DNA from: Shigella phage B2 | Sequence record: OM858838 | Length of the DNA: 64,000 nucleotides | Direction: 5' to 3' (one strand) | Shown: in pieces, positions 1 to 64,000 of the stretch | How the letters are laid out: every line of letters begins with the position of its first letter | Numbering within the stretch: position 1 is the stretch's first letter | Program-made: the position numbers and the translations under genes | Notes under the pieces: generated by a model | The model's input: the letters and a program-made list of their open reading frames with translations, nothing else | Database searches by the model: none | What the model was told of the DNA's origin: nothing

Positions 1-1017
1 ATGCGTCCTTCAGCTATTAAAAAAGCTATTGAAAGAGCTTTTGCGGCAGGACTAGTTCCTTTTATTAAAGGTAGTCCGGGTATTGGTAAGTCTGCAATCA
101 TTCGCCAGATTGCTAAAGAAGCGAAGTTATGGGTTATTGACCTTCGTTTAGGTCAGTGTGACCCAACTGACTTGCTGGGCTTTCCAAATATTGAGAATGG
201 ACGTTCGGTGTATCATCCTCCGAAAGACATTCCAATTGTCGGGGATGCAGTCCCTGAAGGGTATAACGGCTGGTTACTGTTCCTCGATGAGATGAACACT
301 GCACCCAAAGCCGTACAAGCTGCTGCATACAAACTGTTGGATGGTATGGTTGGTCAAACCAAACTCCATCCTCAAGTGTATATTGCTGCGGCTGGTAACA
401 AAGATACAGATGGTGCAATCACTACCACAATGAGTAGTGCAACCCTGTCTCGTATTGTTTCTATGGAGTTAGAAGTTAACTTCGATGATTGGTCTGTTTG
501 GGCGATAGCCGAAAAAATAGACCATCGTATCTTAAGTTTCTTAAACTTTAAGAAAGAACTCTTTCATAAGTTTGACCCAAAGAACTTAAGAGAAACATTC
601 CCTTGTCCTCGTACATGGGACTTCACTAACCGAGCTATTAATGGTTTGGAAGTGGATATCAAAACTGATTTAGGCTTATTGTCAGGTGTAATCGGTAGAG
701 GTGCTGCTCGTGAATTCATCGAGTACTGCGCTATCTATGGAGACGTTTCTTCTATTGAAGAGATTCTGGCTAATCCAGAAGGTATCGTCATCAAAGACCG
801 TCCTGATATTAAGTTTGCTTACGCTGGTTATGCAGCATCTTCTATCACCGTAGAAAATGCTCCTCAATTGATGAAGTTCATCAATCGTCTGCCAGTAGAA
901 TTCCAAATTGTTGCATTGAGCAATGCGTTTAAAGCCAAACCAATGATTTCAGCAGTTCCTGAAGTTATGGATTGGGTTACTCGCTATGCCAATGATTCCG
1001 GTGAAGGAATGCTCTAA
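1..1017 (+). CDS. MoxR-like AAA+ ATPase (ORF begins at window edge, 5' end may be truncated)
   Basis: Walker A GSPGIGKS and Walker B LLFLDEMN; followed directly by a VWA-domain partner as in MoxR-VWA pairs. Confidence 0.75.
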   Translation: MRPSAIKKAIERAFAAGLVPFIKGSPGIGKSAIIRQIAKEAKLWVIDLRLGQCDPTDLLGFPNIENGRSVYHPPKDIPIVGDAVPEGYNGWLLFLDEMNTAPKAVQAAAYKLLDGMVGQTKLHPQVYIAAAGNKDTDGAITTTMSSATLSRIVSMELEVNFDDWSVWAIAEKIDHRILSFLNFKKELFHKFDPKNLRETFPCPRTWDFTNRAINGLEVDIKTDLGLLSGVIGRGAAREFIEYCAIYGDVSSIEEILANPEGIVIKDRPDIKFAYAGYAASSITVENAPQLMKFINRLPVEFQIVALSNAFKAKPMISAVPEVMDWVTRYANDSGEGML

Positions 1018-1027
1018 GGAGGTTCCT

Positions 1028-2128
1028 TTGGATAAAGACAAGGCATTAGATTTAGCTAAAGTAGATTTGTTTGCTAAGAGTAAGAATGCTTTTATCTGTT
1101 CTATCTTTTGTTCACTTCAACTTAAGTGGGACGATACCATTCCTACAGCTTGTACGGATGGTTTAAACATTCTGATAAATCCAAAGTATTTTATGGATTT
1201 ACCCCGTCCTTGTAGAGTGACACTCCTCGCTCATGAGACGTGGCATGTTGCTTTAAAACATGTCTTAAGACTTGCAGCAAGAAATCCTGAGTTATGGAAT
1301 TGGGCCTGTGATTTCTATATCAATAATATGCTGGATAGCTCTGGCTATGTAATTGGTATTGGTTGGCTCTTAGACCATCAATATGATGATTTAAGTGCTC
1401 CTCAAATCTATGACAAATTACTTCAGCAAGGCAGTAAACAACAACAGAACTCTTTAGGCATGGACATTAAACCATGTTCAATGGCTGATGAGGAAGAAGT
1501 TGAAGTACAGATTGACTCTATGTTGATTCGTGGCTCTATAGCTGCACAACAAAGTGGTCAGGCTGGGTCAATACCAGGGGAAATTCAGGCTTATATAGAT
1601 GAACTTCTTAACCCTAAACTACCGTGGAATGACATTCTCAGAAACTTTGTTAATGAGATGACTCGCAATGATTACACTTGGGCTAAGCCTAATAAGCGAT
1701 ATCTGCCTGATGTATATCTACCTTCACTAAACTCCGAAGGACTGGAACATATCATTTTTTATACTGATATATCCTGTTCTGTAACTGATGCACAGTTTGC
1801 TGTGTATATCAGCGAGATTCATGCAATTAAAACAACTCTGAATCCTAAACGAATTACTGTATGTACATTCGATACAAGGATTCATGATATTCATGAGTTA
1901 GAAGAAGGTGACAACATTGCTGATTGTAACTTCACTGGTAGAGGGGGAACATCTCTCAAGTGTGTTTATGAACATGCTAAGAAAGAGAAGCCTGAATTGA
2001 TTGTTGTATTCTCGGATTTGGAATGTCCTCCAATGAACGAACCACCAGCACCTAATATTATTTGGGTATGTCTGGATAATCCAAGTGCAACAGTTAACTT
2101 CGGGCAACTGATTCACGTAAACAGTTAA
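1028..2128 (+). CDS. VWA-domain protein with N-terminal HExxH metallopeptidase-like region (MoxR partner)
   Basis: HETWH motif near N-terminus; DISCS (DxSxS MIDAS-like) motif; SD AGGAGG 5 nt upstream of in-frame TTG at 1028 (alternative ATG at 986 overlaps upstream gene). Confidence 0.7.
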   Translation: MDKDKALDLAKVDLFAKSKNAFICSIFCSLQLKWDDTIPTACTDGLNILINPKYFMDLPRPCRVTLLAHETWHVALKHVLRLAARNPELWNWACDFYINNMLDSSGYVIGIGWLLDHQYDDLSAPQIYDKLLQQGSKQQQNSLGMDIKPCSMADEEEVEVQIDSMLIRGSIAAQQSGQAGSIPGEIQAYIDELLNPKLPWNDILRNFVNEMTRNDYTWAKPNKRYLPDVYLPSLNSEGLEHIIFYTDISCSVTDAQFAVYISEIHAIKTTLNPKRITVCTFDTRIHDIHELEEGDNIADCNFTGRGGTSLKCVYEHAKKEKPELIVVFSDLECPPMNEPPAPNIIWVCLDNPSATVNFGQLIHVNS

Positions 2129-2178
2129 ATATATCTACGTGGCTAGGTAAACAATTTGCTTACCTTTCAGATGTTTTT

Positions 2179-2205
2179 GCCCTCCTTGTGAGGGCATCTT
2201 TTTTG
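2179..2205 (+). terminator. intrinsic terminator (GC stem gccctc/gagggc plus T-run)
   Basis: inverted repeat followed by TTTTTT immediately after stop of the VWA gene. Confidence 0.6.
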
Positions 2206-2213
2206 GAGCTTAT

Positions 2214-2471
2214 ATGGGTTTATATCTGTATTGCCAAAATACCGAATGTGGTCAGTACGTTGATGGTATGGACTGTCAATGTTGTGGATGGACTCAACCA
2301 TTACCTGAGCCAGAATTCGAATTACCTGAAGACTTAAAACAAGCCTTACAGGATGCGTTAGATTTTGTAGGTCATGATTGTCGTTTTGACCATCATGGTT
2401 ATTGCCAAGAACATGGACTTCAAGAAGAAGACTCCTGCTTCGCAGGTGTATTCCGAAAATATTTGGAGTAA
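2214..2471 (+). CDS. small Cys-rich (zinc-ribbon-like) protein
   Basis: GGAG SD; CxxxxC...CxCC and C..H..H..C patterns in an 85-aa ORF. Confidence 0.5.
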   Translation: MGLYLYCQNTECGQYVDGMDCQCCGWTQPLPEPEFELPEDLKQALQDALDFVGHDCRFDHHGYCQEHGLQEEDSCFAGVFRKYLE

Positions 2472-2474
2472 ATC

Positions 2475-2879
2475 ATGTTCAAGATTCGGAAAGCTATACG
2501 TGATGTAGCGAACGCTAAGTACCCTAGAAAGCTCTCAATGAGTTTGGCTAGTAATATGCCCCTGTCTAATCATCGATGCCATTACAACGCTGTACAGGCT
2601 GTCAAAAATGATATGGCTGTAGGCGTGATAGAAGTAGTCATTATTTATGATGACACTTGTAGTGTTCACTTCGTGAATCTCATGGCTGATGGCTCAGTAG
2701 TTGATTACACATTGGGATTGATGTGCATTGACGATGATTATCGTTTTGTACGTCATGTATCTCCTAATGAGTATGACTCCATTAATCGTGCTCTGATGGA
2801 TGCTAAGCATAAGCTTCATGCTGAAACTCCTTGGCATATCAGAAAGTTAATTAAACTGTCCAAACAGGACTGGTGTTAA
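2475..2879 (+). CDS. hypothetical protein
   Basis: GGAG SD 6 nt upstream; tightly packed in operon. Confidence 0.5.
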   Translation: MFKIRKAIRDVANAKYPRKLSMSLASNMPLSNHRCHYNAVQAVKNDMAVGVIEVVIIYDDTCSVHFVNLMADGSVVDYTLGLMCIDDDYRFVRHVSPNEYDSINRALMDAKHKLHAETPWHIRKLIKLSKQDWC

Positions 2880-3694
2880 CCATGAAAGAGCAAGAACAAC
2901 TCAGGAAAGATATTTCCCGTATCTTTTCTATCTTTAAAGCCAGTGAATGTGAGTTACGTCCTCATTTTATTCTGACTGGCGAAAGTGGTACTGGAAAAAC
3001 CTTTTTAATTAAGTCTCTGGCTGACCAGCATAAGATGGATTACATCGAAATTAATGCTGCTCAGTTAACCAAAGAAGGCTTATCGGGTAATAGCTTAAGT
3101 AAGGCATTAGCTCCTCTTCGCCAAGCCAATGGTAATCCTGTCATCTGCTTTGTAGATGAATTCGATAAGTTATTTATCGCGGGTAACAACAATAGTGAAT
3201 TGGCTCATGAGTCTACTAATGGAGTTCAGAATGAATTCCTTAAGATTCTTGAATCTGATTGTACTTCGGTATTTGGCGACTATGGCAAGTATGTAGACGT
3301 TCCTGTTAGTAACGTTCTATTCGTATTTGCTGGAGCATTTAATGGAGAACCAGATATCACTCTGGATAAACTCCGTACCTTTGGTGTTAAGACTGAATTC
3401 TTAGGTCGTGTTGGTTTGGTATACAACACAGTGAAAGTCAGTCTGGAAACACTAATCAAAATCCTGAAAGACTCCAAAACTCTCGCTATGTATCTGGACT
3501 TGTTTCCAGAGGTTAAGCGCGAGAAAGCTGTTTCAGATATCTCTGCATTTATCAGAGATAACTATGAAATGAACACTCTGGGTATTCGTATGGTTAATAC
3601 GTTAATTACTCAGTACTTCATTCAAGATGGCAAACTTACCCGTGAAGAAGTTAAGTCTAGTACTTTCCAAAATAAACTTAAATTTGGTGAGTAG
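2873..3694 (+). CDS. ClpX/HslU-like AAA+ ATPase lacking the N-terminal zinc domain
   Basis: Walker A GESGTGKT, Walker B ICFVDEFDK; overall resemblance to the ClpX ATPase core (…AAQLTKEGLSGNSL…, …GVQNEFLKILES). Confidence 0.65.
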   Translation: MLTMKEQEQLRKDISRIFSIFKASECELRPHFILTGESGTGKTFLIKSLADQHKMDYIEINAAQLTKEGLSGNSLSKALAPLRQANGNPVICFVDEFDKLFIAGNNNSELAHESTNGVQNEFLKILESDCTSVFGDYGKYVDVPVSNVLFVFAGAFNGEPDITLDKLRTFGVKTEFLGRVGLVYNTVKVSLETLIKILKDSKTLAMYLDLFPEVKREKAVSDISAFIRDNYEMNTLGIRMVNTLITQYFIQDGKLTREEVKSSTFQNKLKFGE

Positions 3695-3695
3695 T

Positions 3696-3830
3696 ATGTC
3701 TAAACATCCTATCGCTTGGGATATCTTTCGTATCCCTGCAAAACTCGTCTGTCGAACCAAGAAGAACCATGTAGCCAATATTGCTCGTAGCAATGGCTTC
3801 AGAGTGATTCCTGTGTTCGGTAGAGGTTAA
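3696..3830 (+). CDS. small hypothetical protein (44 aa)
   Basis: short ORF with ATG 2 nt after upstream stop; weak. Confidence 0.3.
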   Translation: MSKHPIAWDIFRIPAKLVCRTKKNHVANIARSNGFRVIPVFGRG

Positions 3831-3853
3831 AGCCCCTTCGGGGCTTGCTTTGG
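3831..3853 (+). promoter_or_regulatory. TTC-triloop hairpin (agcccc-TTC-ggggct) followed by TGCTTTGG; candidate hairpin promoter or processing site
   Basis: 6-bp perfect stem, 3-nt loop, no T-run; same architecture recurs at 6112 and 52104. Confidence 0.4.
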
Positions 3854-3928
3854 AAAAAAGAAAGAGGAATTCATCCTCTTCAAATCAAACTGTAATTTTT
3901 AATCCCAATCTGAAAAGGTAAAAAAGAA

Positions 3929-5371
3929 ATGGCTAAGACTCTTGAGCAAGATGAAAAGAAAGTACACGTTGCTGAAATCGTTCGTCACGGCGAAAAACTG
4001 ATTGTGCCGGAAGGCATGTCTCTGAGCGATGTTATCGACCTCGCTAAACGTCGCATGAAGTTCGAAGAAGAAGAAGTTCTGGTACGTCGTACCTATAACG
4101 TATTCCCATGGGATGGTGCTCATGCTCTGATGCTGGCACTGACCGAACGTTATGGCTGGGCTGCTGCTGAAGCAACTCCTGGTTTCTTCGGCTCCAATCC
4201 TCCGCAAATGCTGGATGTGCAGGTCGGCTATGGCAAAACCAAAAAAGTTCCATGGGGACGTTTCTCTCTGCCACAGGTAGATGGTTTTGTTCAGTGTTCT
4301 GCACAGAAGAAAGATGGTCGTATCAGCTTCGAACTGGTCGGTAAAGTCCTGCGTAAAGACGAAAAGACTATCGAACTGCTGTTTGATACCGTTGAGCAAA
4401 CTCTGCGTACCAACTCCATTTACATGGGTCAGGCTATCAAAATCCGTTTCCGCGATAACGATGGCGACCTGCTGGAAATGCCGGAACCAGAATTCATGGA
4501 CCTGCGTGGTATCAGCCGTGATTCTCTGGTTTATTCTGACGATGTTCAGAACCTGATTGAAACCAACCTGTTTACGCCGATTGAGCGTGTTGCTGACTGT
4601 ATCGCTAACGATATGCCGGTTAAACGTGGCGTTCTGCTGGGTGGACCATACGGTACTGGTAAAACTATGGCTGCAACTGTTGCTGCTGCTCTGGCTACCA
4701 ACGTGGGTGTTACCTACGTATACGTACCGCGTTCTGATGAACTGTCTGATGCAATTCAGTTTGCTAAGCAGTACAGCGATAAAGCCTGCGTAATCTTCTG
4801 TGAAGATATCGACCGTGCCGTATCCGGTGAACGTAGCGTGAAGATGGACGATATCCTGAACATTCTGGATGGTATCGACACCAAAACTTCTCGCATCATC
4901 ACCGTTCTGACCACCAACCATCTGGAAAACATCAACCCAGCAATGCTGCGTCCGGGCCGTCTGGATGCAATCATCGATGTTACTGCGCCTGATGCGAAAG
5001 CTGTTGAAAAACTGGTTCGCCTGTATGGTCGTGACACCATCGCTGCTGATGCAGACCTGACTCTGGTCGGTGAAGCTCTGGCTGGTACTATTCCTGCGGT
5101 AATCGCGGAAGTTGTTAAGCGTGCGAAACTGCACCAGCTTCAGTATCAAGAAGCAGGTACTCTGATTGAAGAAATCAGCGGTCAAGCTCTGCTGGATTCC
5201 GCTCTGACTATTCAGGCACAGCGTAAGCTGCTGGAAGAACAGTCCAAGCCGAAAGTTAAAGAACCAACCTTCAACGAAACTATCGCTGCTGCTGTTGCTC
5301 CGGCAATTGCTGAAGCTGTAGGTAAAGTTGCTGGTCAGGTTTCTGAACTGCACGAACGTATCGTCGGCTAA
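3929..5371 (+). CDS. classic-clade AAA+ ATPase, codon-optimised (highly expressed)
   Basis: Walker A GGPYGTGKT, Walker B VIFCEDID, second region of homology with RPGRLD; strong host-like optimal codon usage (CTG, CGT, GGT, AAA) distinct from neighbours. Confidence 0.85.
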   Translation: MAKTLEQDEKKVHVAEIVRHGEKLIVPEGMSLSDVIDLAKRRMKFEEEEVLVRRTYNVFPWDGAHALMLALTERYGWAAAEATPGFFGSNPPQMLDVQVGYGKTKKVPWGRFSLPQVDGFVQCSAQKKDGRISFELVGKVLRKDEKTIELLFDTVEQTLRTNSIYMGQAIKIRFRDNDGDLLEMPEPEFMDLRGISRDSLVYSDDVQNLIETNLFTPIERVADCIANDMPVKRGVLLGGPYGTGKTMAATVAAALATNVGVTYVYVPRSDELSDAIQFAKQYSDKACVIFCEDIDRAVSGERSVKMDDILNILDGIDTKTSRIITVLTTNHLENINPAMLRPGRLDAIIDVTAPDAKAVEKLVRLYGRDTIAADADLTLVGEALAGTIPAVIAEVVKRAKLHQLQYQEAGTLIEEISGQALLDSALTIQAQRKLLEEQSKPKVKEPTFNETIAAAVAPAIAEAVGKVAGQVSELHERIVG

Positions 5372-5434
5372 CCGCCAGTAGTACTTGGATAGCCCTTCAA
5401 TGAGGGGCTATTCCAGTTATCACTGGAGGTAATC

Positions 5435-6112
5435 ATGAAGAATCTTTACCAGAAGATTGATGGAAGCCAATACAACCGAATCTTCGTTGTAGGAGATTTA
5501 CATGGTTGCTTTGATGAATTCCAAAAAGAGATGTGGGCTGTTCAGTTTAATGCTGAAACAGACTTAATCATCTCTGTAGGTGATTTAATTGACCGTGGTT
5601 CACAGAATGTGAATTGCTTACGTCTGTTAAATGAACCTTGGTTTAAAGCTGTTCTGGGTAATCATGAAGTAATGGCACTCAATGCCTTATCTTCTGAACC
5701 TTCTTCTGAAGAAGGGGATTTAGCATATTACAATTGGTTCCGTAATGGAGGCATTTGGATTATGGATATTCCTGAAGAACAGAAACCAGAAGTATTAGAA
5801 TTATTTACTCAGGTAGCAGAACTGCCTGGTATCATTGAAGTCTCAGTAGGTGACAAGACTATTGTTATCTGCCATGCAGACTACCCTTCAAATCAGTATC
5901 AATTCGATAAACCAGTTGATGAGGAAACTCTTATCTGGGGTAGAGAGCGTATAGCTCAAAACCAAAATGGAGAAGGTACTGTCATTCAAGGTGCTGACGA
6001 ATTCTACTTCGGTCACACACCTGCCAAAGACCCTATGCAATTTCATAACCAACATTACATTGATACCGGAGCAGTATTCGGTGGTCGATTAACATTGGTT
6101 CAAATCAAATAA
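5435..6112 (+). CDS. PPP-family Ser/Thr protein phosphatase (metallophosphoesterase)
   Basis: GDLHG, GDLIDRG and GNHE signature motifs in canonical order; GGAGG SD. Confidence 0.85.
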   Translation: MKNLYQKIDGSQYNRIFVVGDLHGCFDEFQKEMWAVQFNAETDLIISVGDLIDRGSQNVNCLRLLNEPWFKAVLGNHEVMALNALSSEPSSEEGDLAYYNWFRNGGIWIMDIPEEQKPEVLELFTQVAELPGIIEVSVGDKTIVICHADYPSNQYQFDKPVDEETLIWGRERIAQNQNGEGTVIQGADEFYFGHTPAKDPMQFHNQHYIDTGAVFGGRLTLVQIK

Positions 6113-6134
6113 CTGCCTTCGGCAGTTGCTTTGG
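6112..6134 (+). promoter_or_regulatory. TTC-triloop hairpin (actgcc-TTC-ggcagt) followed by TGCTTTGG
   Basis: 6-bp stem, 3-nt loop, overlaps stop codon of phosphatase gene; identical downstream octamer to hairpin at 3831. Confidence 0.4.
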
Positions 6135-6164
6135 TTACTCTTCACATCTGCATAGGTGCTCAAT

Positions 6165-6470
6165 ATGAAAATCCAAAAATTCGGTACTATCAATTTCACT
6201 GACTCCCTCAACTTGCCAATATTCTCGGGGTTCACTTTTAGTATTGAGAGTGAATCTGAACAGAGTATGACTCAAGATAAAAAGCTTAAAACTTTAATAA
6301 TGGTAACGGCTATCCGTGACCACTTAAGTAAAGTAGTTAAGTTTATTGAGGAAGATATCAGTAAAGCTTCTCTAAGAGATTCTGGGGACTTTTCTACTCC
6401 TGTAGGTAAAAGTACTAAGTCACCTGAAGAAATCGTCTCAGAGAGCCTCTCACGAATCATGGCTAAGTAG
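6165..6470 (+). CDS. hypothetical protein
   Basis: ORF with AGGTG SD; ATG at 6165 preferred over GTG at 6156. Confidence 0.5.
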   Translation: MKIQKFGTINFTDSLNLPIFSGFTFSIESESEQSMTQDKKLKTLIMVTAIRDHLSKVVKFIEEDISKASLRDSGDFSTPVGKSTKSPEEIVSESLSRIMAK

Positions 6471-6498
6471 TATTGAGCCTCTTTGGTTAAGGAGGCGT

Positions 6499-6759
6499 AT
6501 GTCTGAATCCCCAAATGCTACATATCGTGGAAACATGATGTGTATCAACTTTAGTTATGACTTTAAAATAGTCCTCCCTATTGAAGATGGTAAAGCCTTA
6601 CTTGAATTATTGAGTAAGGCTGAAATCTACAGGGAAGAATATAATAAAGACCCTTTCATTGAGCCAATGGATAAATCTTTAGATATCAAATTCATTGCTC
6701 GGAGTAAGTATGAGCTTCTTAAGCTCGCATTTTTAAGGACTGAGAATGAGTCTAACTAG
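6499..6759 (+). CDS. hypothetical protein
   Basis: AAGGAGG SD 4 nt upstream of ATG. Confidence 0.5.
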   Translation: MSESPNATYRGNMMCINFSYDFKIVLPIEDGKALLELLSKAEIYREEYNKDPFIEPMDKSLDIKFIARSKYELLKLAFLRTENESN

Positions 6760-7990
6760 TTGCCAAGAACAAGCAGCTAAGCAGTTCTTATCGTTTCTTT
6801 GTACTCCAATGAAACATATGGTTATTTCTGGTCCACCTGGAGTAGGCAAGACATTCATGCTTAATCACATGATTGATATGTTGCCTAGTACTAGACGTAT
6901 CACAAATATTATGGGTGTTGACCCAATTAATAATATTGCTGTTACTGCTACAACCAATAAGGCTGCTGAAGTATTACAGGAAAGGTTCTCTAATAGAACT
7001 GTATCCACAATCCATTCAACGTTAGGTCTAACAGTAAGGGATGATTACCGAACAGGTAAAACATTCACTGCTAAGGGCAAAAACTTTATACCTCTATCCG
7101 ACACTCTCATCCTTATGGATGAATCCTCAATGGCGGATACTCAACTACTGAAGTTAATCGATGAAGGTACTGCTAAAAACTGTAAGATAGTTTTTATTGG
7201 TGACCATTGTCAGTTGGCTCCAGTCTCAGAAACAATGAGTCCAGTTTTCAACTCGGGCTACATTACTTCATATCTAAATACCCAAATGCGAACTAACAAT
7301 AGTCCAGCATTAACTCTACTTAATGACCAGTTACGTCAGACAGTAGAAACGGGTGTCTTCAGACCAATCATTCCTGTTCCCGGTGTTATCGATTTCGTTA
7401 ATGACGATGAGATGCGCCGACTGATGAATGCAAATTTCATTTTGCAGGAAACTCCCGGTCATAAAATCCTAGCTTATACAAATAATGGGGTTCAAGAGTA
7501 CAACTCGTACATACGAACCAAGAAGCATTTACCTCCAACTTTGATGGTAGGTGATGCTGTCGTATCAAATAACAGCATTGAAACTGCTGGTTCTCGTACC
7601 ATTATCGAAAAGGTATACCGAGTACATTCAATATCTGGTGTACATCATAATGATGGTATTCCTTACTACATGGTAGATATTGGAGTAGGTGGTTTAGTTA
7701 AACAACCTGTTAACTATAGCCAGTTACAACAAGCAATCAGAGAAGCAGCCAATAATAAAGATTGGGTTGAGTACTTTCGTTTAAAGAATGAATTTGCTGA
7801 CTTACGGTTTGCATATGCATCTACTGTACATAAGTCTCAAGGCTCAACATTTGATACTGTCTATATCGATTTAGGTGACTTGTGCATCTGCAAGGATATG
7901 GAACAATTAGCTCGTATGCTTTATGTAGCTGCCAGTCGTGCTACTACTCGTGTTGTGTTCTATGGTAATCCTCCTCACTTCATGAGGTGA
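6746..7990 (+). CDS. Dda/RecD-like superfamily 1 DNA helicase
   Basis: Walker A GPPGVGKT, Walker B LILMDESSM, motif TVHKSQGSTFD and C-terminal AASRATTR typical of RecD/Dda helicases. Confidence 0.8.
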   Translation: MSLTSCQEQAAKQFLSFLCTPMKHMVISGPPGVGKTFMLNHMIDMLPSTRRITNIMGVDPINNIAVTATTNKAAEVLQERFSNRTVSTIHSTLGLTVRDDYRTGKTFTAKGKNFIPLSDTLILMDESSMADTQLLKLIDEGTAKNCKIVFIGDHCQLAPVSETMSPVFNSGYITSYLNTQMRTNNSPALTLLNDQLRQTVETGVFRPIIPVPGVIDFVNDDEMRRLMNANFILQETPGHKILAYTNNGVQEYNSYIRTKKHLPPTLMVGDAVVSNNSIETAGSRTIIEKVYRVHSISGVHHNDGIPYYMVDIGVGGLVKQPVNYSQLQQAIREAANNKDWVEYFRLKNEFADLRFAYASTVHKSQGSTFDTVYIDLGDLCICKDMEQLARMLYVAASRATTRVVFYGNPPHFMR

Positions 7991-7992
7991 TT

Positions 7993-8466
7993 ATGTCCAC
8001 ACTCACTACTCCAACAAGTAGGCATAAAGAAGATATTCTGGATTGGTTACTTAACTTAATTACAGATAACTTCTGTACTTTTGTACATAATAAAGAATTG
8101 CAATTATGCATTGATAACAATGCTCCTGATGGATTCATGTTTAATAATATGACATTCAGAGGAACTGACAGAATGGTTTTCACATGTAAACCAGAACTGG
8201 AAGAAACTGCAAAAGAAGTATGGGAATTGAAGCAAAAAGTTAAGAGAGACTGGATGTATCTCGAAAACTACTTCAAAAGAGTATTGGCTCGTATGACTAA
8301 CTATGGTCAGTTGTACTGCTATGTACCTCCCTTTATGCATAACAAGCTTAATGAAATCTTTGTTCATGCTTTCATAGGCGAGAAAGAACCAATCAGAGGT
8401 ATGCCTCCTGATGAGTCTATTCATAAACTTATCTCGTTCTATGTGATGACTAAATTGGTTATCTAA
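7993..8466 (+). CDS. hypothetical protein
   Basis: ORF; GAGG SD before ATG at 7993. Confidence 0.5.
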   Translation: MSTLTTPTSRHKEDILDWLLNLITDNFCTFVHNKELQLCIDNNAPDGFMFNNMTFRGTDRMVFTCKPELEETAKEVWELKQKVKRDWMYLENYFKRVLARMTNYGQLYCYVPPFMHNKLNEIFVHAFIGEKEPIRGMPPDESIHKLISFYVMTKLVI

Positions 8467-8711
8467 TGGATATCGCATTTGTAGTATCAAAAGTAATTGT
8501 TACAGAGTACACACTGCTTAGGCAGTGGTGGCCTGAACAGTTACGCGAGTCTAGATATGTCGATACAGATATGACTAGAACCTACTTCTTAGATAGACTT
8601 CCCTCTCCTGAATTGTATGAGCTTATGGATAGGCTTAATGCAGAAGGAAGAACCTATCGATTTATGGACTTAAGAGGAGTGGACTCAGAAGATGCGTCAC
8701 ATAATCTTTGA
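8466..8711 (+). CDS. hypothetical protein
   Basis: ORF with ATG overlapping upstream stop. Confidence 0.45.
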   Translation: MDIAFVVSKVIVTEYTLLRQWWPEQLRESRYVDTDMTRTYFLDRLPSPELYELMDRLNAEGRTYRFMDLRGVDSEDASHNL

Positions 8712-10347
8712 ACAGAACCAAAGATATCCAATAGCAATTCTCATCAAACCACAGCAACTAAAGAAGCGTGAGTTACAGGAAGCGTATATCGACCCTACTG
8801 GAATCAAGCCAAAGCAATTCATTGCATTTGACCTTGAGTACAATGGTAAGAAAGCTCCTGTATCTATGCAGAAAGACTATCTTAAAGACCTGTTACCAGA
8901 GCTATGCAACTTAAGAACAGAGTATGTTCTATGTTGCGATAGTGCTTACTTCAAGACTCTAACCAAGCAAACCAAAGCAGAACCTCATTATGGTTATGTA
9001 TTGCCTTGTGCTATTGCTGGTTTCGAGCACTTGAATATTATCTTTTGTCCTAACTATGCTCAGATTTTCTATGACCCATCAGTTCAGGATAAAGTCGATT
9101 TAGCACTTAAAGCATTGGTAGATAAAGTGAATGGGCAATACCAAGAGATTGGTAAGGATATTATTCATTCTGCTTATTACCCTTCAACAGTTGAAGACAT
9201 TGAAGCTTGGCTTGAATCTCTTCATCAATATCCAGTATTGGCGTCAGATATTGAGGCATTTAGCCTCAAATTCTATACAGCAGGTGTAGGTACTATTGGT
9301 TTTGCATGGGACCAACACAATGGAGGAGCATTCGCTGTTGATTACACGAATGAACCAGACAAGGCTAATAGGATAAGGCAGGCTCTTAAGAAGTTCTTTG
9401 AAACTTATAAAGGCAAACTGATTTGGCATAACGCTAGTTATGACTTAACAGTGCTTATCCATCAGCTTTGGATGAAAGGTCTAATAGACCAGAAAGGACT
9501 GCTTAAGGGGTTGCATATTATGTGTCGTGATTTTCACGATACTAAGATTGTAACTTATCTGGCTACAAACTCTTGTGCAGGTAATGAATTGGGACTGAAA
9601 GCTCAGGCTCATGAATTTGCTGGCAACTATGCACAAGAAGATATTAATGACATTACTAAGATTCCTCTTCCAGAGTTACTGGAATACAACTTAGTTGACT
9701 GTTTAAGCACTTGGTATGTTGCAGACAAACATGCAGATACTATGGTGCTGGATGAACAGTGGGAAATCTATAATGACCTAATGTTACCTTCGCTGAAGAA
9801 TATTATTCAGATGCAATTAACTGGTATGCCTATTGATATGGCAGAAGTTAAGAAGGTTAAAATAGAGATGACTAAAGAGCGTGATGGATATCTCAATGCT
9901 ATCCGTTCATTTGCTGTAGTAGATTTACTAGTTCATAACTTGCGTGAACAACATGTAGCTACTCGTAATGCTGCCCTTAAAACCAAGCAAATTACAATGT
10001 CTGATGATGAGACATTAAAAATAGAGTTTAATCCAAACTCTAACCCTCAGATGCAAGAACTCTTGTATGAGATTATGGGATTACCTGTAATCGATTATAC
10101 CGAATCTAAACAACCTGCTACTGGAGCAGATACTTTAGATAAGTTAATTAACCATACAACAGATGACCGTCAGAAAAAGATACTCGAATGCCTTATTAAG
10201 TATTCTAAGGTAGAGAAGATTTTATCTGCATTCATCCCTGCATTTGAAGAAGCACCTTTAGCCGAAGATGGTAACTACTATCTGTTCGGTAGCTATAACT
10301 TAGGTGGTACTGTATCCGGTCGTTTGAGTTCATCAAAGCCTAAATAA
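8692..10347 (+). CDS. DNA polymerase I family, N-terminal part (3'-5' exonuclease and palm start), ends inside the conserved GRLSS..PN.QNIP motif
   Basis: exonuclease-like DIEAFSLKFY region; C-terminus …TVSGRLSSSKPK matches the first half of the Pol I motif …TGRLSS.DPNLQNIP. Confidence 0.85.
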   Translation: MRHIIFEQNQRYPIAILIKPQQLKKRELQEAYIDPTGIKPKQFIAFDLEYNGKKAPVSMQKDYLKDLLPELCNLRTEYVLCCDSAYFKTLTKQTKAEPHYGYVLPCAIAGFEHLNIIFCPNYAQIFYDPSVQDKVDLALKALVDKVNGQYQEIGKDIIHSAYYPSTVEDIEAWLESLHQYPVLASDIEAFSLKFYTAGVGTIGFAWDQHNGGAFAVDYTNEPDKANRIRQALKKFFETYKGKLIWHNASYDLTVLIHQLWMKGLIDQKGLLKGLHIMCRDFHDTKIVTYLATNSCAGNELGLKAQAHEFAGNYAQEDINDITKIPLPELLEYNLVDCLSTWYVADKHADTMVLDEQWEIYNDLMLPSLKNIIQMQLTGMPIDMAEVKKVKIEMTKERDGYLNAIRSFAVVDLLVHNLREQHVATRNAALKTKQITMSDDETLKIEFNPNSNPQMQELLYEIMGLPVIDYTESKQPATGADTLDKLINHTTDDRQKKILECLIKYSKVEKILSAFIPAFEEAPLAEDGNYYLFGSYNLGGTVSGRLSSSKPK

Positions 10348-11053
10348 ATTGGGCTGTTTAAACTTCGTGAATTCGGGGAAAATCCAGAACGGACAATCCC
10401 GAGCCAAGTCAACCAATCATGTCTTAAGAGGCAGAATGGACACTAAAAAATTAGAATATTTATATGAAAACACTTCTTTATCTCAGAAAGAGATTGCTAA
10501 GTGTTTAGGATTAAAATCTGCTAGGGCTGTTCAAAAATATTGTTACAGACACTATACAAGTGCCTATCGTAAAGAAAGGCATTCCAAGCTATTAGCTAAA
10601 GCTAAACTAGGAAGTTTAAACCCTATGTTTGGTAAATCTGGTTTATACCACCCCAGATATCTAGGAGTTGTCTCTGACAACAAAGGGTATTGGATGGTAT
10701 TAAAACCAGAGTGGTATACAGGGCGTAAAAGCAGTAAGCATGTATTTTTACATTCTGTAGTTGTATGTGAACATCTAGGATGGACAGAAATACCGAAAGG
10801 GTATGTAGTTCATCATTGTGATTTTGACCCATCAAATAATGATTTTGATAATTTAGTGGTGCTTACTGTAGCAGAACATATGAGCTTACATGCAGCATTG
10901 AAAGGTGTAACGACTATCTCGAAAGAGAGTACACTCAAGTGGGTGGAAGCGCGAAGGGCTGGTAACAGCCATGATATAGTCTGACCTGTATAGGAATATA
11001 CAGCAGCACTGAATAGTGCGAGTACAGCTTAACGAACTGTACTGAACGTAGTG
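10342..11053 (+). mobile_element. candidate group I intron carrying an HNH homing endonuclease ORF, inserted in the DNA polymerase gene
   Basis: insertion splits a single ultra-conserved motif; proposed 5' exon ends in T (10341), insertion ends in G (11053); joining 10341 to 11054 is in frame and restores SKPNMQQIP. Confidence 0.5.
10436..10984 (+). CDS. HNH homing endonuclease
   Basis: VVHHCDFDPSNNDFDNLVVLTVAEHMSLH HNH motif; GAGG SD before ATG 10436 (track ORF starts further upstream at non-ATG 10349). Confidence 0.8.
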   Translation: MDTKKLEYLYENTSLSQKEIAKCLGLKSARAVQKYCYRHYTSAYRKERHSKLLAKAKLGSLNPMFGKSGLYHPRYLGVVSDNKGYWMVLKPEWYTGRKSSKHVFLHSVVVCEHLGWTEIPKGYVVHHCDFDPSNNDFDNLVVLTVAEHMSLHAALKGVTTISKESTLKWVEARRAGNSHDIV

Positions 11054-11995
11054 AATATGCAACAAATCCCATCCTCTAAGAGTCCTTATGCCAAGCCTAT
11101 TAAGCGATGCTTTAAAGCTGGTAAAGGTTGGCTTCTTATTGGGTTAGACTTTGCATCTCTAGAGGACCGTATTTCAGCTCTGACAACCAAAGACCCCAAT
11201 AAACTTAAAGTTTATACTGATGGGTATGATGGTCATTCTCTCAGAGCATTCGCTTACTTTGGCGACCAAATGCCTGATATTCAGAATACAGTGGATAGTA
11301 TTAATAGTATTCAGGACTTATATAAGGACTTTAGACAAGAATCTAAAGCTCCTACTTTTGCACTTACCTATCAAGGTACTTATCACACATTGATGGCTAA
11401 CTGTGGCTTCCCAGAAGACAAAGCGAAAATGGTTGAAAAGAGGTATCACGAACTCTATTTCGTCTCTGACCAATGGGTAGACGCCAAGTTAGCACAAGCC
11501 AGCAAAGATGGTTATATCACTGCTGCATTCGGATTAAGAATCCGTACTCCATTACTCAAAAATGTTGTCTGGGGAATTAAACAAACACCATATGAAGCCA
11601 AAGCAGAAGGCAGAACTGCTGGTAATGCTTTAGGTCAGTCTTGGTGCTTGTTAAATAACCGAGCAGCAAATGAGTTTATGGAACGTGTATGGAATTCTCC
11701 TTATGCAGATGTAATCAAACCATGCGCTCAAATTCATGATGCTCAGTATTATCTGGTTCCAGATGATATTGATATTGTTCATTGGGTTAATGAGAACTTA
11801 GTTGAGTGTGTTCAATGGCAAGACCATCCCGATATCTATCACGAGGAAGTGAAGTTAGGAGGAGATTTAAGTGTCTTTTACCCATCATGGGCTAATGATA
11901 TCTCCTTAAAGAATGGAGCTTCTAGAGAAGAAATCTTAGATACATGTGAAGTTGGATTGGATAAGTATCTTCACCCGGAGAAATATAAAAAATGA
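11051..11995 (+). CDS. DNA polymerase I family, C-terminal part (fingers/palm with motifs A and C)
   Basis: begins NMQQIP (second half of the split motif), DFASLEDR motif-A-like, QIHDAQYY motif-C-like. Confidence 0.85.
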   Translation: MNMQQIPSSKSPYAKPIKRCFKAGKGWLLIGLDFASLEDRISALTTKDPNKLKVYTDGYDGHSLRAFAYFGDQMPDIQNTVDSINSIQDLYKDFRQESKAPTFALTYQGTYHTLMANCGFPEDKAKMVEKRYHELYFVSDQWVDAKLAQASKDGYITAAFGLRIRTPLLKNVVWGIKQTPYEAKAEGRTAGNALGQSWCLLNNRAANEFMERVWNSPYADVIKPCAQIHDAQYYLVPDDIDIVHWVNENLVECVQWQDHPDIYHEEVKLGGDLSVFYPSWANDISLKNGASREEILDTCEVGLDKYLHPEKYKK

Positions 11996-12369
11996 GTATC
12001 TTACAGTCCCCTATTGATAATGCTCCTGCAATCTTACAGGAAGCACATCGTTGTATTGCTGACAGAGCACATGAACGTGACCAAGAATCTGAACGTTCAA
12101 TGGAACGCACTGTAGCAGCCTTCAATGCAATGTATAAGCTCAACCTGACAGAAGAACAGGGTTGGATGTTTATGGTCTTCCTGAAAGCTGCAAGAGCTTC
12201 AGGAGGCTCATTCAAGCTTGATGACTATGTTGATGGCTCTGCTTACTTTGCGTTAGCTGGTGAAGCTGCTATGCCACATCCTCAATTAGAACTGTCACTT
12301 TCTGAACCAGAAATGACTAGAAAACATGCAGAACATTTCGGAATTCCATTAGGAAAGGAACAAATCTAA
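11992..12369 (+). CDS. hypothetical protein
   Basis: ORF with ATGA overlap to polymerase stop. Confidence 0.5.
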   Translation: MSILQSPIDNAPAILQEAHRCIADRAHERDQESERSMERTVAAFNAMYKLNLTEEQGWMFMVFLKAARASGGSFKLDDYVDGSAYFALAGEAAMPHPQLELSLSEPEMTRKHAEHFGIPLGKEQI

Positions 12370-13133
12370 TGCAAGTTAAGTATGTAGACCATATGGGTAA
12401 TGACCAACGTATTGTTGATGTTGCTCGTCAGTCATTTGCTAAGACAGATGCCACTGTACGTACTGAAGCTCAGAACCAAGGATTGATTCGTTATTTAGCT
12501 GAAGGTATTTCTTCTAAAGAAAGAGATTCAATTATCTTATCTATCCTGAAAGGTGTAAGTAATGAATTCTATTTTGATACTGAAGAAGATGCCGAGAAAG
12601 CTGCTGAAGAATTGTATAGAGATATTCGTCACCAAGCAGTGCATTGGACTCCATTTGCTCATACTGCAATAACCCTTCAGATGCAGGCTCCTATTCCTAT
12701 TCGTACCCAAGCTTTTAAACATAAGCAGGGTTTAGTAGAGAATGAGGAATCTCGTCGATATATCAGTACAACGCCTGAAATATTTGTACCTGAATTTCGT
12801 TTAAGACCTGAAGGTTCAATCAAGCAAGGTAGTGCTGGTATTCATCCTGCTAATGATGATTGGAAACATACATACATTCAGATGACACAGGATGCTGTGT
12901 TTACTTATGAACGTATGATTGCAGAAGGTATTGCTCCTGAACAAGCCAGATTCATCTTACCTCAAGGTGTAGAAGTTAACTGGACTTGGACTGGCAACTT
13001 ATTAGCTTTTGCTAACTTCTATAACAAAAGAAGTGATGCCCATGCTCAACAAGAAATCCAAGATTTAGCTGAGATGGTTCGTGCAATCATTGAACCACTA
13101 TTTCCAATATCTTGGAAAGCTCTTACTCAATAA
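12369..13133 (+). CDS. hypothetical protein
   Basis: ORF, coupled start. Confidence 0.5.
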   Translation: MQVKYVDHMGNDQRIVDVARQSFAKTDATVRTEAQNQGLIRYLAEGISSKERDSIILSILKGVSNEFYFDTEEDAEKAAEELYRDIRHQAVHWTPFAHTAITLQMQAPIPIRTQAFKHKQGLVENEESRRYISTTPEIFVPEFRLRPEGSIKQGSAGIHPANDDWKHTYIQMTQDAVFTYERMIAEGIAPEQARFILPQGVEVNWTWTGNLLAFANFYNKRSDAHAQQEIQDLAEMVRAIIEPLFPISWKALTQ

Positions 13134-13143
13134 GGATTAACTT

Positions 13144-13773
13144 ATGTCTGTACGTTTAACTAATGCTGCTCGTGATGAAATCGTAAAAGCTGCTGTAAAT
13201 AAATCTGGTTTTCCTAAACGTATCGAAGAAGCACGTACTGCTTTAGAAGATATTAAAATGGAATGCTGGATTGCAGCATTTGGTGGATTAAAAGCTTATC
13301 GTCGTTTATGTGACCGCTTTGAAACCATTGAAGAAAAGATTAGTGAACTTCGCAAATCAGGTGTGAATGTACCAAGTCTTGGTTCAGGGCATACTTGGAG
13401 CAATTCCAAACTGAACCTCGCAGGTATGCAAGTTCCATCTCCCGATATGAATTGGGTATCGGATAAGTTTAAAGAGTTACGTGTCATTTATATGTATGAC
13501 AGTAAACCTACTTTAACTGCGGATAACCCATTGGTTCAGAAATTCCTTGATGCTGAAAAAGCATTAGAAGATTTGAAATCATCTCGTCAACAAATCAAAG
13601 ACAACGTTCAAGCAGTAGTTTACTCAGTATCTACTACCAAACGTTTGATTGAAGTATGGCCTGAATCTGCTGAACTGATTCCAAGAGAAGTTGAAGTAGT
13701 TCGTGCAGGTTTACCTGCTATTAACTTTGAAAGTCTGAACGCATCAATTGGTATTCCATCCGAGAAGAAATAA
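13144..13773 (+). CDS. hypothetical protein
   Basis: ORF with AAGGA SD. Confidence 0.5.
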   Translation: MSVRLTNAARDEIVKAAVNKSGFPKRIEEARTALEDIKMECWIAAFGGLKAYRRLCDRFETIEEKISELRKSGVNVPSLGSGHTWSNSKLNLAGMQVPSPDMNWVSDKFKELRVIYMYDSKPTLTADNPLVQKFLDAEKALEDLKSSRQQIKDNVQAVVYSVSTTKRLIEVWPESAELIPREVEVVRAGLPAINFESLNASIGIPSEKK

Positions 13774-13775
13774 TT

Positions 13776-14762
13776 ATGAAGCTAACCAATAATACTAACA
13801 TCGCTTTATCGATGGCTGTCTGGTTAGCGGCTGATGATTATGACTACGTTGAGAAACCAAACTATATCTCTGCCACCAGCTTACTTAAGAGCGTTCGTCA
13901 ATTAGTCTTGATGAAGCGTCTCACAGGCTCTCTGGAGGCTTCTGCTGATGTATCTGGACGAATCTCTAACCGTATGGGTTCAGCCTTCCACGATGCGATT
14001 GAGAGAGCTTGGAAGGAGAAATACAAACAGTCCTTAACTGACCTTGGTTATCCAAAAAGAGTCATTGAAGCTGTGCGTATTAATCCAACAGAGGAAGAAC
14101 TCAATGATGATGTGATTCCTGTCTGGTTAGAACAGAGAGTTGAGAAGGATTTCCGAGGATGGACTATCGGAGGTAAGTTCGACATGGTTATGGAGTACAG
14201 ACTGAGAGATGTTAAATCTACCAGTGTGTTCACATACCAGAACAAATCCAATGATGAAAAGTTTCGTATGCAGGGAAGTATTTACCGTTGGCTTAACCCA
14301 GAGAAAATCAAGCATGACCACATGTACATTGATTATCTCTTCGTAGATTGGTCTGCCAATCAAGCCAAAGGTAATAAAGATTACCCTCAACAGAAGATTT
14401 TAGAATATCCATTGCAGTTGAAATCTGTGCATGAAACGGAGCAGTATGTTGCCTCCAAGCTAACTGCTTTGGAAAGGTACATGGATACCCCTGAACCAGA
14501 ACTTCCTGAGTGTACAGAAGAAGACTTATGGCGCTCTGACCCTGTCTATAAGTATTACAAAAACCCTGCCTCTACAGGCCGTAGTACAAAGAACTTTGAT
14601 AACTTACACGATGCTAATCTGAGGTTTGCTGAAGATGGTGCAGTAGGTATTGTTGTCACTGTTCCGGGTGAAGTTAAAGCGTGTAAATACTGTCCAGTAT
14701 TTGCTATCTGTACTCAGAAAGATAAGTATTTGGCTTCAGGGGAACTTAACGTTTCAGATTGA
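13776..14762 (+). CDS. putative PD-(D/E)xK nuclease with C-terminal Cx(n)CxxCx5C iron-sulfur cluster (Cas4/RecB-nuclease-like)
   Basis: C-terminal Cys cluster PEC…ACKYCPVFAIC; central acidic/lysine motifs; location in replication module. Confidence 0.5.
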   Translation: MKLTNNTNIALSMAVWLAADDYDYVEKPNYISATSLLKSVRQLVLMKRLTGSLEASADVSGRISNRMGSAFHDAIERAWKEKYKQSLTDLGYPKRVIEAVRINPTEEELNDDVIPVWLEQRVEKDFRGWTIGGKFDMVMEYRLRDVKSTSVFTYQNKSNDEKFRMQGSIYRWLNPEKIKHDHMYIDYLFVDWSANQAKGNKDYPQQKILEYPLQLKSVHETEQYVASKLTALERYMDTPEPELPECTEEDLWRSDPVYKYYKNPASTGRSTKNFDNLHDANLRFAEDGAVGIVVTVPGEVKACKYCPVFAICTQKDKYLASGELNVSD

Positions 14763-14770
14763 GGAACCCA

Positions 14771-16933
14771 ATGTTTGACTTATCATCTGCCCAATATCAT
14801 CCAATCTCTGAACAGATTGTAGATGTGTTAACAAAGAAAACTCTAAACAGTAACCGATTGTTCTTCAGAGTTCAGGTTAGTTACTTTTTAGCTAAGATGG
14901 CATCCAGTATGAGATGTACTCTGGATACCTTAGATAGAGGAAAGATTCCTGTTAATGTATATGCCTTGAACTTAGCTCCGTCAGGCTCAGGCAAAGGGCA
15001 TTCCACTAACATCATTGAAGGCCAGTTCTTGAACCAGTTTAAGAACACATTCCTTCAAGATACTTTCCCCTATATAGCTCAACAGAATCTTGTTGATATA
15101 GCTGCTAAAAGAGCCAATAAAAATGGAACAGACCCTGCTGATGAGTTAGTGAAACTGGAGAAGGAATTTGCTTCTACAGGTGCATTAGCATTCTCATTTG
15201 ATAGTGGTACTGTGCCTGCTCTCAAGCAGTTACGTCACAAGCTGTTACTGGCTAATGCAGGTGCTGCATCCTTCGAGTGTGATGAGTTAGGTAAGAACCT
15301 TATCGCTAACATGGACTTGTTAACAGCTTTTTTAGAGTTGTATGACCAAGGACTTATCAAACAGAAGTTAACCAAGAATACAGCAGACTCCCAACGTGCT
15401 GAGGAATTGGAGGGTAAAACTCCAACCAATATGCTCCTGTTTGGTACTCCAAGTAGTTTGCTGAATGGCGGTAAGGAAGAAGACGAATTCTATGCATTAC
15501 TGGAAACAGGATATGCTAGACGTTGTTTGTTTGGTTATTCTCGTAAAGAGGATTTCCAACAAGAAATGTCTCCAGAACAAGTCTTCGATATGCTGACTGA
15601 CTCTACATCCAACTCAACCATTGCTCAGTTATCCCAGCACTTTGGTATGTTGGCTGATGCCATAAAGTACAATCAGCAAATCATGGTTAACAGGGATGTG
15701 AGTATCAAACTCATTGCCTACAAACTCCATTGTGAACAGATAGCTGACAAGCTGCCTGACCATGAGGAGATTCGTAAAGCTGAATTACGTCATAGATATT
15801 TCAAAGCACTGAAGCTTGCAGGTGTGTATGCATTTGTGGATGAAACTCCTGAAGTAACTGAAGCCCAGCTTTTATCTGCAATCAAACTCGTAGAAGAGTC
15901 TGGTGAAGCATTCAATAGAATTCTCAGCCGTGAGAAGAACTATGTGAAGTTAGCCAATTATATTGCAGAAGTAGGTAAGGAAGTTACCCACGTAGATTTG
16001 GTAGAGGATTTACCATTCTATAAAGGTAGCAATGCGCAGAAGCAAGAGCTAATGAACTTAGCTATCGCATATGGCTACAAGCACCACATCATCATCAAGA
16101 AAACATTTGTTGATGGCATTGAGTTCTTTAAGGGTGAGGCTCTTAAGCCAACAGACTTAAGTAAACTCATTGCTTCTTATAGTGGGCATGTAGCTTATAA
16201 CTATCTCTCTGAACCAATCTCCTTTAGTAATCTTCAGGCTTTATGCCAGATGGATGATATGCATTGGATTAATCATGCATTGATTAAAGGTGCTGATGGA
16301 GATGGGCATAGAGATGGTTCAAACATTCTGCCGGGCTTTAACGTTATCGTCATCGATGTAGATGAAGGAACATCATTAGATGAAGTTAGAGTATTGATGA
16401 AAGATTATACATATTTCATTCATACAACTAAACGTCATCAAACAGAAGGATATGGCGATAGATTCAGGCTTATCATGCCTATCAATTATCATCTTAAACT
16501 TGATGAAAATGAATTCAGAGAGTTTATGAATAACGTCTATGAATGGCTTCCATTTAAAGTCGATGAACAAACTAGTCAACGTTGTCGTAAGTGGGCAACA
16601 CATCAAGGAATCACATTCTCCAATGAAGGAGAGATTCTAGATGCTTTAGCTTTCATTCCGAAAACAAGTAAGAATGATGAGTTGAAGAAGACTATGGTTG
16701 ATTTAGGTAATTTAGATAATCTTGAACGTTGGTTTGCTCAGCGAATGGGTAACGGAAATCGCAACAATCAACTGCTGAAATTTGCTATGATGTTGGCAGA
16801 TACTGGATTGGATTATCAAGGAATCTTGGATAAGGTTCTTGGCTTCAATGCCAAACTGGATAGCGGACTTCCAGAGATTGAAATTCACAGTACTATCATG
16901 CGCAGCGTTAGCAAGAAACTTTCCGAGAAGTAA
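14771..16933 (+). CDS. putative primase-like replication protein with N-terminal P-loop domain
   Basis: P-loop APSGSGKGHS; C-terminal IDVDEG and downstream His motifs resembling archaeo-eukaryotic primase motifs; GAGG SD before ATG 14771. Confidence 0.5.
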   Translation: MFDLSSAQYHPISEQIVDVLTKKTLNSNRLFFRVQVSYFLAKMASSMRCTLDTLDRGKIPVNVYALNLAPSGSGKGHSTNIIEGQFLNQFKNTFLQDTFPYIAQQNLVDIAAKRANKNGTDPADELVKLEKEFASTGALAFSFDSGTVPALKQLRHKLLLANAGAASFECDELGKNLIANMDLLTAFLELYDQGLIKQKLTKNTADSQRAEELEGKTPTNMLLFGTPSSLLNGGKEEDEFYALLETGYARRCLFGYSRKEDFQQEMSPEQVFDMLTDSTSNSTIAQLSQHFGMLADAIKYNQQIMVNRDVSIKLIAYKLHCEQIADKLPDHEEIRKAELRHRYFKALKLAGVYAFVDETPEVTEAQLLSAIKLVEESGEAFNRILSREKNYVKLANYIAEVGKEVTHVDLVEDLPFYKGSNAQKQELMNLAIAYGYKHHIIIKKTFVDGIEFFKGEALKPTDLSKLIASYSGHVAYNYLSEPISFSNLQALCQMDDMHWINHALIKGADGDGHRDGSNILPGFNVIVIDVDEGTSLDEVRVLMKDYTYFIHTTKRHQTEGYGDRFRLIMPINYHLKLDENEFREFMNNVYEWLPFKVDEQTSQRCRKWATHQGITFSNEGEILDALAFIPKTSKNDELKKTMVDLGNLDNLERWFAQRMGNGNRNNQLLKFAMMLADTGLDYQGILDKVLGFNAKLDSGLPEIEIHSTIMRSVSKKLSEK

Positions 16934-16952
16934 TCCCCAAGCAGGAGATAAA

Positions 16953-17681
16953 ATGTCAGAACCAATTAAAGACCTAGTCTTAATTGCAGGTGCATCATCA
17001 TCTGGTAAATCAGCTTCATTGATGAATCTGGAAGACCATCCGGGAGTGATGTATCTAAACTGTGAATCTGGTAAACGTCTGCCATTTCCAAACAAGTTTG
17101 ATAAGTATGTAATCACTGACCCACTACAAGTGTATGAAGCATTTGATGCTGCTGAGACTATGCCTCACATTCATACCATTGTAGTTGATTCAATTACATT
17201 CCTGATGGATATGTTTGAATCCCTTTATGTTATTGGTTCAGCCAATACCATGAAAGGTTGGGCTGATTACAATCAGTTCTTTAAGAATCTGATGCAGGTT
17301 AAGGTAGCCAAATCTACCAAACGAGTAATCTTTACTGCTCATACTCTGTCTCAGTTAAATGAGAATGAGATGATTGTAGAAACCAAAGTTCCAGTGAAAG
17401 GTGCACTGAAGAACCAAGGTATTGAAGCTTACTTTACCTGTATTGTTTATGCCAAGAAGATGCAGCTTAAGCATCTGAAGCCTTATGAGAATGACCTATT
17501 GGTTATTACTCCAGAGGAAGAAATCCTTGGCTATAAGCATGTCTTCCAAACTTGTATCACCAAAGATACTGTCCATGAACGTATTCGTTCTCCACGCTTT
17601 ATGTGGAAGATGAATGAAAGTTTCATCGATAACGATGTAACTAAAGTACTTGGTCGTATCAAAGAATTTTACGAAGAATAA
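16953..17681 (+). CDS. P-loop ATPase, possibly RecA/Sak4-like recombination protein
   Basis: Walker A GASSSGKS near N-terminus, VVDSITFL Walker-B-like; AGGAG SD before ATG 16953 (track ORF start 16839 overlaps upstream gene). Confidence 0.5.
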   Translation: MSEPIKDLVLIAGASSSGKSASLMNLEDHPGVMYLNCESGKRLPFPNKFDKYVITDPLQVYEAFDAAETMPHIHTIVVDSITFLMDMFESLYVIGSANTMKGWADYNQFFKNLMQVKVAKSTKRVIFTAHTLSQLNENEMIVETKVPVKGALKNQGIEAYFTCIVYAKKMQLKHLKPYENDLLVITPEEEILGYKHVFQTCITKDTVHERIRSPRFMWKMNESFIDNDVTKVLGRIKEFYEE

Positions 17682-17690
17682 GGAACAAAT

Positions 17691-18434
17691 ATGTCTCTGT
17701 TAAAAAATCTGGAAACTAAAGCTGGCATCGAAGGTGAAAAGGATATTCTGGGCGGTGATGGTGCTCTTGAATCAGGTCTGTATGACCTGACTATCAAAGT
17801 AGCATACGTCACTACCTCTAGTGGTGGTGCATTAGCTTTGAATACCGTATTTGACTATAACGGTAAAGAAGTACGTCAGCAGTTCTGGATGACTTCTGGT
17901 ACTGCCAAAGGTGGCAAGAACACCTATATCGATAAGAGAACTGGTAAAGAACAGTATCTCCCAGGATTCCTGACAGCTAATAGCTTGGCTCTCCTGACTG
18001 TTGGTAAGGAAATTAGCCAACTGGAGTTGGAAGAGAAAACCATCAAACTGTATGACTTTGATGCCAAAGGTGAAGTACCTACTAAAGTACAGGTATTCAC
18101 TGAACTGACTGGTCAAACAATCACTGCTGGTGTACAGAAACAGACTGTTGATAAGAACATTGATTCTGGTCAGGTAGATGGGCAAGGTCAGAAAATCTAT
18201 GTCCCATCTGGGGAGACTCGTGATATTAACGAAGTTGTTAAGTTCTTCCGTGCAGATGATGGTCTGACTGTTCCTGAAATTGAAGCTCAGGTAACTGAAG
18301 CTAAATTTAAAAATGATTGGGATGCCAAGTATACTGGTAAAACCATCAATAAAGCCAAAGGCTCTAAAGATGGTGTAACAGCAGGTGCTCCATCAGCAGG
18401 AGCTAAACCTACTAAATCCCTGTTTGCTAAATAA
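17691..18434 (+). CDS. abundant protein, candidate single-stranded DNA-binding protein
   Basis: strongly optimised codon usage, position at end of replication module as for the SSB of N4-like phages; C-terminal PTKSLFAK tail. Confidence 0.55.
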   Translation: MSLLKNLETKAGIEGEKDILGGDGALESGLYDLTIKVAYVTTSSGGALALNTVFDYNGKEVRQQFWMTSGTAKGGKNTYIDKRTGKEQYLPGFLTANSLALLTVGKEISQLELEEKTIKLYDFDAKGEVPTKVQVFTELTGQTITAGVQKQTVDKNIDSGQVDGQGQKIYVPSGETRDINEVVKFFRADDGLTVPEIEAQVTEAKFKNDWDAKYTGKTINKAKGSKDGVTAGAPSAGAKPTKSLFAK

Positions 18435-18442
18435 GGATTTGT

Positions 18443-18688
18443 ATGGATTCTACAATTAGTTCAAATGACCATTTGCCTGTAATAATCATTAAGATTAAAG
18501 AGATTAAAACTTTCAAAGGTACATTTACAATTATTCCTGAGAATGAAGAACAAACTGAGTTCGAAGTTCGTCCAGAATATATTGCTAAATTTGCACCGAA
18601 GGTTGGAGGCTACTATATAGTCTATGCAGGAGGGTACGAATCTTACTCAGAAGAAGACCCTACTCCACCTAAAGTTGAAATCCAATAA
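18443..18688 (+). CDS. hypothetical protein
   Basis: ORF with AAGGA SD. Confidence 0.5.
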   Translation: MDSTISSNDHLPVIIIKIKEIKTFKGTFTIIPENEEQTEFEVRPEYIAKFAPKVGGYYIVYAGGYESYSEEDPTPPKVEIQ

Positions 18689-18695
18689 AAAATAA

Positions 18696-18717
18696 GCCCT
18701 CATTAGAGGGCTTTTTT
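18696..18717 (+). terminator. intrinsic terminator
   Basis: stem gccctc/gagggc with T6 run directly after stop. Confidence 0.6.
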
Positions 18718-18731
18718 AATAGGTAAATGGT

Positions 18732-18965
18732 ATGACAATCAAAGTAAGGATGTTCCAAAATGTTTCTGGTACAGCTTACCAGAAAGTGTCATATAAAATC
18801 ATCCAAGGGATTGTAGAAAATCCACATGACAAAGAGATTGATGTTCTTTTAACTGGATGGGAACATGCTTGTTCTAAATCATTAATGAGAACACAAATCT
18901 TACAGCAACTAGAATGGTTTAAGTCTCAGGGATACACTGTCATTTTTAATGACAAGAGACTATAA
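18732..18965 (+). CDS. hypothetical protein
   Basis: ORF after terminator, own SD. Confidence 0.5.
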   Translation: MTIKVRMFQNVSGTAYQKVSYKIIQGIVENPHDKEIDVLLTGWEHACSKSLMRTQILQQLEWFKSQGYTVIFNDKRL

Positions 18966-18967
18966 CC

Positions 18968-19351
18968 ATGTACAAACTTATCGCTCCCCTCCGAGTACAT
19001 AAATCCAAAGCCAAACTATTAAGTCTCAATCTTAATGCTTATAGAAATGAGCATCATATGAGTCTTAATAATGCTAAGGCTAACTTTAAAAAGATTATGG
19101 AAGAACAGATTAGAGCACTACCTAAGTTCTCTAAGGTGCATCTTACCTATGTCTTTTATCCCGGAACCAAACATCTAAGTGATGTTGGTAATGCTTGTAC
19201 CATAGTTGATAAGTTTTTTGCTGATGCTTTAGTCGAACTAGGGAAACTCCCAGATGACAATTATCTTTACATTCCTGAGTTGGTTTTTCGGATGGGGTCT
19301 ATAGACCGCGAAAACCCTCGTGTAGAAATCTTTATTAAGGAAATTGATTAG
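18968..19351 (+). CDS. hypothetical protein (weak resemblance to RusA-type resolvase)
   Basis: 127-aa ORF; D…D..K..DAL pattern only. Confidence 0.4.
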   Translation: MYKLIAPLRVHKSKAKLLSLNLNAYRNEHHMSLNNAKANFKKIMEEQIRALPKFSKVHLTYVFYPGTKHLSDVGNACTIVDKFFADALVELGKLPDDNYLYIPELVFRMGSIDRENPRVEIFIKEID

Positions 19352-19352
19352 T

Positions 19353-19799
19353 ATGCAAATCACTCTGAACCAAGACGAAATCATGGAAGCCCTGAAAGAT
19401 TATGCTTTCCGTGTAATCAATGTAGCTCCGGGCAATGATATCACTATCGACCTGAAAGCTGGTCGTGGTGAGAATGGCTATTCAGCCACTCTGGAAATCA
19501 CTCCACAGCGTTTAACGGAATCACATGACCCAAAGGGTCCTAATGTACGTGCAAGCTCCTCAGAAGGCTCTGTAGGCTTACGTACAGAAGTAATTGAACG
19601 TACAGTTGTTGAGCCAAGTAAGGGAATCCTGCGTGAGGTAGCTCCTGAACTTCCAGTTGAAGGTGAAACTGTAGTTGATACTGCTCCTACGGAGCCAGTG
19701 GACCCAGCAGCCCATCTGTCTGAAGAACAGGTTGATGCTGAAGTTGATGAATTCTTAGCTATCCAGAATCCTACCAAATCACTCTTCGCACGTAACTGA
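19353..19799 (+). CDS. hypothetical acidic protein sharing C-terminal PTKSLFA tail with 17691-18434 protein
   Basis: AAGGA SD, ATG at 19353; C-terminus …NPTKSLFARN. Confidence 0.55.
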   Translation: MQITLNQDEIMEALKDYAFRVINVAPGNDITIDLKAGRGENGYSATLEITPQRLTESHDPKGPNVRASSSEGSVGLRTEVIERTVVEPSKGILREVAPELPVEGETVVDTAPTEPVDPAAHLSEEQVDAEVDEFLAIQNPTKSLFARN

Positions 19800-19812
19800 T
19801 TAAGGAGCCAAG

Positions 19813-19959
19813 ATGAAAGCACTTAAAGCTGCTTTCATTACTGCTCTCATAGTAGGGGTCTTCTTTGCATGGCCCCTAGTATTAACAGTAGCTGTGATAG
19901 CAGGTATATTCTGGTTCATCTATATGGCTCTTAACCAAACAGAAGAGGAAGACGAGTAA
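19813..19959 (+). CDS. small membrane protein (48 aa, not in ORF track)
   Basis: AAGGAG SD; single hydrophobic helix; TAATG coupling to next gene. Confidence 0.4.
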   Translation: MKALKAAFITALIVGVFFAWPLVLTVAVIAGIFWFIYMALNQTEEEDE

Positions 19960-20186
19960 TGTATATCTGGCTTTTAATTGGCTTAGCTGTATCCATTTAT
20001 GTAGTACATGGACCTAAGCTAGATAATGAAGAAGCAAAGAGAATCAGAAAGAATGTTAAATTAGCGTTCGAACGTGTGGCTCTATTCAGAGCTATTATGA
20101 TTCCTGCATATATATTTTGGATGTGTGTGTTCTCTTTGATATGGCCTCTGATGATTTACATCAGATTCTTCTATAAAGATAAATAA
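19959..20186 (+). CDS. small membrane protein
   Basis: two hydrophobic segments in 75-aa ORF. Confidence 0.5.
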   Translation: MYIWLLIGLAVSIYVVHGPKLDNEEAKRIRKNVKLAFERVALFRAIMIPAYIFWMCVFSLIWPLMIYIRFFYKDK

Positions 20187-20190
20187 AATT

Positions 20191-20218
20191 AAGCCCCATC
20201 CTTGGGGCTTTTCTTTTA
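20191..20218. terminator. bidirectional intrinsic terminator between convergent + and - strand genes
   Basis: stem aagcccca/tggggctt flanked by A-run upstream and T-run downstream. Confidence 0.55.
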
Positions 20219-23200
20219 GTACAAACTCACCAGAGGGTGTACTGTAAGTCCATTCAATGCTGTACCCATCCCAACGTTATAACTCAGACTACCAGTTACT
20301 AAGTTGGCTTCAGTAATGTTAGGTAATCCAGATTCAACACTGTTACCAAACATCAGGAACAATGCTCTCAATGGATTCTCTCTAATCGTTCTCAGAATGA
20401 TTTTCTGGATACGAATCTTATAGTTCAGGAACCAAGTTAAACCAATAGCATCCAGATAGAATCTGGTACGACTTGGTAACACATCATAGTTCACGAACTC
20501 ATCCATCACTCTGTTAAGCGCACTGTCTTTATCCATTGGATTACTCTTACGAGTAGTCAAATGTTTATACAATGAATACTTAGCAACAAAGTCACCATAC
20601 TGGATTGAACGGTTCAGTAAGAAGTACACGTTACTATCTCTTGAAAGGGTAACTTCCTTAGCAACACGTTTAACACTATCTGGAATACCAGATGTGTATT
20701 CATCCATCTTATTAAGTAATTTATCTTTCAATGAATAGTTATCTTGCTGTCCTAAATCCTCTGCAATGGTAGGCAGTAAACCTGCTTTGATTAAATCAGC
20801 AACAGGGTTACGAGCCTGAGAATCTTTCAGTTCTGAAATCTTTCTCTGATATTCGTCAGCCATTTTAGGATTATGGTTTACAGCCAGATAGTGAGAATAC
20901 TCGTTAATCAGTTTCTCATTCTTTCTGTACTCCTCAGCAGCCAGTACAGCAGTAGACATATCCTTAGCCATAGTCACAGGGCTTACACCAACAGTAGCTA
21001 AGTGAACCATGTTAGAAACAATGTTCGCTGCTGATACAACTATTGAACGAACTACAATCCAATCCTTCATTTCCTTCACGAATTCCATCAGACCACGTTC
21101 ACCAAGTCTCAGATAGCGAGCAGCATTCTTACCTAAGAAGGTTTCAGCAATGCTGGTGAAAGCTTTCTGGAACTCTTTAGAGTAACCAGTCTGACCAGTC
21201 CACATATTCAGTACAGAAGGTTCACGATAACCAAATGCGTTATTCAGTAAATCCTTACGTACTTTAATCTTACCATCAGGCCAAATCTTCTTAGCTTGTT
21301 CCTTCATCTCAATAGGCATCAGTTCATAAATCTCTTTTAACTGATGGTCTGTAGAGTTCTCATCCATAGTAATGTATTGGTATGCCCTGCCTTCTCTGGC
21401 ATCCTTCACATACATTTCATGGAGTCTCTGGAGCAACATTTCATTGTATCTGGCTGCCTGAATCTCCTCAGCAATACGACCTTCCCAAGCACCGATTACC
21501 TTAGTGAAATCATTATCTACATCCAAATGTGCTTCTTTGTTAGCTCTAGGCATCTGATATGAGTAACCCATAATTGAACCAGCACGATTCAATACAGGTT
21601 GCATATATGAGTTATTGCCAGTAGGCATAGGAGCATTTGCATCAAATAAATTATCAATACTGCTTCTCTTACGAGTAGATAAATTATTCTTCTCAGTAGC
21701 TCTCCATATACCCGGAGTCATAGCACCATTCACAGTTCTACCTGTAATTGGGTTTACTCCACCTACGGTGTTTTGCAGGGTACTCATTACACCAGCAATC
21801 CAACGAGGTTCACCACCATTGTTTGAATGGTAGTAATACATTGGTTCCTTGTTGGTATCCTGTGGGTCACGAGCAACCTGAGCACCTCTGGTATACCCTC
21901 TACGAGATAAGCTTGGTTCATCTTTAATAGATGCAATAATCACTTTCTTGTTAGGGTCTGACAGAGTAGGAGTAAATCCTTTAATCCCAGCTAGTGCTTG
22001 GTTTTGACCAGACTTAGCTAACTCTGCACCCTGCAAGCTTGAATAATATTTGAGAGTGAAAGTCATCCCATTATTATTTGGTTCACCTTTAGTCATCTCT
22101 CTATTAATCAAATTACTTACAGTAGCAATATCAGTCTGAGATAACTCTTTCAGTGCTGCCAGAGAAGCCATAGTATCAACCAATTGAGTAACAGTATTAA
22201 CTGTTGCATCATTAGGTCTAACTCTGCCAGTACCAATTAAACGAGCAATAGCTGCTGCGTTAGGTAACTGATAAGCCAGTGGACTAACTCCATGAACCAT
22301 TTGTTTAGCTAATCCATATGCAGACTTAATATAGAAAGGAGCATTCTGTGCACCTGCTGTCTGCAATTGAGATTCAATAGAAGCAATCTCTTTAGCCAGT
22401 TCAGTTGGATTGGTTAAGAGTTCATTCAGTCGTGCCAAGTCATATCCATTGGCAAACAGATAAGCCATATCAGTATTAGCAACTACTCTCTGAATAGCTT
22501 CTTTCTCTGTTTGGTTCAGGGATACAAATGTACTCTCAATCATACCCGGAACCATCTCACGAATAATCTGACGTGCTCTATCAGCAGCCATATTCTTCTG
22601 AGTCAGTAAGGTATGAATGGTGCTATTGGTTTCGTTAGAACCAATGAACTCATTAATCAGTTCAGCAACAGTACCTAACTTGCCATTCTGGTGAATGGTC
22701 ATATAAATGTTAGTGATAGCATCACGTACATCCTGAGCATCTTGGTCATTGAATACTGCTGAACCAGCAGTGATACCAAATGCTACAGACTTAGGTACTT
22801 TCTTCTCTACCTTGAGTAACTGTCTACGGATAGTGTGACCAAAGGATTTGAGTTTATCCTGAGTAGTATCAGTGATTTTCTCTGCACCTCTAACCAATCT
22901 ACCAAACAGATTGTCTCTGGCTTCACTATCAACATGACTAATATTCTTAGCCAGTTTAGTTAAGCGAGAAGCAACGTCAGTATTACCCAAAGACTTAGTA
23001 GCCAAACCCGATAACCAAGTAAGAATGGCATTGGTTAAATCACCAATACGTTCTCTCAGAGTTGTAGCTGGAGTCTGTCTGGTACGCTTAACACTAATCT
23101 GAGAAAGTTTATTTCTCAGTTGTTCATTGGTTTCTGCCAGTGCAATGAAGTTAGCCAGTCTATTAGTACGACCAGTAGCATCAGTAGTCACAGCAGTGTT

Positions 23201-26200
23201 ACCAAATACAGCATCATATCTTTGTTTAGCTAATGCCATTTCACTAGCTGAACGATTATTAGGGTCAGTTAAGAAGTCTTCTACTTTCAAGGTATCTCTG
23301 GCTTGTGCATACAAACTACGTGCAACCAGAACACTTGGAGAAAAGTTCTCTAAACCATACTTCATAGAAACTTGCAGCATCTTGAATACAAATGCTTCTT
23401 TCTCACTCATGTTAAAACCATGAGCAATCAATGCATTTGGAGAGTTATCAATCTCTGGGTCGATACTATCTACCAGAAGTTTTTCCTGATAATGGTCTAA
23501 ACCAGAGATTTGCTGACCAGTATTCTTAATCACTTTAATGATATTTGACTGGAGATAATCCAGTGTATCAGTCAAATGATTCACATGGTCTTGCGTAGCT
23601 TTACCAGCATCCAGTTTATTAAACAGAGTTTCTGCATCTAATCTATTGATGTTATTAGCATTGGTTTGAGCATAGCTAGTTTCATCATTAGATTTAACCG
23701 GATTAGTAGAGTCAGTTAAAGCAACTGTATGCCCTAACAGACGTGACCAGTAAGAGGTAACATCTGGATTAGAGCCAATAGCAAACAGGCGCTTAATAGA
23801 ATCAGCTAACTGTTTGAGTACATTGGTAACAGTCCCAGCAATAGTCTTCTGAGTCATTGCATCAATCATTCTTGGGTTAACTAATCCCCATGCAATAAAC
23901 TCAGCAGTAGCTTGAGACATATTACCAGAAGCGATATGAGTATTAATCAGGTCTACTACAGCATCAGTTTCTGGATTGGTGCTTGAATATTCATTCACAA
24001 ACTTATTCATCAATCCTTCAATTGAAGCTACTTCTACTCTCTGAGCAGGAGTAATTGCTTCTGGATTGCTGTAATAGTTATGAACAGTATCAGCAGTAGC
24101 AGCATGAATTAACTCATGCATTACTGTCTCAATAGACTGAGAACCAATATAGATGTTCTGGCCTTGTGTAAGACCCAAGAACGTGTCATTAAACTCAACC
24201 TTAGTATCAGGTGTCATTTCCTGTTGAACGCCTGAGAGAGCTTCTGGTGAGCCTACATACACATTAATATCATTAGGGATAGAATTGATAATCTTATCCA
24301 GAATGAAACCAGTGATTCTATTCTGGCGAGAAGGCAGAGATTTAGCTGCCTCTCTTACAGCAGCAACCACATCACCTTTAGCCAGAACTTTAACACCTTC
24401 ATGACCTTTTACAGTTCTACCATTTCTATCCAGAGCCTCAGTCATCTGACGAGTAGGAGGAATGGTTACTCTACCTTTAGGTAGAGATACAGAATCCATA
24501 GTAGGTAATTCAGTATTGGCTACTAACTGTTCCAGAGGAGTTCTGGTATCAGTTGCTTCTCCATCAGTCTGTTTACCATTCTTAACATTGAATGGAATAT
24601 TGGCACCAGTCATCTGGTTAATGGAGGTAATAGCCTCACCACCTAACAGACCTTGTTTAATAGCAGTCTGAGTAGCAGCTTCTCTCTTAAGCAGAGTAGT
24701 GAATGCTTCAACCACTTCTGGACTAGTAGGTGCATTAGTTTCATCAGCACCAATCATTTCCATAATTCCACGGAAAGACTGTTCCAGACGAACATCTGCT
24801 TCTGGACCTAATTCCTCTGCCAGATTCACTCCATCCATTGCTTGCTCAAAACGGTTAGTGAAATCTTGCAGTAAATCGAATTCATTCCAGCTTTGCAGAA
24901 CACCTTGGTTAATAGCCTGAGAACCAGTATCCAAATGAGATACAGCATTGATGTAGCCATCGAATACGTTCAGAGCATTGTTAGGATTGATATCACGAGC
25001 AATAGCCTGCATAGCTGCTTCTACAGACTGAACCAGTAAAGGCATTACACGAGTACCCGGTTCAGTATAAGTAGGCATATCTACACCGAAGGTAGAACGA
25101 CGCATCTTACCATCCAGTTCTCTACGTCCTCTGGATTCCATTCTGTGTACGTCAGATGGAACACGCCCTTCCTCACTCAGAAGAATACCTTCATTCAGCT
25201 TTTCAACATCTAAGTTGTTAGCAGTAAACCAAGAATTGAAGATTGGCATTGAACCAATCAAGTAATTCTTAATGTCGTTGTACTGCTGCTGAGATAGAGA
25301 TTCATATTTAGATAACTTACCTTCTTTACGAAGTTCAGTTTCTAATCTCTCTACTTCTTTATTCCAACGAGACATGAATACTTCATGCATTACAGCAGCA
25401 GCATAGACCATCATCTTGCCACGATTAACTACAGTACCAAATTCATTAGCAATGGATTCGTTTACTGCTGCACCAATACCAATCTTGATGTTCTGAGTAA
25501 TAGCTTCGATTTGTTCACCGTCAAATTCAAACATAGTCACATCCTGACCTAAGTTGATAGGTGAACCAATCTGAACCCAAGAACCATTTCTGAATACCCG
25601 AGCAGTAGTCAGTTCATTAGTTGTATTAGTTAAGTCATTGATGTGTTCAATAGCAGCATCACGTTCTTCCTGATTAGTAGCTGCATCAACTGCTCTCAAT
25701 GCTTCTGTGATTGCTTCGTAATATCCATTAGCAATACCCATAGCAATCTTTCTATTGATTGCAGTAGCACCGCCTGAATAAACAGTTACTGTTACTGGAT
25801 TCTTAAGTAAACCTCGACCAATCTGAATTGGATGGTCTACATTTTCACCTTCAACAATATTCACATCACCAATCAGTTTGGATGCAGCAAGAGTAACCCT
25901 CATCTGATTCTTCAGACGTTCAATTTCACGCATTTCTTTTTGCTGGAATTGACGTGGTTTATTCTTCATTGCAGCAATTCGGTTAGGAATATTTCTAACT
26001 GAATCCATCATTCTATTGATGTATTGCTGACTATCAGCAGCAGCAGTCTTATACAGGTCTAAGAATCCCGGTTCTTCAGCAGCATCATTATACAGACGGT
26101 CAGACTGCCCATAGAAGAAACCGCCCTTCTCCAATTTATTCAGTAAGTCCTGGTTCACATCTTTCAAACCAAGCTGAACAATGGAGTTAAATGGTCCATT

Positions 26201-29200
26201 AGTAACACCATCAAGCTCCAGCATTACATGAGTCTGGAATGAGGTCTTACCTTGTTCTACAGCCAGTTCATATTGAGCCTGTGCATACAGAGCATGGAGA
26301 GTCTTAGTCTTCTCCTTACCTGCTTTAACAGCCTGCAACAAAGTCTCAGCATCACTATCACTGATGGCATCCTGATTCTCAGCAGCTTTAAGGATATCGA
26401 TAGCATCTCTGAACAGACCAGTACTGATAGCTTTATTCAGTCTATCTCTGGCTGTTTCAGAAGACAGCTTATCAACAGCAATATCTAAGCCCTGAGCAAT
26501 TGCATAATCAAGGAATGCACCATGCTGAGGGTTATTCAGTTCAATGGTAGATGGTTCAACAGTAACCAGTTCACGATGTAATTTAGCTGACTGAGGATTC
26601 AGGTCACCAGAGTTAAGCATCATACGGAAGTTACTGATTACGTTATAACCAAAGTAAACAGGAGTGGTAGCCAAAGGTAATCCAGCTTCAACCATTCTAG
26701 TTAAACCATTAACCAGAGTATTTATATCTCTTTCAATGGTACGGTTAGAACCCTGAATAGATTTCAGGTGAGCACCGTTAGTATTCTCTTCTGACTGAAT
26801 GCCTAACATTCTACCAATCCACTGAGTACCTAACTTATCAAGCATCAGGTCATGCAGACCCATGTTAATGAAGTGAGGTTGTTTGCTAGCTTTGTTACGA
26901 GCAGCAAGCATCTTCTCAGGGATATCCTGACCACCACCATTCTTAACTTTAGTGCTTTGACCTTTTGGTGGAGTACCAAAGTATGCACCTGCTCTTTCTC
27001 TCTGAGGATTAGTCAGTTGACCTAACAGGTCATTAGAATTCTGCATCAATTCTACTAAACGAGTAGCAGCAGGAGACTCTTCATTCATACGAATGAATAC
27101 ACGAGAGTTCTTCATGTTTGAGTCATTTACTTTAGTAGAACCAACAGCAGCTAATTCAGAGTTTTTAACAACTGATTCCTGAACCAGATTAGCATTAATC
27201 ATTACGTTCAATACTTCAGATGCCATTGCTTTAGACACAGCATCACGTACAGAGATAGGTGCATTAGGGTCTGCATTGATACCTAATACTCCAAAGATTT
27301 CTCTGCTTAAATCATCAATAACATTCTGACGGTCAGTACCAACGTTACGCAGTAAGTCAGTCTGTTCTACAGTTGGCCTAGTCTTGTTATCTAAACCAAG
27401 AATATCCATTACTGTACGGTCATCATTGAATGTAGTTTCAGATGCATTACGTACAAACCACTGCATCATTCCAGCAGTCATTGCTTCAATTACTGGCTGC
27501 GGTAAGAAGTAAACATTCTCACCATTGATGTTTCTAACTTCATCAAAGTACTCAACAGGATAAGTTTCCCAGAAGATACGCTGACCTTCAGGAGTTAATT
27601 TACCCCAAGACTGAATCAGAGATTGTTCAATAGCAGGGACTAAACCAGCAAACTGACGAAGTACATTTACTTCTTTCTCAGTTACTTGTTCTGGTTTGAT
27701 ATAACCTTTAAACAGATTCTGAATCTGAGTAATAGGATTAGAACCATTAGTAAAGATGCTATTAAGTCTCCCAGAGAAATTAGAAGTTCTCAGGAAAGCT
27801 GAACGTTTACCGGTAGGTTTAAACCATTTCTTAACTTGGTTTGTAGCTTGATATTCTTTATCTACATCAGAAGTAGACTTAGCATCAGAGCGTATTGTCT
27901 CTGCTTGCAGTCCATTCAGAATGTCATAGTTAACACCTTTCTCTGAACCAAGGTCTAATTGAGACTCATCCATCAGGTCAGTTTCTACATCAGTAGGTTT
28001 TTCCTGTAACTGGATATCAGATTCTACAGTATCTGGTTTCTCAAACAGTTCACCCTGTACAGGTTCAGTACGTACAGCTTCCTCAGACGCTACTGGCTGA
28101 GTTATTTCAGGCTGTACTGGTGTTTGTACCTCTTCCTGAGAAGTCTGCTCAGAAGTCTCTACAGGAGCTTCTACAGTAGTCTGCTGAGATACAGGTTGAG
28201 GGAAAGTATTCCTGACGTGGTTCAGGAAATCAGTACGTGCCTGAGAAGGTGTAGCCCATACTTCACGAGTACTACGTAAACTGAAGATATGCCCATCTGG
28301 TGTCATAACGTAAGGTACATTAGTGTCACCATAATTAAAGGAAGACAGAACATCCTGTTTACCAGTAACTGTGTCCTCTCCAGGAATAATAGTAGTTTTA
28401 CCACCATTAACCGGAACGGCACGAATACCCCCCATGTCTTTACCAATAGCAATATAGTCTTTGCCATTATAGGTAAAGTACTGACCTAACTGCATATACA
28501 GTGCCTGCTGCTGTCCAGTAAATTCAGCAGATTTCATCTCAGGACCGGCAGGGATACCACTAGAAGTAGTCTGCTGAGGAGCTGGTTTAGTTTCTTTTTT
28601 AACAGGTGCAGATTCCTGAGTCTGGTTGTTCACTTCTTCAGAAGCAACAGGAGCAGACTGTGCAGGGATATCTACAGGTTTACCATCTACCAGTTGACTG
28701 GTAAGGGTATGAGCCAGTCTTACTGCATCAGCATCATTACGAATCTCTTGGATTAATCCTTTAGAACGTACCGGATGGTACGTCATTGGATTTCCATCGA
28801 GAGACAGGTATGGCTGACCAGTAGTAGGATTAATTACTTCTACAGGTTGATTTCCAGTAAAGTTCTGAGCAGCTTGGTCAAAGGCAGCAGCCTTAGTTTC
28901 CATATGTTCAGCAAAGCGATTCAGGTGGTCTAACAGACCCTGAGCACGAGCAGTATCACCTAATGATAATGCACGGAAGATACCTTGCTGATATTGCTGG
29001 ATACCAATAAAGCCATCCGAACCTTCACGTACATCTTTACCTACTTGGCTCATAGCCTTACCAGTAGCAGAGATGACCTTAAGTTTATCCACATCCTGCT
29101 GACTTAAACCAAGAGTATCAGCAGAGTTAACTAAACGGTCAGCTACATCTGGAGTAATAGAAGATGCATCTAAGTTCATCTGAGCCAGAACAGATTTAAC

Positions 29201-31441
29201 ATTCTTCTGAACTTCAGGAGATTTGTAAGTCTCTGGAGTAATCTCAGAAGGTAATGATTCCATGACTTTAGTCATTTCATCAGGAGTCAGTTTAAATCCT
29301 TCAGCAGTAGTCTTAACTGCCTGTACATCAGGATGATTCAGTACAGCATTAATATTATCAATAGCAGTCTGATACTGAGCTTTCTGGTCTTCTGGAGCAG
29401 CATCCATCTGTGCCTGAATCTGAGGTAATGCTTCTTCATATGCAGAGATAACACTGTTACCAACAGTAGCTAAATCTCTACGAGAAGCTTCATCTAGATT
29501 ACGTTCTTTAATGGCACGAGAGATTCTCAGAATAGAATCAGGAGAACTGATTTCTTCTTCTGGAATAGCTTTGAATACTTCTTTGGCAGCAGGTTCAGTA
29601 ACAGCATCTACAGCTTTAGTAGTTACAGTTGGTTCTACTGGCGCTTCAGTATTAGTTTGTGGGGCAGCTTGTTTAACTGATTCATTGGCAGCAGATACAG
29701 TATTTCTAAAGTCTTGTGCTCTGCTTTCAGTTCTACGAGTCTGTCTTGCATCAAATGCTGTACGACCTTGTTGAACTCCTTCTTGGATTGCTCTAGGTGT
29801 CTCACTGATAGCTGAACCAACAGCACCCATACCCGCACCAGCAATAGCAGATTCAGCAACGTTTGAACCAATACCCTCAATGAGGGATTGAGATTCGTCA
29901 GCAGAGCTACGTACCCCGAGATTAGAAGCGAACTGACCAGAAGCGCCCTGTAATGCTTCCTCAACAGTCTCTTTAGCAGCATTCTGTGAAACCCTTGAAG
30001 ATGCAGCCAGTAATCCTTTACCTTCCAGTAAAGATGGAGTTAACAGACGTGATTCAAAGGGAGCAGCAACCTTACCAGTTAATGCACCTAAAGTACCTGC
30101 CACAGCAGAAGTAACATTACCTGCTTGAGTACGTACCTGACTTCTAGCCTGAGATGGTGTAGCACCTTCAGCAATAAGGTCACGATACATTGGTGATTTT
30201 TCAGCTAACTGAGCATCAGTTAATTTATCAATCTCATCCAGTGACTGTTGAGCATTTGAACCAGCTTCTTGGAAACCAACGTAACCAATAAATGCTCTTT
30301 CAGCAGCATCCTGTAGACGCTTTCTACCAAACTCAGTAGCAGCTAATTTAGTAGCAAAGTCCTCACCATACTCTTGAGCCAATTGCTTCAAAGCACCACG
30401 AGTAGCTAACTTACCTACGATACCACCAGTCAGTAAGTCTGGAGCAGATTCAGCAATCAGAGTAGTTAATGCACCTGGTGAAGTACCATACTGTTCAGCA
30501 GTATTAACGAACTGACGTAACTGTTCCTTAGCACCAGCTACTAATGGATTATCACCTTTAGCAATATCAGCAGCTTCTCTTGCTGCACCGCCTTGTTCAA
30601 AGCGTTGCTTATTGGCTTCGATAACAGATTGTTCATATTGAACAGCAGGAGAATACTGAGAACGCTGTTCATCAACGAATTCTTTTAATGGCTTATCAAT
30701 ACCTGCTTGGTCTAACAGAGTAGGTTGCCCTACTTGGTCTTCTTGACCAGTAACATTAGCAATTAAATCCTGAGCATTCTGTAATGCTAAGTTACCTAAA
30801 CTAGTAGCAAATCTTGCAGTATTACCTGCCCATACTTGGGCAGCATTACCAATGTCTGAAAGTTCCATAGGAGCATTTTCAAACTGGTCTGTATTAGCTT
30901 GAGCAATATTTAATGCAAGTTTGTCTCTAGCCGCTTGAGGACCATACTTCTGCTGTAAAGCAGAGATAGGCATATCTTTTAAATCAGCAAGATATTGGTC
31001 ATTTGGATTAGTCTGTGCAGCTTGATTAGGAGCTACATAGTTAGGATGACTTGGGTCAAAAGGACCAGTACCACCAAATTCAGGAGATACTTGAGGATTA
31101 ATCATCCTACGATAGAAAGGCTTAGTTGCTGCAATAGCATCATAGTTAGCCTGCATATCAGGAGTGGTTGGTTGAGTCTCAGGAATATTAAAATTATTAA
31201 TATTCTGACCAGTCAACATTGCCTGCATCTGTTCACGAGTATATTTAGGACCAGATTCAGCCAGACGAATAGCTTCCTGTCCTCTCTGATATTCAGGAGA
31301 ACCTACAGGGAAATCTGTTTCTACTCCGGGTACTGGAGCACCCATCTCTACTTGTTTCTGCTGAGTGGCTTGATTTAGTTGTTGTGTTTTTTGTAAATCA
31401 ACTCCAGCTAATTGTTGTTCTTTTTCAAATCCGGTAGCCAT
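20216..31441 (-). CDS. giant virion RNA polymerase (N4 vRNAP-like), 3741 aa
   Basis: T7-like RNAP motifs: A (MLELDG, D1744), B (R1876-x3-K1880-x7-Y1888-SG), C (VFDG, D2161); Y-to-D spacing of 273 residues equals that I recall for N4 mini-vRNAP; position downstream of structural genes. Confidence 0.85.
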   Translation of the reverse strand: MATGFEKEQQLAGVDLQKTQQLNQATQQKQVEMGAPVPGVETDFPVGSPEYQRGQEAIRLAESGPKYTREQMQAMLTGQNINNFNIPETQPTTPDMQANYDAIAATKPFYRRMINPQVSPEFGGTGPFDPSHPNYVAPNQAAQTNPNDQYLADLKDMPISALQQKYGPQAARDKLALNIAQANTDQFENAPMELSDIGNAAQVWAGNTARFATSLGNLALQNAQDLIANVTGQEDQVGQPTLLDQAGIDKPLKEFVDEQRSQYSPAVQYEQSVIEANKQRFEQGGAAREAADIAKGDNPLVAGAKEQLRQFVNTAEQYGTSPGALTTLIAESAPDLLTGGIVGKLATRGALKQLAQEYGEDFATKLAATEFGRKRLQDAAERAFIGYVGFQEAGSNAQQSLDEIDKLTDAQLAEKSPMYRDLIAEGATPSQARSQVRTQAGNVTSAVAGTLGALTGKVAAPFESRLLTPSLLEGKGLLAASSRVSQNAAKETVEEALQGASGQFASNLGVRSSADESQSLIEGIGSNVAESAIAGAGMGAVGSAISETPRAIQEGVQQGRTAFDARQTRRTESRAQDFRNTVSAANESVKQAAPQTNTEAPVEPTVTTKAVDAVTEPAAKEVFKAIPEEEISSPDSILRISRAIKERNLDEASRRDLATVGNSVISAYEEALPQIQAQMDAAPEDQKAQYQTAIDNINAVLNHPDVQAVKTTAEGFKLTPDEMTKVMESLPSEITPETYKSPEVQKNVKSVLAQMNLDASSITPDVADRLVNSADTLGLSQQDVDKLKVISATGKAMSQVGKDVREGSDGFIGIQQYQQGIFRALSLGDTARAQGLLDHLNRFAEHMETKAAAFDQAAQNFTGNQPVEVINPTTGQPYLSLDGNPMTYHPVRSKGLIQEIRNDADAVRLAHTLTSQLVDGKPVDIPAQSAPVASEEVNNQTQESAPVKKETKPAPQQTTSSGIPAGPEMKSAEFTGQQQALYMQLGQYFTYNGKDYIAIGKDMGGIRAVPVNGGKTTIIPGEDTVTGKQDVLSSFNYGDTNVPYVMTPDGHIFSLRSTREVWATPSQARTDFLNHVRNTFPQPVSQQTTVEAPVETSEQTSQEEVQTPVQPEITQPVASEEAVRTEPVQGELFEKPDTVESDIQLQEKPTDVETDLMDESQLDLGSEKGVNYDILNGLQAETIRSDAKSTSDVDKEYQATNQVKKWFKPTGKRSAFLRTSNFSGRLNSIFTNGSNPITQIQNLFKGYIKPEQVTEKEVNVLRQFAGLVPAIEQSLIQSWGKLTPEGQRIFWETYPVEYFDEVRNINGENVYFLPQPVIEAMTAGMMQWFVRNASETTFNDDRTVMDILGLDNKTRPTVEQTDLLRNVGTDRQNVIDDLSREIFGVLGINADPNAPISVRDAVSKAMASEVLNVMINANLVQESVVKNSELAAVGSTKVNDSNMKNSRVFIRMNEESPAATRLVELMQNSNDLLGQLTNPQRERAGAYFGTPPKGQSTKVKNGGGQDIPEKMLAARNKASKQPHFINMGLHDLMLDKLGTQWIGRMLGIQSEENTNGAHLKSIQGSNRTIERDINTLVNGLTRMVEAGLPLATTPVYFGYNVISNFRMMLNSGDLNPQSAKLHRELVTVEPSTIELNNPQHGAFLDYAIAQGLDIAVDKLSSETARDRLNKAISTGLFRDAIDILKAAENQDAISDSDAETLLQAVKAGKEKTKTLHALYAQAQYELAVEQGKTSFQTHVMLELDGVTNGPFNSIVQLGLKDVNQDLLNKLEKGGFFYGQSDRLYNDAAEEPGFLDLYKTAAADSQQYINRMMDSVRNIPNRIAAMKNKPRQFQQKEMREIERLKNQMRVTLAASKLIGDVNIVEGENVDHPIQIGRGLLKNPVTVTVYSGGATAINRKIAMGIANGYYEAITEALRAVDAATNQEERDAAIEHINDLTNTTNELTTARVFRNGSWVQIGSPINLGQDVTMFEFDGEQIEAITQNIKIGIGAAVNESIANEFGTVVNRGKMMVYAAAVMHEVFMSRWNKEVERLETELRKEGKLSKYESLSQQQYNDIKNYLIGSMPIFNSWFTANNLDVEKLNEGILLSEEGRVPSDVHRMESRGRRELDGKMRRSTFGVDMPTYTEPGTRVMPLLVQSVEAAMQAIARDINPNNALNVFDGYINAVSHLDTGSQAINQGVLQSWNEFDLLQDFTNRFEQAMDGVNLAEELGPEADVRLEQSFRGIMEMIGADETNAPTSPEVVEAFTTLLKREAATQTAIKQGLLGGEAITSINQMTGANIPFNVKNGKQTDGEATDTRTPLEQLVANTELPTMDSVSLPKGRVTIPPTRQMTEALDRNGRTVKGHEGVKVLAKGDVVAAVREAAKSLPSRQNRITGFILDKIINSIPNDINVYVGSPEALSGVQQEMTPDTKVEFNDTFLGLTQGQNIYIGSQSIETVMHELIHAATADTVHNYYSNPEAITPAQRVEVASIEGLMNKFVNEYSSTNPETDAVVDLINTHIASGNMSQATAEFIAWGLVNPRMIDAMTQKTIAGTVTNVLKQLADSIKRLFAIGSNPDVTSYWSRLLGHTVALTDSTNPVKSNDETSYAQTNANNINRLDAETLFNKLDAGKATQDHVNHLTDTLDYLQSNIIKVIKNTGQQISGLDHYQEKLLVDSIDPEIDNSPNALIAHGFNMSEKEAFVFKMLQVSMKYGLENFSPSVLVARSLYAQARDTLKVEDFLTDPNNRSASEMALAKQRYDAVFGNTAVTTDATGRTNRLANFIALAETNEQLRNKLSQISVKRTRQTPATTLRERIGDLTNAILTWLSGLATKSLGNTDVASRLTKLAKNISHVDSEARDNLFGRLVRGAEKITDTTQDKLKSFGHTIRRQLLKVEKKVPKSVAFGITAGSAVFNDQDAQDVRDAITNIYMTIHQNGKLGTVAELINEFIGSNETNSTIHTLLTQKNMAADRARQIIREMVPGMIESTFVSLNQTEKEAIQRVVANTDMAYLFANGYDLARLNELLTNPTELAKEIASIESQLQTAGAQNAPFYIKSAYGLAKQMVHGVSPLAYQLPNAAAIARLIGTGRVRPNDATVNTVTQLVDTMASLAALKELSQTDIATVSNLINREMTKGEPNNNGMTFTLKYYSSLQGAELAKSGQNQALAGIKGFTPTLSDPNKKVIIASIKDEPSLSRRGYTRGAQVARDPQDTNKEPMYYYHSNNGGEPRWIAGVMSTLQNTVGGVNPITGRTVNGAMTPGIWRATEKNNLSTRKRSSIDNLFDANAPMPTGNNSYMQPVLNRAGSIMGYSYQMPRANKEAHLDVDNDFTKVIGAWEGRIAEEIQAARYNEMLLQRLHEMYVKDAREGRAYQYITMDENSTDHQLKEIYELMPIEMKEQAKKIWPDGKIKVRKDLLNNAFGYREPSVLNMWTGQTGYSKEFQKAFTSIAETFLGKNAARYLRLGERGLMEFVKEMKDWIVVRSIVVSAANIVSNMVHLATVGVSPVTMAKDMSTAVLAAEEYRKNEKLINEYSHYLAVNHNPKMADEYQRKISELKDSQARNPVADLIKAGLLPTIAEDLGQQDNYSLKDKLLNKMDEYTSGIPDSVKRVAKEVTLSRDSNVYFLLNRSIQYGDFVAKYSLYKHLTTRKSNPMDKDSALNRVMDEFVNYDVLPSRTRFYLDAIGLTWFLNYKIRIQKIILRTIRENPLRALFLMFGNSVESGLPNITEANLVTGSLSYNVGMGTALNGLTVHPLVSLY

Positions 31442-31516
31442 TAGGAATCCTCAGAAGGGAAATAACTGATATGAAGTGTACTAAAAGAAATCCCTCACTA
31501 GGAGGGATTTTGTCAT

Positions 31517-32941
31517 TTATCTGGTAGAAGTATTCACTTTTGGATTACCTAACGTATCCTCAAGGAACTTTCTAAGCTCTTGCCGTTGTCCTGTGTAATC
31601 AGGAACAACTGGCTGGAATGCAGGTACATCAGTACCAGTGATATTAGCTTTAGGAATATTCCTTTGAAACTGAACCAATGGAGCACTGGCTTGTTTCATT
31701 AAAGTATCACCTGACTTATCTACCAATCTTAATGCATCTGTTAATGCTTGCTTGGCAGCAGCATTGTTAGCAGTCTTCATAATGTCTTTAGCATTGGATT
31801 CAACATCCCCAAAAGAGATTGTTACACCATCTGCTAAACCACCCCATCTAGATGGGCTAAGAGACTTCTCAACAATGTATCCAATGGTTGCTGGAGTAGC
31901 ATTAGGATACGCTTTCTTAGCTCTAGTATAGGCTTCTGTGGCTTCATTAGGGTCTGCTAATCTACCTTGCAAACTCTTAATTACATCATCAGCAGAAGTC
32001 TTTTTATCGTCCTGTAAATTAAATACAGTTGGGTCAATACCAGAACTTAAGAATGCAGCATTAACTTCCTGTGTAGCATCAGCTTTATACTGGTCAGCAG
32101 CTTCTTTAATCAATGCACTCTGGTTCTGAATAACTGCTGTTTGAGAAGGAGTAGGAGCACCAAGAGTAGCAATGTTTTGAGCTACAGCACCAGCAACCTG
32201 ATTACCTGTAACAGGGTTAATATCATATTTCTTCTGCAACTCAGCAGCTTTAGCAGCAGGAGATTTATCTGGATTATCCAGAACCCATTGGTTTAATTCC
32301 TGACCATAAGAACGTAAATTACTACGCTCTTTATTAGCAGCATTCCTTTCAGCATTAGCAGAAGCTCTAGCAGCACGAGATTCAGCAAGCTGTGCTCTCT
32401 GTAATCCCATCTGTTCAATCTGCTGTCTACGGTTAGTCAAATCACCATACAATTGACGAGAGTCAGCAAAATTAGCTTCATTGGCTCTCAAGAACTGTTC
32501 AGCCTGATTAGGATTAGAAGCCAATAAAGAATAGAACTGATTCTCAAATGGTTGAGAAGCCTGTTCCTTCTGTGCTTGTTCTAATTGAATCTGACCTTGT
32601 AAGTCCTGTCTCAATTGTCCGGGACGAGTAGCCAATGTCTGGTTAATAGCAGACTGGTCTACAGCAGCACCAAACCTTTCTCTTAAAGCATCTGGATTAA
32701 AGTCTGCTCTTGCAGCATCTAATTGAGATGGGTCAGTAAAACCAAGTAATTGATTCTGAATATCAGCAGTATTTTGAGTACGTGCCGTATTAAAATTGAT
32801 ATTACTTAGCTGTTGATTCTGCTGAATAGGGGCTAATAAACCAGAGATTGCATCTCTGATACTTTGATTGCCAGCAAGTTGAAGTCTGGCTACTCCACCT
32901 AAGTCTGGAGCATCAATATTTCTCCAAGTAATCTGAGCCAT
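31517..32941 (-). CDS. virion structural protein (Q/N/A-rich)
   Basis: large ORF in late operon upstream of vRNAP. Confidence 0.55.
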   Translation of the reverse strand: MAQITWRNIDAPDLGGVARLQLAGNQSIRDAISGLLAPIQQNQQLSNINFNTARTQNTADIQNQLLGFTDPSQLDAARADFNPDALRERFGAAVDQSAINQTLATRPGQLRQDLQGQIQLEQAQKEQASQPFENQFYSLLASNPNQAEQFLRANEANFADSRQLYGDLTNRRQQIEQMGLQRAQLAESRAARASANAERNAANKERSNLRSYGQELNQWVLDNPDKSPAAKAAELQKKYDINPVTGNQVAGAVAQNIATLGAPTPSQTAVIQNQSALIKEAADQYKADATQEVNAAFLSSGIDPTVFNLQDDKKTSADDVIKSLQGRLADPNEATEAYTRAKKAYPNATPATIGYIVEKSLSPSRWGGLADGVTISFGDVESNAKDIMKTANNAAAKQALTDALRLVDKSGDTLMKQASAPLVQFQRNIPKANITGTDVPAFQPVVPDYTGQRQELRKFLEDTLGNPKVNTSTR

Positions 32942-32950
32942 GATTTCCCC

Positions 32951-33415
32951 TTACAGACGGTTCTTATCTAAATAGCTTTGAACGTCCTGTTCTTTACCAG
33001 CATAGTCAGAAGTACGACCTCTAATACGGTCTTCTAAAGCAGTATTATAAGTCTGTCTCTGGTTAGCCAAGTTTGTATTAAAAGCATTCTTCTGGAAGTT
33101 CAATTGGTCTTTAGCTAAGCCAAGAGTCTGCATACCATTCCATGCTTGGAACAATGAACCAAGACCTTGTAAGGTAGGAGATACTATACCCATAGATTGA
33201 AAGCCTGTAGATGGGTCAGTACCACCAAACAAAGAACGACTAGTATCGCCATTTAACCAATTAGAGAATGCTGAAAACATTCCATTATCTGCAACTGGAG
33301 CATTACCTGTACTCAAAGGAGCATTTAATACAGAACTTTGAGTAGGATTATATCCACCCGTTAATAGTTGAGCTTGGTCTGGGGCTTGATACCCAAAATT
33401 TAAATCAAATGCCAT
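32951..33415 (-). CDS. virion structural protein
   Basis: ORF in late operon. Confidence 0.5.
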   Translation of the reverse strand: MAFDLNFGYQAPDQAQLLTGGYNPTQSSVLNAPLSTGNAPVADNGMFSAFSNWLNGDTSRSLFGGTDPSTGFQSMGIVSPTLQGLGSLFQAWNGMQTLGLAKDQLNFQKNAFNTNLANQRQTYNTALEDRIRGRTSDYAGKEQDVQSYLDKNRL

Positions 33416-33417
33416 CG

Positions 33418-35745
33418 TTAACTCCTTAATGAATTTAAGTCAGTAGGTAATGTTAAAGCATAATCCACATAACTACCGATACTATCTAGTGTAACAGTAC
33501 CTGGATTCATATTTAATGTTCTGGCGAAAAATTCATCTGGTTGTTCAAACAGATTAAAGAATGCAGCATTCATTAAACCATCAATATCAATATTGGGATT
33601 TGGATTACCAAGAGCATCCATAGCATCTTCGATATCTTGCATCTGCTTCTGGTAGTTTTCTTGGTTCTTCTGCATGTCTTTAATTACATCTTGTAATTCT
33701 CTCTGTAGCTCTCCCTGAGCACCTTTTGATACAGCAGGTACTAATCCCATTACCTCATTAGCATAAGGCAACCCAGCATTGCCTGTAGAGCCATATGATT
33801 GGTATGCAGATACTGCCCCATATGCCAGCATAGCTACAGCAGCAATAAACATGATATTTGGTCCAAGGTATCTAGCCAACAAAGACATACCTACACCAAT
33901 AGCAATACCAATTGCTACTTGAGTAGCTAAGTAAATTGCTACAGCTAATGCCACTGATGTACCAGCAGCAGTTGCACCTGCGGCAGCAGCAGCTACCCCA
34001 GCAGATAATGTACCAGCAGAGTACACAGCAATTACAACAGCAATGATAATGGTTACTACTTTGAATATACCTGTCTGATACCACTTAGCTTTAGTAACTT
34101 CATATGAGTTAACCACTATATGTAAGCAGTCAAACGTCATCTGAGTACGTTGAACAATCTGCTGTGCTTCTACTACGTTTACACATAAAGGAATTAAGAA
34201 GCCTTCATTGTCTGGGTCATTCAAACTAGCTTCACCAGTGATATTTACTGAGTGTCCTTTATATACATAATTAACATGTTCTAAACCACATACCTCTACT
34301 TCTTCATATTGAGTAGCTGAAATCTGTTTACGGAAAGTAATGACAGTTACATCAGCAGTCATCTCTGTTGATTGGTTAAATTGATTAATTATCTGGATAG
34401 CAGCAGCAGGTCCAGATGTTCTAGTCACAGTTCCTTTAGGACCAATAGAACCAGTCTTCACAATCAATGATGAGTATTGGTAAGCAATAGAAATATTGTA
34501 TGGGTCTTCCTTAAGACTCAATCTGTTTACAGGAGGCTTAGGGGATATGTTTGATATGCTACCTGTATCTGGGTCAACATTCTCATTATACCAAGTTACG
34601 TACTTGGTTTTATCTGAGGGGGATACCTGAGCCAAGTACTTAAAAAACTCATGTAAGTAATCCATAGAGGATTCATATTGTGAGTTCAGTGAGATGCCTA
34701 ATACAAAAAATGCATGGTCAATATCATCAACATCAGGGTTCTCATTAATCTTATCTCCAAGCATAGTGTACTTGAGATTAAGTTTATTCATGAGAGTCTT
34801 AGATGTTTTAAACATCTCAGGGCTTACATTAGCAGGGTCAGTGTAATCAGTGTTATTTACTCGTAATGGAACTACAGGATAGTAAGCAGAATCCTTAATG
34901 AAACTATCTTGAATAACATCAAGAGTAGGATACGTACCTAAGCCAGCCTGATAAATGAAGTACTGCTTACGAGACAAATCATCAACAATGACAGTTGTTG
35001 TAATCTTGGTTTCAGTCTCAGCATCATTTACTTCAGTCACTACTGTAGTTGTAGTGATAGTGAAATGACCAAAGTTATTATCTGTAGTCTCACTAGTAGT
35101 AGTGCCATCTACATCGCCCGGTTCAAATGGTCTGGTTTCAGTAGTGACAGTAGGAGTACCGGGAGTACGTACACGGTAAATAACTTGGTAGTATTCTTTG
35201 GTGTAATCGATATCAGGGAATGATTTATTCTCTGTAAAATCTATATCAGGTGGAGTATTACTCATCTGAATAGTAGCTACACCGTTGTTATCAATTGTCC
35301 AATCAATAACAGCATTAGCATTTACACCGGATGGTGGATTACCCATGCCTCCATAGTCTGCATCCCATTGGTATTGGTCAGTAAGATACTGCTCAATCCA
35401 ATAAGATAAATCAGCTACGTTATAATCAGACATGACTATAGATACTTGTTTGCCTGCATTCAGAGATGATAATACAGCCAGCAAATCATCATTATTAGGT
35501 GTTCCATAGAAGATGGAACCATCAGGTAAACCAAGTTCATAGTAATCTCTACCGTATCTATAGACCTGTCTAATCTTGGTTCCCATTCCTTTGAGATATG
35601 CTTGTGGGATAGCTGTACCAAAGTCACTACCCTGCATTACAGAAGACGTGATTAGTTTCTGTAAAAAGTTAGTAGGGTTATCCCCTGCTAAGTTAACAGT
35701 GACTGAAGATACAGAGATGATTTTCTTTCTACTGAATAATCCCAT
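33418..35745 (-). CDS. virion protein with ~80-residue hydrophobic membrane-spanning segment (candidate ejection/channel protein)
   Basis: long Ala/Ile/Val/Gly-rich hydrophobic tract; T-rich N-terminal half. Confidence 0.55.
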   Translation of the reverse strand: MGLFSRKKIISVSSVTVNLAGDNPTNFLQKLITSSVMQGSDFGTAIPQAYLKGMGTKIRQVYRYGRDYYELGLPDGSIFYGTPNNDDLLAVLSSLNAGKQVSIVMSDYNVADLSYWIEQYLTDQYQWDADYGGMGNPPSGVNANAVIDWTIDNNGVATIQMSNTPPDIDFTENKSFPDIDYTKEYYQVIYRVRTPGTPTVTTETRPFEPGDVDGTTTSETTDNNFGHFTITTTTVVTEVNDAETETKITTTVIVDDLSRKQYFIYQAGLGTYPTLDVIQDSFIKDSAYYPVVPLRVNNTDYTDPANVSPEMFKTSKTLMNKLNLKYTMLGDKINENPDVDDIDHAFFVLGISLNSQYESSMDYLHEFFKYLAQVSPSDKTKYVTWYNENVDPDTGSISNISPKPPVNRLSLKEDPYNISIAYQYSSLIVKTGSIGPKGTVTRTSGPAAAIQIINQFNQSTEMTADVTVITFRKQISATQYEEVEVCGLEHVNYVYKGHSVNITGEASLNDPDNEGFLIPLCVNVVEAQQIVQRTQMTFDCLHIVVNSYEVTKAKWYQTGIFKVVTIIIAVVIAVYSAGTLSAGVAAAAAGATAAGTSVALAVAIYLATQVAIGIAIGVGMSLLARYLGPNIMFIAAVAMLAYGAVSAYQSYGSTGNAGLPYANEVMGLVPAVSKGAQGELQRELQDVIKDMQKNQENYQKQMQDIEDAMDALGNPNPNIDIDGLMNAAFFNLFEQPDEFFARTLNMNPGTVTLDSIGSYVDYALTLPTDLNSLRS

Positions 35746-35776
35746 AAGTATTAAAGGAGGCTTTCGCCTCCTCTCC

Positions 35777-36397
35777 TTAGTAGTTTACGCTAACCCCATC
35801 TGCTACTTTCCTCGTAAACGCATCCACCGCAGCAGTGTCGAATCCTGTTGGTAATGGCGTACCATCATCAACTGTCTTACGAGTAATCCAAGTATCAGAA
35901 ATAATCTTCAATGCCTTCTGTTCAGCATCTCTGATGAAGCCATCTTTCTGTTGTTTATACAGTGCAATCTGAGCACCAATAATACCGGTTACAGGTACAC
36001 TATCAACAGTATCTGAAATCTGTGCTTTCTCAGTCTTAACCTTCTGAGCAATAAGTTCCTTGTTAAGCTCTAACAGTTCAATCTCTTTATCAGCTTTCTC
36101 AAGTTCCTTATCAGCCAGTTCAATTTGCTTATTGGCTAATTCAATCTGAGCATTAATCAGAAGGTTATTGAGATAGGTTTTATCCTTTTCAATAAGGAAA
36201 GTAACAGCTTGTTGTAGAACTGCTGTTAACTGGCCTAAGTATACCTCTGCATACTGAGTACCAGTGATTCTTTCCATATCCCACTGAGCACTAAGATGAG
36301 CATTGGCTGCTGTCATCAACTCATCAAAGATACCAGTACCATCAACTACTTTAGTAGTCAGGTCTTCATTTGTAATTGGTTCGATAACAACAGCCAT
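35777..36397 (-). CDS. structural protein with coiled-coil segment
   Basis: ELANKQIELADKELEKADKEIELLELNKEL heptad-like repeats. Confidence 0.5.
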   Translation of the reverse strand: MAVVIEPITNEDLTTKVVDGTGIFDELMTAANAHLSAQWDMERITGTQYAEVYLGQLTAVLQQAVTFLIEKDKTYLNNLLINAQIELANKQIELADKELEKADKEIELLELNKELIAQKVKTEKAQISDTVDSVPVTGIIGAQIALYKQQKDGFIRDAEQKALKIISDTWITRKTVDDGTPLPTGFDTAAVDAFTRKVADGVSVNY

Positions 36398-36407
36398 TAT
36401 CTACTCC

Positions 36408-36956
36408 TTAATCGATAGATTTAGCAGCAGCCTGTTGGTTCTTCAGGTCTTCTAACTCAGCAGGAGTCAGATTAGGAAGAACTTCAATTGCATAAGCATT
36501 GGCTTGAACAGACTGTTGTGTATCACCCTTAGGACCTTTGATGGTCTTAATGGATGCATACTTACGGTCACGTAAGAACTTATAAATGATGTTAGGTACG
36601 TGGTAACCATTCTCGTAGAACTCTTCACGATAAGGTACGAACACTTTAATGTTACCTACCACGTCATTGGAGACAGTAATAATCTCACCTTGATAATCTG
36701 CTTTGTTTGGGTCCATACAAGTCAGACGAATACGTACAAGCTTCATAGCTTCATCTGCTGCTTCAGCACGTAACTGTGCAGGGGATTTGGTTTTAGTTTC
36801 AGTCACAGTTTCTACCTCAGCAGTTGTATTGGATTCACCATTTAATTTAGCTTGGACTTTCTCACGTAACTTTTCCAAACCAATGTTTGGATGATAAGCA
36901 ATACCTAGCTGGTCAGCTTGTGTTTTTAGTAAATCAAGTTCGTTTAAATCAGACAT
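36408..36956 (-). CDS. structural protein
   Basis: ORF directly downstream of capsid-gene terminator. Confidence 0.5.
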   Translation of the reverse strand: MSDLNELDLLKTQADQLGIAYHPNIGLEKLREKVQAKLNGESNTTAEVETVTETKTKSPAQLRAEAADEAMKLVRIRLTCMDPNKADYQGEIITVSNDVVGNIKVFVPYREEFYENGYHVPNIIYKFLRDRKYASIKTIKGPKGDTQQSVQANAYAIEVLPNLTPAELEDLKNQQAAAKSID

Positions 36957-37028
36957 ACAGTTTCCTTTTAAATTTCTGGGTGGAACCAGTTTTAACTAGT
37001 CTCGGTAAGTTTACCGTATTTTATAGAT

Positions 37029-37057
37029 AAAAAAAGAGTGGGTTTCCCCACTCTTAG
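37029..37057 (-). terminator. intrinsic terminator after putative major capsid gene
   Basis: stem agagtggg/cccactct with A7 run on + strand (U-run on - strand transcript). Confidence 0.6.
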
Positions 37058-37071
37058 TTAGTTTTAGCTCA

Positions 37072-38241
37072 TTACATAGCAGCTACAGTTTTGAACAGAG
37101 CAATCCATTCAGGACGCAGAATCAGTGAACCGTAGTACCACTTGATTGAGGTCAGGCCCATTTCACCATACGGGTCAGCATAAGACACAGTCTCAATGCC
37201 TGGTTTCTTAGTATAAGTGGTGAACTTAACAGTCTTACCATCAGTCTGGAAACCGATAGTGGTGAAGGAACCAGAACCAACACACAGCATTGGGAATACA
37301 TCATACTTACCAGAGGTAGCATAGTAACCCGGATTGGTAGTAACGGTAGCACCAGCACCTGCCCATTTCAGCATCTTAGGAACGACGATGACACGGAAAG
37401 AAGCGATGGAACCAATCTCACCTTTTAACAGGTTACCAGCATCAGCATACTGCTGTACTGGAATGAATGCTGCATTATCAAACGGGTCTTTCATCTTACG
37501 AAGCTGAAGTTCCAATTCAGAACCAATGTACAGAGCACGAGCACCTTGAATGGTACGAGTGTCAGTCATCAGAGAACCAGCAATCAGCTTAGTCTGCATA
37601 GGACACAGGTTATCGTTCAGGGTAATACCCATCTTAACCAGACCTTCGTAGGTAACTACAGTAGCAGTACCTTCACCAGTCATATCAGCATTAGATGTAG
37701 CAGCACCTGGATAACGAACAACACCTGCACCATTCAGCAAATCAATTTGCAATTGGTCTTCAGTGATTTCGTTAGCACCTTTAACTGCTTCCTGAATCAG
37801 ATGGCTATCCAGTTCTTCATCAGTATCGAAATCCATTGCTTCCTGAGTCCACTCATAGAAGAAACCGAATTTCTTGATTGAACCAATCAGTTGGATACGG
37901 GTGAAACCAACACGGTTAACTCGACCACCATTCTCAGTCAGAGCAGGCAGTTTAGATGGGATAGTACCAATGTCTTTGCTAGAACCATACAGGTTACCGT
38001 TAGCAATGGTAGCACCAGCAGCATCAATACCTTGGTCGTTAACGTTACGGTCATCTAACAGCGGTACATAGTGATACAGCTTAATTTGTTTACCCATGTT
38101 CTTAGGCATGTTGGTAACTTCAGCCAACTGACCAAAGTACATTTCTTTAGCTGCATCAACCAGTGCTTTCTTGTAGTAGTAGTCCAGACGAATCTGAGGA
38201 CCAATACTAGAAGGGGTTGTATTCGGAGCATTATACTTCAT
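37072..38241 (-). CDS. putative major capsid protein
   Basis: 389 aa, between portal/scaffold-like genes and strong terminator; position matches N4-like gene order; no motif-level proof. Confidence 0.55.
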
Positions 38242-38257
38242 AAGTTATCATCCTCGT

Positions 38258-39349
38258 TTAACGGAATTTTGATTTAAACGCTTTCTCAAACTCTTCATCA
38301 GACATAGCCAGAGGATTTAACTCTGGTTCTTTTGCCTGACCTGAAGGCTTGCTTGGACTTGCAGCTTTACGCTTTGCAGCCCTATCAGAATCTTCTTGCG
38401 TAGGAACACGAGGCTTAACTTCTACCGGCTGTTGTGGAGGTGCTTTACCAAAGGCTCCTTTAGCCGCTAACTGTTTACCTACTGCTTCATACGCCTGTAA
38501 ATCTGAAAGACCACTCAAATTCCCCAATGCTCTTTGCTTCATCATCTCAGATGCGATTGTGTCAAAGATTCCATTTGCCACATGCTCATTGATGAGTGGA
38601 ATAAGATTTGGTTCATTCGCAAGTGCACGTTTACTGTTATCATCCCATTCATCGAGAATGACGGTCATTGTCCGACCATATGTTGGAGTATGCTCAATGC
38701 TATCCAACACTGTATCTAGATTAACCTGTGCATCCGGGACAGAATAATTACCAGGTGTGTACTTAGGTTCTTCCTGTGTATTTACATCAAGTGGGTCAAT
38801 CCCACTGTCTTTAATAAGTTTGCTGATTGCTTCAGGGTTCTTCTTATCTAAGTCGATTAGATAAGTAAGTTTCTGTTCATCAAGCAATCCATTATTTTCT
38901 AACATCTTAAGAACTTTTAAAGATGGTTTCAAGGCTGCCATCTTTTTATTATAGTTCGCTCCTTGTTGCATAAGCTTAATAGCATCATCAACATTATCAA
39001 TTTGAATGTCTCTACCATTAGCTTTGAACGGACTAAATAATTTCTTAAGTTGTTCTTCAGCAGAACCAGTCTCTACTTCCTGAGTAGTTTCAGTTTCCTG
39101 ATTCTCAGTATTAGTTTCTTGGTTCTTATCTGTATTTTCTTCTGTAGTAGTTTCTTGTTCAGTAGTAGTGGTTTGTTCAACCTCTTCATTCTGCTGAGTA
39201 GTTTCTACTTCAGTTTCTTCTGTAGTCTGTTCCTGAGTAGTTTCCTGTTGCTCTTGTGAAGATGCCGACTCAAAGGTCGGCATCGGAGCTTTCAGGAAAT
39301 CAGCATCAGACATTGCAAGAATTGATTGTTCAACGCTGTTTCCAGACAT
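38258..39349 (-). CDS. scaffolding-like protein with acidic T/E/Q-rich low-complexity region
   Basis: N-terminal QEQTTEETEVETTQQNEEVEQTTTTEQETTTEE tract; located between portal and capsid genes. Confidence 0.5.
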   Translation of the reverse strand: MSGNSVEQSILAMSDADFLKAPMPTFESASSQEQQETTQEQTTEETEVETTQQNEEVEQTTTTEQETTTEENTDKNQETNTENQETETTQEVETGSAEEQLKKLFSPFKANGRDIQIDNVDDAIKLMQQGANYNKKMAALKPSLKVLKMLENNGLLDEQKLTYLIDLDKKNPEAISKLIKDSGIDPLDVNTQEEPKYTPGNYSVPDAQVNLDTVLDSIEHTPTYGRTMTVILDEWDDNSKRALANEPNLIPLINEHVANGIFDTIASEMMKQRALGNLSGLSDLQAYEAVGKQLAAKGAFGKAPPQQPVEVKPRVPTQEDSDRAAKRKAASPSKPSGQAKEPELNPLAMSDEEFEKAFKSKFR

Positions 39350-39355
39350 AAGCTA

Positions 39356-39694
39356 TTACTCCTGTGCTTCTTCTTGTAACAGTTCTACCTGAGTTTCTTC
39401 ATCCTCTGGCAGAGCCTTACGAGCCAATTCAGCCATATACTGAGTACGACCTAAGAAGCTACGGAAATAGGCAATAGCCAACATCTGATTACGAATCTCT
39501 TTCTGGGAAGCCTCATCTTGCATATCAGGATGAGCCATAAGATGAACCAATCGAGCAGGTTCTTTATCAAAGAATTCACTATCGATAATACGTTTCCAGT
39601 CACGAGACTTAGAAATACGAGTGATAGCATCACCTAACGCAATTGTTTCTTTCTTCTGTTCAATGCTGATACGAATTTGTTCTGACTGACTCAT
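39356..39694 (-). CDS. hypothetical protein
   Basis: ORF in late operon. Confidence 0.5.
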   Translation of the reverse strand: MSQSEQIRISIEQKKETIALGDAITRISKSRDWKRIIDSEFFDKEPARLVHLMAHPDMQDEASQKEIRNQMLAIAYFRSFLGRTQYMAELARKALPEDEETQVELLQEEAQE

Positions 39695-39715
39695 ACGTGT
39701 GTCCTCATAATGAGA

Positions 39716-41836
39716 TTATATTTCACTTAGTGGCTTACCAGATTTAAGGATGTAATCCACAATCTTGGTTTGAGTTTGGCTTTCAGCTTGTGCAGAAATC
39801 TTCTGAACATCTCTAGCCTGTTTAACACCGGACTCTTGTTCAACGTAATCCAAGTTTTTAAGGTCTGTATCACTTTGAACATTCTGAGCTTGTGTAGCTT
39901 TATACCCTGCTGAAGCTCTATTTTCAATTGCTTTAGATTGGGTTTCAGCAATTTGAGCCTCTAAAAGTGCAATTTCAAGCTCTGCTTTACGTTGTGCCAA
40001 TGGGTCAGGTTGTGGCTGATAGGATTCAATTCTCTTAGCTAAGTCAGGCATATTTCTAAGACGAGCAATATCACTTAATACCATCTGAGACATTTCAAAT
40101 GGTAAGCTATTACCCATAGTCTGAAGCATGAAAGCTAATTCCTGTGCTTTCTGGTTATCTGCCTCAGCAGTAGAAATACTTAACTTAAGGTCAAATTCCC
40201 CAGCTAATTCATCTCTTCTAACAGTAACGAATTGTTCATTGGTTACTCGTACCACTTCCTCTTCTGATAAGAACTCTGAGTTCATAGAAATAATCTTACG
40301 ACCAATCTCTACAACACCTTGAGCCAATCTACGAAGAATACCTAACTCACGTTTAGAAGCTGCATCCAATGCTCCTCTAATACCAGCAGCAACATCACCT
40401 AATGCTTGTGATGCAATACCTTGTGAGAAGGATTTAACACCTGTAAGAGACTCTGCTTCATTATTCTGATATTGAATCATCATAGGAGCAGATTGAGGAA
40501 TCTCAGGGGATACATGCATGTAGATACCTTGTCTTGGGTCTACGTTAGCATTGAACTCATAATCCTCACCTTTATCAAATTTACGTCTATTGGTTACATC
40601 CAACATATCCTTACGAATACCTGTCTGACCATTAGCACTACGAGCCAAGATATCAATCATTGCTCTAGTAGTAGCACCAATAATCTTTTGGTTATCCTCA
40701 AGTAATGCACCATCAGGTTCACCATAAATAGAACGTGGTACAGGTAAATATGGAACCACAACAAATGGAATCTTTTTATCTGGGAATGGATTCTCTTCAA
40801 GACGAATCATAGTATTACCAACAAAGGTAGCTACGATTGGTACAGTCTTACCATTACCATTAATATCCCACCAACCCCAATACTCATAAGCTACAAACTT
40901 CTTACGAGGTTCATCTTTAAAGTTGAAACCAGATTGGTCTTCTACTTGATGGTCAGGGGTATTCAGGGGATTAGACATACTGGCAGAAATCTTATCCAGA
41001 TTCTTATATCTACCATCTTTCTCTAAGTCAGATTTAGAGGTTTCAAAACTATAAATAACAAACTGAGCTTGAGAAATATCACCATTACATGTTGGGTCAA
41101 TAACTACGTTCTGTGAGTTAACTACTTCAACAGTAGGTTGATTCTTAATTACCTTCTCATACTCAACTTCTTCCGTACCAGTTTGTACAGCAACAAAAGC
41201 ACCACGATTCTCAAATGAGTAATCAACTGATGCGATGATATCATCTGGCAAACTATTGTAGGCATTAGGATTCTCTAACTTAAGTTGTAGAGCTTCTTGT
41301 AATGCAGCTACTTGGTCTTCATTAGCAGCAGGGTAATAAGCATATACAGGAACGGTTTCTTTAACCATTTGAGTATAGTTACACCAACCAACACGAACAA
41401 TTACAGTACCCTCATTTACAGCATTACGAACATAATCATCAATGAAACGTACCTTATCAATCTTAATATTGAATTGATAATTAAGTACTAACTGGTTCTG
41501 TATAGCTGCTTCACGGTCTTCCCATGTAACAGGGGATACAGCAAATAATTCATCTGTACTTAGAAATGGTTCAGTAAGAGCAGAGTATCTCCATTCAGCT
41601 TGCTTACGAATAAGCATAGGCTGTACAGAAGACCTCCCCGGAACTTTCTTAGGTTTAGCTGAACCTTCAACATTCAGGTTATTGAGCCAAGTAGTAATCT
41701 GACTCATCTGTGCAGAATGAGAACTATAGGCAGAATCATAGTCTGACTTCAAATCAGATACTGTTGGTTCATTATCCCAATCTGTCAGGTTTCCAGTCTC
41801 TTCTGGATTAACAATTGGTAACTCGTCTTTAGCCAT
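39716..41836 (-). CDS. putative portal protein
   Basis: 706 aa, first gene of capsid block; size and position as in N4-like phages. Confidence 0.55.
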   Translation of the reverse strand: MAKDELPIVNPEETGNLTDWDNEPTVSDLKSDYDSAYSSHSAQMSQITTWLNNLNVEGSAKPKKVPGRSSVQPMLIRKQAEWRYSALTEPFLSTDELFAVSPVTWEDREAAIQNQLVLNYQFNIKIDKVRFIDDYVRNAVNEGTVIVRVGWCNYTQMVKETVPVYAYYPAANEDQVAALQEALQLKLENPNAYNSLPDDIIASVDYSFENRGAFVAVQTGTEEVEYEKVIKNQPTVEVVNSQNVVIDPTCNGDISQAQFVIYSFETSKSDLEKDGRYKNLDKISASMSNPLNTPDHQVEDQSGFNFKDEPRKKFVAYEYWGWWDINGNGKTVPIVATFVGNTMIRLEENPFPDKKIPFVVVPYLPVPRSIYGEPDGALLEDNQKIIGATTRAMIDILARSANGQTGIRKDMLDVTNRRKFDKGEDYEFNANVDPRQGIYMHVSPEIPQSAPMMIQYQNNEAESLTGVKSFSQGIASQALGDVAAGIRGALDAASKRELGILRRLAQGVVEIGRKIISMNSEFLSEEEVVRVTNEQFVTVRRDELAGEFDLKLSISTAEADNQKAQELAFMLQTMGNSLPFEMSQMVLSDIARLRNMPDLAKRIESYQPQPDPLAQRKAELEIALLEAQIAETQSKAIENRASAGYKATQAQNVQSDTDLKNLDYVEQESGVKQARDVQKISAQAESQTQTKIVDYILKSGKPLSEI

Positions 41837-41996
41837 TGCGGTTATCCCTCATTTACTTTGCAAGCAGTATATATGTTTTGGTCTAATTCTGTACTTAGTT
41901 TGCTTCCTCCCTTAAGAATTATCTAATCTTTTTAGATGTATCAGGGTATTCTGAGCACACTTCTTAGGAAGTAATTCTAATATTGGAGGCTTTCAA

Positions 41997-42371
41997 ATGC
42001 ATGAACCAGTTTCTGGAACTGCTATTACGTCAGGATTGGGTGCAACTACCTTACTATCTTATTGGGCTGGGATTCCATCAGGAGTCATTATTGGTTCCTT
42101 TGCTGGTGCAGTTGTCTATGTTCTGACTAATTCAGATGTTCCCTTATTCAAAAGATTATCTTTTTTCTTTATATCTTTTGTAGTGGGAATCATTGGGGCT
42201 GGGTATACAGCTAAAGTTATAGAAGGATTCACTCGTCTATGGACCCAATCTGAAATCAACGTGGACCATTCTGTAGGAGCTTTGATAGCAGCAGCACTAG
42301 CTATTAAAGTTTTAATCAGTTTGATTGCTAAGGCTAAAGTTCCCGACTTACCAACGGGAGGAAAATCATAA
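41997..42371 (+). CDS. holin-like membrane protein
   Basis: three hydrophobic helices, charged C-terminus, directly upstream of endolysin. Confidence 0.5.
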   Translation: MHEPVSGTAITSGLGATTLLSYWAGIPSGVIIGSFAGAVVYVLTNSDVPLFKRLSFFFISFVVGIIGAGYTAKVIEGFTRLWTQSEINVDHSVGALIAAALAIKVLISLIAKAKVPDLPTGGKS

Positions 42372-42661
42372 TGACTATCGTTGAGTATCTGAAATCATTC
42401 TCTCCAATGGAGCTAGGTAATGCATTCATTTGCATGGGTATAGCCCTACGTTTGATGATATTTAGACAAGGTACTGCAAGACATAAGTTTTGGTATTCAG
42501 TCTTTGCCTATGTACTCATCGTATCTTCAGCAGCAATAGCAATACGTATCCTAATGAAGCACTATATCCAAGTAGACTTATGGGAACTTGTTCTCAATAG
42601 TTCAGTACTCTTGGGTGTAGTATTAGCTAAAGGTAACGTAGGAAGACTATTGAGGAACTAA
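42371..42661 (+). CDS. membrane protein (second holin/antiholin candidate)
   Basis: 96 aa with hydrophobic helices; ATGA coupling. Confidence 0.45.
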   Translation: MTIVEYLKSFSPMELGNAFICMGIALRLMIFRQGTARHKFWYSVFAYVLIVSSAAIAIRILMKHYIQVDLWELVLNSSVLLGVVLAKGNVGRLLRN

Positions 42662-42665
42662 CTTC

Positions 42666-43166
42666 ATGAAACGTACTATCTCTAATAATGGTTTAAAATT
42701 TACTGCTGCTTGGGAACAACTGAAAACCAAAGCATATAGAGCTACTAGTCAGGAAGAGTATCTCACTATTGGATATGGGCATTATGGTCCTGATGTAAAA
42801 CCAGGAGATACAATTACTCCAGATGGTGCTTTAAATCTTTTAAACAGTGATATGGCTAAAGCTACACGTAAAGCTAATGAACTGGTCCATCCTAACTTTA
42901 ACCAAGCTCAATTCGATGCAATCGTTGACCTATGTTTTAACGTGGGTACAGGTGTTATTGAAAAAGATAATGTCTTAGGTGACTTTGATGATGCTGTCAG
43001 ATTAGGTAACGTCAAAGAAGCTAGACGTATTATGTCTCAATTTATCTATCAGAATAAGAAACCATTACTTGGATTAAAAAGACGTACTGAAGGACGTCTT
43101 GCACTCTTTGATGGTAAGACTTGGTCTGAAGCAGAAAGAATTGGGAGAGAGGTGAAGTCGTTATGA
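42666..43166 (+). CDS. endolysin, GH24 lysozyme-like muramidase
   Basis: AWEQLKTKAYRATSQEEYLTIGYGHYG matches the E…D…T catalytic region of phage lysozymes. Confidence 0.85.
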   Translation: MKRTISNNGLKFTAAWEQLKTKAYRATSQEEYLTIGYGHYGPDVKPGDTITPDGALNLLNSDMAKATRKANELVHPNFNQAQFDAIVDLCFNVGTGVIEKDNVLGDFDDAVRLGNVKEARRIMSQFIYQNKKPLLGLKRRTEGRLALFDGKTWSEAERIGREVKSL

Positions 43167-43708
43167 CAGATAGAACCAAGTTAATATTACTTGGTTTAGT
43201 TGCTGTAGCTCTCATTTCGGTGGGAGCTTTTTTTGCTTGGTACATTACCAGCAATAAATATGAAAAGGACTTAGCAACTTTAACCAGTGAATATAATACT
43301 CAACTCAAAAAGATATCTGACAAAGCTTCAGCAGATATGGCTGATGAAATCAAAAGACATAATGCTACTCAAGCTCAGTTAGATGCTCTTGATGCTAAAC
43401 ATACTAAAGAGAATCTTGAACATGAAAAAGCTAATGCTCAGCTTAAACTTGATATTGCTACTGGCAATCGTAAGCTGCAATTCGCCAACGCAGGTCTTGC
43501 AACCTGTAAGCTCTCCAAAGATACAGGAGACAAAGCCAGCAGCTTGGGCAATGGAACCGAAGTCGAACTCTCTCCAACTGTTCAACAAGACCTTCTCGAT
43601 ATCAGAAATGGAATCCAATCAGACCAAGATAAATTAGACTATCTTCAGAATTACATAAGAGTAAGAGGATGGGATGATGGCAGTACTATCCAGCAAACAG
43701 AGAAATAA
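43163..43708 (+). CDS. Rz-like i-spanin
   Basis: N-terminal TM helix LILLGLVAVALISVGAFFAWYI then coiled-coil periplasmic domain; follows endolysin. Confidence 0.7.
   Translation: MTDRTKLILLGLVAVALISVGAFFAWYITSNKYEKDLATLTSEYNTQLKKISDKASADMADEIKRHNATQAQLDALDAKHTKENLEHEKANAQLKLDIATGNRKLQFANAGLATCKLSKDTGDKASSLGNGTEVELSPTVQQDLLDIRNGIQSDQDKLDYLQNYIRVRGWDDGSTIQQTEK
43422..43637 (+). CDS. Rz1-like o-spanin embedded in Rz in the +1 frame
   Basis: signal peptide with lipobox IVSC, Pro-rich mature part; entirely nested in Rz. Confidence 0.6.
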   Translation: MKKLMLSLNLILLLAIVSCNSPTQVLQPVSSPKIQETKPAAWAMEPKSNSLQLFNKTFSISEMESNQTKIN

Positions 43709-43877
43709 ACTTCCTGATTCTGCATTTGCAGGACCAGATAGAAGTTATCCAGTACATGATAAAGCTCATGCTGCTAACGCTAAAGCCAGAGCAACTCAAC
43801 AATATGAAGCAGGTAATCTAAGTAAATCAGCCAGAGATAAGATTCGTGCCAAAGCCAATAAAGTGTTGTATGGCTAA
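43674..43877 (+). CDS. small basic hypothetical protein
   Basis: GAGG SD, ORF overlapping Rz 3' end. Confidence 0.4.
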   Translation: MMAVLSSKQRNKLPDSAFAGPDRSYPVHDKAHAANAKARATQQYEAGNLSKSARDKIRAKANKVLYG

Positions 43878-43918
43878 TTAGTTATGTATACTCATACTGC
43901 CAACTTATAGGAGGTCTT

Positions 43919-44218
43919 ATGGCATACTCAGATGTTGATGCAATTCTTGCTGATGGTAAACAAGCTGTAGCTGTTAAACATGGTGGTGGTTTAGTTGTTG
44001 TAGGTGAACTTGGTGCTCAAGTACTTGCAGCTAAAGACGTAAGTGAATTACCAGATGGTGTAGGTGGTACTGCTCCAGGTGCTGCTACTACTACTACTGC
44101 TGGTGTAGTTAAACAATCAACTACTCAAGCAGCTTCAGTAGCTACTGATGTAGCAGGTGTAGTTACTGATTTGAATGCTTTAATTACTAAGCTAAAAGCT
44201 GCTGGTATTATGGCTTAA
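43919..44218 (+). CDS. small Gly/Ala/Thr/Val-rich protein sharing N-terminal module with next gene
   Basis: GGAGG SD; N-terminus MAYSDVDAILADGK…GGG…LAAKDVSELP; biased codon usage. Confidence 0.55.
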   Translation: MAYSDVDAILADGKQAVAVKHGGGLVVVGELGAQVLAAKDVSELPDGVGGTAPGAATTTTAGVVKQSTTQAASVATDVAGVVTDLNALITKLKAAGIMA

Positions 44219-44238
44219 TTCTTACGAAAGAATATACA

Positions 44239-44262
44239 AAGCTCCTTCGGGAGCTTTTTTTG
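44239..44262 (+). terminator. intrinsic terminator with cTTCGg tetraloop
   Basis: 8-bp stem aaagctcc/ggagcttt, TTCG loop, T-run. Confidence 0.6.
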
Positions 44263-44295
44263 TATACTGTCATTGCCTACTTATAAGGAGGGCAT

Positions 44296-44931
44296 ATGGC
44301 TTATTCAGATTTGGATGATGTATTTGAAGATGGTAAAGATATCATTCCAAAACAAGGTGGAGGAATTGCTGTAATTAGTCCTTTTGGAGAAGAAATACTT
44401 TCTGCTAAAGATGCTACAGAACTTCCATTTGTTGTTACTCCTCCAGAGACACCTGAAGATATCTTCTTATTAGATATCTTTAACTGGACTGGTAATTTAT
44501 CTATTCCTACAAGTGCTACTACATTCACTAACTTCTTTGCATTATCAGGTATAACCAAGAATCCTATTGGTACTGCTGGGTTGACTATTACTTCTGGTAA
44601 TCTCCTATTCCCATTGAGAACCAAACATAGTCAAGTAATCTTCTCCATTCGTGTTTCTGGAAGTGTTGCTGGTGCAGCAGGTACTGATAGAGAATGGAAG
44701 ATTCAAACCAGAAGACCTAATGGAGATATTGTTGGTTCTGATTTTGCTGTTAAAACTGTAGCTGATACAGATATCAGTAACCGTGATACTACTTTATCAA
44801 GTTATGCACTAGCCAATACTGACCCATTCTTTACTCAGGGTATTCAGTTAGGTCTATTTAATAACTCGGGTCAAACTATCACTCTTACTTCAGTATCTGT
44901 TCGAATACTACAAACAATTAATCCAAGCTAA
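44296..44931 (+). CDS. protein with same N-terminal module (MAYSDLDDVFEDGK…) and divergent C-terminal domain
   Basis: GGAGG SD; paralogous first ~45 residues to 43919-44218 product. Confidence 0.55.
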   Translation: MAYSDLDDVFEDGKDIIPKQGGGIAVISPFGEEILSAKDATELPFVVTPPETPEDIFLLDIFNWTGNLSIPTSATTFTNFFALSGITKNPIGTAGLTITSGNLLFPLRTKHSQVIFSIRVSGSVAGAAGTDREWKIQTRRPNGDIVGSDFAVKTVADTDISNRDTTLSSYALANTDPFFTQGIQLGLFNNSGQTITLTSVSVRILQTINPS

Positions 44932-44971
44932 ATATAAGGCCCTACGGGGCCTTTTCTTATTGAGGTAATAC

Positions 44972-45292
44972 ATGAGAGTCAAAACATATCTAAGACGCCA
45001 GAGAGAAGGCTCTATACCTGTTAAATCAAGTAATGATGATATAGGTATACAAGAGTATCCTGACGTACTCTTAACCATGTACATCAACACACTTGAAAAT
45101 GGAGATTCTCCGAGAGCCTTACGTGAAGGTATTAAGGAAATTATGAAACGAGTTCAATCTCCTAGAGTTAAGTCCATCCTCCAAGATATCAAACGAGCTA
45201 CATCACCAGTAGGCAGATTACATTTTTACTATGGTGCTTTGGAACGTGACTTAGAAGAGATTAGAGACATATCAAAAGAAAGCCCCCAATAA
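44972..45292 (+). CDS. hypothetical protein
   Basis: ORF ending in bidirectional terminator. Confidence 0.5.
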   Translation: MRVKTYLRRQREGSIPVKSSNDDIGIQEYPDVLLTMYINTLENGDSPRALREGIKEIMKRVQSPRVKSILQDIKRATSPVGRLHFYYGALERDLEEIRDISKESPQ

Positions 45293-45299
45293 GGGGGCT
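45281..45299. terminator. bidirectional hairpin between convergent genes
   Basis: stem agccccc/gggggct with AATAA loop. Confidence 0.5.
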
Positions 45300-45305
45300 A
45301 TTTAC

Positions 45306-47639
45306 TTAGATGGATGCTTCAGAGTTACCAAACATATCCCAAGCTTCTAACTCAATATTCCAGTATGAAGTTGGAGGAGTAGAAGGCCACGTTATATTAA
45401 TATCTAAAACAAGTCCGCCATTCCCTGCACCTACACCAATAGTGACATAAGAAGCCATATCAATATCTCGTATGGTTTCTAATGGCATATTAGGGCCATT
45501 AGCTCCAGCAACTTTAAGGTCTTTCATACTATAGTGGGCCGCAGTTGCTGTAATAGCTGTTGGTTGGTTACCTGTTGCATATGTAGTCTTAAGGATTTTA
45601 CCAGTGAATACATACCCACCACCAGTAGTCTTGATTAATAAGACCTCTAAATAATCCCCACTACTGTTACTAATTTTAAGTACGGAATGCCCACAGTTAT
45701 AGAAATTAGTACCTAAATCTCCAGAAATAGATGGAGTAGTAGGAAGCATACTTTGTGGCATTGGTACTTGAAAATTAACTAATGCAGTAGCCGTAGGCAA
45801 AGTTGCTTGGTTATATGCCTGCGGAATTTTTTTAGAATAAACAGCACGATGACCTTTATCAAATCTAGCCCAATTACGTGCTTGAACAGACATACCTACA
45901 GGCACAGGTTGTACAGTCAAAGAGTTAAGATAAAAATCTCCTCCAGTACCCTGTAAATTGGTAAAAAATGTAAGAGTTTTCCAACCACGACCCAGAATTC
46001 TACCAACAAATTTCCTATCTGCTGAGTATGTAGTACTCAGGTCAACAATGGCATTATTCGCTGCTTGAGGTGAGTTAGAAAAATTAATGGACTGGTTATT
46101 AGCGAAATCATAATAATCTTGTGCGCCATTATTCCACCAACTAGGAGCATCAACAAGAACGTTTATTGGACCAGCACCACTACCATGTACAAAAATATGT
46201 GCTGCTTCTGCATCTAAATAAAAACTGAATGTTGCAATAGATGCTACATTAGCAAGCATACCCCCCACAACTTTAGTACGGGTATACGCACCATCAGAAC
46301 GACCTAAGTTAATATTACCCGTAGCATCGCAATAGCCAATGCTATCATCTAAACGACCACACCAAGTATTAATCTCATTAGTGAGTGGACGGTAGGTTGG
46401 TAACAAACCACCAGCCATAAACATAGATGCTAGCATCTGACCATGAATCGCATAACCCATGGAGTTAAAGTGACCACCATCAGATTGCACTGCACCATTA
46501 TGACGATAGTACTGAACTTCATCAGCATTGAAATGAGCACAACCATATGTGTCAGCCATCATACGCATACGTTTTGCCCACAGGTTAGCAACAACACCGC
46601 CAGAACCCTGACCACCAGTAGAGCAAGTCTGGACAACTACACCCATACCCCAATCAATGAAGCGACGGATGAGTTTTTCCATATACTCCATGTAAATATC
46701 TTCAGTAGTTCCAGCAACACCACCAGCATCGTTCAAACCTAACATTAAAATAACAACATCACAGTTAGGATTGGATTGCCATGATGGTTCATTGTATGAC
46801 TGAATTGCTGTATGTCCTGAAATAGCACGATATACACCAGTAACACTACAACCTGACTGTTCTGGTAAGTAAGCCATAAAACGTTGAGGATAAGTCATAC
46901 TAGCATGAGTAGCCCAATCCCCGTTGTTAGCAGGAACACGGTCAGTAGAAGTAGTATCGTAACCAGCAGTCATTGAGTCACCCTGGAACAATACTTTGAT
47001 TGAACCACGACTATGAACTTGCTTATCTACCCAAGCTAATTTCTGGATATTACGTGCACGGTAATTTGCTGAATCATTAGCAATAATCCACTGTTGTACA
47101 GTTTTACCATCAGACGTACCAATCTGGGATGCACCACCAGTAGTAGCTAATTCATCTCGTAACTCTTCACCAGTAACTTCAATCCATGCTGATGCACTAA
47201 TACCTCCACTTGAAGCAGGAGTTGAACCAGCAGGAACTACTTTAGGTACTGCCCCCGCCCAACGATATTGAGCGCCATTAGAATGGGTAAGAATTTCATT
47301 CTTAACCTGAATGGTTGCACCAGAAGTAAAGTCACCAGGAATAGTCACATACTCTTTACGCAAAACAGCTACTGCTCCAAGGTCTACAGAACCTTGTGAA
47401 TGTACAAGTACAGCAGCAGTACTAAGACTGATGGCAGTAGTACCAGCAGGAATACCAATAGGTAAGGAGTAAGCTCTTTGCGTGGTCTTGTCATAAATTA
47501 CTTTATATCCAGAGATATCAACACCAACAGAGAAATAAACAACCTCAGACTGTTTAACTCCGAAGTGTCTAGCTACTGCTTGTTTATTGGTTAGGATTCC
47601 AGCAGAACCTTTACCACCTTGACTAAATAACTGATTCAT
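45306..47639 (-). CDS. tail fibre/spike-like protein with SGNH (GDSL) hydrolase domain
   Basis: SGNH block ILMLGLNDAGG and upstream GDSMTAGY; 777 aa late gene. Confidence 0.6.
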   Translation of the reverse strand: MNQLFSQGGKGSAGILTNKQAVARHFGVKQSEVVYFSVGVDISGYKVIYDKTTQRAYSLPIGIPAGTTAISLSTAAVLVHSQGSVDLGAVAVLRKEYVTIPGDFTSGATIQVKNEILTHSNGAQYRWAGAVPKVVPAGSTPASSGGISASAWIEVTGEELRDELATTGGASQIGTSDGKTVQQWIIANDSANYRARNIQKLAWVDKQVHSRGSIKVLFQGDSMTAGYDTTSTDRVPANNGDWATHASMTYPQRFMAYLPEQSGCSVTGVYRAISGHTAIQSYNEPSWQSNPNCDVVILMLGLNDAGGVAGTTEDIYMEYMEKLIRRFIDWGMGVVVQTCSTGGQGSGGVVANLWAKRMRMMADTYGCAHFNADEVQYYRHNGAVQSDGGHFNSMGYAIHGQMLASMFMAGGLLPTYRPLTNEINTWCGRLDDSIGYCDATGNINLGRSDGAYTRTKVVGGMLANVASIATFSFYLDAEAAHIFVHGSGAGPINVLVDAPSWWNNGAQDYYDFANNQSINFSNSPQAANNAIVDLSTTYSADRKFVGRILGRGWKTLTFFTNLQGTGGDFYLNSLTVQPVPVGMSVQARNWARFDKGHRAVYSKKIPQAYNQATLPTATALVNFQVPMPQSMLPTTPSISGDLGTNFYNCGHSVLKISNSSGDYLEVLLIKTTGGGYVFTGKILKTTYATGNQPTAITATAAHYSMKDLKVAGANGPNMPLETIRDIDMASYVTIGVGAGNGGLVLDINITWPSTPPTSYWNIELEAWDMFGNSEASI

Positions 47640-47657
47640 AAATACCTCTATTTTTTC

Positions 47658-48890
47658 TTATACAACAGCACCAGTTGAGTCTACCCATGCAGTTCCATTA
47701 AACCAAATAGGTTTACCTAACGTAGTATCAAAATGTTGTGTACCAGTTAATACTCCAATAGGTCTTTGTGCAGTAGTACCACTCAGTCCTAACGTAACAA
47801 TAGGAGTCAAGGTTACTACAATATTACCCGGCAGATAAGTTAACTGACCATTCACTACACTTTGAATATATACGTTGTTAGGTACACTAGAAGGAATCCA
47901 ATAGTAAACCTGAGACACAATATCATACAGGATACGCTTACCATTTAGAGTCTCTACAGTGTTATCACTTTTGATAACCTCTGAGTCCTTCATGTTAGTT
48001 GCTCTAGCAATCTCATACAGGCTTCTATCTGGAGATTCTAATGTAACTAACTCACCTCCAAGCTGAACTACTAATCTATCATTAGTAGATAATGGTTCAG
48101 TCAGTAAGATACGTTTGTTATCTTGGTCTACAGTATAAGATTGAGTTGATAATCCACCTTGATATCTCAATCCATTCTTAAAGATTGCTGGTACAGTTTG
48201 GAAGGTATATGGAATAACAATTACCTGTTCTCCGCCAACTGCTGCACCATTGTTATAAATCCAGTTAATAACAGTCCAACTATCAATGTTTGGATTATCA
48301 GGTACAGCAGGATTACCTGAAAGCATCAGAACAACTTCATCACCTTGCTCTAATGGCTGAGCTAAAGTAACAGTCAGATTAACAGAGTTAAAAGTAAATC
48401 CTCTGCCTACCTGTTGACGGAAACCTTCCACATAAATTTCTGGAACACCAATAGTGTAATCAGGAACTACAATAGTAGTTTCTCCACCAGCAGCAGAACC
48501 ATTATTAAATACAAATGGGATATATGCACCAGTGCCTGTAGCAGCACCGCTATTAGATGAGCCAACAACTACCCAGCTACCAGTAGCAGTAGGGTCACTT
48601 GGTAATACTCCAGTACGGTCACCTTCTACATAGAGGTAATCAGTATAGATTCTGACACCTGTAGGGGTAGAAGAATACACACGAGTATACTTAGCAGTTG
48701 TAGGTAATTCCTGTAACTCTGTAACTGAGTCAACTGTAATCAATACACCATAATCATTTAAAAAATTATAGATGAACTGAATCTCACCCAGATTATCATA
48801 TACAGTTTTAACTACATCGTAAGCAGTACCAATGAATTTCTCCACCATACCTGCTTGATTACCACAGCACGTATTTGTAGTTCGAATCAT
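47658..48890 (-). CDS. tail-associated structural protein
   Basis: Gly/Thr/Val-rich beta-type composition, late operon. Confidence 0.5.
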   Translation of the reverse strand: MIRTTNTCCGNQAGMVEKFIGTAYDVVKTVYDNLGEIQFIYNFLNDYGVLITVDSVTELQELPTTAKYTRVYSSTPTGVRIYTDYLYVEGDRTGVLPSDPTATGSWVVVGSSNSGAATGTGAYIPFVFNNGSAAGGETTIVVPDYTIGVPEIYVEGFRQQVGRGFTFNSVNLTVTLAQPLEQGDEVVLMLSGNPAVPDNPNIDSWTVINWIYNNGAAVGGEQVIVIPYTFQTVPAIFKNGLRYQGGLSTQSYTVDQDNKRILLTEPLSTNDRLVVQLGGELVTLESPDRSLYEIARATNMKDSEVIKSDNTVETLNGKRILYDIVSQVYYWIPSSVPNNVYIQSVVNGQLTYLPGNIVVTLTPIVTLGLSGTTAQRPIGVLTGTQHFDTTLGKPIWFNGTAWVDSTGAVV

Positions 48891-48891
48891 C

Positions 48892-49596
48892 TTATACCCA
48901 TCCTCTCATTTCTGGTTTAACGTTAGTTTGTGCAATGTGAGCATTGTCCAAATCTAGATTCTCAATCTTCGTACACTCTGCTTCAAATCTCTGACTCCAT
49001 TCAACCCCTTTAGCTGCTGTCTCTGGATTAGGTGAATTGGAATAAAGCTGTGAAGCAATGTAATACGTCAGAGCCTTTTCATGACTAGCTGGGATACGTA
49101 CTTCTGTATTCAAGTCTGTAGTCGTCAGAGCAATCTTAGGATGATTTGCCCTATAAGTCACAAACAATGCATTAGTTTCAATTGGATAAACAATCTGAAT
49201 GCAGTCAAATGAAGGGGTCACAATAGAACCACAGCAAGGTTCATTGTTTAAATACAACGGACAACCACATTCATCAAAGACTCTCTCTACTCTAATAACA
49301 TCATCTAAGAATCTTTCAGTTGGTGAATCCATTAAGTACTTATACTTTTCTGTAGAAGTAGTATTCATCTGAGCAAACTCACTGCGCAGATAATACTTAG
49401 AAATTTGCTCATATTGCTGAATGATTACTTCTTTTTCTAACAGAGGAAATCTGGCATGAAGGTTAGTTAAGCCAGCATTCAATTGAGCAATAACTTTAGG
49501 ATAATCTTGAGTACGAATACCCTGTCCATCATTACCAGTTCGAATGAGGCTTAACTCACCTACAGATAACATCTGAAATAATTCTGACAATTTCAT
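48892..49596 (-). CDS. structural/assembly protein
   Basis: ORF coupled to neighbours. Confidence 0.5.
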   Translation of the reverse strand: MKLSELFQMLSVGELSLIRTGNDGQGIRTQDYPKVIAQLNAGLTNLHARFPLLEKEVIIQQYEQISKYYLRSEFAQMNTTSTEKYKYLMDSPTERFLDDVIRVERVFDECGCPLYLNNEPCCGSIVTPSFDCIQIVYPIETNALFVTYRANHPKIALTTTDLNTEVRIPASHEKALTYYIASQLYSNSPNPETAAKGVEWSQRFEAECTKIENLDLDNAHIAQTNVKPEMRGWV

Positions 49597-49639
49597 AATG
49601 TAGCTCCGAGAGTTAACGTCACCACATTATAAGCCAGAG

Positions 49640-51265
49640 TTAAACCAGATAACTATCTATTCCATTGGATTGGGTTGGTTCAGGCATGTCCCATATACCA
49701 TCATCCTGTACACCTCCTGTAGAGCCTTGTGAGGGCTTCCATACTTTAAGACACCCTAACATACTGATGGTATCAATAAAGTCGTCATGCTTGCTCTTAA
49801 AGCCCTCTACAGTAGCTAACTGAAGCTCATCCATAGCTTCTAACATAATCTTCTCTTCTTTGAGTTCTTCAGGGAAATACATCTTACCTGCTTTGAACCA
49901 AGGAAGAACTGAGTTGAATCTCACCATCTTATTACTATTAGGTCGAATACCCGGTCTACTGTTATTGCCATCAGAGGCAAAATTGAACCAAATATTACGA
50001 GTCATCATCTCATTCTGAAGTAGCGGGATGAATCCACCTTGCTGACCTGTAACTTCAATGCCTACAGATTGAGGTTGGTACTCTACAACTAGTCTAAATA
50101 GGTCATCAAAGTTCTTATCCATAAGCTGGCGTCTACAAATACCATCAACCCAGAACCAATCACCATTAGAGTTGATGGCCCATACAGAAATAACTGAATA
50201 GTCAGCAGACTGTTTCTCAGAAGTAGCAAAGTCAGTAGTGATATAGAAATTAAAATGACCTCTATTCAGCAGAAGAGACTTACGCTTATACCATTGGATA
50301 TCAGAATCCATGACAAGCCTCTCTTCATCAGAGGTAATTCGTAGCATCAATTCCTGATTGAATGCAGCAACCTGTCCAGTTGATACAGCAAGGTCGTATT
50401 GCCCTTTAACGAAGTCATATGAGAAGCGGTCTTCCCAAGCTCCTACAAATTCTTCACGAGAACATGGGAATTTCTCACAAATAGGGAATACGTTTACATA
50501 CCAACCACCTGATTCTACTGCTTCATAAAGAATATCGTTCTTATTAAAGGGTGTTCCACTGAAAACAATCTTTCTACGTACAGGGTCGAGAGCATAATCG
50601 ACACCTTTGTACACAGTATCCTTGATTGCCTGCATAGTTGACTTAGATTTAGCATCATCATCACTAACTAAGTCATCCAATACAGCTAAAACAGGACGTT
50701 TACCAAAGATTTTAGTACCACGAAGACCTGTCTTAGCACCAAACATACGAACACCTAGCTTATGCCCATCAGCATTAGTGAATTCTAGGTATGCATCAGT
50801 GAATTTGGCTTCAGGAATGTACTTCTGAAGGAATTCAGAGTTGTTATAACGGTATTCGATATTCTTTCTAAGTGATTTTACCCCGTTCTCCATTGAGTCA
50901 GAGACATAAATCATACCTTCGATTTCACCAAATCCATCAATCTCCCCATATAAGGCAATATACAGAACCAGATACTCACCAAATAAGGTAGTTTTAGCCA
51001 TACCACGAGAACAAAGATTGGCTAATCGAGTACGTTTACCTGCTAACTCATCAAGCATTTTAAGATGAACAACAGGAGTAAGGTTAGATTCACCTGCTTC
51101 ACCATTAACCATCTTGATAAAGTTCACATAGTTAATTGCGAATACAGAAGGAACATAGTTACCGTCATTGAGAGTGCTGTAATCAACAGTATTCAGCCAC
51201 TCTACAACTGACTTTTTAACCATTGGGTCTTCTTTAATCATCGACACGTTCAGATTCTCCATCAA
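49640..51265 (-). CDS. terminase large subunit
   Basis: Walker-A-like SRGMAKTT, Walker-B-like PVLAVLDDLVSDDD, C-terminal acidic nuclease-like region; 541 aa. Confidence 0.7.
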   Translation of the reverse strand: MMENLNVSMIKEDPMVKKSVVEWLNTVDYSTLNDGNYVPSVFAINYVNFIKMVNGEAGESNLTPVVHLKMLDELAGKRTRLANLCSRGMAKTTLFGEYLVLYIALYGEIDGFGEIEGMIYVSDSMENGVKSLRKNIEYRYNNSEFLQKYIPEAKFTDAYLEFTNADGHKLGVRMFGAKTGLRGTKIFGKRPVLAVLDDLVSDDDAKSKSTMQAIKDTVYKGVDYALDPVRRKIVFSGTPFNKNDILYEAVESGGWYVNVFPICEKFPCSREEFVGAWEDRFSYDFVKGQYDLAVSTGQVAAFNQELMLRITSDEERLVMDSDIQWYKRKSLLLNRGHFNFYITTDFATSEKQSADYSVISVWAINSNGDWFWVDGICRRQLMDKNFDDLFRLVVEYQPQSVGIEVTGQQGGFIPLLQNEMMTRNIWFNFASDGNNSRPGIRPNSNKMVRFNSVLPWFKAGKMYFPEELKEEKIMLEAMDELQLATVEGFKSKHDDFIDTISMLGCLKVWKPSQGSTGGVQDDGIWDMPEPTQSNGIDSYLV

Positions 51266-51929
51266 TTACTAACTTGGTATGAGCTACTTCTTTAGCTGAA
51301 TAGACTCCGCCTTCAATCAGTTGTCGCTGCTTCGCAGCTAGCTGTGAGGTTAATTCCCTCAGTTCACTAATTACACCACCTTCCTGCAATCCAACATTAA
51401 GTTCAATCTTATTGGCTTCAGGACGTTTGAGATGATTAAGTAATGAGTTAGCTGCTTCACACTTAACCTTCTCACTTTTAGCATTAAGCATTAAATCTGC
51501 TTGAACGTTAATAGCTTTCTGAAAGATATCAGCATTAAGAACATGAGTTGGAACCAAAGTCTGTTCATAGATAAGGTTAACTAACTTACCTTTGTTGTAT
51601 GCAGATACATAACAATGAATATCTTTAGTGGAAGTACCGGAGTTCAAGAAGTTTTGATATCGGTCTGGGAAAGTTTTTATATAAGCTTCAAAGTTGGTAT
51701 GTCCCATTAGTTTAAAACTGACATACTTAACTGCGGATAAGTAGTCTTCAATCTTAAACTTACCATCCTTCATTACATGGGTATAAGACATTAAGTTATC
51801 TCTCAATACTTCACCCATAATGGGGTCAGAGAGAATCTTATTAATCTTATCCATTAAATCCTGATTAACACTGCCTTTATGATTTTGAGGCATTACAGCT
51901 TTAAACTGTTCTACTGATAACTGAGTCAT
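51234..51929 (-). CDS. possible terminase small subunit
   Basis: immediately upstream of and overlapping large terminase gene; no motif proof. Confidence 0.4.
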   Translation of the reverse strand: MTQLSVEQFKAVMPQNHKGSVNQDLMDKINKILSDPIMGEVLRDNLMSYTHVMKDGKFKIEDYLSAVKYVSFKLMGHTNFEAYIKTFPDRYQNFLNSGTSTKDIHCYVSAYNKGKLVNLIYEQTLVPTHVLNADIFQKAINVQADLMLNAKSEKVKCEAANSLLNHLKRPEANKIELNVGLQEGGVISELRELTSQLAAKQRQLIEGGVYSAKEVAHTKLVIDGESERVDD

Positions 51930-52103
51930 AGTTACTCCGAAGGGGTTTACAAATAGATTATCAGTACTATATAGTACTTTTCACAGAAAGTAGAAGATTC
52001 TTAAGTGAGAGGTGTATTAGAACGTAACGGACTCATTATCCAATCTACGTTCAGTTGTTAAGATTGCAGTCTTAATAACATTTGATGATACATCTCTCTC
52101 TTA

Positions 52104-52126
52104 AGCACCTTCGGTGCTCTCTTTGG
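52104..52126 (+). promoter_or_regulatory. TTC-triloop hairpin (agcacc-TTC-ggtgct) followed by CTCTTTGG, upstream of tRNA cluster
   Basis: 6-bp stem, 3-nt loop; third copy of hairpin plus TTTGG architecture. Confidence 0.4.
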
Positions 52127-52134
52127 AAAGTTTT

Positions 52135-52209
52135 GGTTCTATGGTCCAGTGGAAAGGATATTCCCCTGTCACGGGAAAGGCCCGAGTTCAATTCTCGGTA
52201 GAACCGCCA
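52135..52209 (+). tRNA. tRNA-Asp (anticodon GTC), CCA encoded
   Basis: hand-folded cloverleaf: acceptor ggttcta/tagaacc, anticodon loop CTGTCAC, T-arm ccgag-TTCAATT-ctcgg. Confidence 0.8.
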
Positions 52210-52213
52210 ATTA

Positions 52214-52288
52214 CAGGATATAGCTCAAGTTGGTTAGAGCACTCGGCTCATAACCGAGAGTGTCCAGGTTCGAAACCGGGTGGAACCA
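52214..52288 (+). tRNA. tRNA-like, anticodon CAT (Met or Ile2); acceptor stem does not pair by hand-folding, possible pseudo-tRNA
   Basis: canonical D-arm tagctcaagttggttagagca and anticodon arm ctcgg-CTCATAA-ccgag, T-loop TTCGAAA. Confidence 0.4.
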
Positions 52289-52298
52289 CCAAATAATG

Positions 52299-52383
52299 AA
52301 GAGAGTCGTATAGCGGCCCAATACGCCACCCGAACGTTACGACTAGTACGGAGAACACGCAGGTTCGAATCCTGCCTCTCTTC
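52299..52383 (+). tRNA. type II tRNA-like element, anticodon unresolved
   Basis: acceptor aagagag/ctctctt, perfect T-arm gcagg-TTCGAAT-cctgc, 85 nt; anticodon arm not foldable by eye. Confidence 0.35.
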
Positions 52384-52389
52384 ACAAAT

Positions 52390-52463
52390 TGTCTCATAGC
52401 TCAGTAGGTCAGAGCGTTCCCCTGATAAGGGAAAGGTCACTAGTTCGATTCCAATTGAGACAA
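52390..52463 (+). tRNA. tRNA-Ile (anticodon GAT)
   Basis: acceptor tgtctca/tgagaca, D-arm, anticodon loop CTGATAA; T-stem has two mismatches. Confidence 0.55.
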
Positions 52464-52605
52464 CCATCCAATAGATTACAGTTCGTATCTCTTAGGGGAA
52501 TACACTTGTAATTGCGGCCCGATAGGAAAGGGTAATTTCTCGACGATGGGAGTAGACCATTGACTGTTTGGAATAGACAACTGACGCTGTGAACGAGAAC
52601 AGGAA

Positions 52606-52692
52606 CAAGATGAGTCGTATAATAGGCAAATACAATATTCATGTTTCGCTATAGGCATGGAGAAGGAACGTGAGTTCGAGTCTCACCTCATC
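52606..52692 (+). tRNA. type II tRNA-like element, anticodon unresolved (paralogue of 52299 element)
   Basis: acceptor agatgag/ctcatca, T-arm gtgag-TTCGAGT-ctcac; shares 5' tcgtat…atac D-arm with 52299 element. Confidence 0.35.
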
Positions 52693-52794
52693 AATAGTTC
52701 TTATCAGGGATTACTTACTACTATATATCATACATTACCTCGCCTGGTGTGTTGGTGTTACCTCGGTAGATAAGTAATCCACTAATAAGAATTT

Positions 52795-52880
52795 GGAAGA
52801 TTCCGCTCAGTGGTGGGCAATCCGGTTTGAACCCGGAGGTGCTGGTAACGGTAGGGGTTCGACTCCTCAATCTTCCGCCA
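52795..52880 (+). tRNA. tRNA-Ser (anticodon TGA), type II, CCA encoded
   Basis: acceptor ggaagat/atcttcc, anticodon arm tccgg-TTTGAAC-ccgga, long variable arm, T-loop TTCGACT. Confidence 0.75.
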
Positions 52881-52886
52881 ATATTT

Positions 52887-52962
52887 GATAGGATAGCTAA
52901 CTCGGTAAAGCGGCAGACTGTTAATCTGCGACATTAGGGTTCAAATCCCTATCCCATCGCCA
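52887..52962 (+). tRNA. tRNA-Asn (anticodon GTT), CCA encoded
   Basis: anticodon arm gcaga-CTGTTAA-tctgc, T-arm taggg-TTCAAAT-cccta. Confidence 0.8.
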
Positions 52963-53127
52963 AACTTGCAGGTAACTCTGCAATCCGTGACCAGTCGGTA
53001 TGTTTATTAGTATGTAAAAGGCTGGGCTTCCTGCCTCTCATAGCCATACTCTTAAATGAATAACTGGTAGTCCAGCCAAGCGCACGAAGATGGGGACCCT
53101 CACCATCGGACAAAACGAGGGTACTAA

Positions 53128-53204
53128 GCATCCTTAGCTCAGTTGGATAGAGCAGTAGCCTTCTAAGCTATTGGTCACTGGTTCGAATCCAGTAGGGTGT
53201 ACCA
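53128..53204 (+). tRNA. tRNA-Arg (anticodon TCT), CCA encoded
   Basis: D-arm gctcagttggatagagc, anticodon loop CTTCTAA, T-arm actgg-TTCGAAT-ccagt. Confidence 0.8.
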
Positions 53205-53205
53205 A

Positions 53206-53281
53206 GCTCACTAAGTTCATATGGGTGAACGCCTGCCTTGTAAGCAGGATGAACGCGGTTCGATTCCGTGGGTGAGCACCA
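53206..53281 (+). tRNA. tRNA-Thr (anticodon TGT), CCA encoded
   Basis: acceptor gctcact/ggtgagc, anticodon arm cctgc-CTTGTAA-gcagg, T-loop TTCGATT. Confidence 0.8.
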
Positions 53282-53283
53282 AT

Positions 53284-53369
53284 GGGAGTATGGTGAAATC
53301 GGTAGACACAAGGGATTTAAAATCCCTCGGCTTATAGCTGTACGAGTTCGAGTCTCGTTACTCCCACCA
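53284..53369 (+). tRNA. tRNA-Leu (anticodon TAA), type II, CCA encoded
   Basis: acceptor gggagta/tactccc, anticodon arm aggga-TTTAAAA-tccct, long variable arm, T-arm acgag-TTCGAGT-ctcgt. Confidence 0.75.
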
Positions 53370-53392
53370 AATTAATACAAGGAAAATCCCAA

Positions 53393-53568
53393 TGCGTTTT
53401 ATCCAAATGAATTCTGGACCTAATCGTGCAGAACGCCGTAAAGCGTCTCATAATATTCGCAGAACAGAAGTAAAATCTCGTGTAGCCAAACGTATGGACC
53501 GTCCTCACAAGATGGATATCATCGATGCTGGCTATAACAAAACGATGAATTTCTTCTTCCCAGCGTAA
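53393..53568 (+). CDS. small basic protein (58 aa, below ORF-track cutoff)
   Basis: AAGGA SD 6 nt upstream of ATG; Arg/Lys-rich. Confidence 0.35.
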
Positions 53569-53688
53569 AGAACTCGCTGCCAGCGGGTGCCTGAGTACAA
53601 CTGAGTGTGGGAGCTATCAACTCCACGGTATACTTTCCTTAAAGTCGGCTCACGAGTACAAGCCTCTCAGCTATGAGTAAATAGCACT

Positions 53689-53720
53689 AAGCCTCCTTGG
53701 TCACGCAGGGAGGCTTTTTT
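53689..53720 (+). terminator. intrinsic terminator
   Basis: stem aagcctcc/ggaggctt with T-run. Confidence 0.5.
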
Positions 53721-53755
53721 ATTTCTCTTTTTCATAACATCTGAAGGATTACAAA

Positions 53756-54364
53756 ATGTCTGAAGTTAAAAAAGTTATTACCGTTTCTGACCGTTCTACC
53801 AAAGCTCTGGTAGTTGCTATTGCTGGCTTAGGCAAGATTGCCACTGACCTTCAAGGTCTAGGTGATATTACCGTTAAGTTGGCTGATGATATTGAATTCA
53901 AACAGTCCCAATTGGACAATCTGGATTCTGAATTCGAAAACAAATTCCGTGAATCTGCCGCACAACTGCGTCTGCGCGTACTGGAAGATGAAGAAGGTGT
54001 ACTTCTGAACATGCTCCAGCAGCGTGGTCTGGCACATGTCACAACCTTAGCACTGAACGAACTGCAAGATAAGCTGGTTGAAGCCACCTCTGATAACTCA
54101 GAAGCTCTGGCTCAAGCTGAATCCGCTGGCTTCCGTAAAGGTGCTGCACAGTTCGAACAGAAACTGAAAGATGCCGATGCAAACCATCGTATTGCAATGG
54201 CTGAACTTACCGCTAAATCCAACGCGAAAGACGATAAAATCGCTCTGCTGGAAAGCCAACTGGAAGATGCACGTAAGCAGATTACTGCTGAACGTGAAAC
54301 CCGTCTGGCAGTAGCACAGGCTGAATCTGCTCGTCAGGGTGTTGTAGTAAACACCGGTAAGTAA
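53756..54364 (+). CDS. coiled-coil protein, codon-optimised (highly expressed)
   Basis: GAAGGA SD; Ala/Glu/Leu-rich heptad-like sequence; host-optimal codons. Confidence 0.7.
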   Translation: MSEVKKVITVSDRSTKALVVAIAGLGKIATDLQGLGDITVKLADDIEFKQSQLDNLDSEFENKFRESAAQLRLRVLEDEEGVLLNMLQQRGLAHVTTLALNELQDKLVEATSDNSEALAQAESAGFRKGAAQFEQKLKDADANHRIAMAELTAKSNAKDDKIALLESQLEDARKQITAERETRLAVAQAESARQGVVVNTGK

Positions 54365-54992
54365 TAAACTCAGATTGTCGTTTTACTACGACGATTGGGA
54401 TAGCAAGCTGGCTCTGCTTAAACCAGCGCATAGTAATGAGAGCATTTGCAGGGGCGATGGATTGATGTTATTTAACCATGCGTGTAAGTGTTCTCTTTAC
54501 TATGCTGCCATAGTAACCCGAAGATTGCTTTCCTTAGAGGAAGCAGAGTTTAAACAGGTATATCCTGTCCTGTATTGAAGGTGTAACAACTGAATATACC
54601 AGAGTACTAGAACTCTGTTACCGAACTCAGGGAGTTGCTGGCCTAACCAGCTTAACATCCTATCAATGAGTACACTTGATTGAGGTCAGAAGATGAAATG
54701 AAGCTTCTGTAAAATGAATCCACAGAGTGTACTCTTTGATAGTTTTCGTATGCGATTATGCGGTTTTTTAAAAACGAACCATAAAACATAAATGCAAACG
54801 ATGATGTTGTTCTGATGGCGGCTTAACAGCCTATAAATCAGTGAGGTATTCCAGTTCCTCATAACAGAATCTGGCGCACTGGCCCGGTGTGATTAATAAT
54901 GGGCAACCAATATCTCTTTAAGTGTATTGAATCAGTATATTTACAGAGATACGCGCCAAGTATATCTCACTTCCGAATACGTTGATTATTTT

Positions 54993-55019
54993 GCCCATCT
55001 CCCTTGATGGGCTTTTTTT
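54993..55019 (+). terminator. intrinsic terminator at start of early region
   Basis: stem gcccatc/gatgggc with T7 run. Confidence 0.55.
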
Positions 55020-55113
55020 ATCCCAATCCCCGCCTTACGCTTATGCGCTTCCATCGCTCACTACGTTCGCTCGGAGCGCTTCGCTTCAGGCTAGTCGTAG
55101 GAGACTCTTAAGA

Positions 55114-56376
55114 ATGTCTACCCCTTGTGAAAGATTAGGTTATAAAGAAGGAATGCAGTTCACTCTCGTCAACGATGATGTTGATGGATTGAGTGCTGGT
55201 GATACCCTCTGGCTTCATAGTGATGATGGTTCACATAATCCTGAATTCCGTGATACTGAAAAAGTAAACGATGATACTGAAACCTACTACATCGATTTAA
55301 ACTGTGTAGCTCGTTGTACCGAAGATGAAACACTCGCCTATAACCGTGGCTTAAGAGAAGGAGATATCCTTCAGATGGTTATGGATGATGATGGTGAGGA
55401 AGCCTATGAAGGCGATATCATCACATTCATCAAAGATGATGGAGATACCTGTCCTCAATTTGAAGTACAGAAGGATGGTAATAAGGCTTACCTGTACCTC
55501 TCTCATGTAGGTGGATTAGAACCTAAAGTAGGTCGTAAGGTTCGTGTAATCCATAACTGTACTGGTGGGTTCTCTTCAGGTACTGAAGGAACTATTGTTG
55601 ATATCTGTTCTGATGGGGACTATTTGATTGCAGCACGTGGAGATACCATGTATCACCATGCTGACTCCTGTATTGTCTTCGGCTATGCAGATGACGAATC
55701 CTCTGACAGTAAAGACCCTGAACCAGTAAAAGAAGATTACCCAACTAAACCTGCTTCTGAATGGAAACAAGGTGATAGAGGTATTGTTCGTGGTCAGCAA
55801 GATAATGACCCACATAACTTCCAGATTGGTGAAGAGATTACCTTTGAACGGGGAAGAGACTCAGAAAGAGGTATCTTCCGAGGTACTAAGTACACTTCTA
55901 CTCAAAACATTCAATATGATTTGATTGAAGTAGTCTCTATTGAACCGTACCCAATCACTGTTACTAAAGTATCCAAAGAGAATCCTGTAGCCTGTATCAA
56001 AGCTATACGTGCTGCTACTGGGTTAGGTTTGTATGAAGCTAAACAAGCTTATGACTTTGTTAGAGATAACGAAGAACCATACAGCTTACAGATAATCATC
56101 TCTAAAGGTGAGTTAACTCATCTCTTTACTGAAGCAGGTATCGAATACTTCTTTGATAGACAAACTGAAGTATCTGGAACCAAACCAACAGTAATCATCT
56201 GTGATGAGTTAGCTGATACTTCTAAGAAGTATAAATACTTCATTGATGGTGATTCCATTGAAGTAACATTAGTTGGATACTTCGAAGGTGAACCCATCTG
56301 TGCTTACAAAGACAGATGGGGTGATATTCAAACCTTCGTAGCTAAACAATCACTTCTGGTATCTGATGATGACTAA
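55114..56376 (+). CDS. early protein with acidic DDG-repeat N-terminal region and ribosomal protein L7/L12 C-terminal-domain-like segment
   Basis: VACIKAIRAATGLGLYEAKQAYDFV closely parallels the L7/L12 CTD core [29 protein letters not shown] SD before ATG 55114 (track ORF start 54982 rejected). Confidence 0.6.
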   Translation: MSTPCERLGYKEGMQFTLVNDDVDGLSAGDTLWLHSDDGSHNPEFRDTEKVNDDTETYYIDLNCVARCTEDETLAYNRGLREGDILQMVMDDDGEEAYEGDIITFIKDDGDTCPQFEVQKDGNKAYLYLSHVGGLEPKVGRKVRVIHNCTGGFSSGTEGTIVDICSDGDYLIAARGDTMYHHADSCIVFGYADDESSDSKDPEPVKEDYPTKPASEWKQGDRGIVRGQQDNDPHNFQIGEEITFERGRDSERGIFRGTKYTSTQNIQYDLIEVVSIEPYPITVTKVSKENPVACIKAIRAATGLGLYEAKQAYDFVRDNEEPYSLQIIISKGELTHLFTEAGIEYFFDRQTEVSGTKPTVIICDELADTSKKYKYFIDGDSIEVTLVGYFEGEPICAYKDRWGDIQTFVAKQSLLVSDDD

Positions 56377-56547
56377 ACTACCTGGCATTGGTACTAAACC
56401 TTTGTTTGTAATTGATGGCCTCAATCCTGTTGAGGTCTCTATTGTCGCCCACTACAAAGACAAAGCTGTATTCATCTACTTAACCAAAGATAAGTTTGAA
56501 CGAGTAGATATGGCTACAGCTCCCTGCTTCAGGAACCAAAAGTAATC

Positions 56548-56790
56548 ATGGTAAAAGACCCACTTGCTCTCTCATTAGAAAAACGTAAGCTATGGAGAAG
56601 GGCTGCTACTCGATGGTTAGAACTATTAACATCCAGAGACTTAACAGCTACTGAGATGGATTGGGTCTTAGCCAGAAGAGACTATTGCACTAGAAAGACT
56701 AAGAGAGCAGAACCTCTTATAGATTCTGGAGTAATACACGGAGCACCTAACTCATTTATCTATGATTACTTTGGCTTTCTCCGTAAATGA
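56548..56790 (+). CDS. hypothetical early protein
   Basis: 80-aa ORF. Confidence 0.45.
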   Translation: MVKDPLALSLEKRKLWRRAATRWLELLTSRDLTATEMDWVLARRDYCTRKTKRAEPLIDSGVIHGAPNSFIYDYFGFLRK

Positions 56791-56906
56791 ATAATGGGGT
56801 ACAGATAGTACCCCATTTCATAAACCAGTATCAAACCAATAGTAACTAACTCTATCACTAACCATTTCATCTCCCTACCCTCATAACATTCATAGGAACC
56901 AATCCA

Positions 56907-57149
56907 ATGAACGAAATCATTATACTCTCTTCTCTTGGTTTTATCTTTGGTTGGATTACATCAAGAGTTAACTACAAACGTAAGATTATTAGATGCATTA
57001 GTAACATTACCTTTGAATCTAACTCTTCTAACAAGGATTTCAAGAATGGTATAGACAGGGGAATAGAATCTACTAAAGACTACATAATCAGAGTACTTAT
57101 CAACAACAAGTTAGATAAGGATTATAGTAAAAGATATAATAAAGACTAA
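56907..57149 (+). CDS. small membrane-anchored early protein
   Basis: N-terminal hydrophobic helix. Confidence 0.45.
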   Translation: MNEIIILSSLGFIFGWITSRVNYKRKIIRCISNITFESNSSNKDFKNGIDRGIESTKDYIIRVLINNKLDKDYSKRYNKD

Positions 57150-57360
57150 CTAACTACTGTCAATATGTAATTTAATACAGTACTAACTAAGGAATACCAA
57201 TGAAGTTACATGATATCTTATTCATAGTACTAGCTATTGTACTGTTTGGATTAGCAGTATATCTAAGTAAATAATTATTATTTTTTAAAGGGTTAGAGAA
57301 TTTTTAATAATTACTTACCAATGTAGTATTACTGCACACAATCTTTTATTAATCCGAATA

Positions 57361-57371
57361 CCCCCCCCCCC
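57361..57371 (+). repeat. poly-C homopolymer tract (11 C)
   Basis: uninterrupted C11 run in an otherwise AT-rich intergenic region, 18 nt upstream of a triloop hairpin. Confidence 0.9.
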
Positions 57372-57388
57372 ATACTTCACACATCCAT

Positions 57389-57401
57389 GAGTCTTCGACT
57401 C
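57389..57401 (+). promoter_or_regulatory. TTC-triloop hairpin (gagtc-TTC-gactc), candidate vRNAP-type hairpin promoter
   Basis: 5-bp stem, 3-nt loop, followed by TAGTGGAG; upstream of gene at 57447. Confidence 0.4.
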
Positions 57402-57446
57402 TAGTGGAGCAATGGTGCTCTACTTAATCATGATTAGGAGTATGTT

Positions 57447-57788
57447 ATGAAACCTGTTAACTCTATCGGTATCTTCGGTGCTGTATCTTCCTCAACTGTA
57501 TCTGCATTGAATGCAATTGAACGTGGTGCAGTAGCTGTAGCCAATACTGCCAACATGGCTGTAGCTGTTACTGAATGGGGCAATGATGAAATCGAGAACC
57601 TTCGTCATCACCGTGCTATCAAACGTGAGGTAGAGGGTGAAATCTTCCGTACTAAATATGTTATGGAAGCTGCTAAAGAAGTAGCAGAAGTACATGCAGA
57701 AGCAGAGAAATCCATGAAGGATGCATCACCAGAGGTTAAAGCAGTGTTCGATGCACTGGTAGCCAAACATTTGGGTAACAAGAAATAA
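57447..57788 (+). CDS. hypothetical early protein
   Basis: AGGAG SD; 113 aa. Confidence 0.55.
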   Translation: MKPVNSIGIFGAVSSSTVSALNAIERGAVAVANTANMAVAVTEWGNDEIENLRHHRAIKREVEGEIFRTKYVMEAAKEVAEVHAEAEKSMKDASPEVKAVFDALVAKHLGNKK

Positions 57789-57804
57789 TCACTAAGGCTC
57801 AAGG

Positions 57805-57990
57805 ATGAGCCAAGGAACAATTATGTTAATCAACATTGAAATTATTATCCGTAAACTAAAGTGCAAAGCAATCTATCATCTGAATGTTATTGCTCTACAT
57901 GCATACGCTAAAGGTCTACGTACCTCCGGTAATATTACATCAGTAGCTGTACGGTATGTACGTATCAAAACCATATCTTCATCACTGTAA
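57805..57990 (+). CDS. small hypothetical protein
   Basis: 61-aa ORF only. Confidence 0.3.
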   Translation: MSQGTIMLINIEIIIRKLKCKAIYHLNVIALHAYAKGLRTSGNITSVAVRYVRIKTISSSL

Positions 57991-58201
57991 TCAATCTCTT
58001 ACCTCTGGCTAATGCTGGAGGTCAAGAGCAAATCACACATTACACATATGATAGATAGTATGTATATATTACCAGTGTATAAACATACACCATGCTGTAA
58101 CGCTCTAGGAAGCTCTACAAGAGGTTTTGAGAAGAGGTAATAGGGTAGGAGAGTTGATACTATTCTATCTCAATCTAGGTAGCATTGAGGACTTATATTG
58201 C

Positions 58202-58231
58202 ACTTACTTCGTAAGTATCTCACTTCGTGAG
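58202..58231 (+). promoter_or_regulatory. tandem pair of TTC-triloop hairpins (acttac-TTC-gtaagt and ctcac-TTC-gtgag)
   Basis: two perfect hairpins 2 nt apart immediately upstream of ORF at 58234. Confidence 0.4.
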
Positions 58232-58233
58232 TA

Positions 58234-58572
58234 ATGGGTAGAGCAAAAGAGAGAATTCACATGGCTATCATCCATTCAATCATTGGTTCTAATTCAGAAC
58301 CATCAACAGTAGTAGTCAACAAGTATAAGGAACCATACGATGTATATATCGGTAGAGGTAGTCTATGGGGAAATCCTTATACAGTTCAAGAACATGGCAG
58401 AGAACTATGCATTGCAATGTATGAGCAATACATACGTGCAAGACTACATCAAGAACCTGATTTATATCTTCAATTACTTGAGCTTAAAGGTAAGAAGCTA
58501 GGCTGCTTCTGTAAACCTAAACCATGTCATGGTGATGTATTAGTTAGACTCATCCAAGAGTACTCAAACTAA
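58234..58572 (+). CDS. hypothetical early protein (start may be ATG 58261)
   Basis: 112-aa ORF; Cys/His-containing C-terminal half. Confidence 0.5.
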   Translation: MGRAKERIHMAIIHSIIGSNSEPSTVVVNKYKEPYDVYIGRGSLWGNPYTVQEHGRELCIAMYEQYIRARLHQEPDLYLQLLELKGKKLGCFCKPKPCHGDVLVRLIQEYSN

Positions 58573-58648
58573 TAATCTAATACCCTTCAATTCCAATAAA
58601 CATACTATAGAGCACTTAGTTACTATCTAGGTGTTCAGGAGTGTATTT

Positions 58649-58855
58649 ATGTCTATTAAATTAACTGTTGTTGCTAAACGTTATAACTCAGAGAAACTCA
58701 TCAGAATACTTATGCCATGGGGTTCTAACATCTCATATGGTAGACGTTGGCAAGTGTCATTTAGGGATGGTAGAGGTAGACACTATGACCATTCATTCGT
58801 AGCTAAACCAACTCGTAAACAGATTCGTAAACTCATCAAGGATATCAACAAATGA
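58649..58855 (+). CDS. small basic early protein
   Basis: AGGAG SD before ATG 58649. Confidence 0.45.
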   Translation: MSIKLTVVAKRYNSEKLIRILMPWGSNISYGRRWQVSFRDGRGRHYDHSFVAKPTRKQIRKLIKDINK

Positions 58856-59142
58856 AACAGTACAAATTACTTGAAGGCTTTCACTCTATGCTTCCTCAAG
58901 AAGCTATCGTTCCATCTCAACCATCAGACGTTCAGGAAGGTGATTACGTCAAGATTGGTGTAGAAACCAATGATGGTAAAGCAACAGAGAAGTTCTGGGC
59001 TGTTGTGTACTGCATTGACAGAGATAACTGGAAGTATGGAGTACGTATCAATCAAGACCTCTGTCAAACTCAATTACATGGTCTTAGTGATGGTGATGAA
59101 CTCATTGTTGAATTCAAACATATCGTAGCTGTTATTAAATAG
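58852..59142 (+). CDS. hypothetical early protein
   Basis: ATGA-coupled ORF. Confidence 0.5.
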   Translation: MKQYKLLEGFHSMLPQEAIVPSQPSDVQEGDYVKIGVETNDGKATEKFWAVVYCIDRDNWKYGVRINQDLCQTQLHGLSDGDELIVEFKHIVAVIK

Positions 59143-59228
59143 GAGCTATCAAATGGAATGGTGGTTAGCAGAGATTGTACCTAGCTTATTCGGAGCTATC
59201 GTAGGTGGTCTGGTTGTATATCTAGCTG

Positions 59229-59474
59229 TTGCTAAAGGAGAGGATGATGATGATGCGTAAGTCATTACATGTAGGTACTAAAACTGATGTTATTAAACGT
59301 CGCTCTAAACCAGTATTAGATGTGGAATTTTTACATGTACGTATTAGTGAAACTTATAATGAATGTGGTCAGATGATTGCTGCTGGTGTTAATCCTTATG
59401 CTGCTGTTGTAGCTATGGATACCAAGCTCAGTCGTATTGTTACATTCAATCATCCTAATCTTCTGAACATGTAA
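59229..59474 (+). CDS. hypothetical early protein (start within ATGATGATGATG run)
   Basis: AAGGAG SD followed by four tandem ATG codons. Confidence 0.45.
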   Translation: MLKERMMMMRKSLHVGTKTDVIKRRSKPVLDVEFLHVRISETYNECGQMIAAGVNPYAAVVAMDTKLSRIVTFNHPNLLNM

Positions 59475-59483
59475 TATCTTCAT

Positions 59484-59551
59484 CACCGTCTTCGACGGTG
59501 GTGGAGTTCTCCCTTAAGTTCTCCTTCTCCTGTAAGAGCGACTTCGTCGCT
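59484..59551 (+). promoter_or_regulatory. tandem pair of TTC-triloop hairpins (caccgtc-TTC-gacggtg at 59484-59500; agcgac-TTC-gtcgct at 59537-59551), each followed by GTGGA
   Basis: 7-bp and 6-bp perfect stems with 3-nt loops, 36 nt apart, upstream of codon-optimised gene at 59593. Confidence 0.45.
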
Positions 59552-59592
59552 GGTGGAATAATCCAATTCAATTAACTATCGAGGTAATTATC

Positions 59593-60009
59593 ATGGCAGT
59601 ATTAAACGGTTCTAACAACGCTTCTTCTATCATCGGTGCTGCTCTGGGTGGTAAACCTGCTGCTGGTGCACAGCGTCCACAAGCTGAAGTATTTATCAAC
59701 GTTGGTATCAACGTACAGATGCCTAACGAAGAAGGTGAGATGGTTGATACCTTCCTGTCTCTGCCTTTCGGCCTGCCGTTGGATACCATGAATGAACTGG
59801 TGATTCGTGGTAATAACCAGCAGTGGAATGAGCAGGCTGCTGCTCGTAATGAGCTTCTGAAAGCTCTGGTCAAAATGGGTGAAGCTCTGGATGCTGGTAC
59901 TGGTACAGAGATGCCTAAGCTCAGTGTTCAACTGTATCGCCGTAAGGCTCAGGAAGAACATCAGGCCAGCAACAACGCAATGGCTCAGATTCTGGCTGCA
60001 TTGAGCTAA
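59593..60009 (+). CDS. abundant early protein (codon-optimised), function unknown
   Basis: host-optimal codons; flanked by tandem hairpins upstream and tetraloop terminator downstream. Confidence 0.75.
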   Translation: MAVLNGSNNASSIIGAALGGKPAAGAQRPQAEVFINVGINVQMPNEEGEMVDTFLSLPFGLPLDTMNELVIRGNNQQWNEQAAARNELLKALVKMGEALDAGTGTEMPKLSVQLYRRKAQEEHQASNNAMAQILAALS

Positions 60010-60018
60010 TCGAATAAT

Positions 60019-60047
60019 GGGATACCTTCGGGTATCCCTTATTTTTT
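60019..60047 (+). terminator. intrinsic terminator with cTTCGg tetraloop
   Basis: 8-bp stem gggatacc/ggtatccc, TTCG loop, T-run. Confidence 0.55.
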
Positions 60048-60056
60048 GGAGGGGAC

Positions 60057-60239
60057 ATGCGTGTATTAGCAGTGTTAATTCTGTTTCTAGTTATCTTCGG
60101 GAAACTAGTACTCAATGTTATCGAAGAAGATACAGTGCAATACCAGCATCAAATGAAATGCGTCAAAGAGAAGATTGCCAACGGGATTCCTCGTAGTGCA
60201 ATCAAGTTAACTACTGATTCATGTGAGGTTATCAAATGA
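60057..60239 (+). CDS. small membrane protein
   Basis: 60-aa ORF with N-terminal hydrophobic helix. Confidence 0.4.
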   Translation: MRVLAVLILFLVIFGKLVLNVIEEDTVQYQHQMKCVKEKIANGIPRSAIKLTTDSCEVIK

Positions 60240-60403
60240 ATTTATTCTTGTTGTTAGTGTTCATCGTGCTGCGCACGCTCATTGGGTTGTTCTGGTTTGT
60301 AGTGGAAATGGTATGGTTCCTGTTCTGCGTAATGATTGGAATCCTATCTTTACCCTATTACTTAGGTGTCATCATCAGAGCAGTAGCTAAGCCCTCGAAA
60401 TGA
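60236..60403 (+). CDS. small membrane protein (55 aa, not in ORF track)
   Basis: ATGA coupling; two hydrophobic helices; followed by hairpin agccctc/gagggct. Confidence 0.4.
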   Translation: MNLFLLLVFIVLRTLIGLFWFVVEMVWFLFCVMIGILSLPYYLGVIIRAVAKPSK

Positions 60404-60433
60404 GGGCTATATTACGCTTAAGGTAGATAGTCA

Positions 60434-60637
60434 ATGAATGGAGATTTGATAGATATATTAGAACTAATAGTTGTTCTCAAATTAGGTAATAGAAATAAAG
60501 TATGTAACCACATAATGATACATAGAATGTGTAATGATATTCCATGTAGTGAATGCCTACTTAATACAAGTAAAGTATATATTTCTGACTATCCAATTCA
60601 AATCATTGAAATGAAAGGTAAGCTAAATGAACAATGA
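60434..60637 (+). CDS. Cys-motif mini-protein family member 1
   Basis: N-terminal MNGDLIDILELI, C-terminal C…C…C..C cluster. Confidence 0.5.
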   Translation: MNGDLIDILELIVVLKLGNRNKVCNHIMIHRMCNDIPCSECLLNTSKVYISDYPIQIIEMKGKLNEQ

Positions 60638-60839
60638 TTTATTCTTAATTCTTAGTTCTATTAAAGCTGCATTAGGTGAAGGTAGAGGTAAAAATACTTC
60701 TGCTGATTTTCTATGTAATGGTATTCATGATACTGACCCTGAACAATGTCATTATGTTAATTGTATTGATTGTATAGTTGGATATAAAGATTCAACTAAA
60801 TATGCACATCAGATAATCCAGACATGGAAAATATTATGA
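60627..60839 (+). CDS. Cys-motif mini-protein family member 2
   Basis: MNNDLFLILSSIK…C…C..C.DC; overlaps neighbours. Confidence 0.5.
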   Translation: MNNDLFLILSSIKAALGEGRGKNTSADFLCNGIHDTDPEQCHYVNCIDCIVGYKDSTKYAHQIIQTWKIL

Positions 60840-61045
60840 ATAAAGAACTTAAGTTAATTTTATTTACTTTAAAAATGAAAATTAAATTTGGTAATGGAAC
60901 TGCCGAAAACTTATGTAGAAGTATGGTAATAGATATTGATGGAGAATTAATTCCTCAATGTACTCAAATTTCTTGTTTTAATTGTCTATTTTATCAAGAT
61001 TCTACTTATGCAGAAAAGGTAATACATGTCTGGCATCAACTCTGA
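60836..61045 (+). CDS. Cys-motif mini-protein family member 3
   Basis: MNKELKLILFTLK…C…C..C.NC; ATGA coupling at 60836. Confidence 0.5.
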   Translation: MNKELKLILFTLKMKIKFGNGTAENLCRSMVIDIDGELIPQCTQISCFNCLFYQDSTYAEKVIHVWHQL

Positions 61046-61271
61046 ATTATTATTCATACTTCAAAGTATTAAAAACTCTATGGCAAAAGAAGAAGTACAA
61101 AATAAGAGAGGTATTCAATGGGGAGAATCAGATAAATTGTGTACAGAACATTTATATAATGTATGTGGGGATAAAACATCTAAAAATATATGTGATGATT
61201 GCTTAATTGGATACAAAGATAATGTTGGATATGCATCCAATATGATTATTGTAATTCAAAAGTTAATCTAA
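61026..61271 (+). CDS. Cys-motif mini-protein family member 4
   Basis: …SELLFILQSIK…C…C.DC. Confidence 0.5.
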   Translation: MSGINSELLFILQSIKNSMAKEEVQNKRGIQWGESDKLCTEHLYNVCGDKTSKNICDDCLIGYKDNVGYASNMIIVIQKLI

Positions 61272-61344
61272 GGGCTATCAATATTGGTAGTCCAATATTA
61301 ATGTCTCGTTAGATAGTTGTACTTCAATCCAAGAGGATATCAAT

Positions 61345-61584
61345 ATGTCAAAGAAAACTAAGTCAGCTAAACCAGTAGAAGTTAAGTTAGGTAATGTTCC
61401 TGATTATACAGTGACTTATAGTCGTCAAGAACAGTTATGGGGAGTCCATATTAATGGTATCTCTGCATACATTCTCAAACGACCTATTGGTAAAAAGAAT
61501 ATGTATTACGTAGGTACTCGTTATTTCAAAACACTACGTGATGCAATCTTCAGTGTTGTATTGGGGAATTCACTTCCCTTCTAG
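61345..61584 (+). CDS. small basic hypothetical protein (not of the Cys family)
   Basis: 79-aa ORF with own SD. Confidence 0.45.
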   Translation: MSKKTKSAKPVEVKLGNVPDYTVTYSRQEQLWGVHINGISAYILKRPIGKKNMYYVGTRYFKTLRDAIFSVVLGNSLPF

Positions 61585-61592
61585 GAGAAGTA

Positions 61593-61766
61593 ATGAACCA
61601 AGAGTTAATACTTATTCTCTCAGCCATTAGAGAAAATAAAGGAATATGTACTAAATATTCTGTTAAATGTCATGGAATAGATTGTGGAAACTGTATTCTA
61701 GCAGAAGTATATATACAAAACTTCTACAAAGATTATATAGTTAAAATGGGTGAGAGAATATTATGA
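61593..61766 (+). CDS. Cys-motif mini-protein family member 5 (57 aa, not in ORF track)
   Basis: AGGAG SD; MNQELILILSAIR…C…C..C.NC. Confidence 0.45.
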   Translation: MNQELILILSAIRENKGICTKYSVKCHGIDCGNCILAEVYIQNFYKDYIVKMGERIL

Positions 61767-61993
61767 ATAGAGAATTACTAACAATAATAGAATCTCTATG
61801 TAAAAAGGTAGTATTTAAAAGCCATTCAGGGCTAGAGTTCATAGAAACTAAGCCTGAAATGTGTCGTATTATTTCATTAAGAGTTCCTCGTAGATGCGAA
61901 GGAACTAGTTGCTGTAATTGTTATTTCTCAAGGAGTAAACAATTACATGAAGTTTATACTTTATATTTAAAAAGACTTATTCAACGTATTTAG
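61763..61993 (+). CDS. Cys-motif mini-protein family member 6
   Basis: MNRELLTIIESLC…C..CCNC. Confidence 0.5.
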   Translation: MNRELLTIIESLCKKVVFKSHSGLEFIETKPEMCRIISLRVPRRCEGTSCCNCYFSRSKQLHEVYTLYLKRLIQRI

Positions 61994-62015
61994 TTTTCCT
62001 TGTCGCTTCGCTCCT

Positions 62016-62028
62016 CAGCCTTCGGCTG
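62016..62028 (+). promoter_or_regulatory. TTC-triloop hairpin (cagcc-TTC-ggctg), candidate hairpin promoter
   Basis: 5-bp stem, 3-nt loop, followed by TTCTGGTGAA; upstream of macro-like gene. Confidence 0.4.
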
Positions 62029-62058
62029 TTCTGGTGAATTATAAACTTAGAGGTAAAT

Positions 62059-62562
62059 ATGTTAGAAGCTCGCGGTAATATGCTTGAAATGGAATGTGAT
62101 GCGTTGTGCATTACTACCAATGGATTTGTTAAAAGCAATGGTGCATCAGTTATGGGTGCTGGTATTGCAAAGCAGATGCGAGTAACTATTCCTGGACTGG
62201 ATAAAATTCTAGGTCAGAAGATTGCTCGTGAAGGTAACAATGTTCATTTCTTATTAAATTATAACAATATTGGAATTGTATCCTTCCCTGTTAAACCAAT
62301 AACAGAAATTAGTAATGGTGAGAACTTTGTTAAACATAAGTTCTTCCCTGTAGGTACAACAGTTCCGGGATGGGCATGTAAAGCAAACATCGATTTGATT
62401 GTACGTTCATGCCAGCAACTGGTAGCACTGGCTGACCAATATGGTTGGCAGAAAGTCTTATTACCAAGACCGGGATGTGGTGCTGGTGAGCTTAACTGGA
62501 GCCATGTGAAGAAGGTTATTGAACCTTTGTTAGATGACAGGTTTATCGTCTGCACCTATTGA
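62059..62562 (+). CDS. macro-domain-like protein (possible ADP-ribose binding/hydrolase)
   Basis: N-terminal …DALCITTNGFVKSNGASVMGAGIA… resembles macro-domain Gly-rich ADP-ribose pocket; GAGG SD. Confidence 0.5.
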   Translation: MLEARGNMLEMECDALCITTNGFVKSNGASVMGAGIAKQMRVTIPGLDKILGQKIAREGNNVHFLLNYNNIGIVSFPVKPITEISNGENFVKHKFFPVGTTVPGWACKANIDLIVRSCQQLVALADQYGWQKVLLPRPGCGAGELNWSHVKKVIEPLLDDRFIVCTY

Positions 62563-62569
62563 GGTGAGT

Positions 62570-62773
62570 ATGGGTAACCAATTAATAGTAATATTTAAAG
62601 AATTACTTCACTCAGGAGTGAATCCTACTTTATGTCATAACTATATTGGCACTGAATGTGTAGACATACCATCATGCGCAAATTGCCCTTTATCTAGTAC
62701 TTCATTCGCAAAACATCCTGAAAGAAATTTCCCTAATCAGTTATTTACTGTATTGGAGAAGTTGAATGGATAA
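62570..62773 (+). CDS. Cys-motif mini-protein family member 7
   Basis: GAGGTGAG SD; MGNQLIVIFKELL…C…C…C.NC. Confidence 0.5.
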   Translation: MGNQLIVIFKELLHSGVNPTLCHNYIGTECVDIPSCANCPLSSTSFAKHPERNFPNQLFTVLEKLNG

Positions 62774-62996
62774 ATTAATTACCATTTTAAATGGAATATA
62801 TAATTTACCTGAACGCAAAGACTACGCTCCAAAAGAGTACATATGTGATTTAATCATATGTCCTGATGTACTTTGCAGTAATTGTCCAATGGGCAACCCA
62901 CATTATTTAAATCCTGACAAAGAATTATTTGTCACTCAAATCCATAAAACATTGGAAGTCATGAACCATGAAACAAGAAACTCAACTCCTGATTGA
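62766..62996 (+). CDS. Cys-motif mini-protein family member 8
   Basis: MDKLITILNGIY…C…C.NC. Confidence 0.5.
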   Translation: MDKLITILNGIYNLPERKDYAPKEYICDLIICPDVLCSNCPMGNPHYLNPDKELFVTQIHKTLEVMNHETRNSTPD

Positions 62997-63891
62997 ATCT
63001 ATGTTCAACCGTCACCAATCTCGTGACCTAATTAGAAATGAAATTAGAACTTCACCTGAAGTTATGGAGTTAGTTAGTGCTGCTGTAGATAAAGCACTGG
63101 AATGGGTAGAAGGTGATTACTTTGAAAGTAAGAACAAACGTCTGGCATTATTGGATACCAATATCCTAGAAGACTTCTACATTGATGTTGCTGGTTCATT
63201 GGCTCAATTTGGTAAGGCTAAGTATACCCAGATAGTAGGTATGGTATCTGGAATGATTTCTACTATGCCTCAGAAAGAGGCTATAAGGACTGCTGGAGAG
63301 CTTATCTCATTAGCAGCTATGGTAGACCTCATTGACCTGATTCCAGCCTCTATGAGCGTTACAGGCTCTATGGAACTGGTATCCCGTATACAGCTTGAAC
63401 CAAAGACATTGGAACTGATTAACCAGTATCAATATCTGCCTCCTATGCTTGTTCCCCCTGAACCAGTTAAATCAAATACTGGTAGTGGGTATCTGTCCAT
63501 CAAATGGGATTCCCTGATTCTGAAGAAGAATCATCATGAGTTTGATATCTGTTTGGATAATATCAACAGATTTAACTCAGTAGCTTTCTCTCTGGATGAC
63601 CGTGTAATCCGTAATATTAGGGATAACCGTAAACATCTGGATAGTGCTAAAGCTGATGAATCTGCTGATGAGTACAAAGCACGAGTTGATTCATTTCTGA
63701 AAATGGAAAAGGAATCTATGCGTGTATTTGCAATGCTCATCAATGAAGGGAACAGATTCTATCTGACTCACAAGTATGACAAACGAGGTCGTACTTACTG
63801 TCAGGGCTATCATGTCTCCTACCAAGGGAATACCTATCGTAAAGCTATTCTTGAATTAGCTGATAAAGAAATCGTACCCATTGAGGAATAA
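62968..63891 (+). CDS. T7-like RNA polymerase, N-terminal subunit of a split (two-gene) phage RNAP (N4 RNAP II-like)
   Basis: C-terminal YDKRGRTYCQGYHVSYQGN matches the T7 RNAP D.RGR.Y…QGND region; gene continues as a separate ORF. Confidence 0.65.
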   Translation: MKQETQLLIESMFNRHQSRDLIRNEIRTSPEVMELVSAAVDKALEWVEGDYFESKNKRLALLDTNILEDFYIDVAGSLAQFGKAKYTQIVGMVSGMISTMPQKEAIRTAGELISLAAMVDLIDLIPASMSVTGSMELVSRIQLEPKTLELINQYQYLPPMLVPPEPVKSNTGSGYLSIKWDSLILKKNHHEFDICLDNINRFNSVAFSLDDRVIRNIRDNRKHLDSAKADESADEYKARVDSFLKMEKESMRVFAMLINEGNRFYLTHKYDKRGRTYCQGYHVSYQGNTYRKAILELADKEIVPIEE

Positions 63892-63893
63892 TC

Positions 63894-64000
63894 ATGTTTT
63901 GCATTATTACAGCAGCATATCTACGTCTTAAGAATAAGGTAGATGAAGATATAGTAATTGGTTCATGGCTTGCTGGTTTATTAGAGCTATGTCTTGAAGT
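63894..64000 (+). CDS. start of the next gene, presumably the catalytic subunit of the split RNAP (truncated by window end)
   Basis: GAGGA SD then ATG at 63894; open to end of window. Confidence 0.4.
   Translation, partial: MFCIITAAYLRLKNKVDEDIVIGSWLAGLLELCLE

Follow-up and report, generated by a model that had tools for sequence, protein, structure and literature searches.

Short inverted repeats with a TTC loop lie upstream of the early genes of Shigella phage B2 and raise the question of whether they are promoters and, if so, for which polymerase. The window analysed here (64 000 nucleotides of record OM858838) is an N4-like phage genome (Schitoviridae, Ithacavirus) in permuted form; its relative FSL SP-058 is ~92% identical to it, and the left genome end is located at about position 57361. 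The initial annotation had listed six perfect inverted repeats, free of a downstream T-run, as candidate promoters of the virion RNA polymerase (vRNAP). All six were found to match the sequence and none has a T-run. The early elements are given below with their scores in covariance model R1.

57389..57407, plus strand: candidate promoter A, hairpin GAGTC-TTC-GACTC (57389-57401), TGG at 57405-57407, T at -4; R1 35 bits.
58202..58216, plus strand: putative auxiliary hairpin ACTTAC-TTC-GTAAGT, 16 nt upstream of the loop centre of B.
58219..58237, plus strand: candidate promoter B, hairpin CTCAC-TTC-GTGAG (58219-58231), TGG at 58235-58237; R1 28 bits.
59484..59504, plus strand: candidate promoter C, hairpin CACCGTC-TTC-GACGGTG (59484-59500), TGG at 59502-59504; R1 35 bits.
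59537..59556, plus strand: candidate promoter D, hairpin AGCGAC-TTC-GTCGCT (59537-59551), TGG at 59554-59556; R1 38 bits.
62005..62011, plus strand: mini-hairpin heptamer GCTTCGC (template d(GCGAAGC)), 14 nt upstream of the loop centre of E.
62016..62034, plus strand: candidate promoter E, hairpin CAGCC-TTC-GGCTG (62016-62028), TGG at 62032-62034; R1 35 bits.

A scan of the whole window for cTTCg triloop hairpins (minimum stem 5 bp) gave 12 on the plus strand and 0 on the minus strand. The null consisted of 300 dinucleotide-preserving shuffles of the window, which contained 0.11 hairpins per strand (maximum 2); the observed number is ~100-fold over chance, and ~0.008 such hairpins are expected by chance in the 4.7 kb early region. 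The strand bias proposed in the initial annotation holds, and the family extends beyond the early region, where six of the hairpins lie. In five of the six early hairpins T-G-G occupies loop centre +10 to +12 independently of stem length (p = 7e-9 by chance), placing its first G 11 nt from that centre in every case, and the gap between hairpin and TGG shortens as the stem lengthens. What had been described as a variable gap of 2-6 nt is therefore a fixed distance from the loop centre, and the TGGA or TGGTGA said to follow every hairpin reduces to TGG at five sites, reading TGGG behind 58219-58231; at 58202-58216 TGG is absent from +10 to +15 and the next hairpin starts after 2 nt. T at -4 (loop centre +7) is invariant in the five sites, and at -8 the non-template strand has A, T, A, T and G, respectively. 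In the window R1 picked out precisely these five sites (28-38 bits), the next match scoring 19 bits and the best minus-strand match 16 bits. The early region contains fewer sigma-70-like promoters (19) than expected (29.7).

We consider it highly likely that these five hairpins (loop centres 57395, 58225, 59492, 59544 and 62022) serve the virion-packaged RNA polymerase as early promoters, on the strength of their architecture, statistics, synteny and covariation. N4 promoters consist of a heptamer centred at -11 between inverted repeats, with a binding region from -17 to -5 and an initiation region from -4 to +6 (PMC4496689). A control scan of the whole N4 genome recovered P1 (GTTGC-TTC-GCAAC tta TGGA), P2 and P3 with the spacing seen in the window, together with one plus-strand hairpin with a stem of at least 5 bp and no TGG (40154). 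The 5-7 bp stem, the 3 nt loop (c-TYC-g on the non-template strand, G-Pu-A on the template), T at -4, T-G-G at -1 to +2 and an 11 nt distance between loop centre and +1 are common to both phages; the TTC loop is that of P1. The order is also equivalent, with P1 before the first gene, P2 before gp2 and P3 before the RNAPII genes, and the window sites likewise at the left end. The window differs from N4 in having five initiating hairpins rather than three, in having early loops that are always TTC, in having an extra upstream hairpin without a start motif at two sites (B and E), and in having two promoters in tandem before the gp2-like gene, against a single one in N4 and G7C-like phages.

From this geometry the individual starts were predicted. 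For A, +1 would be G57406, with a 41 nt leader up to the ATG at 57447. For B, +1 would be G58236; this promoter very probably drives the DUF4326 gene, the true start of which is probably 58261. C and D form the tandem pair, with predicted +1 positions G59503 and G59555; D lies 52 nt past C and would leave a 38 nt leader to the gp2-like gene, which the pair very probably serves. E, with a predicted +1 at G62033, very probably heads an operon of a macro-domain gene and RNAPII subunit 1. The two genes that recur in the argument are as follows.

59593..60009, plus strand: gene for the N4 gp2 homologue (33% identity to N4 gp2, E = 3e-15), the Pollock orthologue of which is annotated 'N4 gp2-like'.
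62968..63891, plus strand: RNAPII small subunit, N4 gp15-like according to the orthologue annotations in SP-058 and Pollock, downstream of E.

The early sites were compared in six relatives from four genera. All five are present in SP-058, Pollock, Pylas, KpCHEMY26 and TR2, and the single site within the examined part of SP-076 is also kept. A is identical in SP-058, Pollock and TR2 and has a 7 bp stem in Pylas and KpCHEMY26; D is invariant in all relatives, and the tandem arrangement is fixed across the whole clade. Elsewhere, stems have been exchanged through compensatory changes: that of B is GTACC/GGTAC in Pylas and KpCHEMY26 and CCCTC/GAGGG in TR2, with unchanged spacing, that of C is ACTGGC/GCCAGT in TR2, and that of E is CTGCC/GGCAG in Pollock and ACAGCC/GGCTGT in SP-076 and L009. 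Exceptions at E are a TGG shifted by 1 nt in TR2 and a G at -1 in KpCHEMY26. Across 35 distinct site instances pairing of the inner 5 bp is complete (100%) and each position shows 2-4 types of base pair, pairing in this alignment (A1) being partly by construction because the sites were chosen by a perfect-stem scan; the covariation score is 0.76, against 0.17 in shuffles and at most 0.19 with the partners slid.

As short intergenic stem-loops that contain GC and lie on the coding strand, the hairpins resemble Rho-independent terminators, and some records label them so (the Pylas counterpart of C, 2545-2577, is a 'terminator' in GenBank). On this reading they would act at the RNA level, as intrinsic terminators or as attenuators of transcription between early genes. 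The canonical terminators of the window have 7-9 bp stems, loops of 4-6 nt and T-runs; TTCG tetraloops, previously taken to be typical of them, occur in only two of roughly eight (60019 and 44239).

60019..60038, plus strand: canonical intrinsic terminator ending the gp2 unit, with an 8 bp stem, TTCG tetraloop and T-run.

This is the only terminator-like site with a GC-rich stem following a gene in 57000-64000. The terminator scan did not detect the hairpins, which have no T-run; their loop sequence and the downstream TGG are conserved, with TGG spaced from the loop centre and not from the stem end, and cUUCg triloops are no terminator feature. Upstream of 57389 there is nothing to terminate, the genome end being only about 30-65 nt away, and in Pollock and Pylas A falls within the terminal repeat. 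The identical N4 elements are proven promoters (PMC4496689). A terminator function is scarcely credible.

A non-transcriptional role as DNA structural elements, in replication priming or as an origin, in packaging or end recognition or as recombination hot spots, would suit the elements that lack a start motif. DNA mini-hairpins of the d(GCGAAGC) or d(cGNAg) type are extraordinarily stable, c-GNA-g is present on the template strand of every member, and the GCTTCGC copies at 62005, 2437 and 51329 are exactly complementary to GCGAAGC; stable GNA mini-hairpins on the template strand could take part in many kinds of DNA transaction, d(cGNAg) being a structural motif and no functional family. The 62005 mini-hairpin has no start motif, and its 12-mer GTCGCTTCGCTC is invariant in all relatives (L009 reads GCTCCGC). 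Hairpins 58202 and 58219 fold side by side as single-stranded DNA in nearest-neighbour folding, a method that misses the extra stability of d(GCGAAGC)-type mini-hairpins. The 58202 hairpin, probably a local 16 nt duplication of the B hairpin in which one base pair has undergone a compensatory change, was found in UTK0001 and, as CTTAC-TAC-GTAAG, in L009; to judge from 98% identity over the stretch, SP154 and UTK0002 probably carry it as well. It is missing from SP-058, Pylas and TR2 and, as it also lacks the initiation motif, it is not a complete promoter but at most an auxiliary or competing binding site. The proposed promoter reading accordingly stands for five sites, with their N4 architecture, synteny and compensatory changes, and fails for 58202-58216. 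A purely structural role of the five is very unlikely, since a start codon with its Shine-Dalgarno sequence follows each of them at 26-90 nt, all share the orientation of the genes, and the TGG start motif that accompanies each is the same as in N4.

The polymerase presumed to read these promoters is encoded on the opposite strand.

20216..31441, minus strand: vRNAP gene, 3741 amino acids.

Its polymerase domain is 27% identical to that of N4 gp50 and retains both catalytic Asp motifs, in agreement with the vRNAP homologue noted previously. The N4 loop-reading residues K114, R119 and W129 cannot be aligned at this identity, so hairpin recognition must differ in detail, and the N4 template '-8G' contact is absent because the pair adjoining the closing pair is not G-C in the window sites. 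That neither the contact nor the residues are demonstrably conserved would fit promoters read by another polymerase, either phage RNAPII acting with gp2 or host RNAP assisted by a phage factor, as would LUZ7, where middle promoters assigned to RNAPII are likewise marked by hairpins (PMC9163698). The geometry is nevertheless that of N4 vRNAP promoters, unlike N4 RNAPII promoters, and all five sites lie within the 4.7 kb that enter the cell first. They also precede the genes for RNAPII and for gp2, which we take to be its ssDNA-binding cofactor as in N4; RNAPII and gp2 cannot be required for their own first expression. Another polymerase is thus improbable as the reader.

In LUZ7, nine early start sites were mapped by ONT-cappable-seq, the two strongest in tandem before the gp2 analogue Drc (PMC9163698). 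The copy number and the tandem pair, which had been thought unusual, are therefore not so, more than three promoters and a tandem being documented there. LUZ7 likewise has many hairpin promoters with c-T(T/A)C-g triloops and T at centre +7 (PMC9163698), with stems of 4-5 bp and starts 13-14 nt from the hairpin centre, whereas the early class of the window, like N4, has 11 nt. Spacing of the LUZ7 type (13-15 nt) occurs in the window only in a second class outside the early region, which accounts for three of the six further plus-strand cTTCg hairpins (2434, 2665, 3830, 6111, 51326 and 52104).

2434..2446, plus strand: hairpin CCTGC-TTC-GCAGG within an ORF, no TGG, invariant in relatives.
2665..2677, plus strand: hairpin TTCAC-TTC-GTGAA followed by tctcATGG, from the cTTCg scan.
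3830..3853, plus strand: class 2 hairpin S2, AAGCCCC-TTC-GGGGCTT g CTTTGG, TGG at centre +13 to +15; R2 45 bits.
6111..6134, plus strand: class 2 hairpin S3, AACTGCC-TTC-GGCAGTT g CTTTGG; R2 43 bits.
51326..51338, plus strand: hairpin GCTGC-TTC-GCAGC, antisense within a gp69-like late gene, conserved in relatives; R1 19 bits.
52104..52126, plus strand: class 2 hairpin S4, AGCACC-TTC-GGTGCT ct CTTTGG; R2 47 bits.
52135..53369, plus strand: tRNA gene cluster downstream of S4.

The hairpins inside ORFs (2434 and 51326) are among those that a structural role would suit; 2665 reads CTCAC-TAC-GTGAG in Pylas, a compensatory, non-synonymous change. Class 2 shares loop type and T at centre +7 with the early class and has TGG 3 nt further out; a scan of the whole N4 genome gave no such elements. 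The S2 stem covaries (AAGCGCC in Pylas, AACCGCC in TR2), and in Pollock and Pylas its T-run is lost (gCCTCGG) with GG retained. Among relatives the S3 loop varies between TTC, TCC and TAC, and in Pollock S3 is annotated 'terminator'. S4 lies between divergent genes, 17 nt ahead of the first tRNA gene, and is conserved in SP-058, Pollock and Pylas; in TR2 it has a wholly different stem and loop (GCCCC-TGC-GGGGC) with unchanged CTTTGG spacing. LUZ7 middle promoters have a GC-rich hairpin (stem of at least 6 bp, loop of 3-4 nt) ~15 nt upstream of a G start (PMC9163698). Class 2 resembles these in its GC-rich 6-7 bp stems, 3 nt loop, GG at +14/+15 and location in the middle-gene region and before tRNAs, and differs in that some orthologous sites directly precede a canonical terminator. 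On balance we lean slightly towards class 2 hairpins being promoters of a later class that serve middle genes and tRNAs.

For the five early promoters we infer polymerase binding, hairpin extrusion and the actual 5' ends from N4. The left end would enter the cell and be supercoiled by host gyrase, upon which the inverted repeats would extrude; the template (minus) strand would then expose a hairpin with a 5 bp core and a c-GAA-g triloop, to which the injected polymerase would bind. RNA would start at the G 11 nt downstream of the loop centre, with non-template T(-1), G(+1), G(+2) and T at -4. Starts at 57406, 58236, 59503, 59555 and 62033 would thereby serve the first gene, the DUF4326 gene, the gp2 homologue (two starts) and the macro-domain/RNAPII subunit 1 operon. 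The hairpin-promoter mechanism is already known; here it would apply to a phage group in which some of the hairpins are labelled as terminators in GenBank.

All six inverted repeats that the initial annotation had placed in the early region are perfect and lie at the coordinates claimed, with stems of 5, 6, 5, 7, 6 and 5 bp, respectively, and a 3 nt loop; in each case the template strand folds as predicted as single-stranded DNA.

57389–57401, plus strand, hairpin A (loop centre 57395), preceding the first gene
58202–58216, plus strand, auxiliary hairpin (loop centre 58209)
58219–58231, plus strand, hairpin B (loop centre 58225), serving the DUF4326 gene
59484–59500, plus strand, hairpin C (loop centre 59492), preceding the gp2 homologue
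59537–59551, plus strand, hairpin D (loop centre 59544), preceding the gp2 homologue
62016–62028, plus strand, hairpin E (loop centre 62022), heading the operon that carries the small subunit of RNAPII, a phage RNA polymerase

A search of both strands for cTTCg hairpins with stems of at least 5 bp returned 12 on the plus strand and none on the minus strand, in agreement with the reported strand bias. Shuffling of the window with preservation of dinucleotides (300 shuffles) gave an expectation of 0.11 per strand with a maximum of 2, and ∼0.008 hairpins are expected by chance in the early region. The occurrence of the six hairpins is real and far beyond chance. Their supposed restriction to the early region did not hold, since six more cTTCg hairpins were located on the plus strand outside it.

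Over 57000–64000, identity is 90–93% with the left end of the Salmonella phages FSL SP-058, SP154, UTK0001/2 and As2 and 78–84% with Escherichia phage Pollock and the Klebsiella phages Pylas, KpCHEMY26 and MY01. These relatives are N4-like podophages of the Schitoviridae (subfamily Humphriesvirinae, plus the genus Triduovirus). Coordinate 1 of their linear records corresponds to ∼57361, at a C run, and the window is therefore a permuted assembly in which the terminal repeat has collapsed. The run itself (11 C in a row, 57361–57371), at which the records of the close relatives begin, is the genome left end. In Pollock and Pylas, hairpin A and the first gene fall within a terminal repeat of 610–769 bp. 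The main regions are as follows.

57361–64000, early left end
1–20186, plus strand, middle (replication) genes
20216–31441, minus strand, virion RNA polymerase (vRNAP) gene, 3741 aa

A segment of 240 nt (57790–58029), including an ORF of 61 aa (57805–57990), is an insertion relative to all relatives and had no match among 50 697 phage-collection records. Approximately seven small ORFs (67–81 aa) form an array at 60434–61271, 61763–61993 and 62534–62996; they are apparently paralogous, with a common Cys-rich pattern, and a Pfam search with two of them gave no match.

The earlier description of a TGGA within 2–6 nt of the stem was accurate in that TGG follows five of the six hairpins, but the variable gap conceals a fixed rule that is referenced to the loop, and the hairpin at 58202–58216 has no TGG. 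In the other five, T-G-G occupies positions +10 to +12 from the loop centre independently of stem length, the spacer being 3, 2 and 1 nt for stems of 5, 6 and 7 bp; given the frequency of TGG, the chance of five in six at a fixed position is 7 × 10−9. As a sequence motif, T at −4 together with T(−1) G(+1) G(+2), with +1 situated 11 nt from the loop centre, is present at 57395, 58225, 59492, 59544 and 62022 and absent at 58209. The predicted starts of the five sites are 57406, 58236, 59503, 59555 and 62033, and a start codon preceded by a Shine–Dalgarno sequence follows each of them at a distance of 26–90 nt. The covariance model of this early class (R1) found exactly five matches in the window (28–38 bits), all on the plus strand between 57375 and 62042, with a runner-up of 19 bits and a top minus-strand match of 16 bits. 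Scans of the window with R1 and with the model of the second class described below (R2) gave no further strong members and no minus-strand members, and a search of both strands for hairpins with 3 or 4 nt loops and TGG at +9 to +11 returned only scattered 4–5 bp matches with unrelated loops. The early region is poor in sigma-70-like promoters, with 19 present where 29.7 would be expected.

As had been stated, the six hairpins lack a downstream T-run, and a terminator scan reported none of them. Together with the spacing tied to the loop and the position of 57389 at the genome end, this led to rejection of a terminator reading. The real terminators of this genome have stems of 7–9 bp, loops of 4–6 nt and T-runs.

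The whole N4 genome was scanned in the same way, and four c-TNC-g hairpins with stems of at least 5 bp were found on the plus strand.

Centre 96, plus strand, GTTGC-TTC-GCAAC tta TGGA, before gp1
Centre 565, plus strand, AAGAAGC-TCC-GCTTCTT t TGGA, before gp2
Centre 4554, plus strand, AAGCTGC-TCC-GCAGCTT t TGGT, before gp15
Centre 40154, plus strand, without TGG

The first three coincide with the mapped promoters P1–P3. The N4 promoter has been described as a heptamer centred at −11 with inverted repeats on either side, the region from −17 to −5 serving binding and that from −4 to +6 initiation (PMC4496689). From this description and the scan, the five window sites share the loop type, the −4 T and the TGG spacing with N4: as in P1–P3, the template-strand loop reads G-purine-A and is closed by C-G, a T occupies −4, and T(−1) G(+1) G(+2) follows with +1 placed 11 nt beyond the loop centre. 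The loop is invariably TTC here (30 distinct instances in the clade of relatives), whereas N4 has TTC or TCC. The placement also matches that in N4 (before the first gene, gp2 and the RNAPII genes), and the early hairpins are oriented as the early genes are, ahead of the gp2 and RNAPII genes at the genome left end. The gp2 homologue is 33% identical to N4 gp2 (E = 3 × 10−15), and homology of the first gene to N4 gp1 was not detectable. A query of IMG/VR with the gp2 homologue returned three loci, two of which are copies of SP-058 and Pollock.

Each of sites A–E has a syntenic counterpart in SP-058, Pollock, Pylas, KpCHEMY26, TR2 and a metagenomic relative; site E, the only one within the fetched part of SP-076, is kept there. 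At A, B, C and E the stems have been replaced by compensation with the spacing unchanged. Site B carries CTCAC/GTGAG, GTACC/GGTAC or CCCTC/GAGGG, site C CACCGTC/GACGGTG or ACTGGC/GCCAGT, and site E CAGCC/GGCTG, CTGCC/GGCAG or ACAGCC/GGCTGT, while the stem of site A lengthens from 5 to 7 bp among the relatives. An alignment of 35 distinct instances, among them those of N4 and two further Enquatrovirinae, shows complete (100%) pairing at the five inner positions of the stem, each with 2–4 pair types; the covariation score is 0.76 versus 0.17 for shuffles and at most 0.19 with the partners slid. This pairing is partly by construction, the sites having been picked via a perfect-stem scan, and more weight was given to the finding that no orthologous site has lost its hairpin. 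All 30 instances of the clade have C-TTC-G, the −4 T and the +2 G; the +1 G is present in 29/30 and the −1 T in 28/30. The proposal that the hairpins are vRNAP promoters is thus upheld by N4 geometry, synteny and covariation for five of them, which are very probably vRNAP early promoters; it does not extend to 58202–58216, where the start motif is absent.

One N4 feature is missing. A template-strand G at −8 is required in N4 (PMC3715699) and is contacted by R904, a residue of the specificity loop. At −8 the nontemplate strand carries A, T, A, T and G at the five sites, and this base varies across the clade, so that the N4 −8G is not a feature of these sites; the contact is not conserved because the pair beside the closing pair is not G-C. 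The 3741 aa ORF, a single-subunit polymerase of the T7-like family, aligns to N4 gp50, and the alignment includes both catalytic Asp motifs. The polymerase domain shares 27% identity with N4 and is too divergent for a reliable alignment of the contact residues K114, R119, W129, D901 and R904: a gap lies opposite the −11 recognition element, and an R pairs with R904 in a part where the alignment is unreliable.

At site B, the first ATG of ORF 58234–58572 is used in the SP-058 annotation and the in-frame ATG at 58261 in those of UTK0001 and Pollock. The predicted transcription start at 58236 would cut the first ATG, and 58261 is thus the likely true start of the DUF4326 ORF.

The sixth hairpin (58202–58216) lies 16 nt upstream of site B and shares the core ACTTCGT with it, one compensatory pair being different; the start motif is absent and the next hairpin begins 2 nt after it. 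It appears to have arisen by local duplication of the promoter B hairpin alone. It is present in UTK0001, in a TAC-loop version in the metagenomic relative and, judging from 98% identity over the stretch, probably in SP154 and UTK0002; SP-058, Pylas and TR2 lack it. A second hairpin without a start motif, GCTTCGC at 62005–62011, lies 14 nt upstream of the loop centre of site E within a 12-mer that is invariant across all relatives. Its template strand, d(GCGAAGC), is the classic stable mini-hairpin.

The number of copies and the tandem arrangement had been regarded as unusual, but both are already found in phage LUZ7, and the C+D tandem is clade-wide. ONT-cappable-seq of LUZ7 mapped nine early starts, most of which coincide with hairpins; the strongest two form a tandem, spaced 33 nt apart, ahead of Drc, a gp2 analogue that binds ssDNA (PMC9163698). 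We located these hairpins before gp14 as AGACC-TAC-GGTCT (centre 3669) and CAGGC-TAC-GCCTG (centre 3701); both have a c-TAC-g triloop and T at centre +7. Hairpins C and D are 52 nt apart, each with TGGA, and are fixed in all Humphriesvirinae and Triduovirus genomes examined, whereas a single hairpin precedes gp2 in N4, a G7C-like phage and a Kaypoctavirus. Structural papers on N4 speculate that there is one promoter for each of ∼4 packaged polymerases (PMC13434306; PMC13492108). Five initiating sites fit this number imperfectly, which is not a strong anomaly.

Three of the six extra plus-strand hairpins (3830–3846, 6111–6127 and 52104–52118) form a second spacing class. It comprises five sites (S1–S5, two of them outside the window) and 22 distinct instances including orthologues. 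With the motif, the window members are as follows.

3830–3853, plus strand, class-2 element S2
6111–6134, plus strand, class-2 element S3
52104–52126, plus strand, class-2 element S4

TGG lies at +13 to +15 from the loop centre. All 22 instances share C-TNC-G, T at +7 (where the early class has its −4 T), T at +12 and G at +14, and 21 of them also have G at +15; the sequence is usually CTTTGG. The middle base of the loop may be any of the four nucleotides (template G-N-A). The stems covary (score 0.54 versus 0.13 for shuffles) and the elements are kept in four genera; none was found in the N4 genome. Middle promoters of LUZ7 are GC-rich hairpins with a stem of at least 6 bp, a 3–4 nt loop and a G start ∼15 nt from the centre (PMC9163698), and the sequence motifs at 3830, 6111 and 52104 agree with this (stems of 7, 7 and 6 bp, 3 nt loop, GG at +14/+15). 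On balance we favour candidate promoters as the reading of the class-2 sites. Longer stems go with shorter spacers (3, 2 and 1 nt for stems of 5, 6 and 7 bp), so that the motif is measured from the loop, as in a promoter, and not from the stem end, as in a terminator. In Pollock and Pylas the T-run is lost (gCCTCGG) and the GG is retained. What speaks against a promoter role is that canonical terminators follow within ∼10 nt of S1 and S5 and that several of the elements are labelled terminators by the Pollock annotators. A function as terminators or pause sites appears unlikely, and some other function is less probable still.

The position of S4 is intergenic, between divergent genes and 17 nt ahead of the first tRNA gene. 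SP-058, Pollock and Pylas keep it in front of their rightward tRNA unit; in TR2 the stem and loop are wholly different (GCCCC-TGC-GGGGC). An argument that there is no plus-strand transcription upstream of S4 was weakened by a conserved sigma-70-like TTTACA-N18-TATAGT upstream on the plus strand; upstream transcription is thus possible there, which counts against a promoter role. The TATAGT lies inside a perfect palindrome, TACTATATAGTA (51964–51975), in the divergent stretch that separates the gp69-like gene from the tRNAs, with TTTACA 18 nt upstream. The palindrome is kept in SP-058, Pollock, Pylas and TR2 and probably supplies the −10 element to divergent (late) promoters of host RNAP. The tRNA cluster (52135–53369, plus strand) encodes Asp, Ile, Ser, Asn, Arg, Thr and Leu tRNAs, with a weaker Rfam match at 52216–52288, and its content is unlike that of SP-058 and Pollock; an Rfam search matched tRNAs only.

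Three further cTTCg hairpins, kept in relatives, lie within ORFs (2434–2446, 2665–2677 and 51326–51338). That at 2665 shows a compensatory, nonsynonymous substitution in Pylas and adjoins the ATG annotated as the start codon in SP-058; that at 51326 is antisense to the gp69-like late gene.

Taken jointly, these sequence patterns allow the tentative suggestion, which we consider rather doubtful as a whole, that two registers of template-strand GNA hairpins may be in use in the clade. The first, with TGG at +10 to +12, would mark vRNAP early promoters. The second, with any GNA loop, a GC-rich stem of 5–7 bp and CTTTGG (TGG at +13 to +15), would mark promoters of middle genes and tRNAs, and its reader might be RNAPII with its ssDNA-binding cofactor gp2 or, after entry of the DNA into the cell, vRNAP. 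At S1 and S5, which lie beside replication genes with a terminator directly after, a short RNA might be made, such as a primer for replication, in keeping with the known requirement for vRNAP in the replication of N4 DNA. The start-less hairpins at 58202 and 62005 could tune polymerase loading.

A literature search found no description of hairpin promoters in this clade, and papers on SP-058, TR2 and Achromobacter N4-like phages say nothing about promoters. Two database annotations are likely to be in error: four tRNAs of Pollock (KM236242, 6673–7002) are annotated on the minus strand and placed on the plus strand by ARAGORN, and the 'terminator' at 2545–2577 of Pylas is the hairpin of promoter C. 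The mechanism was already known, as were, from LUZ7, the copy number and tandem arrangement; the conserved second spacing class absent from N4 and the start-less auxiliary hairpins are modestly interesting side results. The analysis provides an early-region promoter map for Ithacavirus, Pollockvirus, Pylasvirus and Triduovirus, with five starts predicted to the nucleotide, and allows records that label these hairpins terminators to be corrected. It suggests that the N4 hairpin-promoter rule (loop type, −4 T, start 11 nt from the loop) holds at 27% polymerase identity, and that −8G, the textbook N4 contact, is dispensable here, which bears on the evolution of vRNAP specificity and on the relation of promoter number to ∼4 packaged polymerases (PMC13492108). 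If the class-2 sites are promoters, middle promoters of the hairpin type, hitherto known from LUZ7 alone, would extend to enterobacterial N4-like phages, and the long-unclear promoter recognition by RNAPII would become directly testable.

Follow-up and report, generated by a model that had tools for sequence, protein, structure and literature searches.

Tandem four-cysteine mini-proteins in the early region of an N4-type phage: candidate metal-clamped helical binders of host or defence proteins

Between its homologue of N4 gp2 and the gene for RNAPII subunit 1, an Ithacavirus-like N4-type phage of enteric bacteria carries a run of short ORFs whose products share a cluster of cysteines, raising the question of what these mini-proteins are and what they might do for the phage. 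A first-pass annotation of the window (the whole 64-kb stretch of DNA analysed) had proposed that eight of its ORFs are paralogues that duplicated and diverged rapidly, in the manner of host-interaction or anti-defence gene families, and that their cysteines form small zinc-binding modules. All eight ORFs were present on the plus strand, and the array is broken only by two non-member genes (Table 1).

Table 1. Members of the array and the two genes that interrupt it. HMM E, E-value with the profile of all eight members; leave-one-out E, E-value with the profile of the other seven.
Feature	Coordinates	Strand	Description	Basis	HMM E	Leave-one-out E
Member 1	60434..60637	+	67 aa	ORF	1.4e-20	6.9e-10
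Member 2	60627..60839	+	70 aa	ORF	7.1e-25	8.3e-12
Member 3	60836..61045	+	69 aa	ORF	6.4e-23	4.6e-9
Member 4	61026..61271	+	81 aa, longest linker, MSGINSEL start	ORF	6e-22	9.8e-7
N4 gp8 homologue	61345..61584	+	Non-member, breaks array	Pfam N4_GP8		
Member 5	61593..61766	+	57 aa, minimal version of the domain	ORF	7.5e-17	4.3e-8
Member 6	61763..61993	+	76 aa, sole basic member, pI 9.4	ORF	4.2e-23	9.5e-9
Macro-like gene	62059..62562	+	Non-member, breaks array	Pfam Macro, sub-threshold		
Member 7	62570..62773	+	67 aa	ORF	2.8e-20	1.3e-7
Member 8	62766..62996	+	76 aa, NHETRNSTPD conserved tail	ORF	5.7e-21	1.1e-5

The eight ORFs are true homologues that constitute one paralogous family. When 654 six-frame ORFs of the window were searched with a profile HMM of the eight members, exactly these eight were matched (E 7e-25 to 7.5e-17) and no ninth member was found (next best E 0.31). 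In leave-one-out tests, each member was recovered by the seven-member profile (E 1.1e-5 to 8.3e-12), compared to E ≥ 0.039 for the best non-member. These tests rule out that the similarity reflects chance or AT bias, a concern that the annotation itself had raised. Three PHROG clusters with no assigned function matched members in profile-HMM comparisons, namely phrog_16571 (seven of the eight members, best E 5.1e-16), phrog_32354 (three members, best E 1.9e-51), and phrog_28062 (member 1, E 9.6e-35, residues 1–66 of a 66-position profile); PHROGs 16571, 32354, 14146, and 28062 hold the same proteins as the family, which that resource divides into several clusters.

A MAFFT alignment of the eight members contains seven invariant columns: M1, L5, I8, and four cysteines. 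The cysteine cluster described by the annotation is thus conserved, and the four cysteine columns are also invariant in an alignment of 88 family sequences. Within the window the pattern is C1-x(4-14)-C2-x(4-8)-C3-x-[DNE]-C4, with a C1–C2 spacer of up to 19 residues in relatives, and the family consensus is C-x-G-[VI]-x-C-x-x-C. The spacing C2-x4-C3-x2-C4 occurs in six of the eight window members, the others having x8 (member 4) or x5 (member 7) between C2 and C3. Member 1, which is 100% identical to Shigella phage B2 gp69, illustrates the arrangement: a MNGDLIDIL helix is followed by C24-x8-C33-x4-C38-x2-C41 and a C-terminal YPIQIIE helix.

Structure prediction, which the annotation had proposed alongside the alignment, gave the same helix / cysteine turn / helix layout for the two members modelled with AF2 (pTM ~0.4). 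The model of member 2 (mean pLDDT 68) comprises three helices and a short helical turn at C3-x2-C4, and that of member 5 (mean pLDDT 67.6) comprises helices at residues 3–14, 18–25, and 43–56 with a short turn at C31-x2-C34. At this moderate confidence (mean pLDDT ~68), each member is predicted to be a small helical domain. The most likely role of the four invariant cysteines would be to bind a single metal ion, probably Zn(II), and the zinc binding suggested by the annotation is plausible given their invariance and the expected cytoplasmic location of the proteins. The closest structural parallels are the HHCC N-terminal domain of retroviral integrases and TAZ-type sites, which are helical mini-domains stabilised by zinc. 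The predicted models resemble these in being small all-helical bundles and in a putative clamp, with its four ligands placed at the end of one helix, in a loop, and where the following helical turn begins.

Direct searches linked the family to no characterised protein. Members did not match any known zinc-finger family (Pfam zf-*, zinc ribbon, B-box, RING, treble clef) above its gathering score, and no fold similarity to solved zinc-binding domains was found. The best match in a profile search of the PDB was the TIF1-beta B-box (E 0.18), Foldseek searches of the PDB returned nothing at E ≤ 0.001, and those of BFVD returned solely a homologue from phage TR2 (E 0.029). Pfam gave only scattered single matches for the 88 members (E 0.005–0.15), and NCBIfam gave no usable match. 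There were no families at E ≤ 1 among the PADLOC defence components, and searches of the PDB, BFVD, and Pfam, which include many anti-defence proteins (Ocr, Acr, Tad, Gad, and similar), revealed no relation to the family. Similarly, no fold or sequence relation to known host-takeover proteins was found.

The spacing of the last three cysteines would also allow an iron-sulfur cluster, and the members could then be small redox modules or cluster-dependent sensors with a 2Fe-2S or 4Fe-4S centre, analogous to WhiB-like proteins. Plant-type [2Fe-2S] ferredoxins carry their cluster on a C-x4-C-x2-C loop (CRAGSCSSC), which the spacing of the six members and the family consensus resemble, including the loop glycine; moreover, the sole Pfam match to any window member was to Fer2 (member 5, E 0.025). 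However, this match was sub-threshold (14.9 bits versus a gathering score of 21) and was seen in only one of the 88 members. The fourth cysteine lies upstream rather than ~29 residues downstream, i.e., on the other side of the loop, the predicted fold is helical rather than beta-grasp, and members 4 and 7 depart from the x4 spacing. The WhiB-like iron-sulfur proteins of actinophages likewise share four cysteines in a small phage protein, but their ligand order, C-x(14-22)-C-x2-C-x5-C, differs from that of the family, and Pfam Whib matched none of the eight or 88 members. We therefore consider iron-sulfur binding quite unlikely and retain a single metal ion as the preferred reading.

The layout of the array is compact. 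In agreement with the annotation, neighbouring members overlap by a few nucleotides, namely 11 nt (members 1/2), 4 nt (2/3), 20 nt (3/4), 4 nt (5/6), and 8 nt (7/8), with ATGA start/stop overlaps at the 2/3 and 5/6 junctions. The RNAP1 gene, which starts at 62968, also shares its first 29 nt with the end of member 8, where the NHETRNSTPD tail is encoded. By eye, seven of the eight starts are preceded by a purine-rich Shine-Dalgarno-like stretch 5–13 nt upstream (AGGAG, GAGGTG, GGAG, AAAGG, and similar), whereas the start of member 3 at 60836 has a weak GGA alone; the ORF as listed begins at an alternative ATG at 60824. For member 7, an in-frame upstream ATG at 62534 would yield 79 aa instead, but we favour 62570 because GAGGTG lies 4 nt upstream of it. 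The reading frames are intact in all relatives compared. These features, together with the dN/dS values given below, indicate that the eight ORFs are protein-coding and under constraint, and they are probably expressed. GC content is 31.5% in the array region compared to ~38–40% in the remaining genome. Hairpins are present around the array; a simple motif scan for N4-type promoters and terminators was unspecific.

The surroundings of the array are those of host takeover. The annotation had correctly placed the array in the early region and recognised both of its interruptions, but the first, which it called an unrelated ORF, proved to be a homologue of N4 gp8: it matches Pfam N4_GP8, "Bacteriophage N4 DNA replication inhibitor" (E 1.2e-26, 93.4 bits, cut-off 25), and has 96–97% nucleotide identity to relatives. 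The second matches Pfam Macro below the gathering score (E 0.0019), has a dN/dS of 0.07, and has orthologues annotated as ADP-ribose binding protein or phosphatase in Pylas and others. The early-region neighbours are DUF4326 and DUF7279 genes, the gp2 homologue, the gp8 homologue, the macro-like gene, and RNAPII, and it is N4_GP8, the macro-like gene, DUF4326, and the gp2 homologue that mark the takeover context. Of four divergent metagenomic contigs, three keep the gp2-gp8-macro-RNAPII setting and one is too short to contain flanking genes. In relatives, one to three further family members separate the RNAP1 gene from the RNAP2 gene; these copies could equally point to a role in phage transcription.

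This position brings up the alternative that the family serves the phage itself, as cofactors or regulators of viral transcription or replication. Members might, for example, confer specificity on the heterodimeric RNAPII or help it to assemble, or they might be small metal-finger DNA/RNA binders whose targets are phage promoters. The array comes after a homologue of gp2, which in N4 is a cofactor of RNAPII, and abuts the RNAPII genes, with the overlap of member 8 and RNAP1 and the copies between the subunit genes of relatives pointing the same way; the strong basicity of member 6 would also suit such a role. In contrast, the other seven members are neutral or mildly acidic (pI 5.2–7.6), which does not suggest DNA binding.

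The distribution of the family bears on the same issue. Family members were found in 18 of 50,697 phage records, covering 12 named phages, and are confined to one clade of N4-like phages, where they are always in the early region and number 7–13 per genome: 11–13 in five Ithacaviruses, 11 in TR2, eight in Pollock, and seven in Pylas (the eight described here being the count within the 64-kb window, with further copies expected between the RNAP1 and RNAP2 genes in the ~7 kb of the B2-like genome beyond it). Phage N4 has none; the family HMM gave no match at E ≤ 0.01 in its positions 1–12000, an earlier family profile gave none at E ≤ 0.1, and N4 gp13 is cysteine-rich yet has a different cysteine layout. 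The family, occurring in so few records, therefore lies outside the core transcription machinery of N4, and N4 operates the same gp2/RNAPII scheme with zero members. Furthermore, 7–13 divergent, individually dispensable, and allele-swapped copies beside RNAPII genes that are 97–99% identical between the same phages are unlike a cofactor co-evolving with a conserved enzyme. A role in phage transcription or replication is thus unlikely, and we continue with host-directed proteins as the preferred interpretation.

Beyond named phages, an exhaustive HMM search of 1.84 billion representatives yielded 80 clusters at E ≤ 1e-3, and the homologues recovered by this and by word-index searches were all named "hypothetical protein". 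The mini-genes are often unannotated in GenBank records, and no description of the family or of its multi-copy array was found in the literature searched, including work on SP-058 and B2. A few long phage proteins (P0070, P0106, P0118, P0128, and P0130) contain two or three cysteine modules each. We discarded these as a functional clue, since no confident Pfam domain was found in the remainder of these proteins and the phages that encode them are unrelated.

We analysed how the array evolved by comparing copies within and between genomes. Paralogues share 27–38% protein identity, with no DNA repeats between copies longer than ~21 nt. For six of the eight slots, reciprocal-best comparison with Pollock, Pylas, and TR2 identified a counterpart in two or three of these phages, and member 8 has reciprocal-best syntenic orthologues in all three. 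The low identity, the lack of long DNA repeats, and the syntenic orthologues across genera indicate that the array is old; its copies continue to be gained and lost and its alleles to be swapped. Recent tandem duplication is ruled out, as no inter-copy DNA repeat exceeds 21 nt. Hence the rapid duplication envisaged by the annotation is not supported. The mini-genes do evolve faster than their neighbours: dN was 0.11–0.23 for the mini-genes compared to 0.002–0.05 for five neighbouring control genes (gp2, gp8, macro, RNAP1, and ORF 60057), a difference of 2- to 100-fold.

The annotation had also called for a dN/dS analysis, and this did not reveal positive selection. Across six genomes, mini-gene dN/dS was 0.32–0.38 in each of three gene parts, the cysteine loop being one of them, compared to 0.02–0.18 for the five control genes. 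The pooled Nei-Gojobori value in the loop was 0.38, with dS there also raised (0.61); slot 5 alone exceeded 1 (1.17), from few sites. With dN/dS below 1 and a raised dS in the loop, old alleles plus recombination suffice to explain the variation and no arms race is needed.

Variation is concentrated in the centre of the genes. Within-slot entropy was 0.14–0.69 bits over the first 12 residues and 0.07–0.76 bits over the C-terminal helix, and reached 1.9 bits in the linker, the cysteine loop, and the next 10 residues; only two of the 32 motif cysteine columns varied (slots 2 and 4). A conserved N-terminus followed by a hypervariable, cysteine-containing middle is reminiscent of the leader and core of RiPP-like precursors, and secreted or disulfide-bonded peptides could also be envisaged. 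We regard both as very improbable, since the C-terminal helix is conserved as strongly as the N-terminus, the early region contains no modifying enzyme, protease, or transporter, no signal peptide was seen in member sequences, and the members are predicted to fold as helical units.

The nucleotide comparisons support exchange of these central segments. The gp2, gp8, macro, and RNAP1 genes are 95–99% identical to those of five relatives. Each mini-gene is ~94–100% identical to some relatives and ~70–82% to others, these patterns are incongruent between mini-genes, and the central segments are swapped between phages in mosaic fashion. At the slot of member 4, only ~14% of the length was matched in four of five Ithacavirus relatives, and a different allele or member is therefore present there. 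Such mid-gene swapping between related phages fits host-directed accessory effectors, and together with the high dN and the 7–13 copies it upholds the accessory-like evolution proposed by the annotation.

The same observations could be read as an array of largely neutral, "selfish" material, whose genes would persist because their conserved ends promote recombination and selection does not oppose their loss, with no specific function for any single member. Such material would account for copy numbers that differ among close relatives, relaxed constraint (dN/dS 0.32–0.38), an AT-rich region, and genes that often go unannotated in GenBank. Against this, dN/dS is clearly below 1, every copy, whether from one of at least four genera or from divergent metagenomic relatives, keeps the four cysteines and both helices, syntenic orthologues are maintained across genera, and all frames are intact with tight overlaps of the kind associated with translational coupling. 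We accordingly hold neutrality to be decidedly improbable and favour functional, host-directed proteins.

The model that we propose combines a constant scaffold with an exchangeable surface. The scaffold would consist of two conserved helices, a hydrophobic one at the N-terminus (MNxELxxIL) and another at the C-terminus (YxxQII...), and a metal held by C1 ... C2-x4-8-C3-x2-C4 would tie down the central loop. The hypervariable loop and its flanks may carry binding specificity. As genes of the early left-end operon, the array would be expected, from its position and from what is known of N4, to yield proteins immediately after infection. We infer that these could be a set of small proteins that bind host factors, be they takeover targets or components of anti-phage defence. 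Each paralogue or allele would have a different specificity, and phages that circulate together may trade specificities, with the conserved gene ends acting as sites of homologous recombination. Metal-clamped helical mini-domains acting as early host-factor or anti-defence binders are the best explanation overall, and we give it an even chance of being correct.

Known systems share parts of this picture. N4 gp8 and other small early takeover proteins have their operon, size class, and expected timing in common with the family, but gp8 shows no sequence relation to it and is single-copy and 96–97% conserved, whereas the cysteine family occurs in several copies and is hypervariable. Lytic phages also carry hypervariable islands of accessory or anti-defence genes in their early regions, and these islands resemble the array in their small genes, low GC content, presence/absence variation, and mosaic alleles; in contrast to such islands of unrelated genes, the array is built from many paralogues of one fold. 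A bolder version of the model, which is possible but doubtful, is that an undescribed metal-clamped helical fold provides a recombination-shuffled library of 7–13 early inhibitors, i.e., a combinatorial counter-defence locus with one scaffold, in which each loop is tuned to a different takeover target of the host or defence protein.

Should the members prove inert or act only on phage transcription, the array would be of local interest for N4 biology. If they are host-directed binders, a single phage would supply ~10 natural variants of a 60-residue scaffold, and dozens more alleles, swapped in nature, would be available from relatives and metagenomes. This series could be used to map the host and defence proteins whose neutralisation N4-like phages require in Salmonella, Shigella, E. 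coli, and Klebsiella, and could help to explain why therapeutic candidates that are nearly identical differ in host range. The repertoire of small metal-binding folds would also gain a new entry, and the family's gene design of conserved ends and a variable centre would show how recombination exchanges specificities.

Eight small ORFs, here members 1 to 8, are present at exactly the starts proposed for them in the first-pass annotation. A purine-rich ribosome-binding stretch is readable in the sequence ahead of seven of the starts, with only a weak GGA preceding 60836; for member 7, the start at 62570 is favoured over an upstream ATG at 62534 because GAGGTG sits immediately before it. The N-terminal motif and cysteine cluster claimed for these ORFs are borne out by alignment of the eight products, in which M1, L5, I8, and four cysteine columns (C1 to C4) are invariant and the residue preceding the last cysteine is always D, N, or E. 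Adding distant relatives (88 sequences) leaves the four cysteines without variation, and conservation of M1, N2, L5, and I8 is 90% or higher. Of the 654 ORFs in the six-frame translation of the window, a profile HMM of the eight members picked out exactly those eight (E ≤ 7.5e-17; the next ORF scored E 0.31), and each member was recovered when the profile was built from the remaining seven (E 1.1e-5 to 8.3e-12; best non-member E 0.039). The similarity is therefore homology and exceeds chance; the alternative that it merely reflects AT-rich composition, with no conserved cysteine positions, is contradicted by these searches and by the invariant cysteines. Neighbouring members overlap by a few nucleotides, as had been noted (11, 4, 20, 4, and 8 nt from the coordinates), and the array overlaps the RNAP1 gene by 29 nt, a pattern typical of translationally coupled phage operons. 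These last 29 nt of member 8 (62968-62996) are read in another frame at the RNAP1 gene start and encode the tail NHETRNSTPD; since this tail is conserved out to phage TR2 and metagenomic relatives, the segment is constrained in two frames.

Features of the early region, and related loci in other records
Feature	Coordinates	Strand	Remarks
DUF4326 protein	58234-58572	+	Start of early region; Pfam match E 4.3e-26
DUF7279 protein	58631-58855	+	Start of early region; Pfam match E 6.6e-9
N4 gp2-like ORF, 138 aa	59593-60009	+	SP-058 and Pollock orthologues annotated N4 gp2-like
Strong terminator-like hairpin	60019-60038		GGGATACCTTCGGGTATCCC plus T-run; directly 3' of gp2-like gene
Small early ORF 60057	60057-60239	+	Just upstream of array; hypervariable
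Small early ORF 60236, 55 aa	60236-60403	+	Just upstream of array; hypervariable
7-bp hairpin	60390-60408		AGCCCTC-GAAAT-GAGGGCT; just upstream of member 1; z -2.1 to -2.4
Member 1	60434-60637	+	
Member 2	60627-60839	+	
Member 3	60836-61045	+	
Member 4	61026-61271	+	
8-bp-stem hairpin	61272-61299		Near-palindrome CAATATTGG-TAGT-CCAATATTA; between member 4 and gp8 homologue; z -4.1
N4 gp8 homologue	61345-61584	+	Pfam N4_GP8 "Bacteriophage N4 DNA replication inhibitor", E 1.2e-26
Member 5	61593-61766	+	
Member 6	61763-61993	+	
Two adjacent GAA-loop DNA mini-hairpins	62004-62028	- (template)	CAGCC-GAA-GGCTG (by folding) and GC-GAA-GC (read from sequence); intergenic, upstream of macro-like gene
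Macro-like gene	62059-62562	+	Sub-threshold Macro match, E 0.0019
Member 7	62570-62773	+	
Member 8	62766-62996	+	
RNAP1 ORF, 307 aa	62968-63891	+	Orthologues annotated RNAP1, N4 gp15-like
Family members lacking GenBank annotation	L001 5028-5213; L002 5727-5954		Records of relatives
Family members lacking GenBank annotation	L005 3904-4170, 4365-4571, 4857-5484, 7906-8133		FSL SP-058
Long Cys-module protein P0070	L007 8001-8876		
Long Cys-module protein P0106	L009 7542-7973		

The array lies in the left-end early region, where every gene is on the + strand, in the order DUF4326, DUF7279, gp2-like ORF, array, and RNAP1 ORF; the window ends about 100 nt past the RNAP1 gene. AT content in the window peaks over the array (31.5% GC, with GC skew up to +0.175, over 60001-62000, vs 37-47% GC elsewhere). 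The DUF4326 protein is the counterpart of N4 gp12 and is annotated T4 NrdA.1-like in relatives; both DUF proteins are uncharacterised and conserved across the clade. The gp2-like gene shares 97-99% nucleotide identity with its relatives, and the product at this position in metagenomic relatives matches Pfam Phage_N4_Gp2. Given the terminator-like hairpin that follows this gene, the Cys array would need read-through or its own promoter. ORF 60057 is only ~74% identical to each of the five nearest relatives, and ORF 60236, very hydrophobic and likely to span a membrane, matches none of their DNA despite 95-99% identical flanking backbone. Two genes interrupt the array. One, previously dismissed as unrelated, is a clear N4 gp8 homologue, annotated merely as hypothetical in most GenBank relatives; the other is macro-like, and its orthologues carry the annotation ADP-ribose-binding protein or phosphatase. 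The array thus sits in the midst of early, host-directed functions. The hairpins at either end of members 1 to 4 could be operon punctuation (terminators, processing sites, or promoters). The mini-hairpins upstream of the macro-like gene resemble the hairpin promoters of N4 virion RNAP, which have a small stem and a 3-nt purine loop; their folding z-score fell short of significance, and a loose scan for the motif lacked specificity.

The family is real, uncharacterised, and limited to one clade. The 18 phage records matched by megablast with 60200-63200 all belong to N4-like podophages, whose hosts are Salmonella, Klebsiella, and E. coli; the nearest (88-91% identity) were the Salmonella phages As2, UTK0001, SP154, UTK0002, and FSL SP-058 (Schitoviridae; Humphriesvirinae; Ithacavirus). 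Member 1 is 100% identical to Shigella phage B2 gp69. A tblastn search with member 8 against 50,697 phage records returned only the same 18, representing 12 named phages of Humphriesvirinae and Triduovirus. Searched exhaustively with the profile, a set of 1.84 billion representative proteins yielded no more than 80 clusters at E ≤ 1e-3; almost all of these proteins stand alone and are 57-90 residues long. By family HMM, the early region holds 12 copies in As2, 11 in UTK0001, 13 in SP154, 12 each in UTK0002 and SP-058, 11 in TR2, 8 in Pollock, 7 in Pylas, and none in N4. These relatives have one or two more copies in the interval from RNAP1 to RNAP2; the window ends before that point, and its phage probably has more than eight. 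Several members in published relatives lack GenBank annotation (see table), so annotation-derived copy numbers would be too low. Divergent members occur on metagenomic contigs with at least 10, 10, 9, and 6 copies, three of which keep the arrangement gp2 - gp8 - macro - RNAPII; at 1.8 kb, the fourth does not reach any flanking gene. Beyond the clade, a few long proteins of unrelated phages (P0070, P0106, P0118, P0128, and P0130) contain two or three copies of the family's Cys module, LC...C-x-G-[VI]-x-C-x-x-C-[IL], continuing as C-[IL]L...NR..F, so that the module has a wider distribution than the N4-like clade. It follows DnaJ-like CxxCxGxG motifs in P0106 and accompanies repeated KFKVGD-type small domains in P0128 and P0130; the rest gave no functional clue.

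The members are old paralogues rather than products of the rapid duplication proposed earlier: they share 27-38% protein identity, some pairs being hardly detectable by BLASTP, repeats between copies at the DNA level reach 21 nt at most, and reciprocal-best counterparts exist for six of the eight slots, each in at least two of Pollock, Pylas, and TR2 (none for slots 3 and 7). The array is thus older than these genera, and later altered by gain, loss, and allele exchange. Pooled Nei-Gojobori analysis over six Ithacavirus-like genomes gave dN/dS ratios of 0.32, 0.38, and 0.38 for the N-terminal part, C1-C4, and C-terminal part of the family, and 0.16 for the gp2 homologue, 0.18 for gp8, 0.07 for the macro-like gene, 0.02 for RNAP1, and 0.14 for ORF 60057. 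The underlying values (family dN 0.11-0.23, dS 0.29-0.61; dN 0.002-0.05 for the five neighbours) indicate that the mini-genes are under purifying but relaxed selection, with protein-level change 2-100 times that of their neighbours; overall positive selection was not demonstrated for the family by this pooled analysis. That the genes are near-neutral cargo is improbable. Across 7-20 distinct alleles per slot, metagenomic ones included, residues 1-12 and the C-terminal helix hardly vary, and variability is high in the linker, the Cys loop, and the ten or so residues after it; the motif cysteines mostly hold within slots, with 2 of 32 columns varying (slots 2 and 4). The backbone genes (gp2, gp8, macro, and RNAP1) share 95-99% DNA identity with all five relatives. 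For any one mini-gene, identity is ~94-100% with some of them and ~70-82% with others, in a pattern that changes from gene to gene: member 2 is 98% identical to As2 vs 74% to UTK0001, member 5 is 95% to UTK0001 vs 70% to As2, and member 8 is 100% to UTK0001 vs 75% to UTK0002 and 76-77% to SP154 and SP-058. Such incongruent identities are the signature of recombination-exchanged alleles in a conserved backbone.

Two AF2 runs, on member 2 (51-sequence alignment) and member 5 (88 sequences), predicted the same layout with moderate confidence (mean pLDDT 68.3 and 67.6): an N-terminal helix, a second helix bearing C1, a C2 loop, a short helical turn at C3-x2-C4, and a C-terminal helix. Foldseek found nothing in the PDB at E ≤ 0.001, the sole BFVD match was the TR2 homologue (E 0.029), and a PDB profile search gave nothing better than a B-box (E 0.18). 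No family was matched in Pfam, NCBIfam, or PADLOC, save a sub-threshold Fer2 for one member; the only database families matched were PHROGs of unknown function, and the searched literature yielded no description of the family. RiPP-like peptides are a highly improbable reading. The most likely role for four invariant cysteines in a small cytoplasmic protein is coordination of a structural metal, for which we favour Zn(II). The C-x4-C-x2-C spacing leaves room for an iron-sulfur cluster instead, which we consider quite unlikely; this question is orthogonal to that of function.

For function, we give about an even chance to a panel of small metal-clamped binders, presumably made early, of host or defence proteins. 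We rank this first because the features fit the general pattern of host-directed phage accessory genes: early-operon position beside a gp8 homologue and a macro-domain protein, confinement to one clade (N4 manages without it), copy numbers that vary, shuffled alleles, a variable loop on a conserved scaffold, and mostly non-basic pI. A role in phage transcription is unlikely. Of the first-pass interpretation, the accessory, host-interaction character and a plausible metal module stand, recent rapid duplication falls away, and zinc binding stays putative. The wider class, hypervariable early accessory genes of lytic phages, is already known; what is unusual here is that one scaffold occurs in up to 13 copies, organised as a recombining early-gene array.
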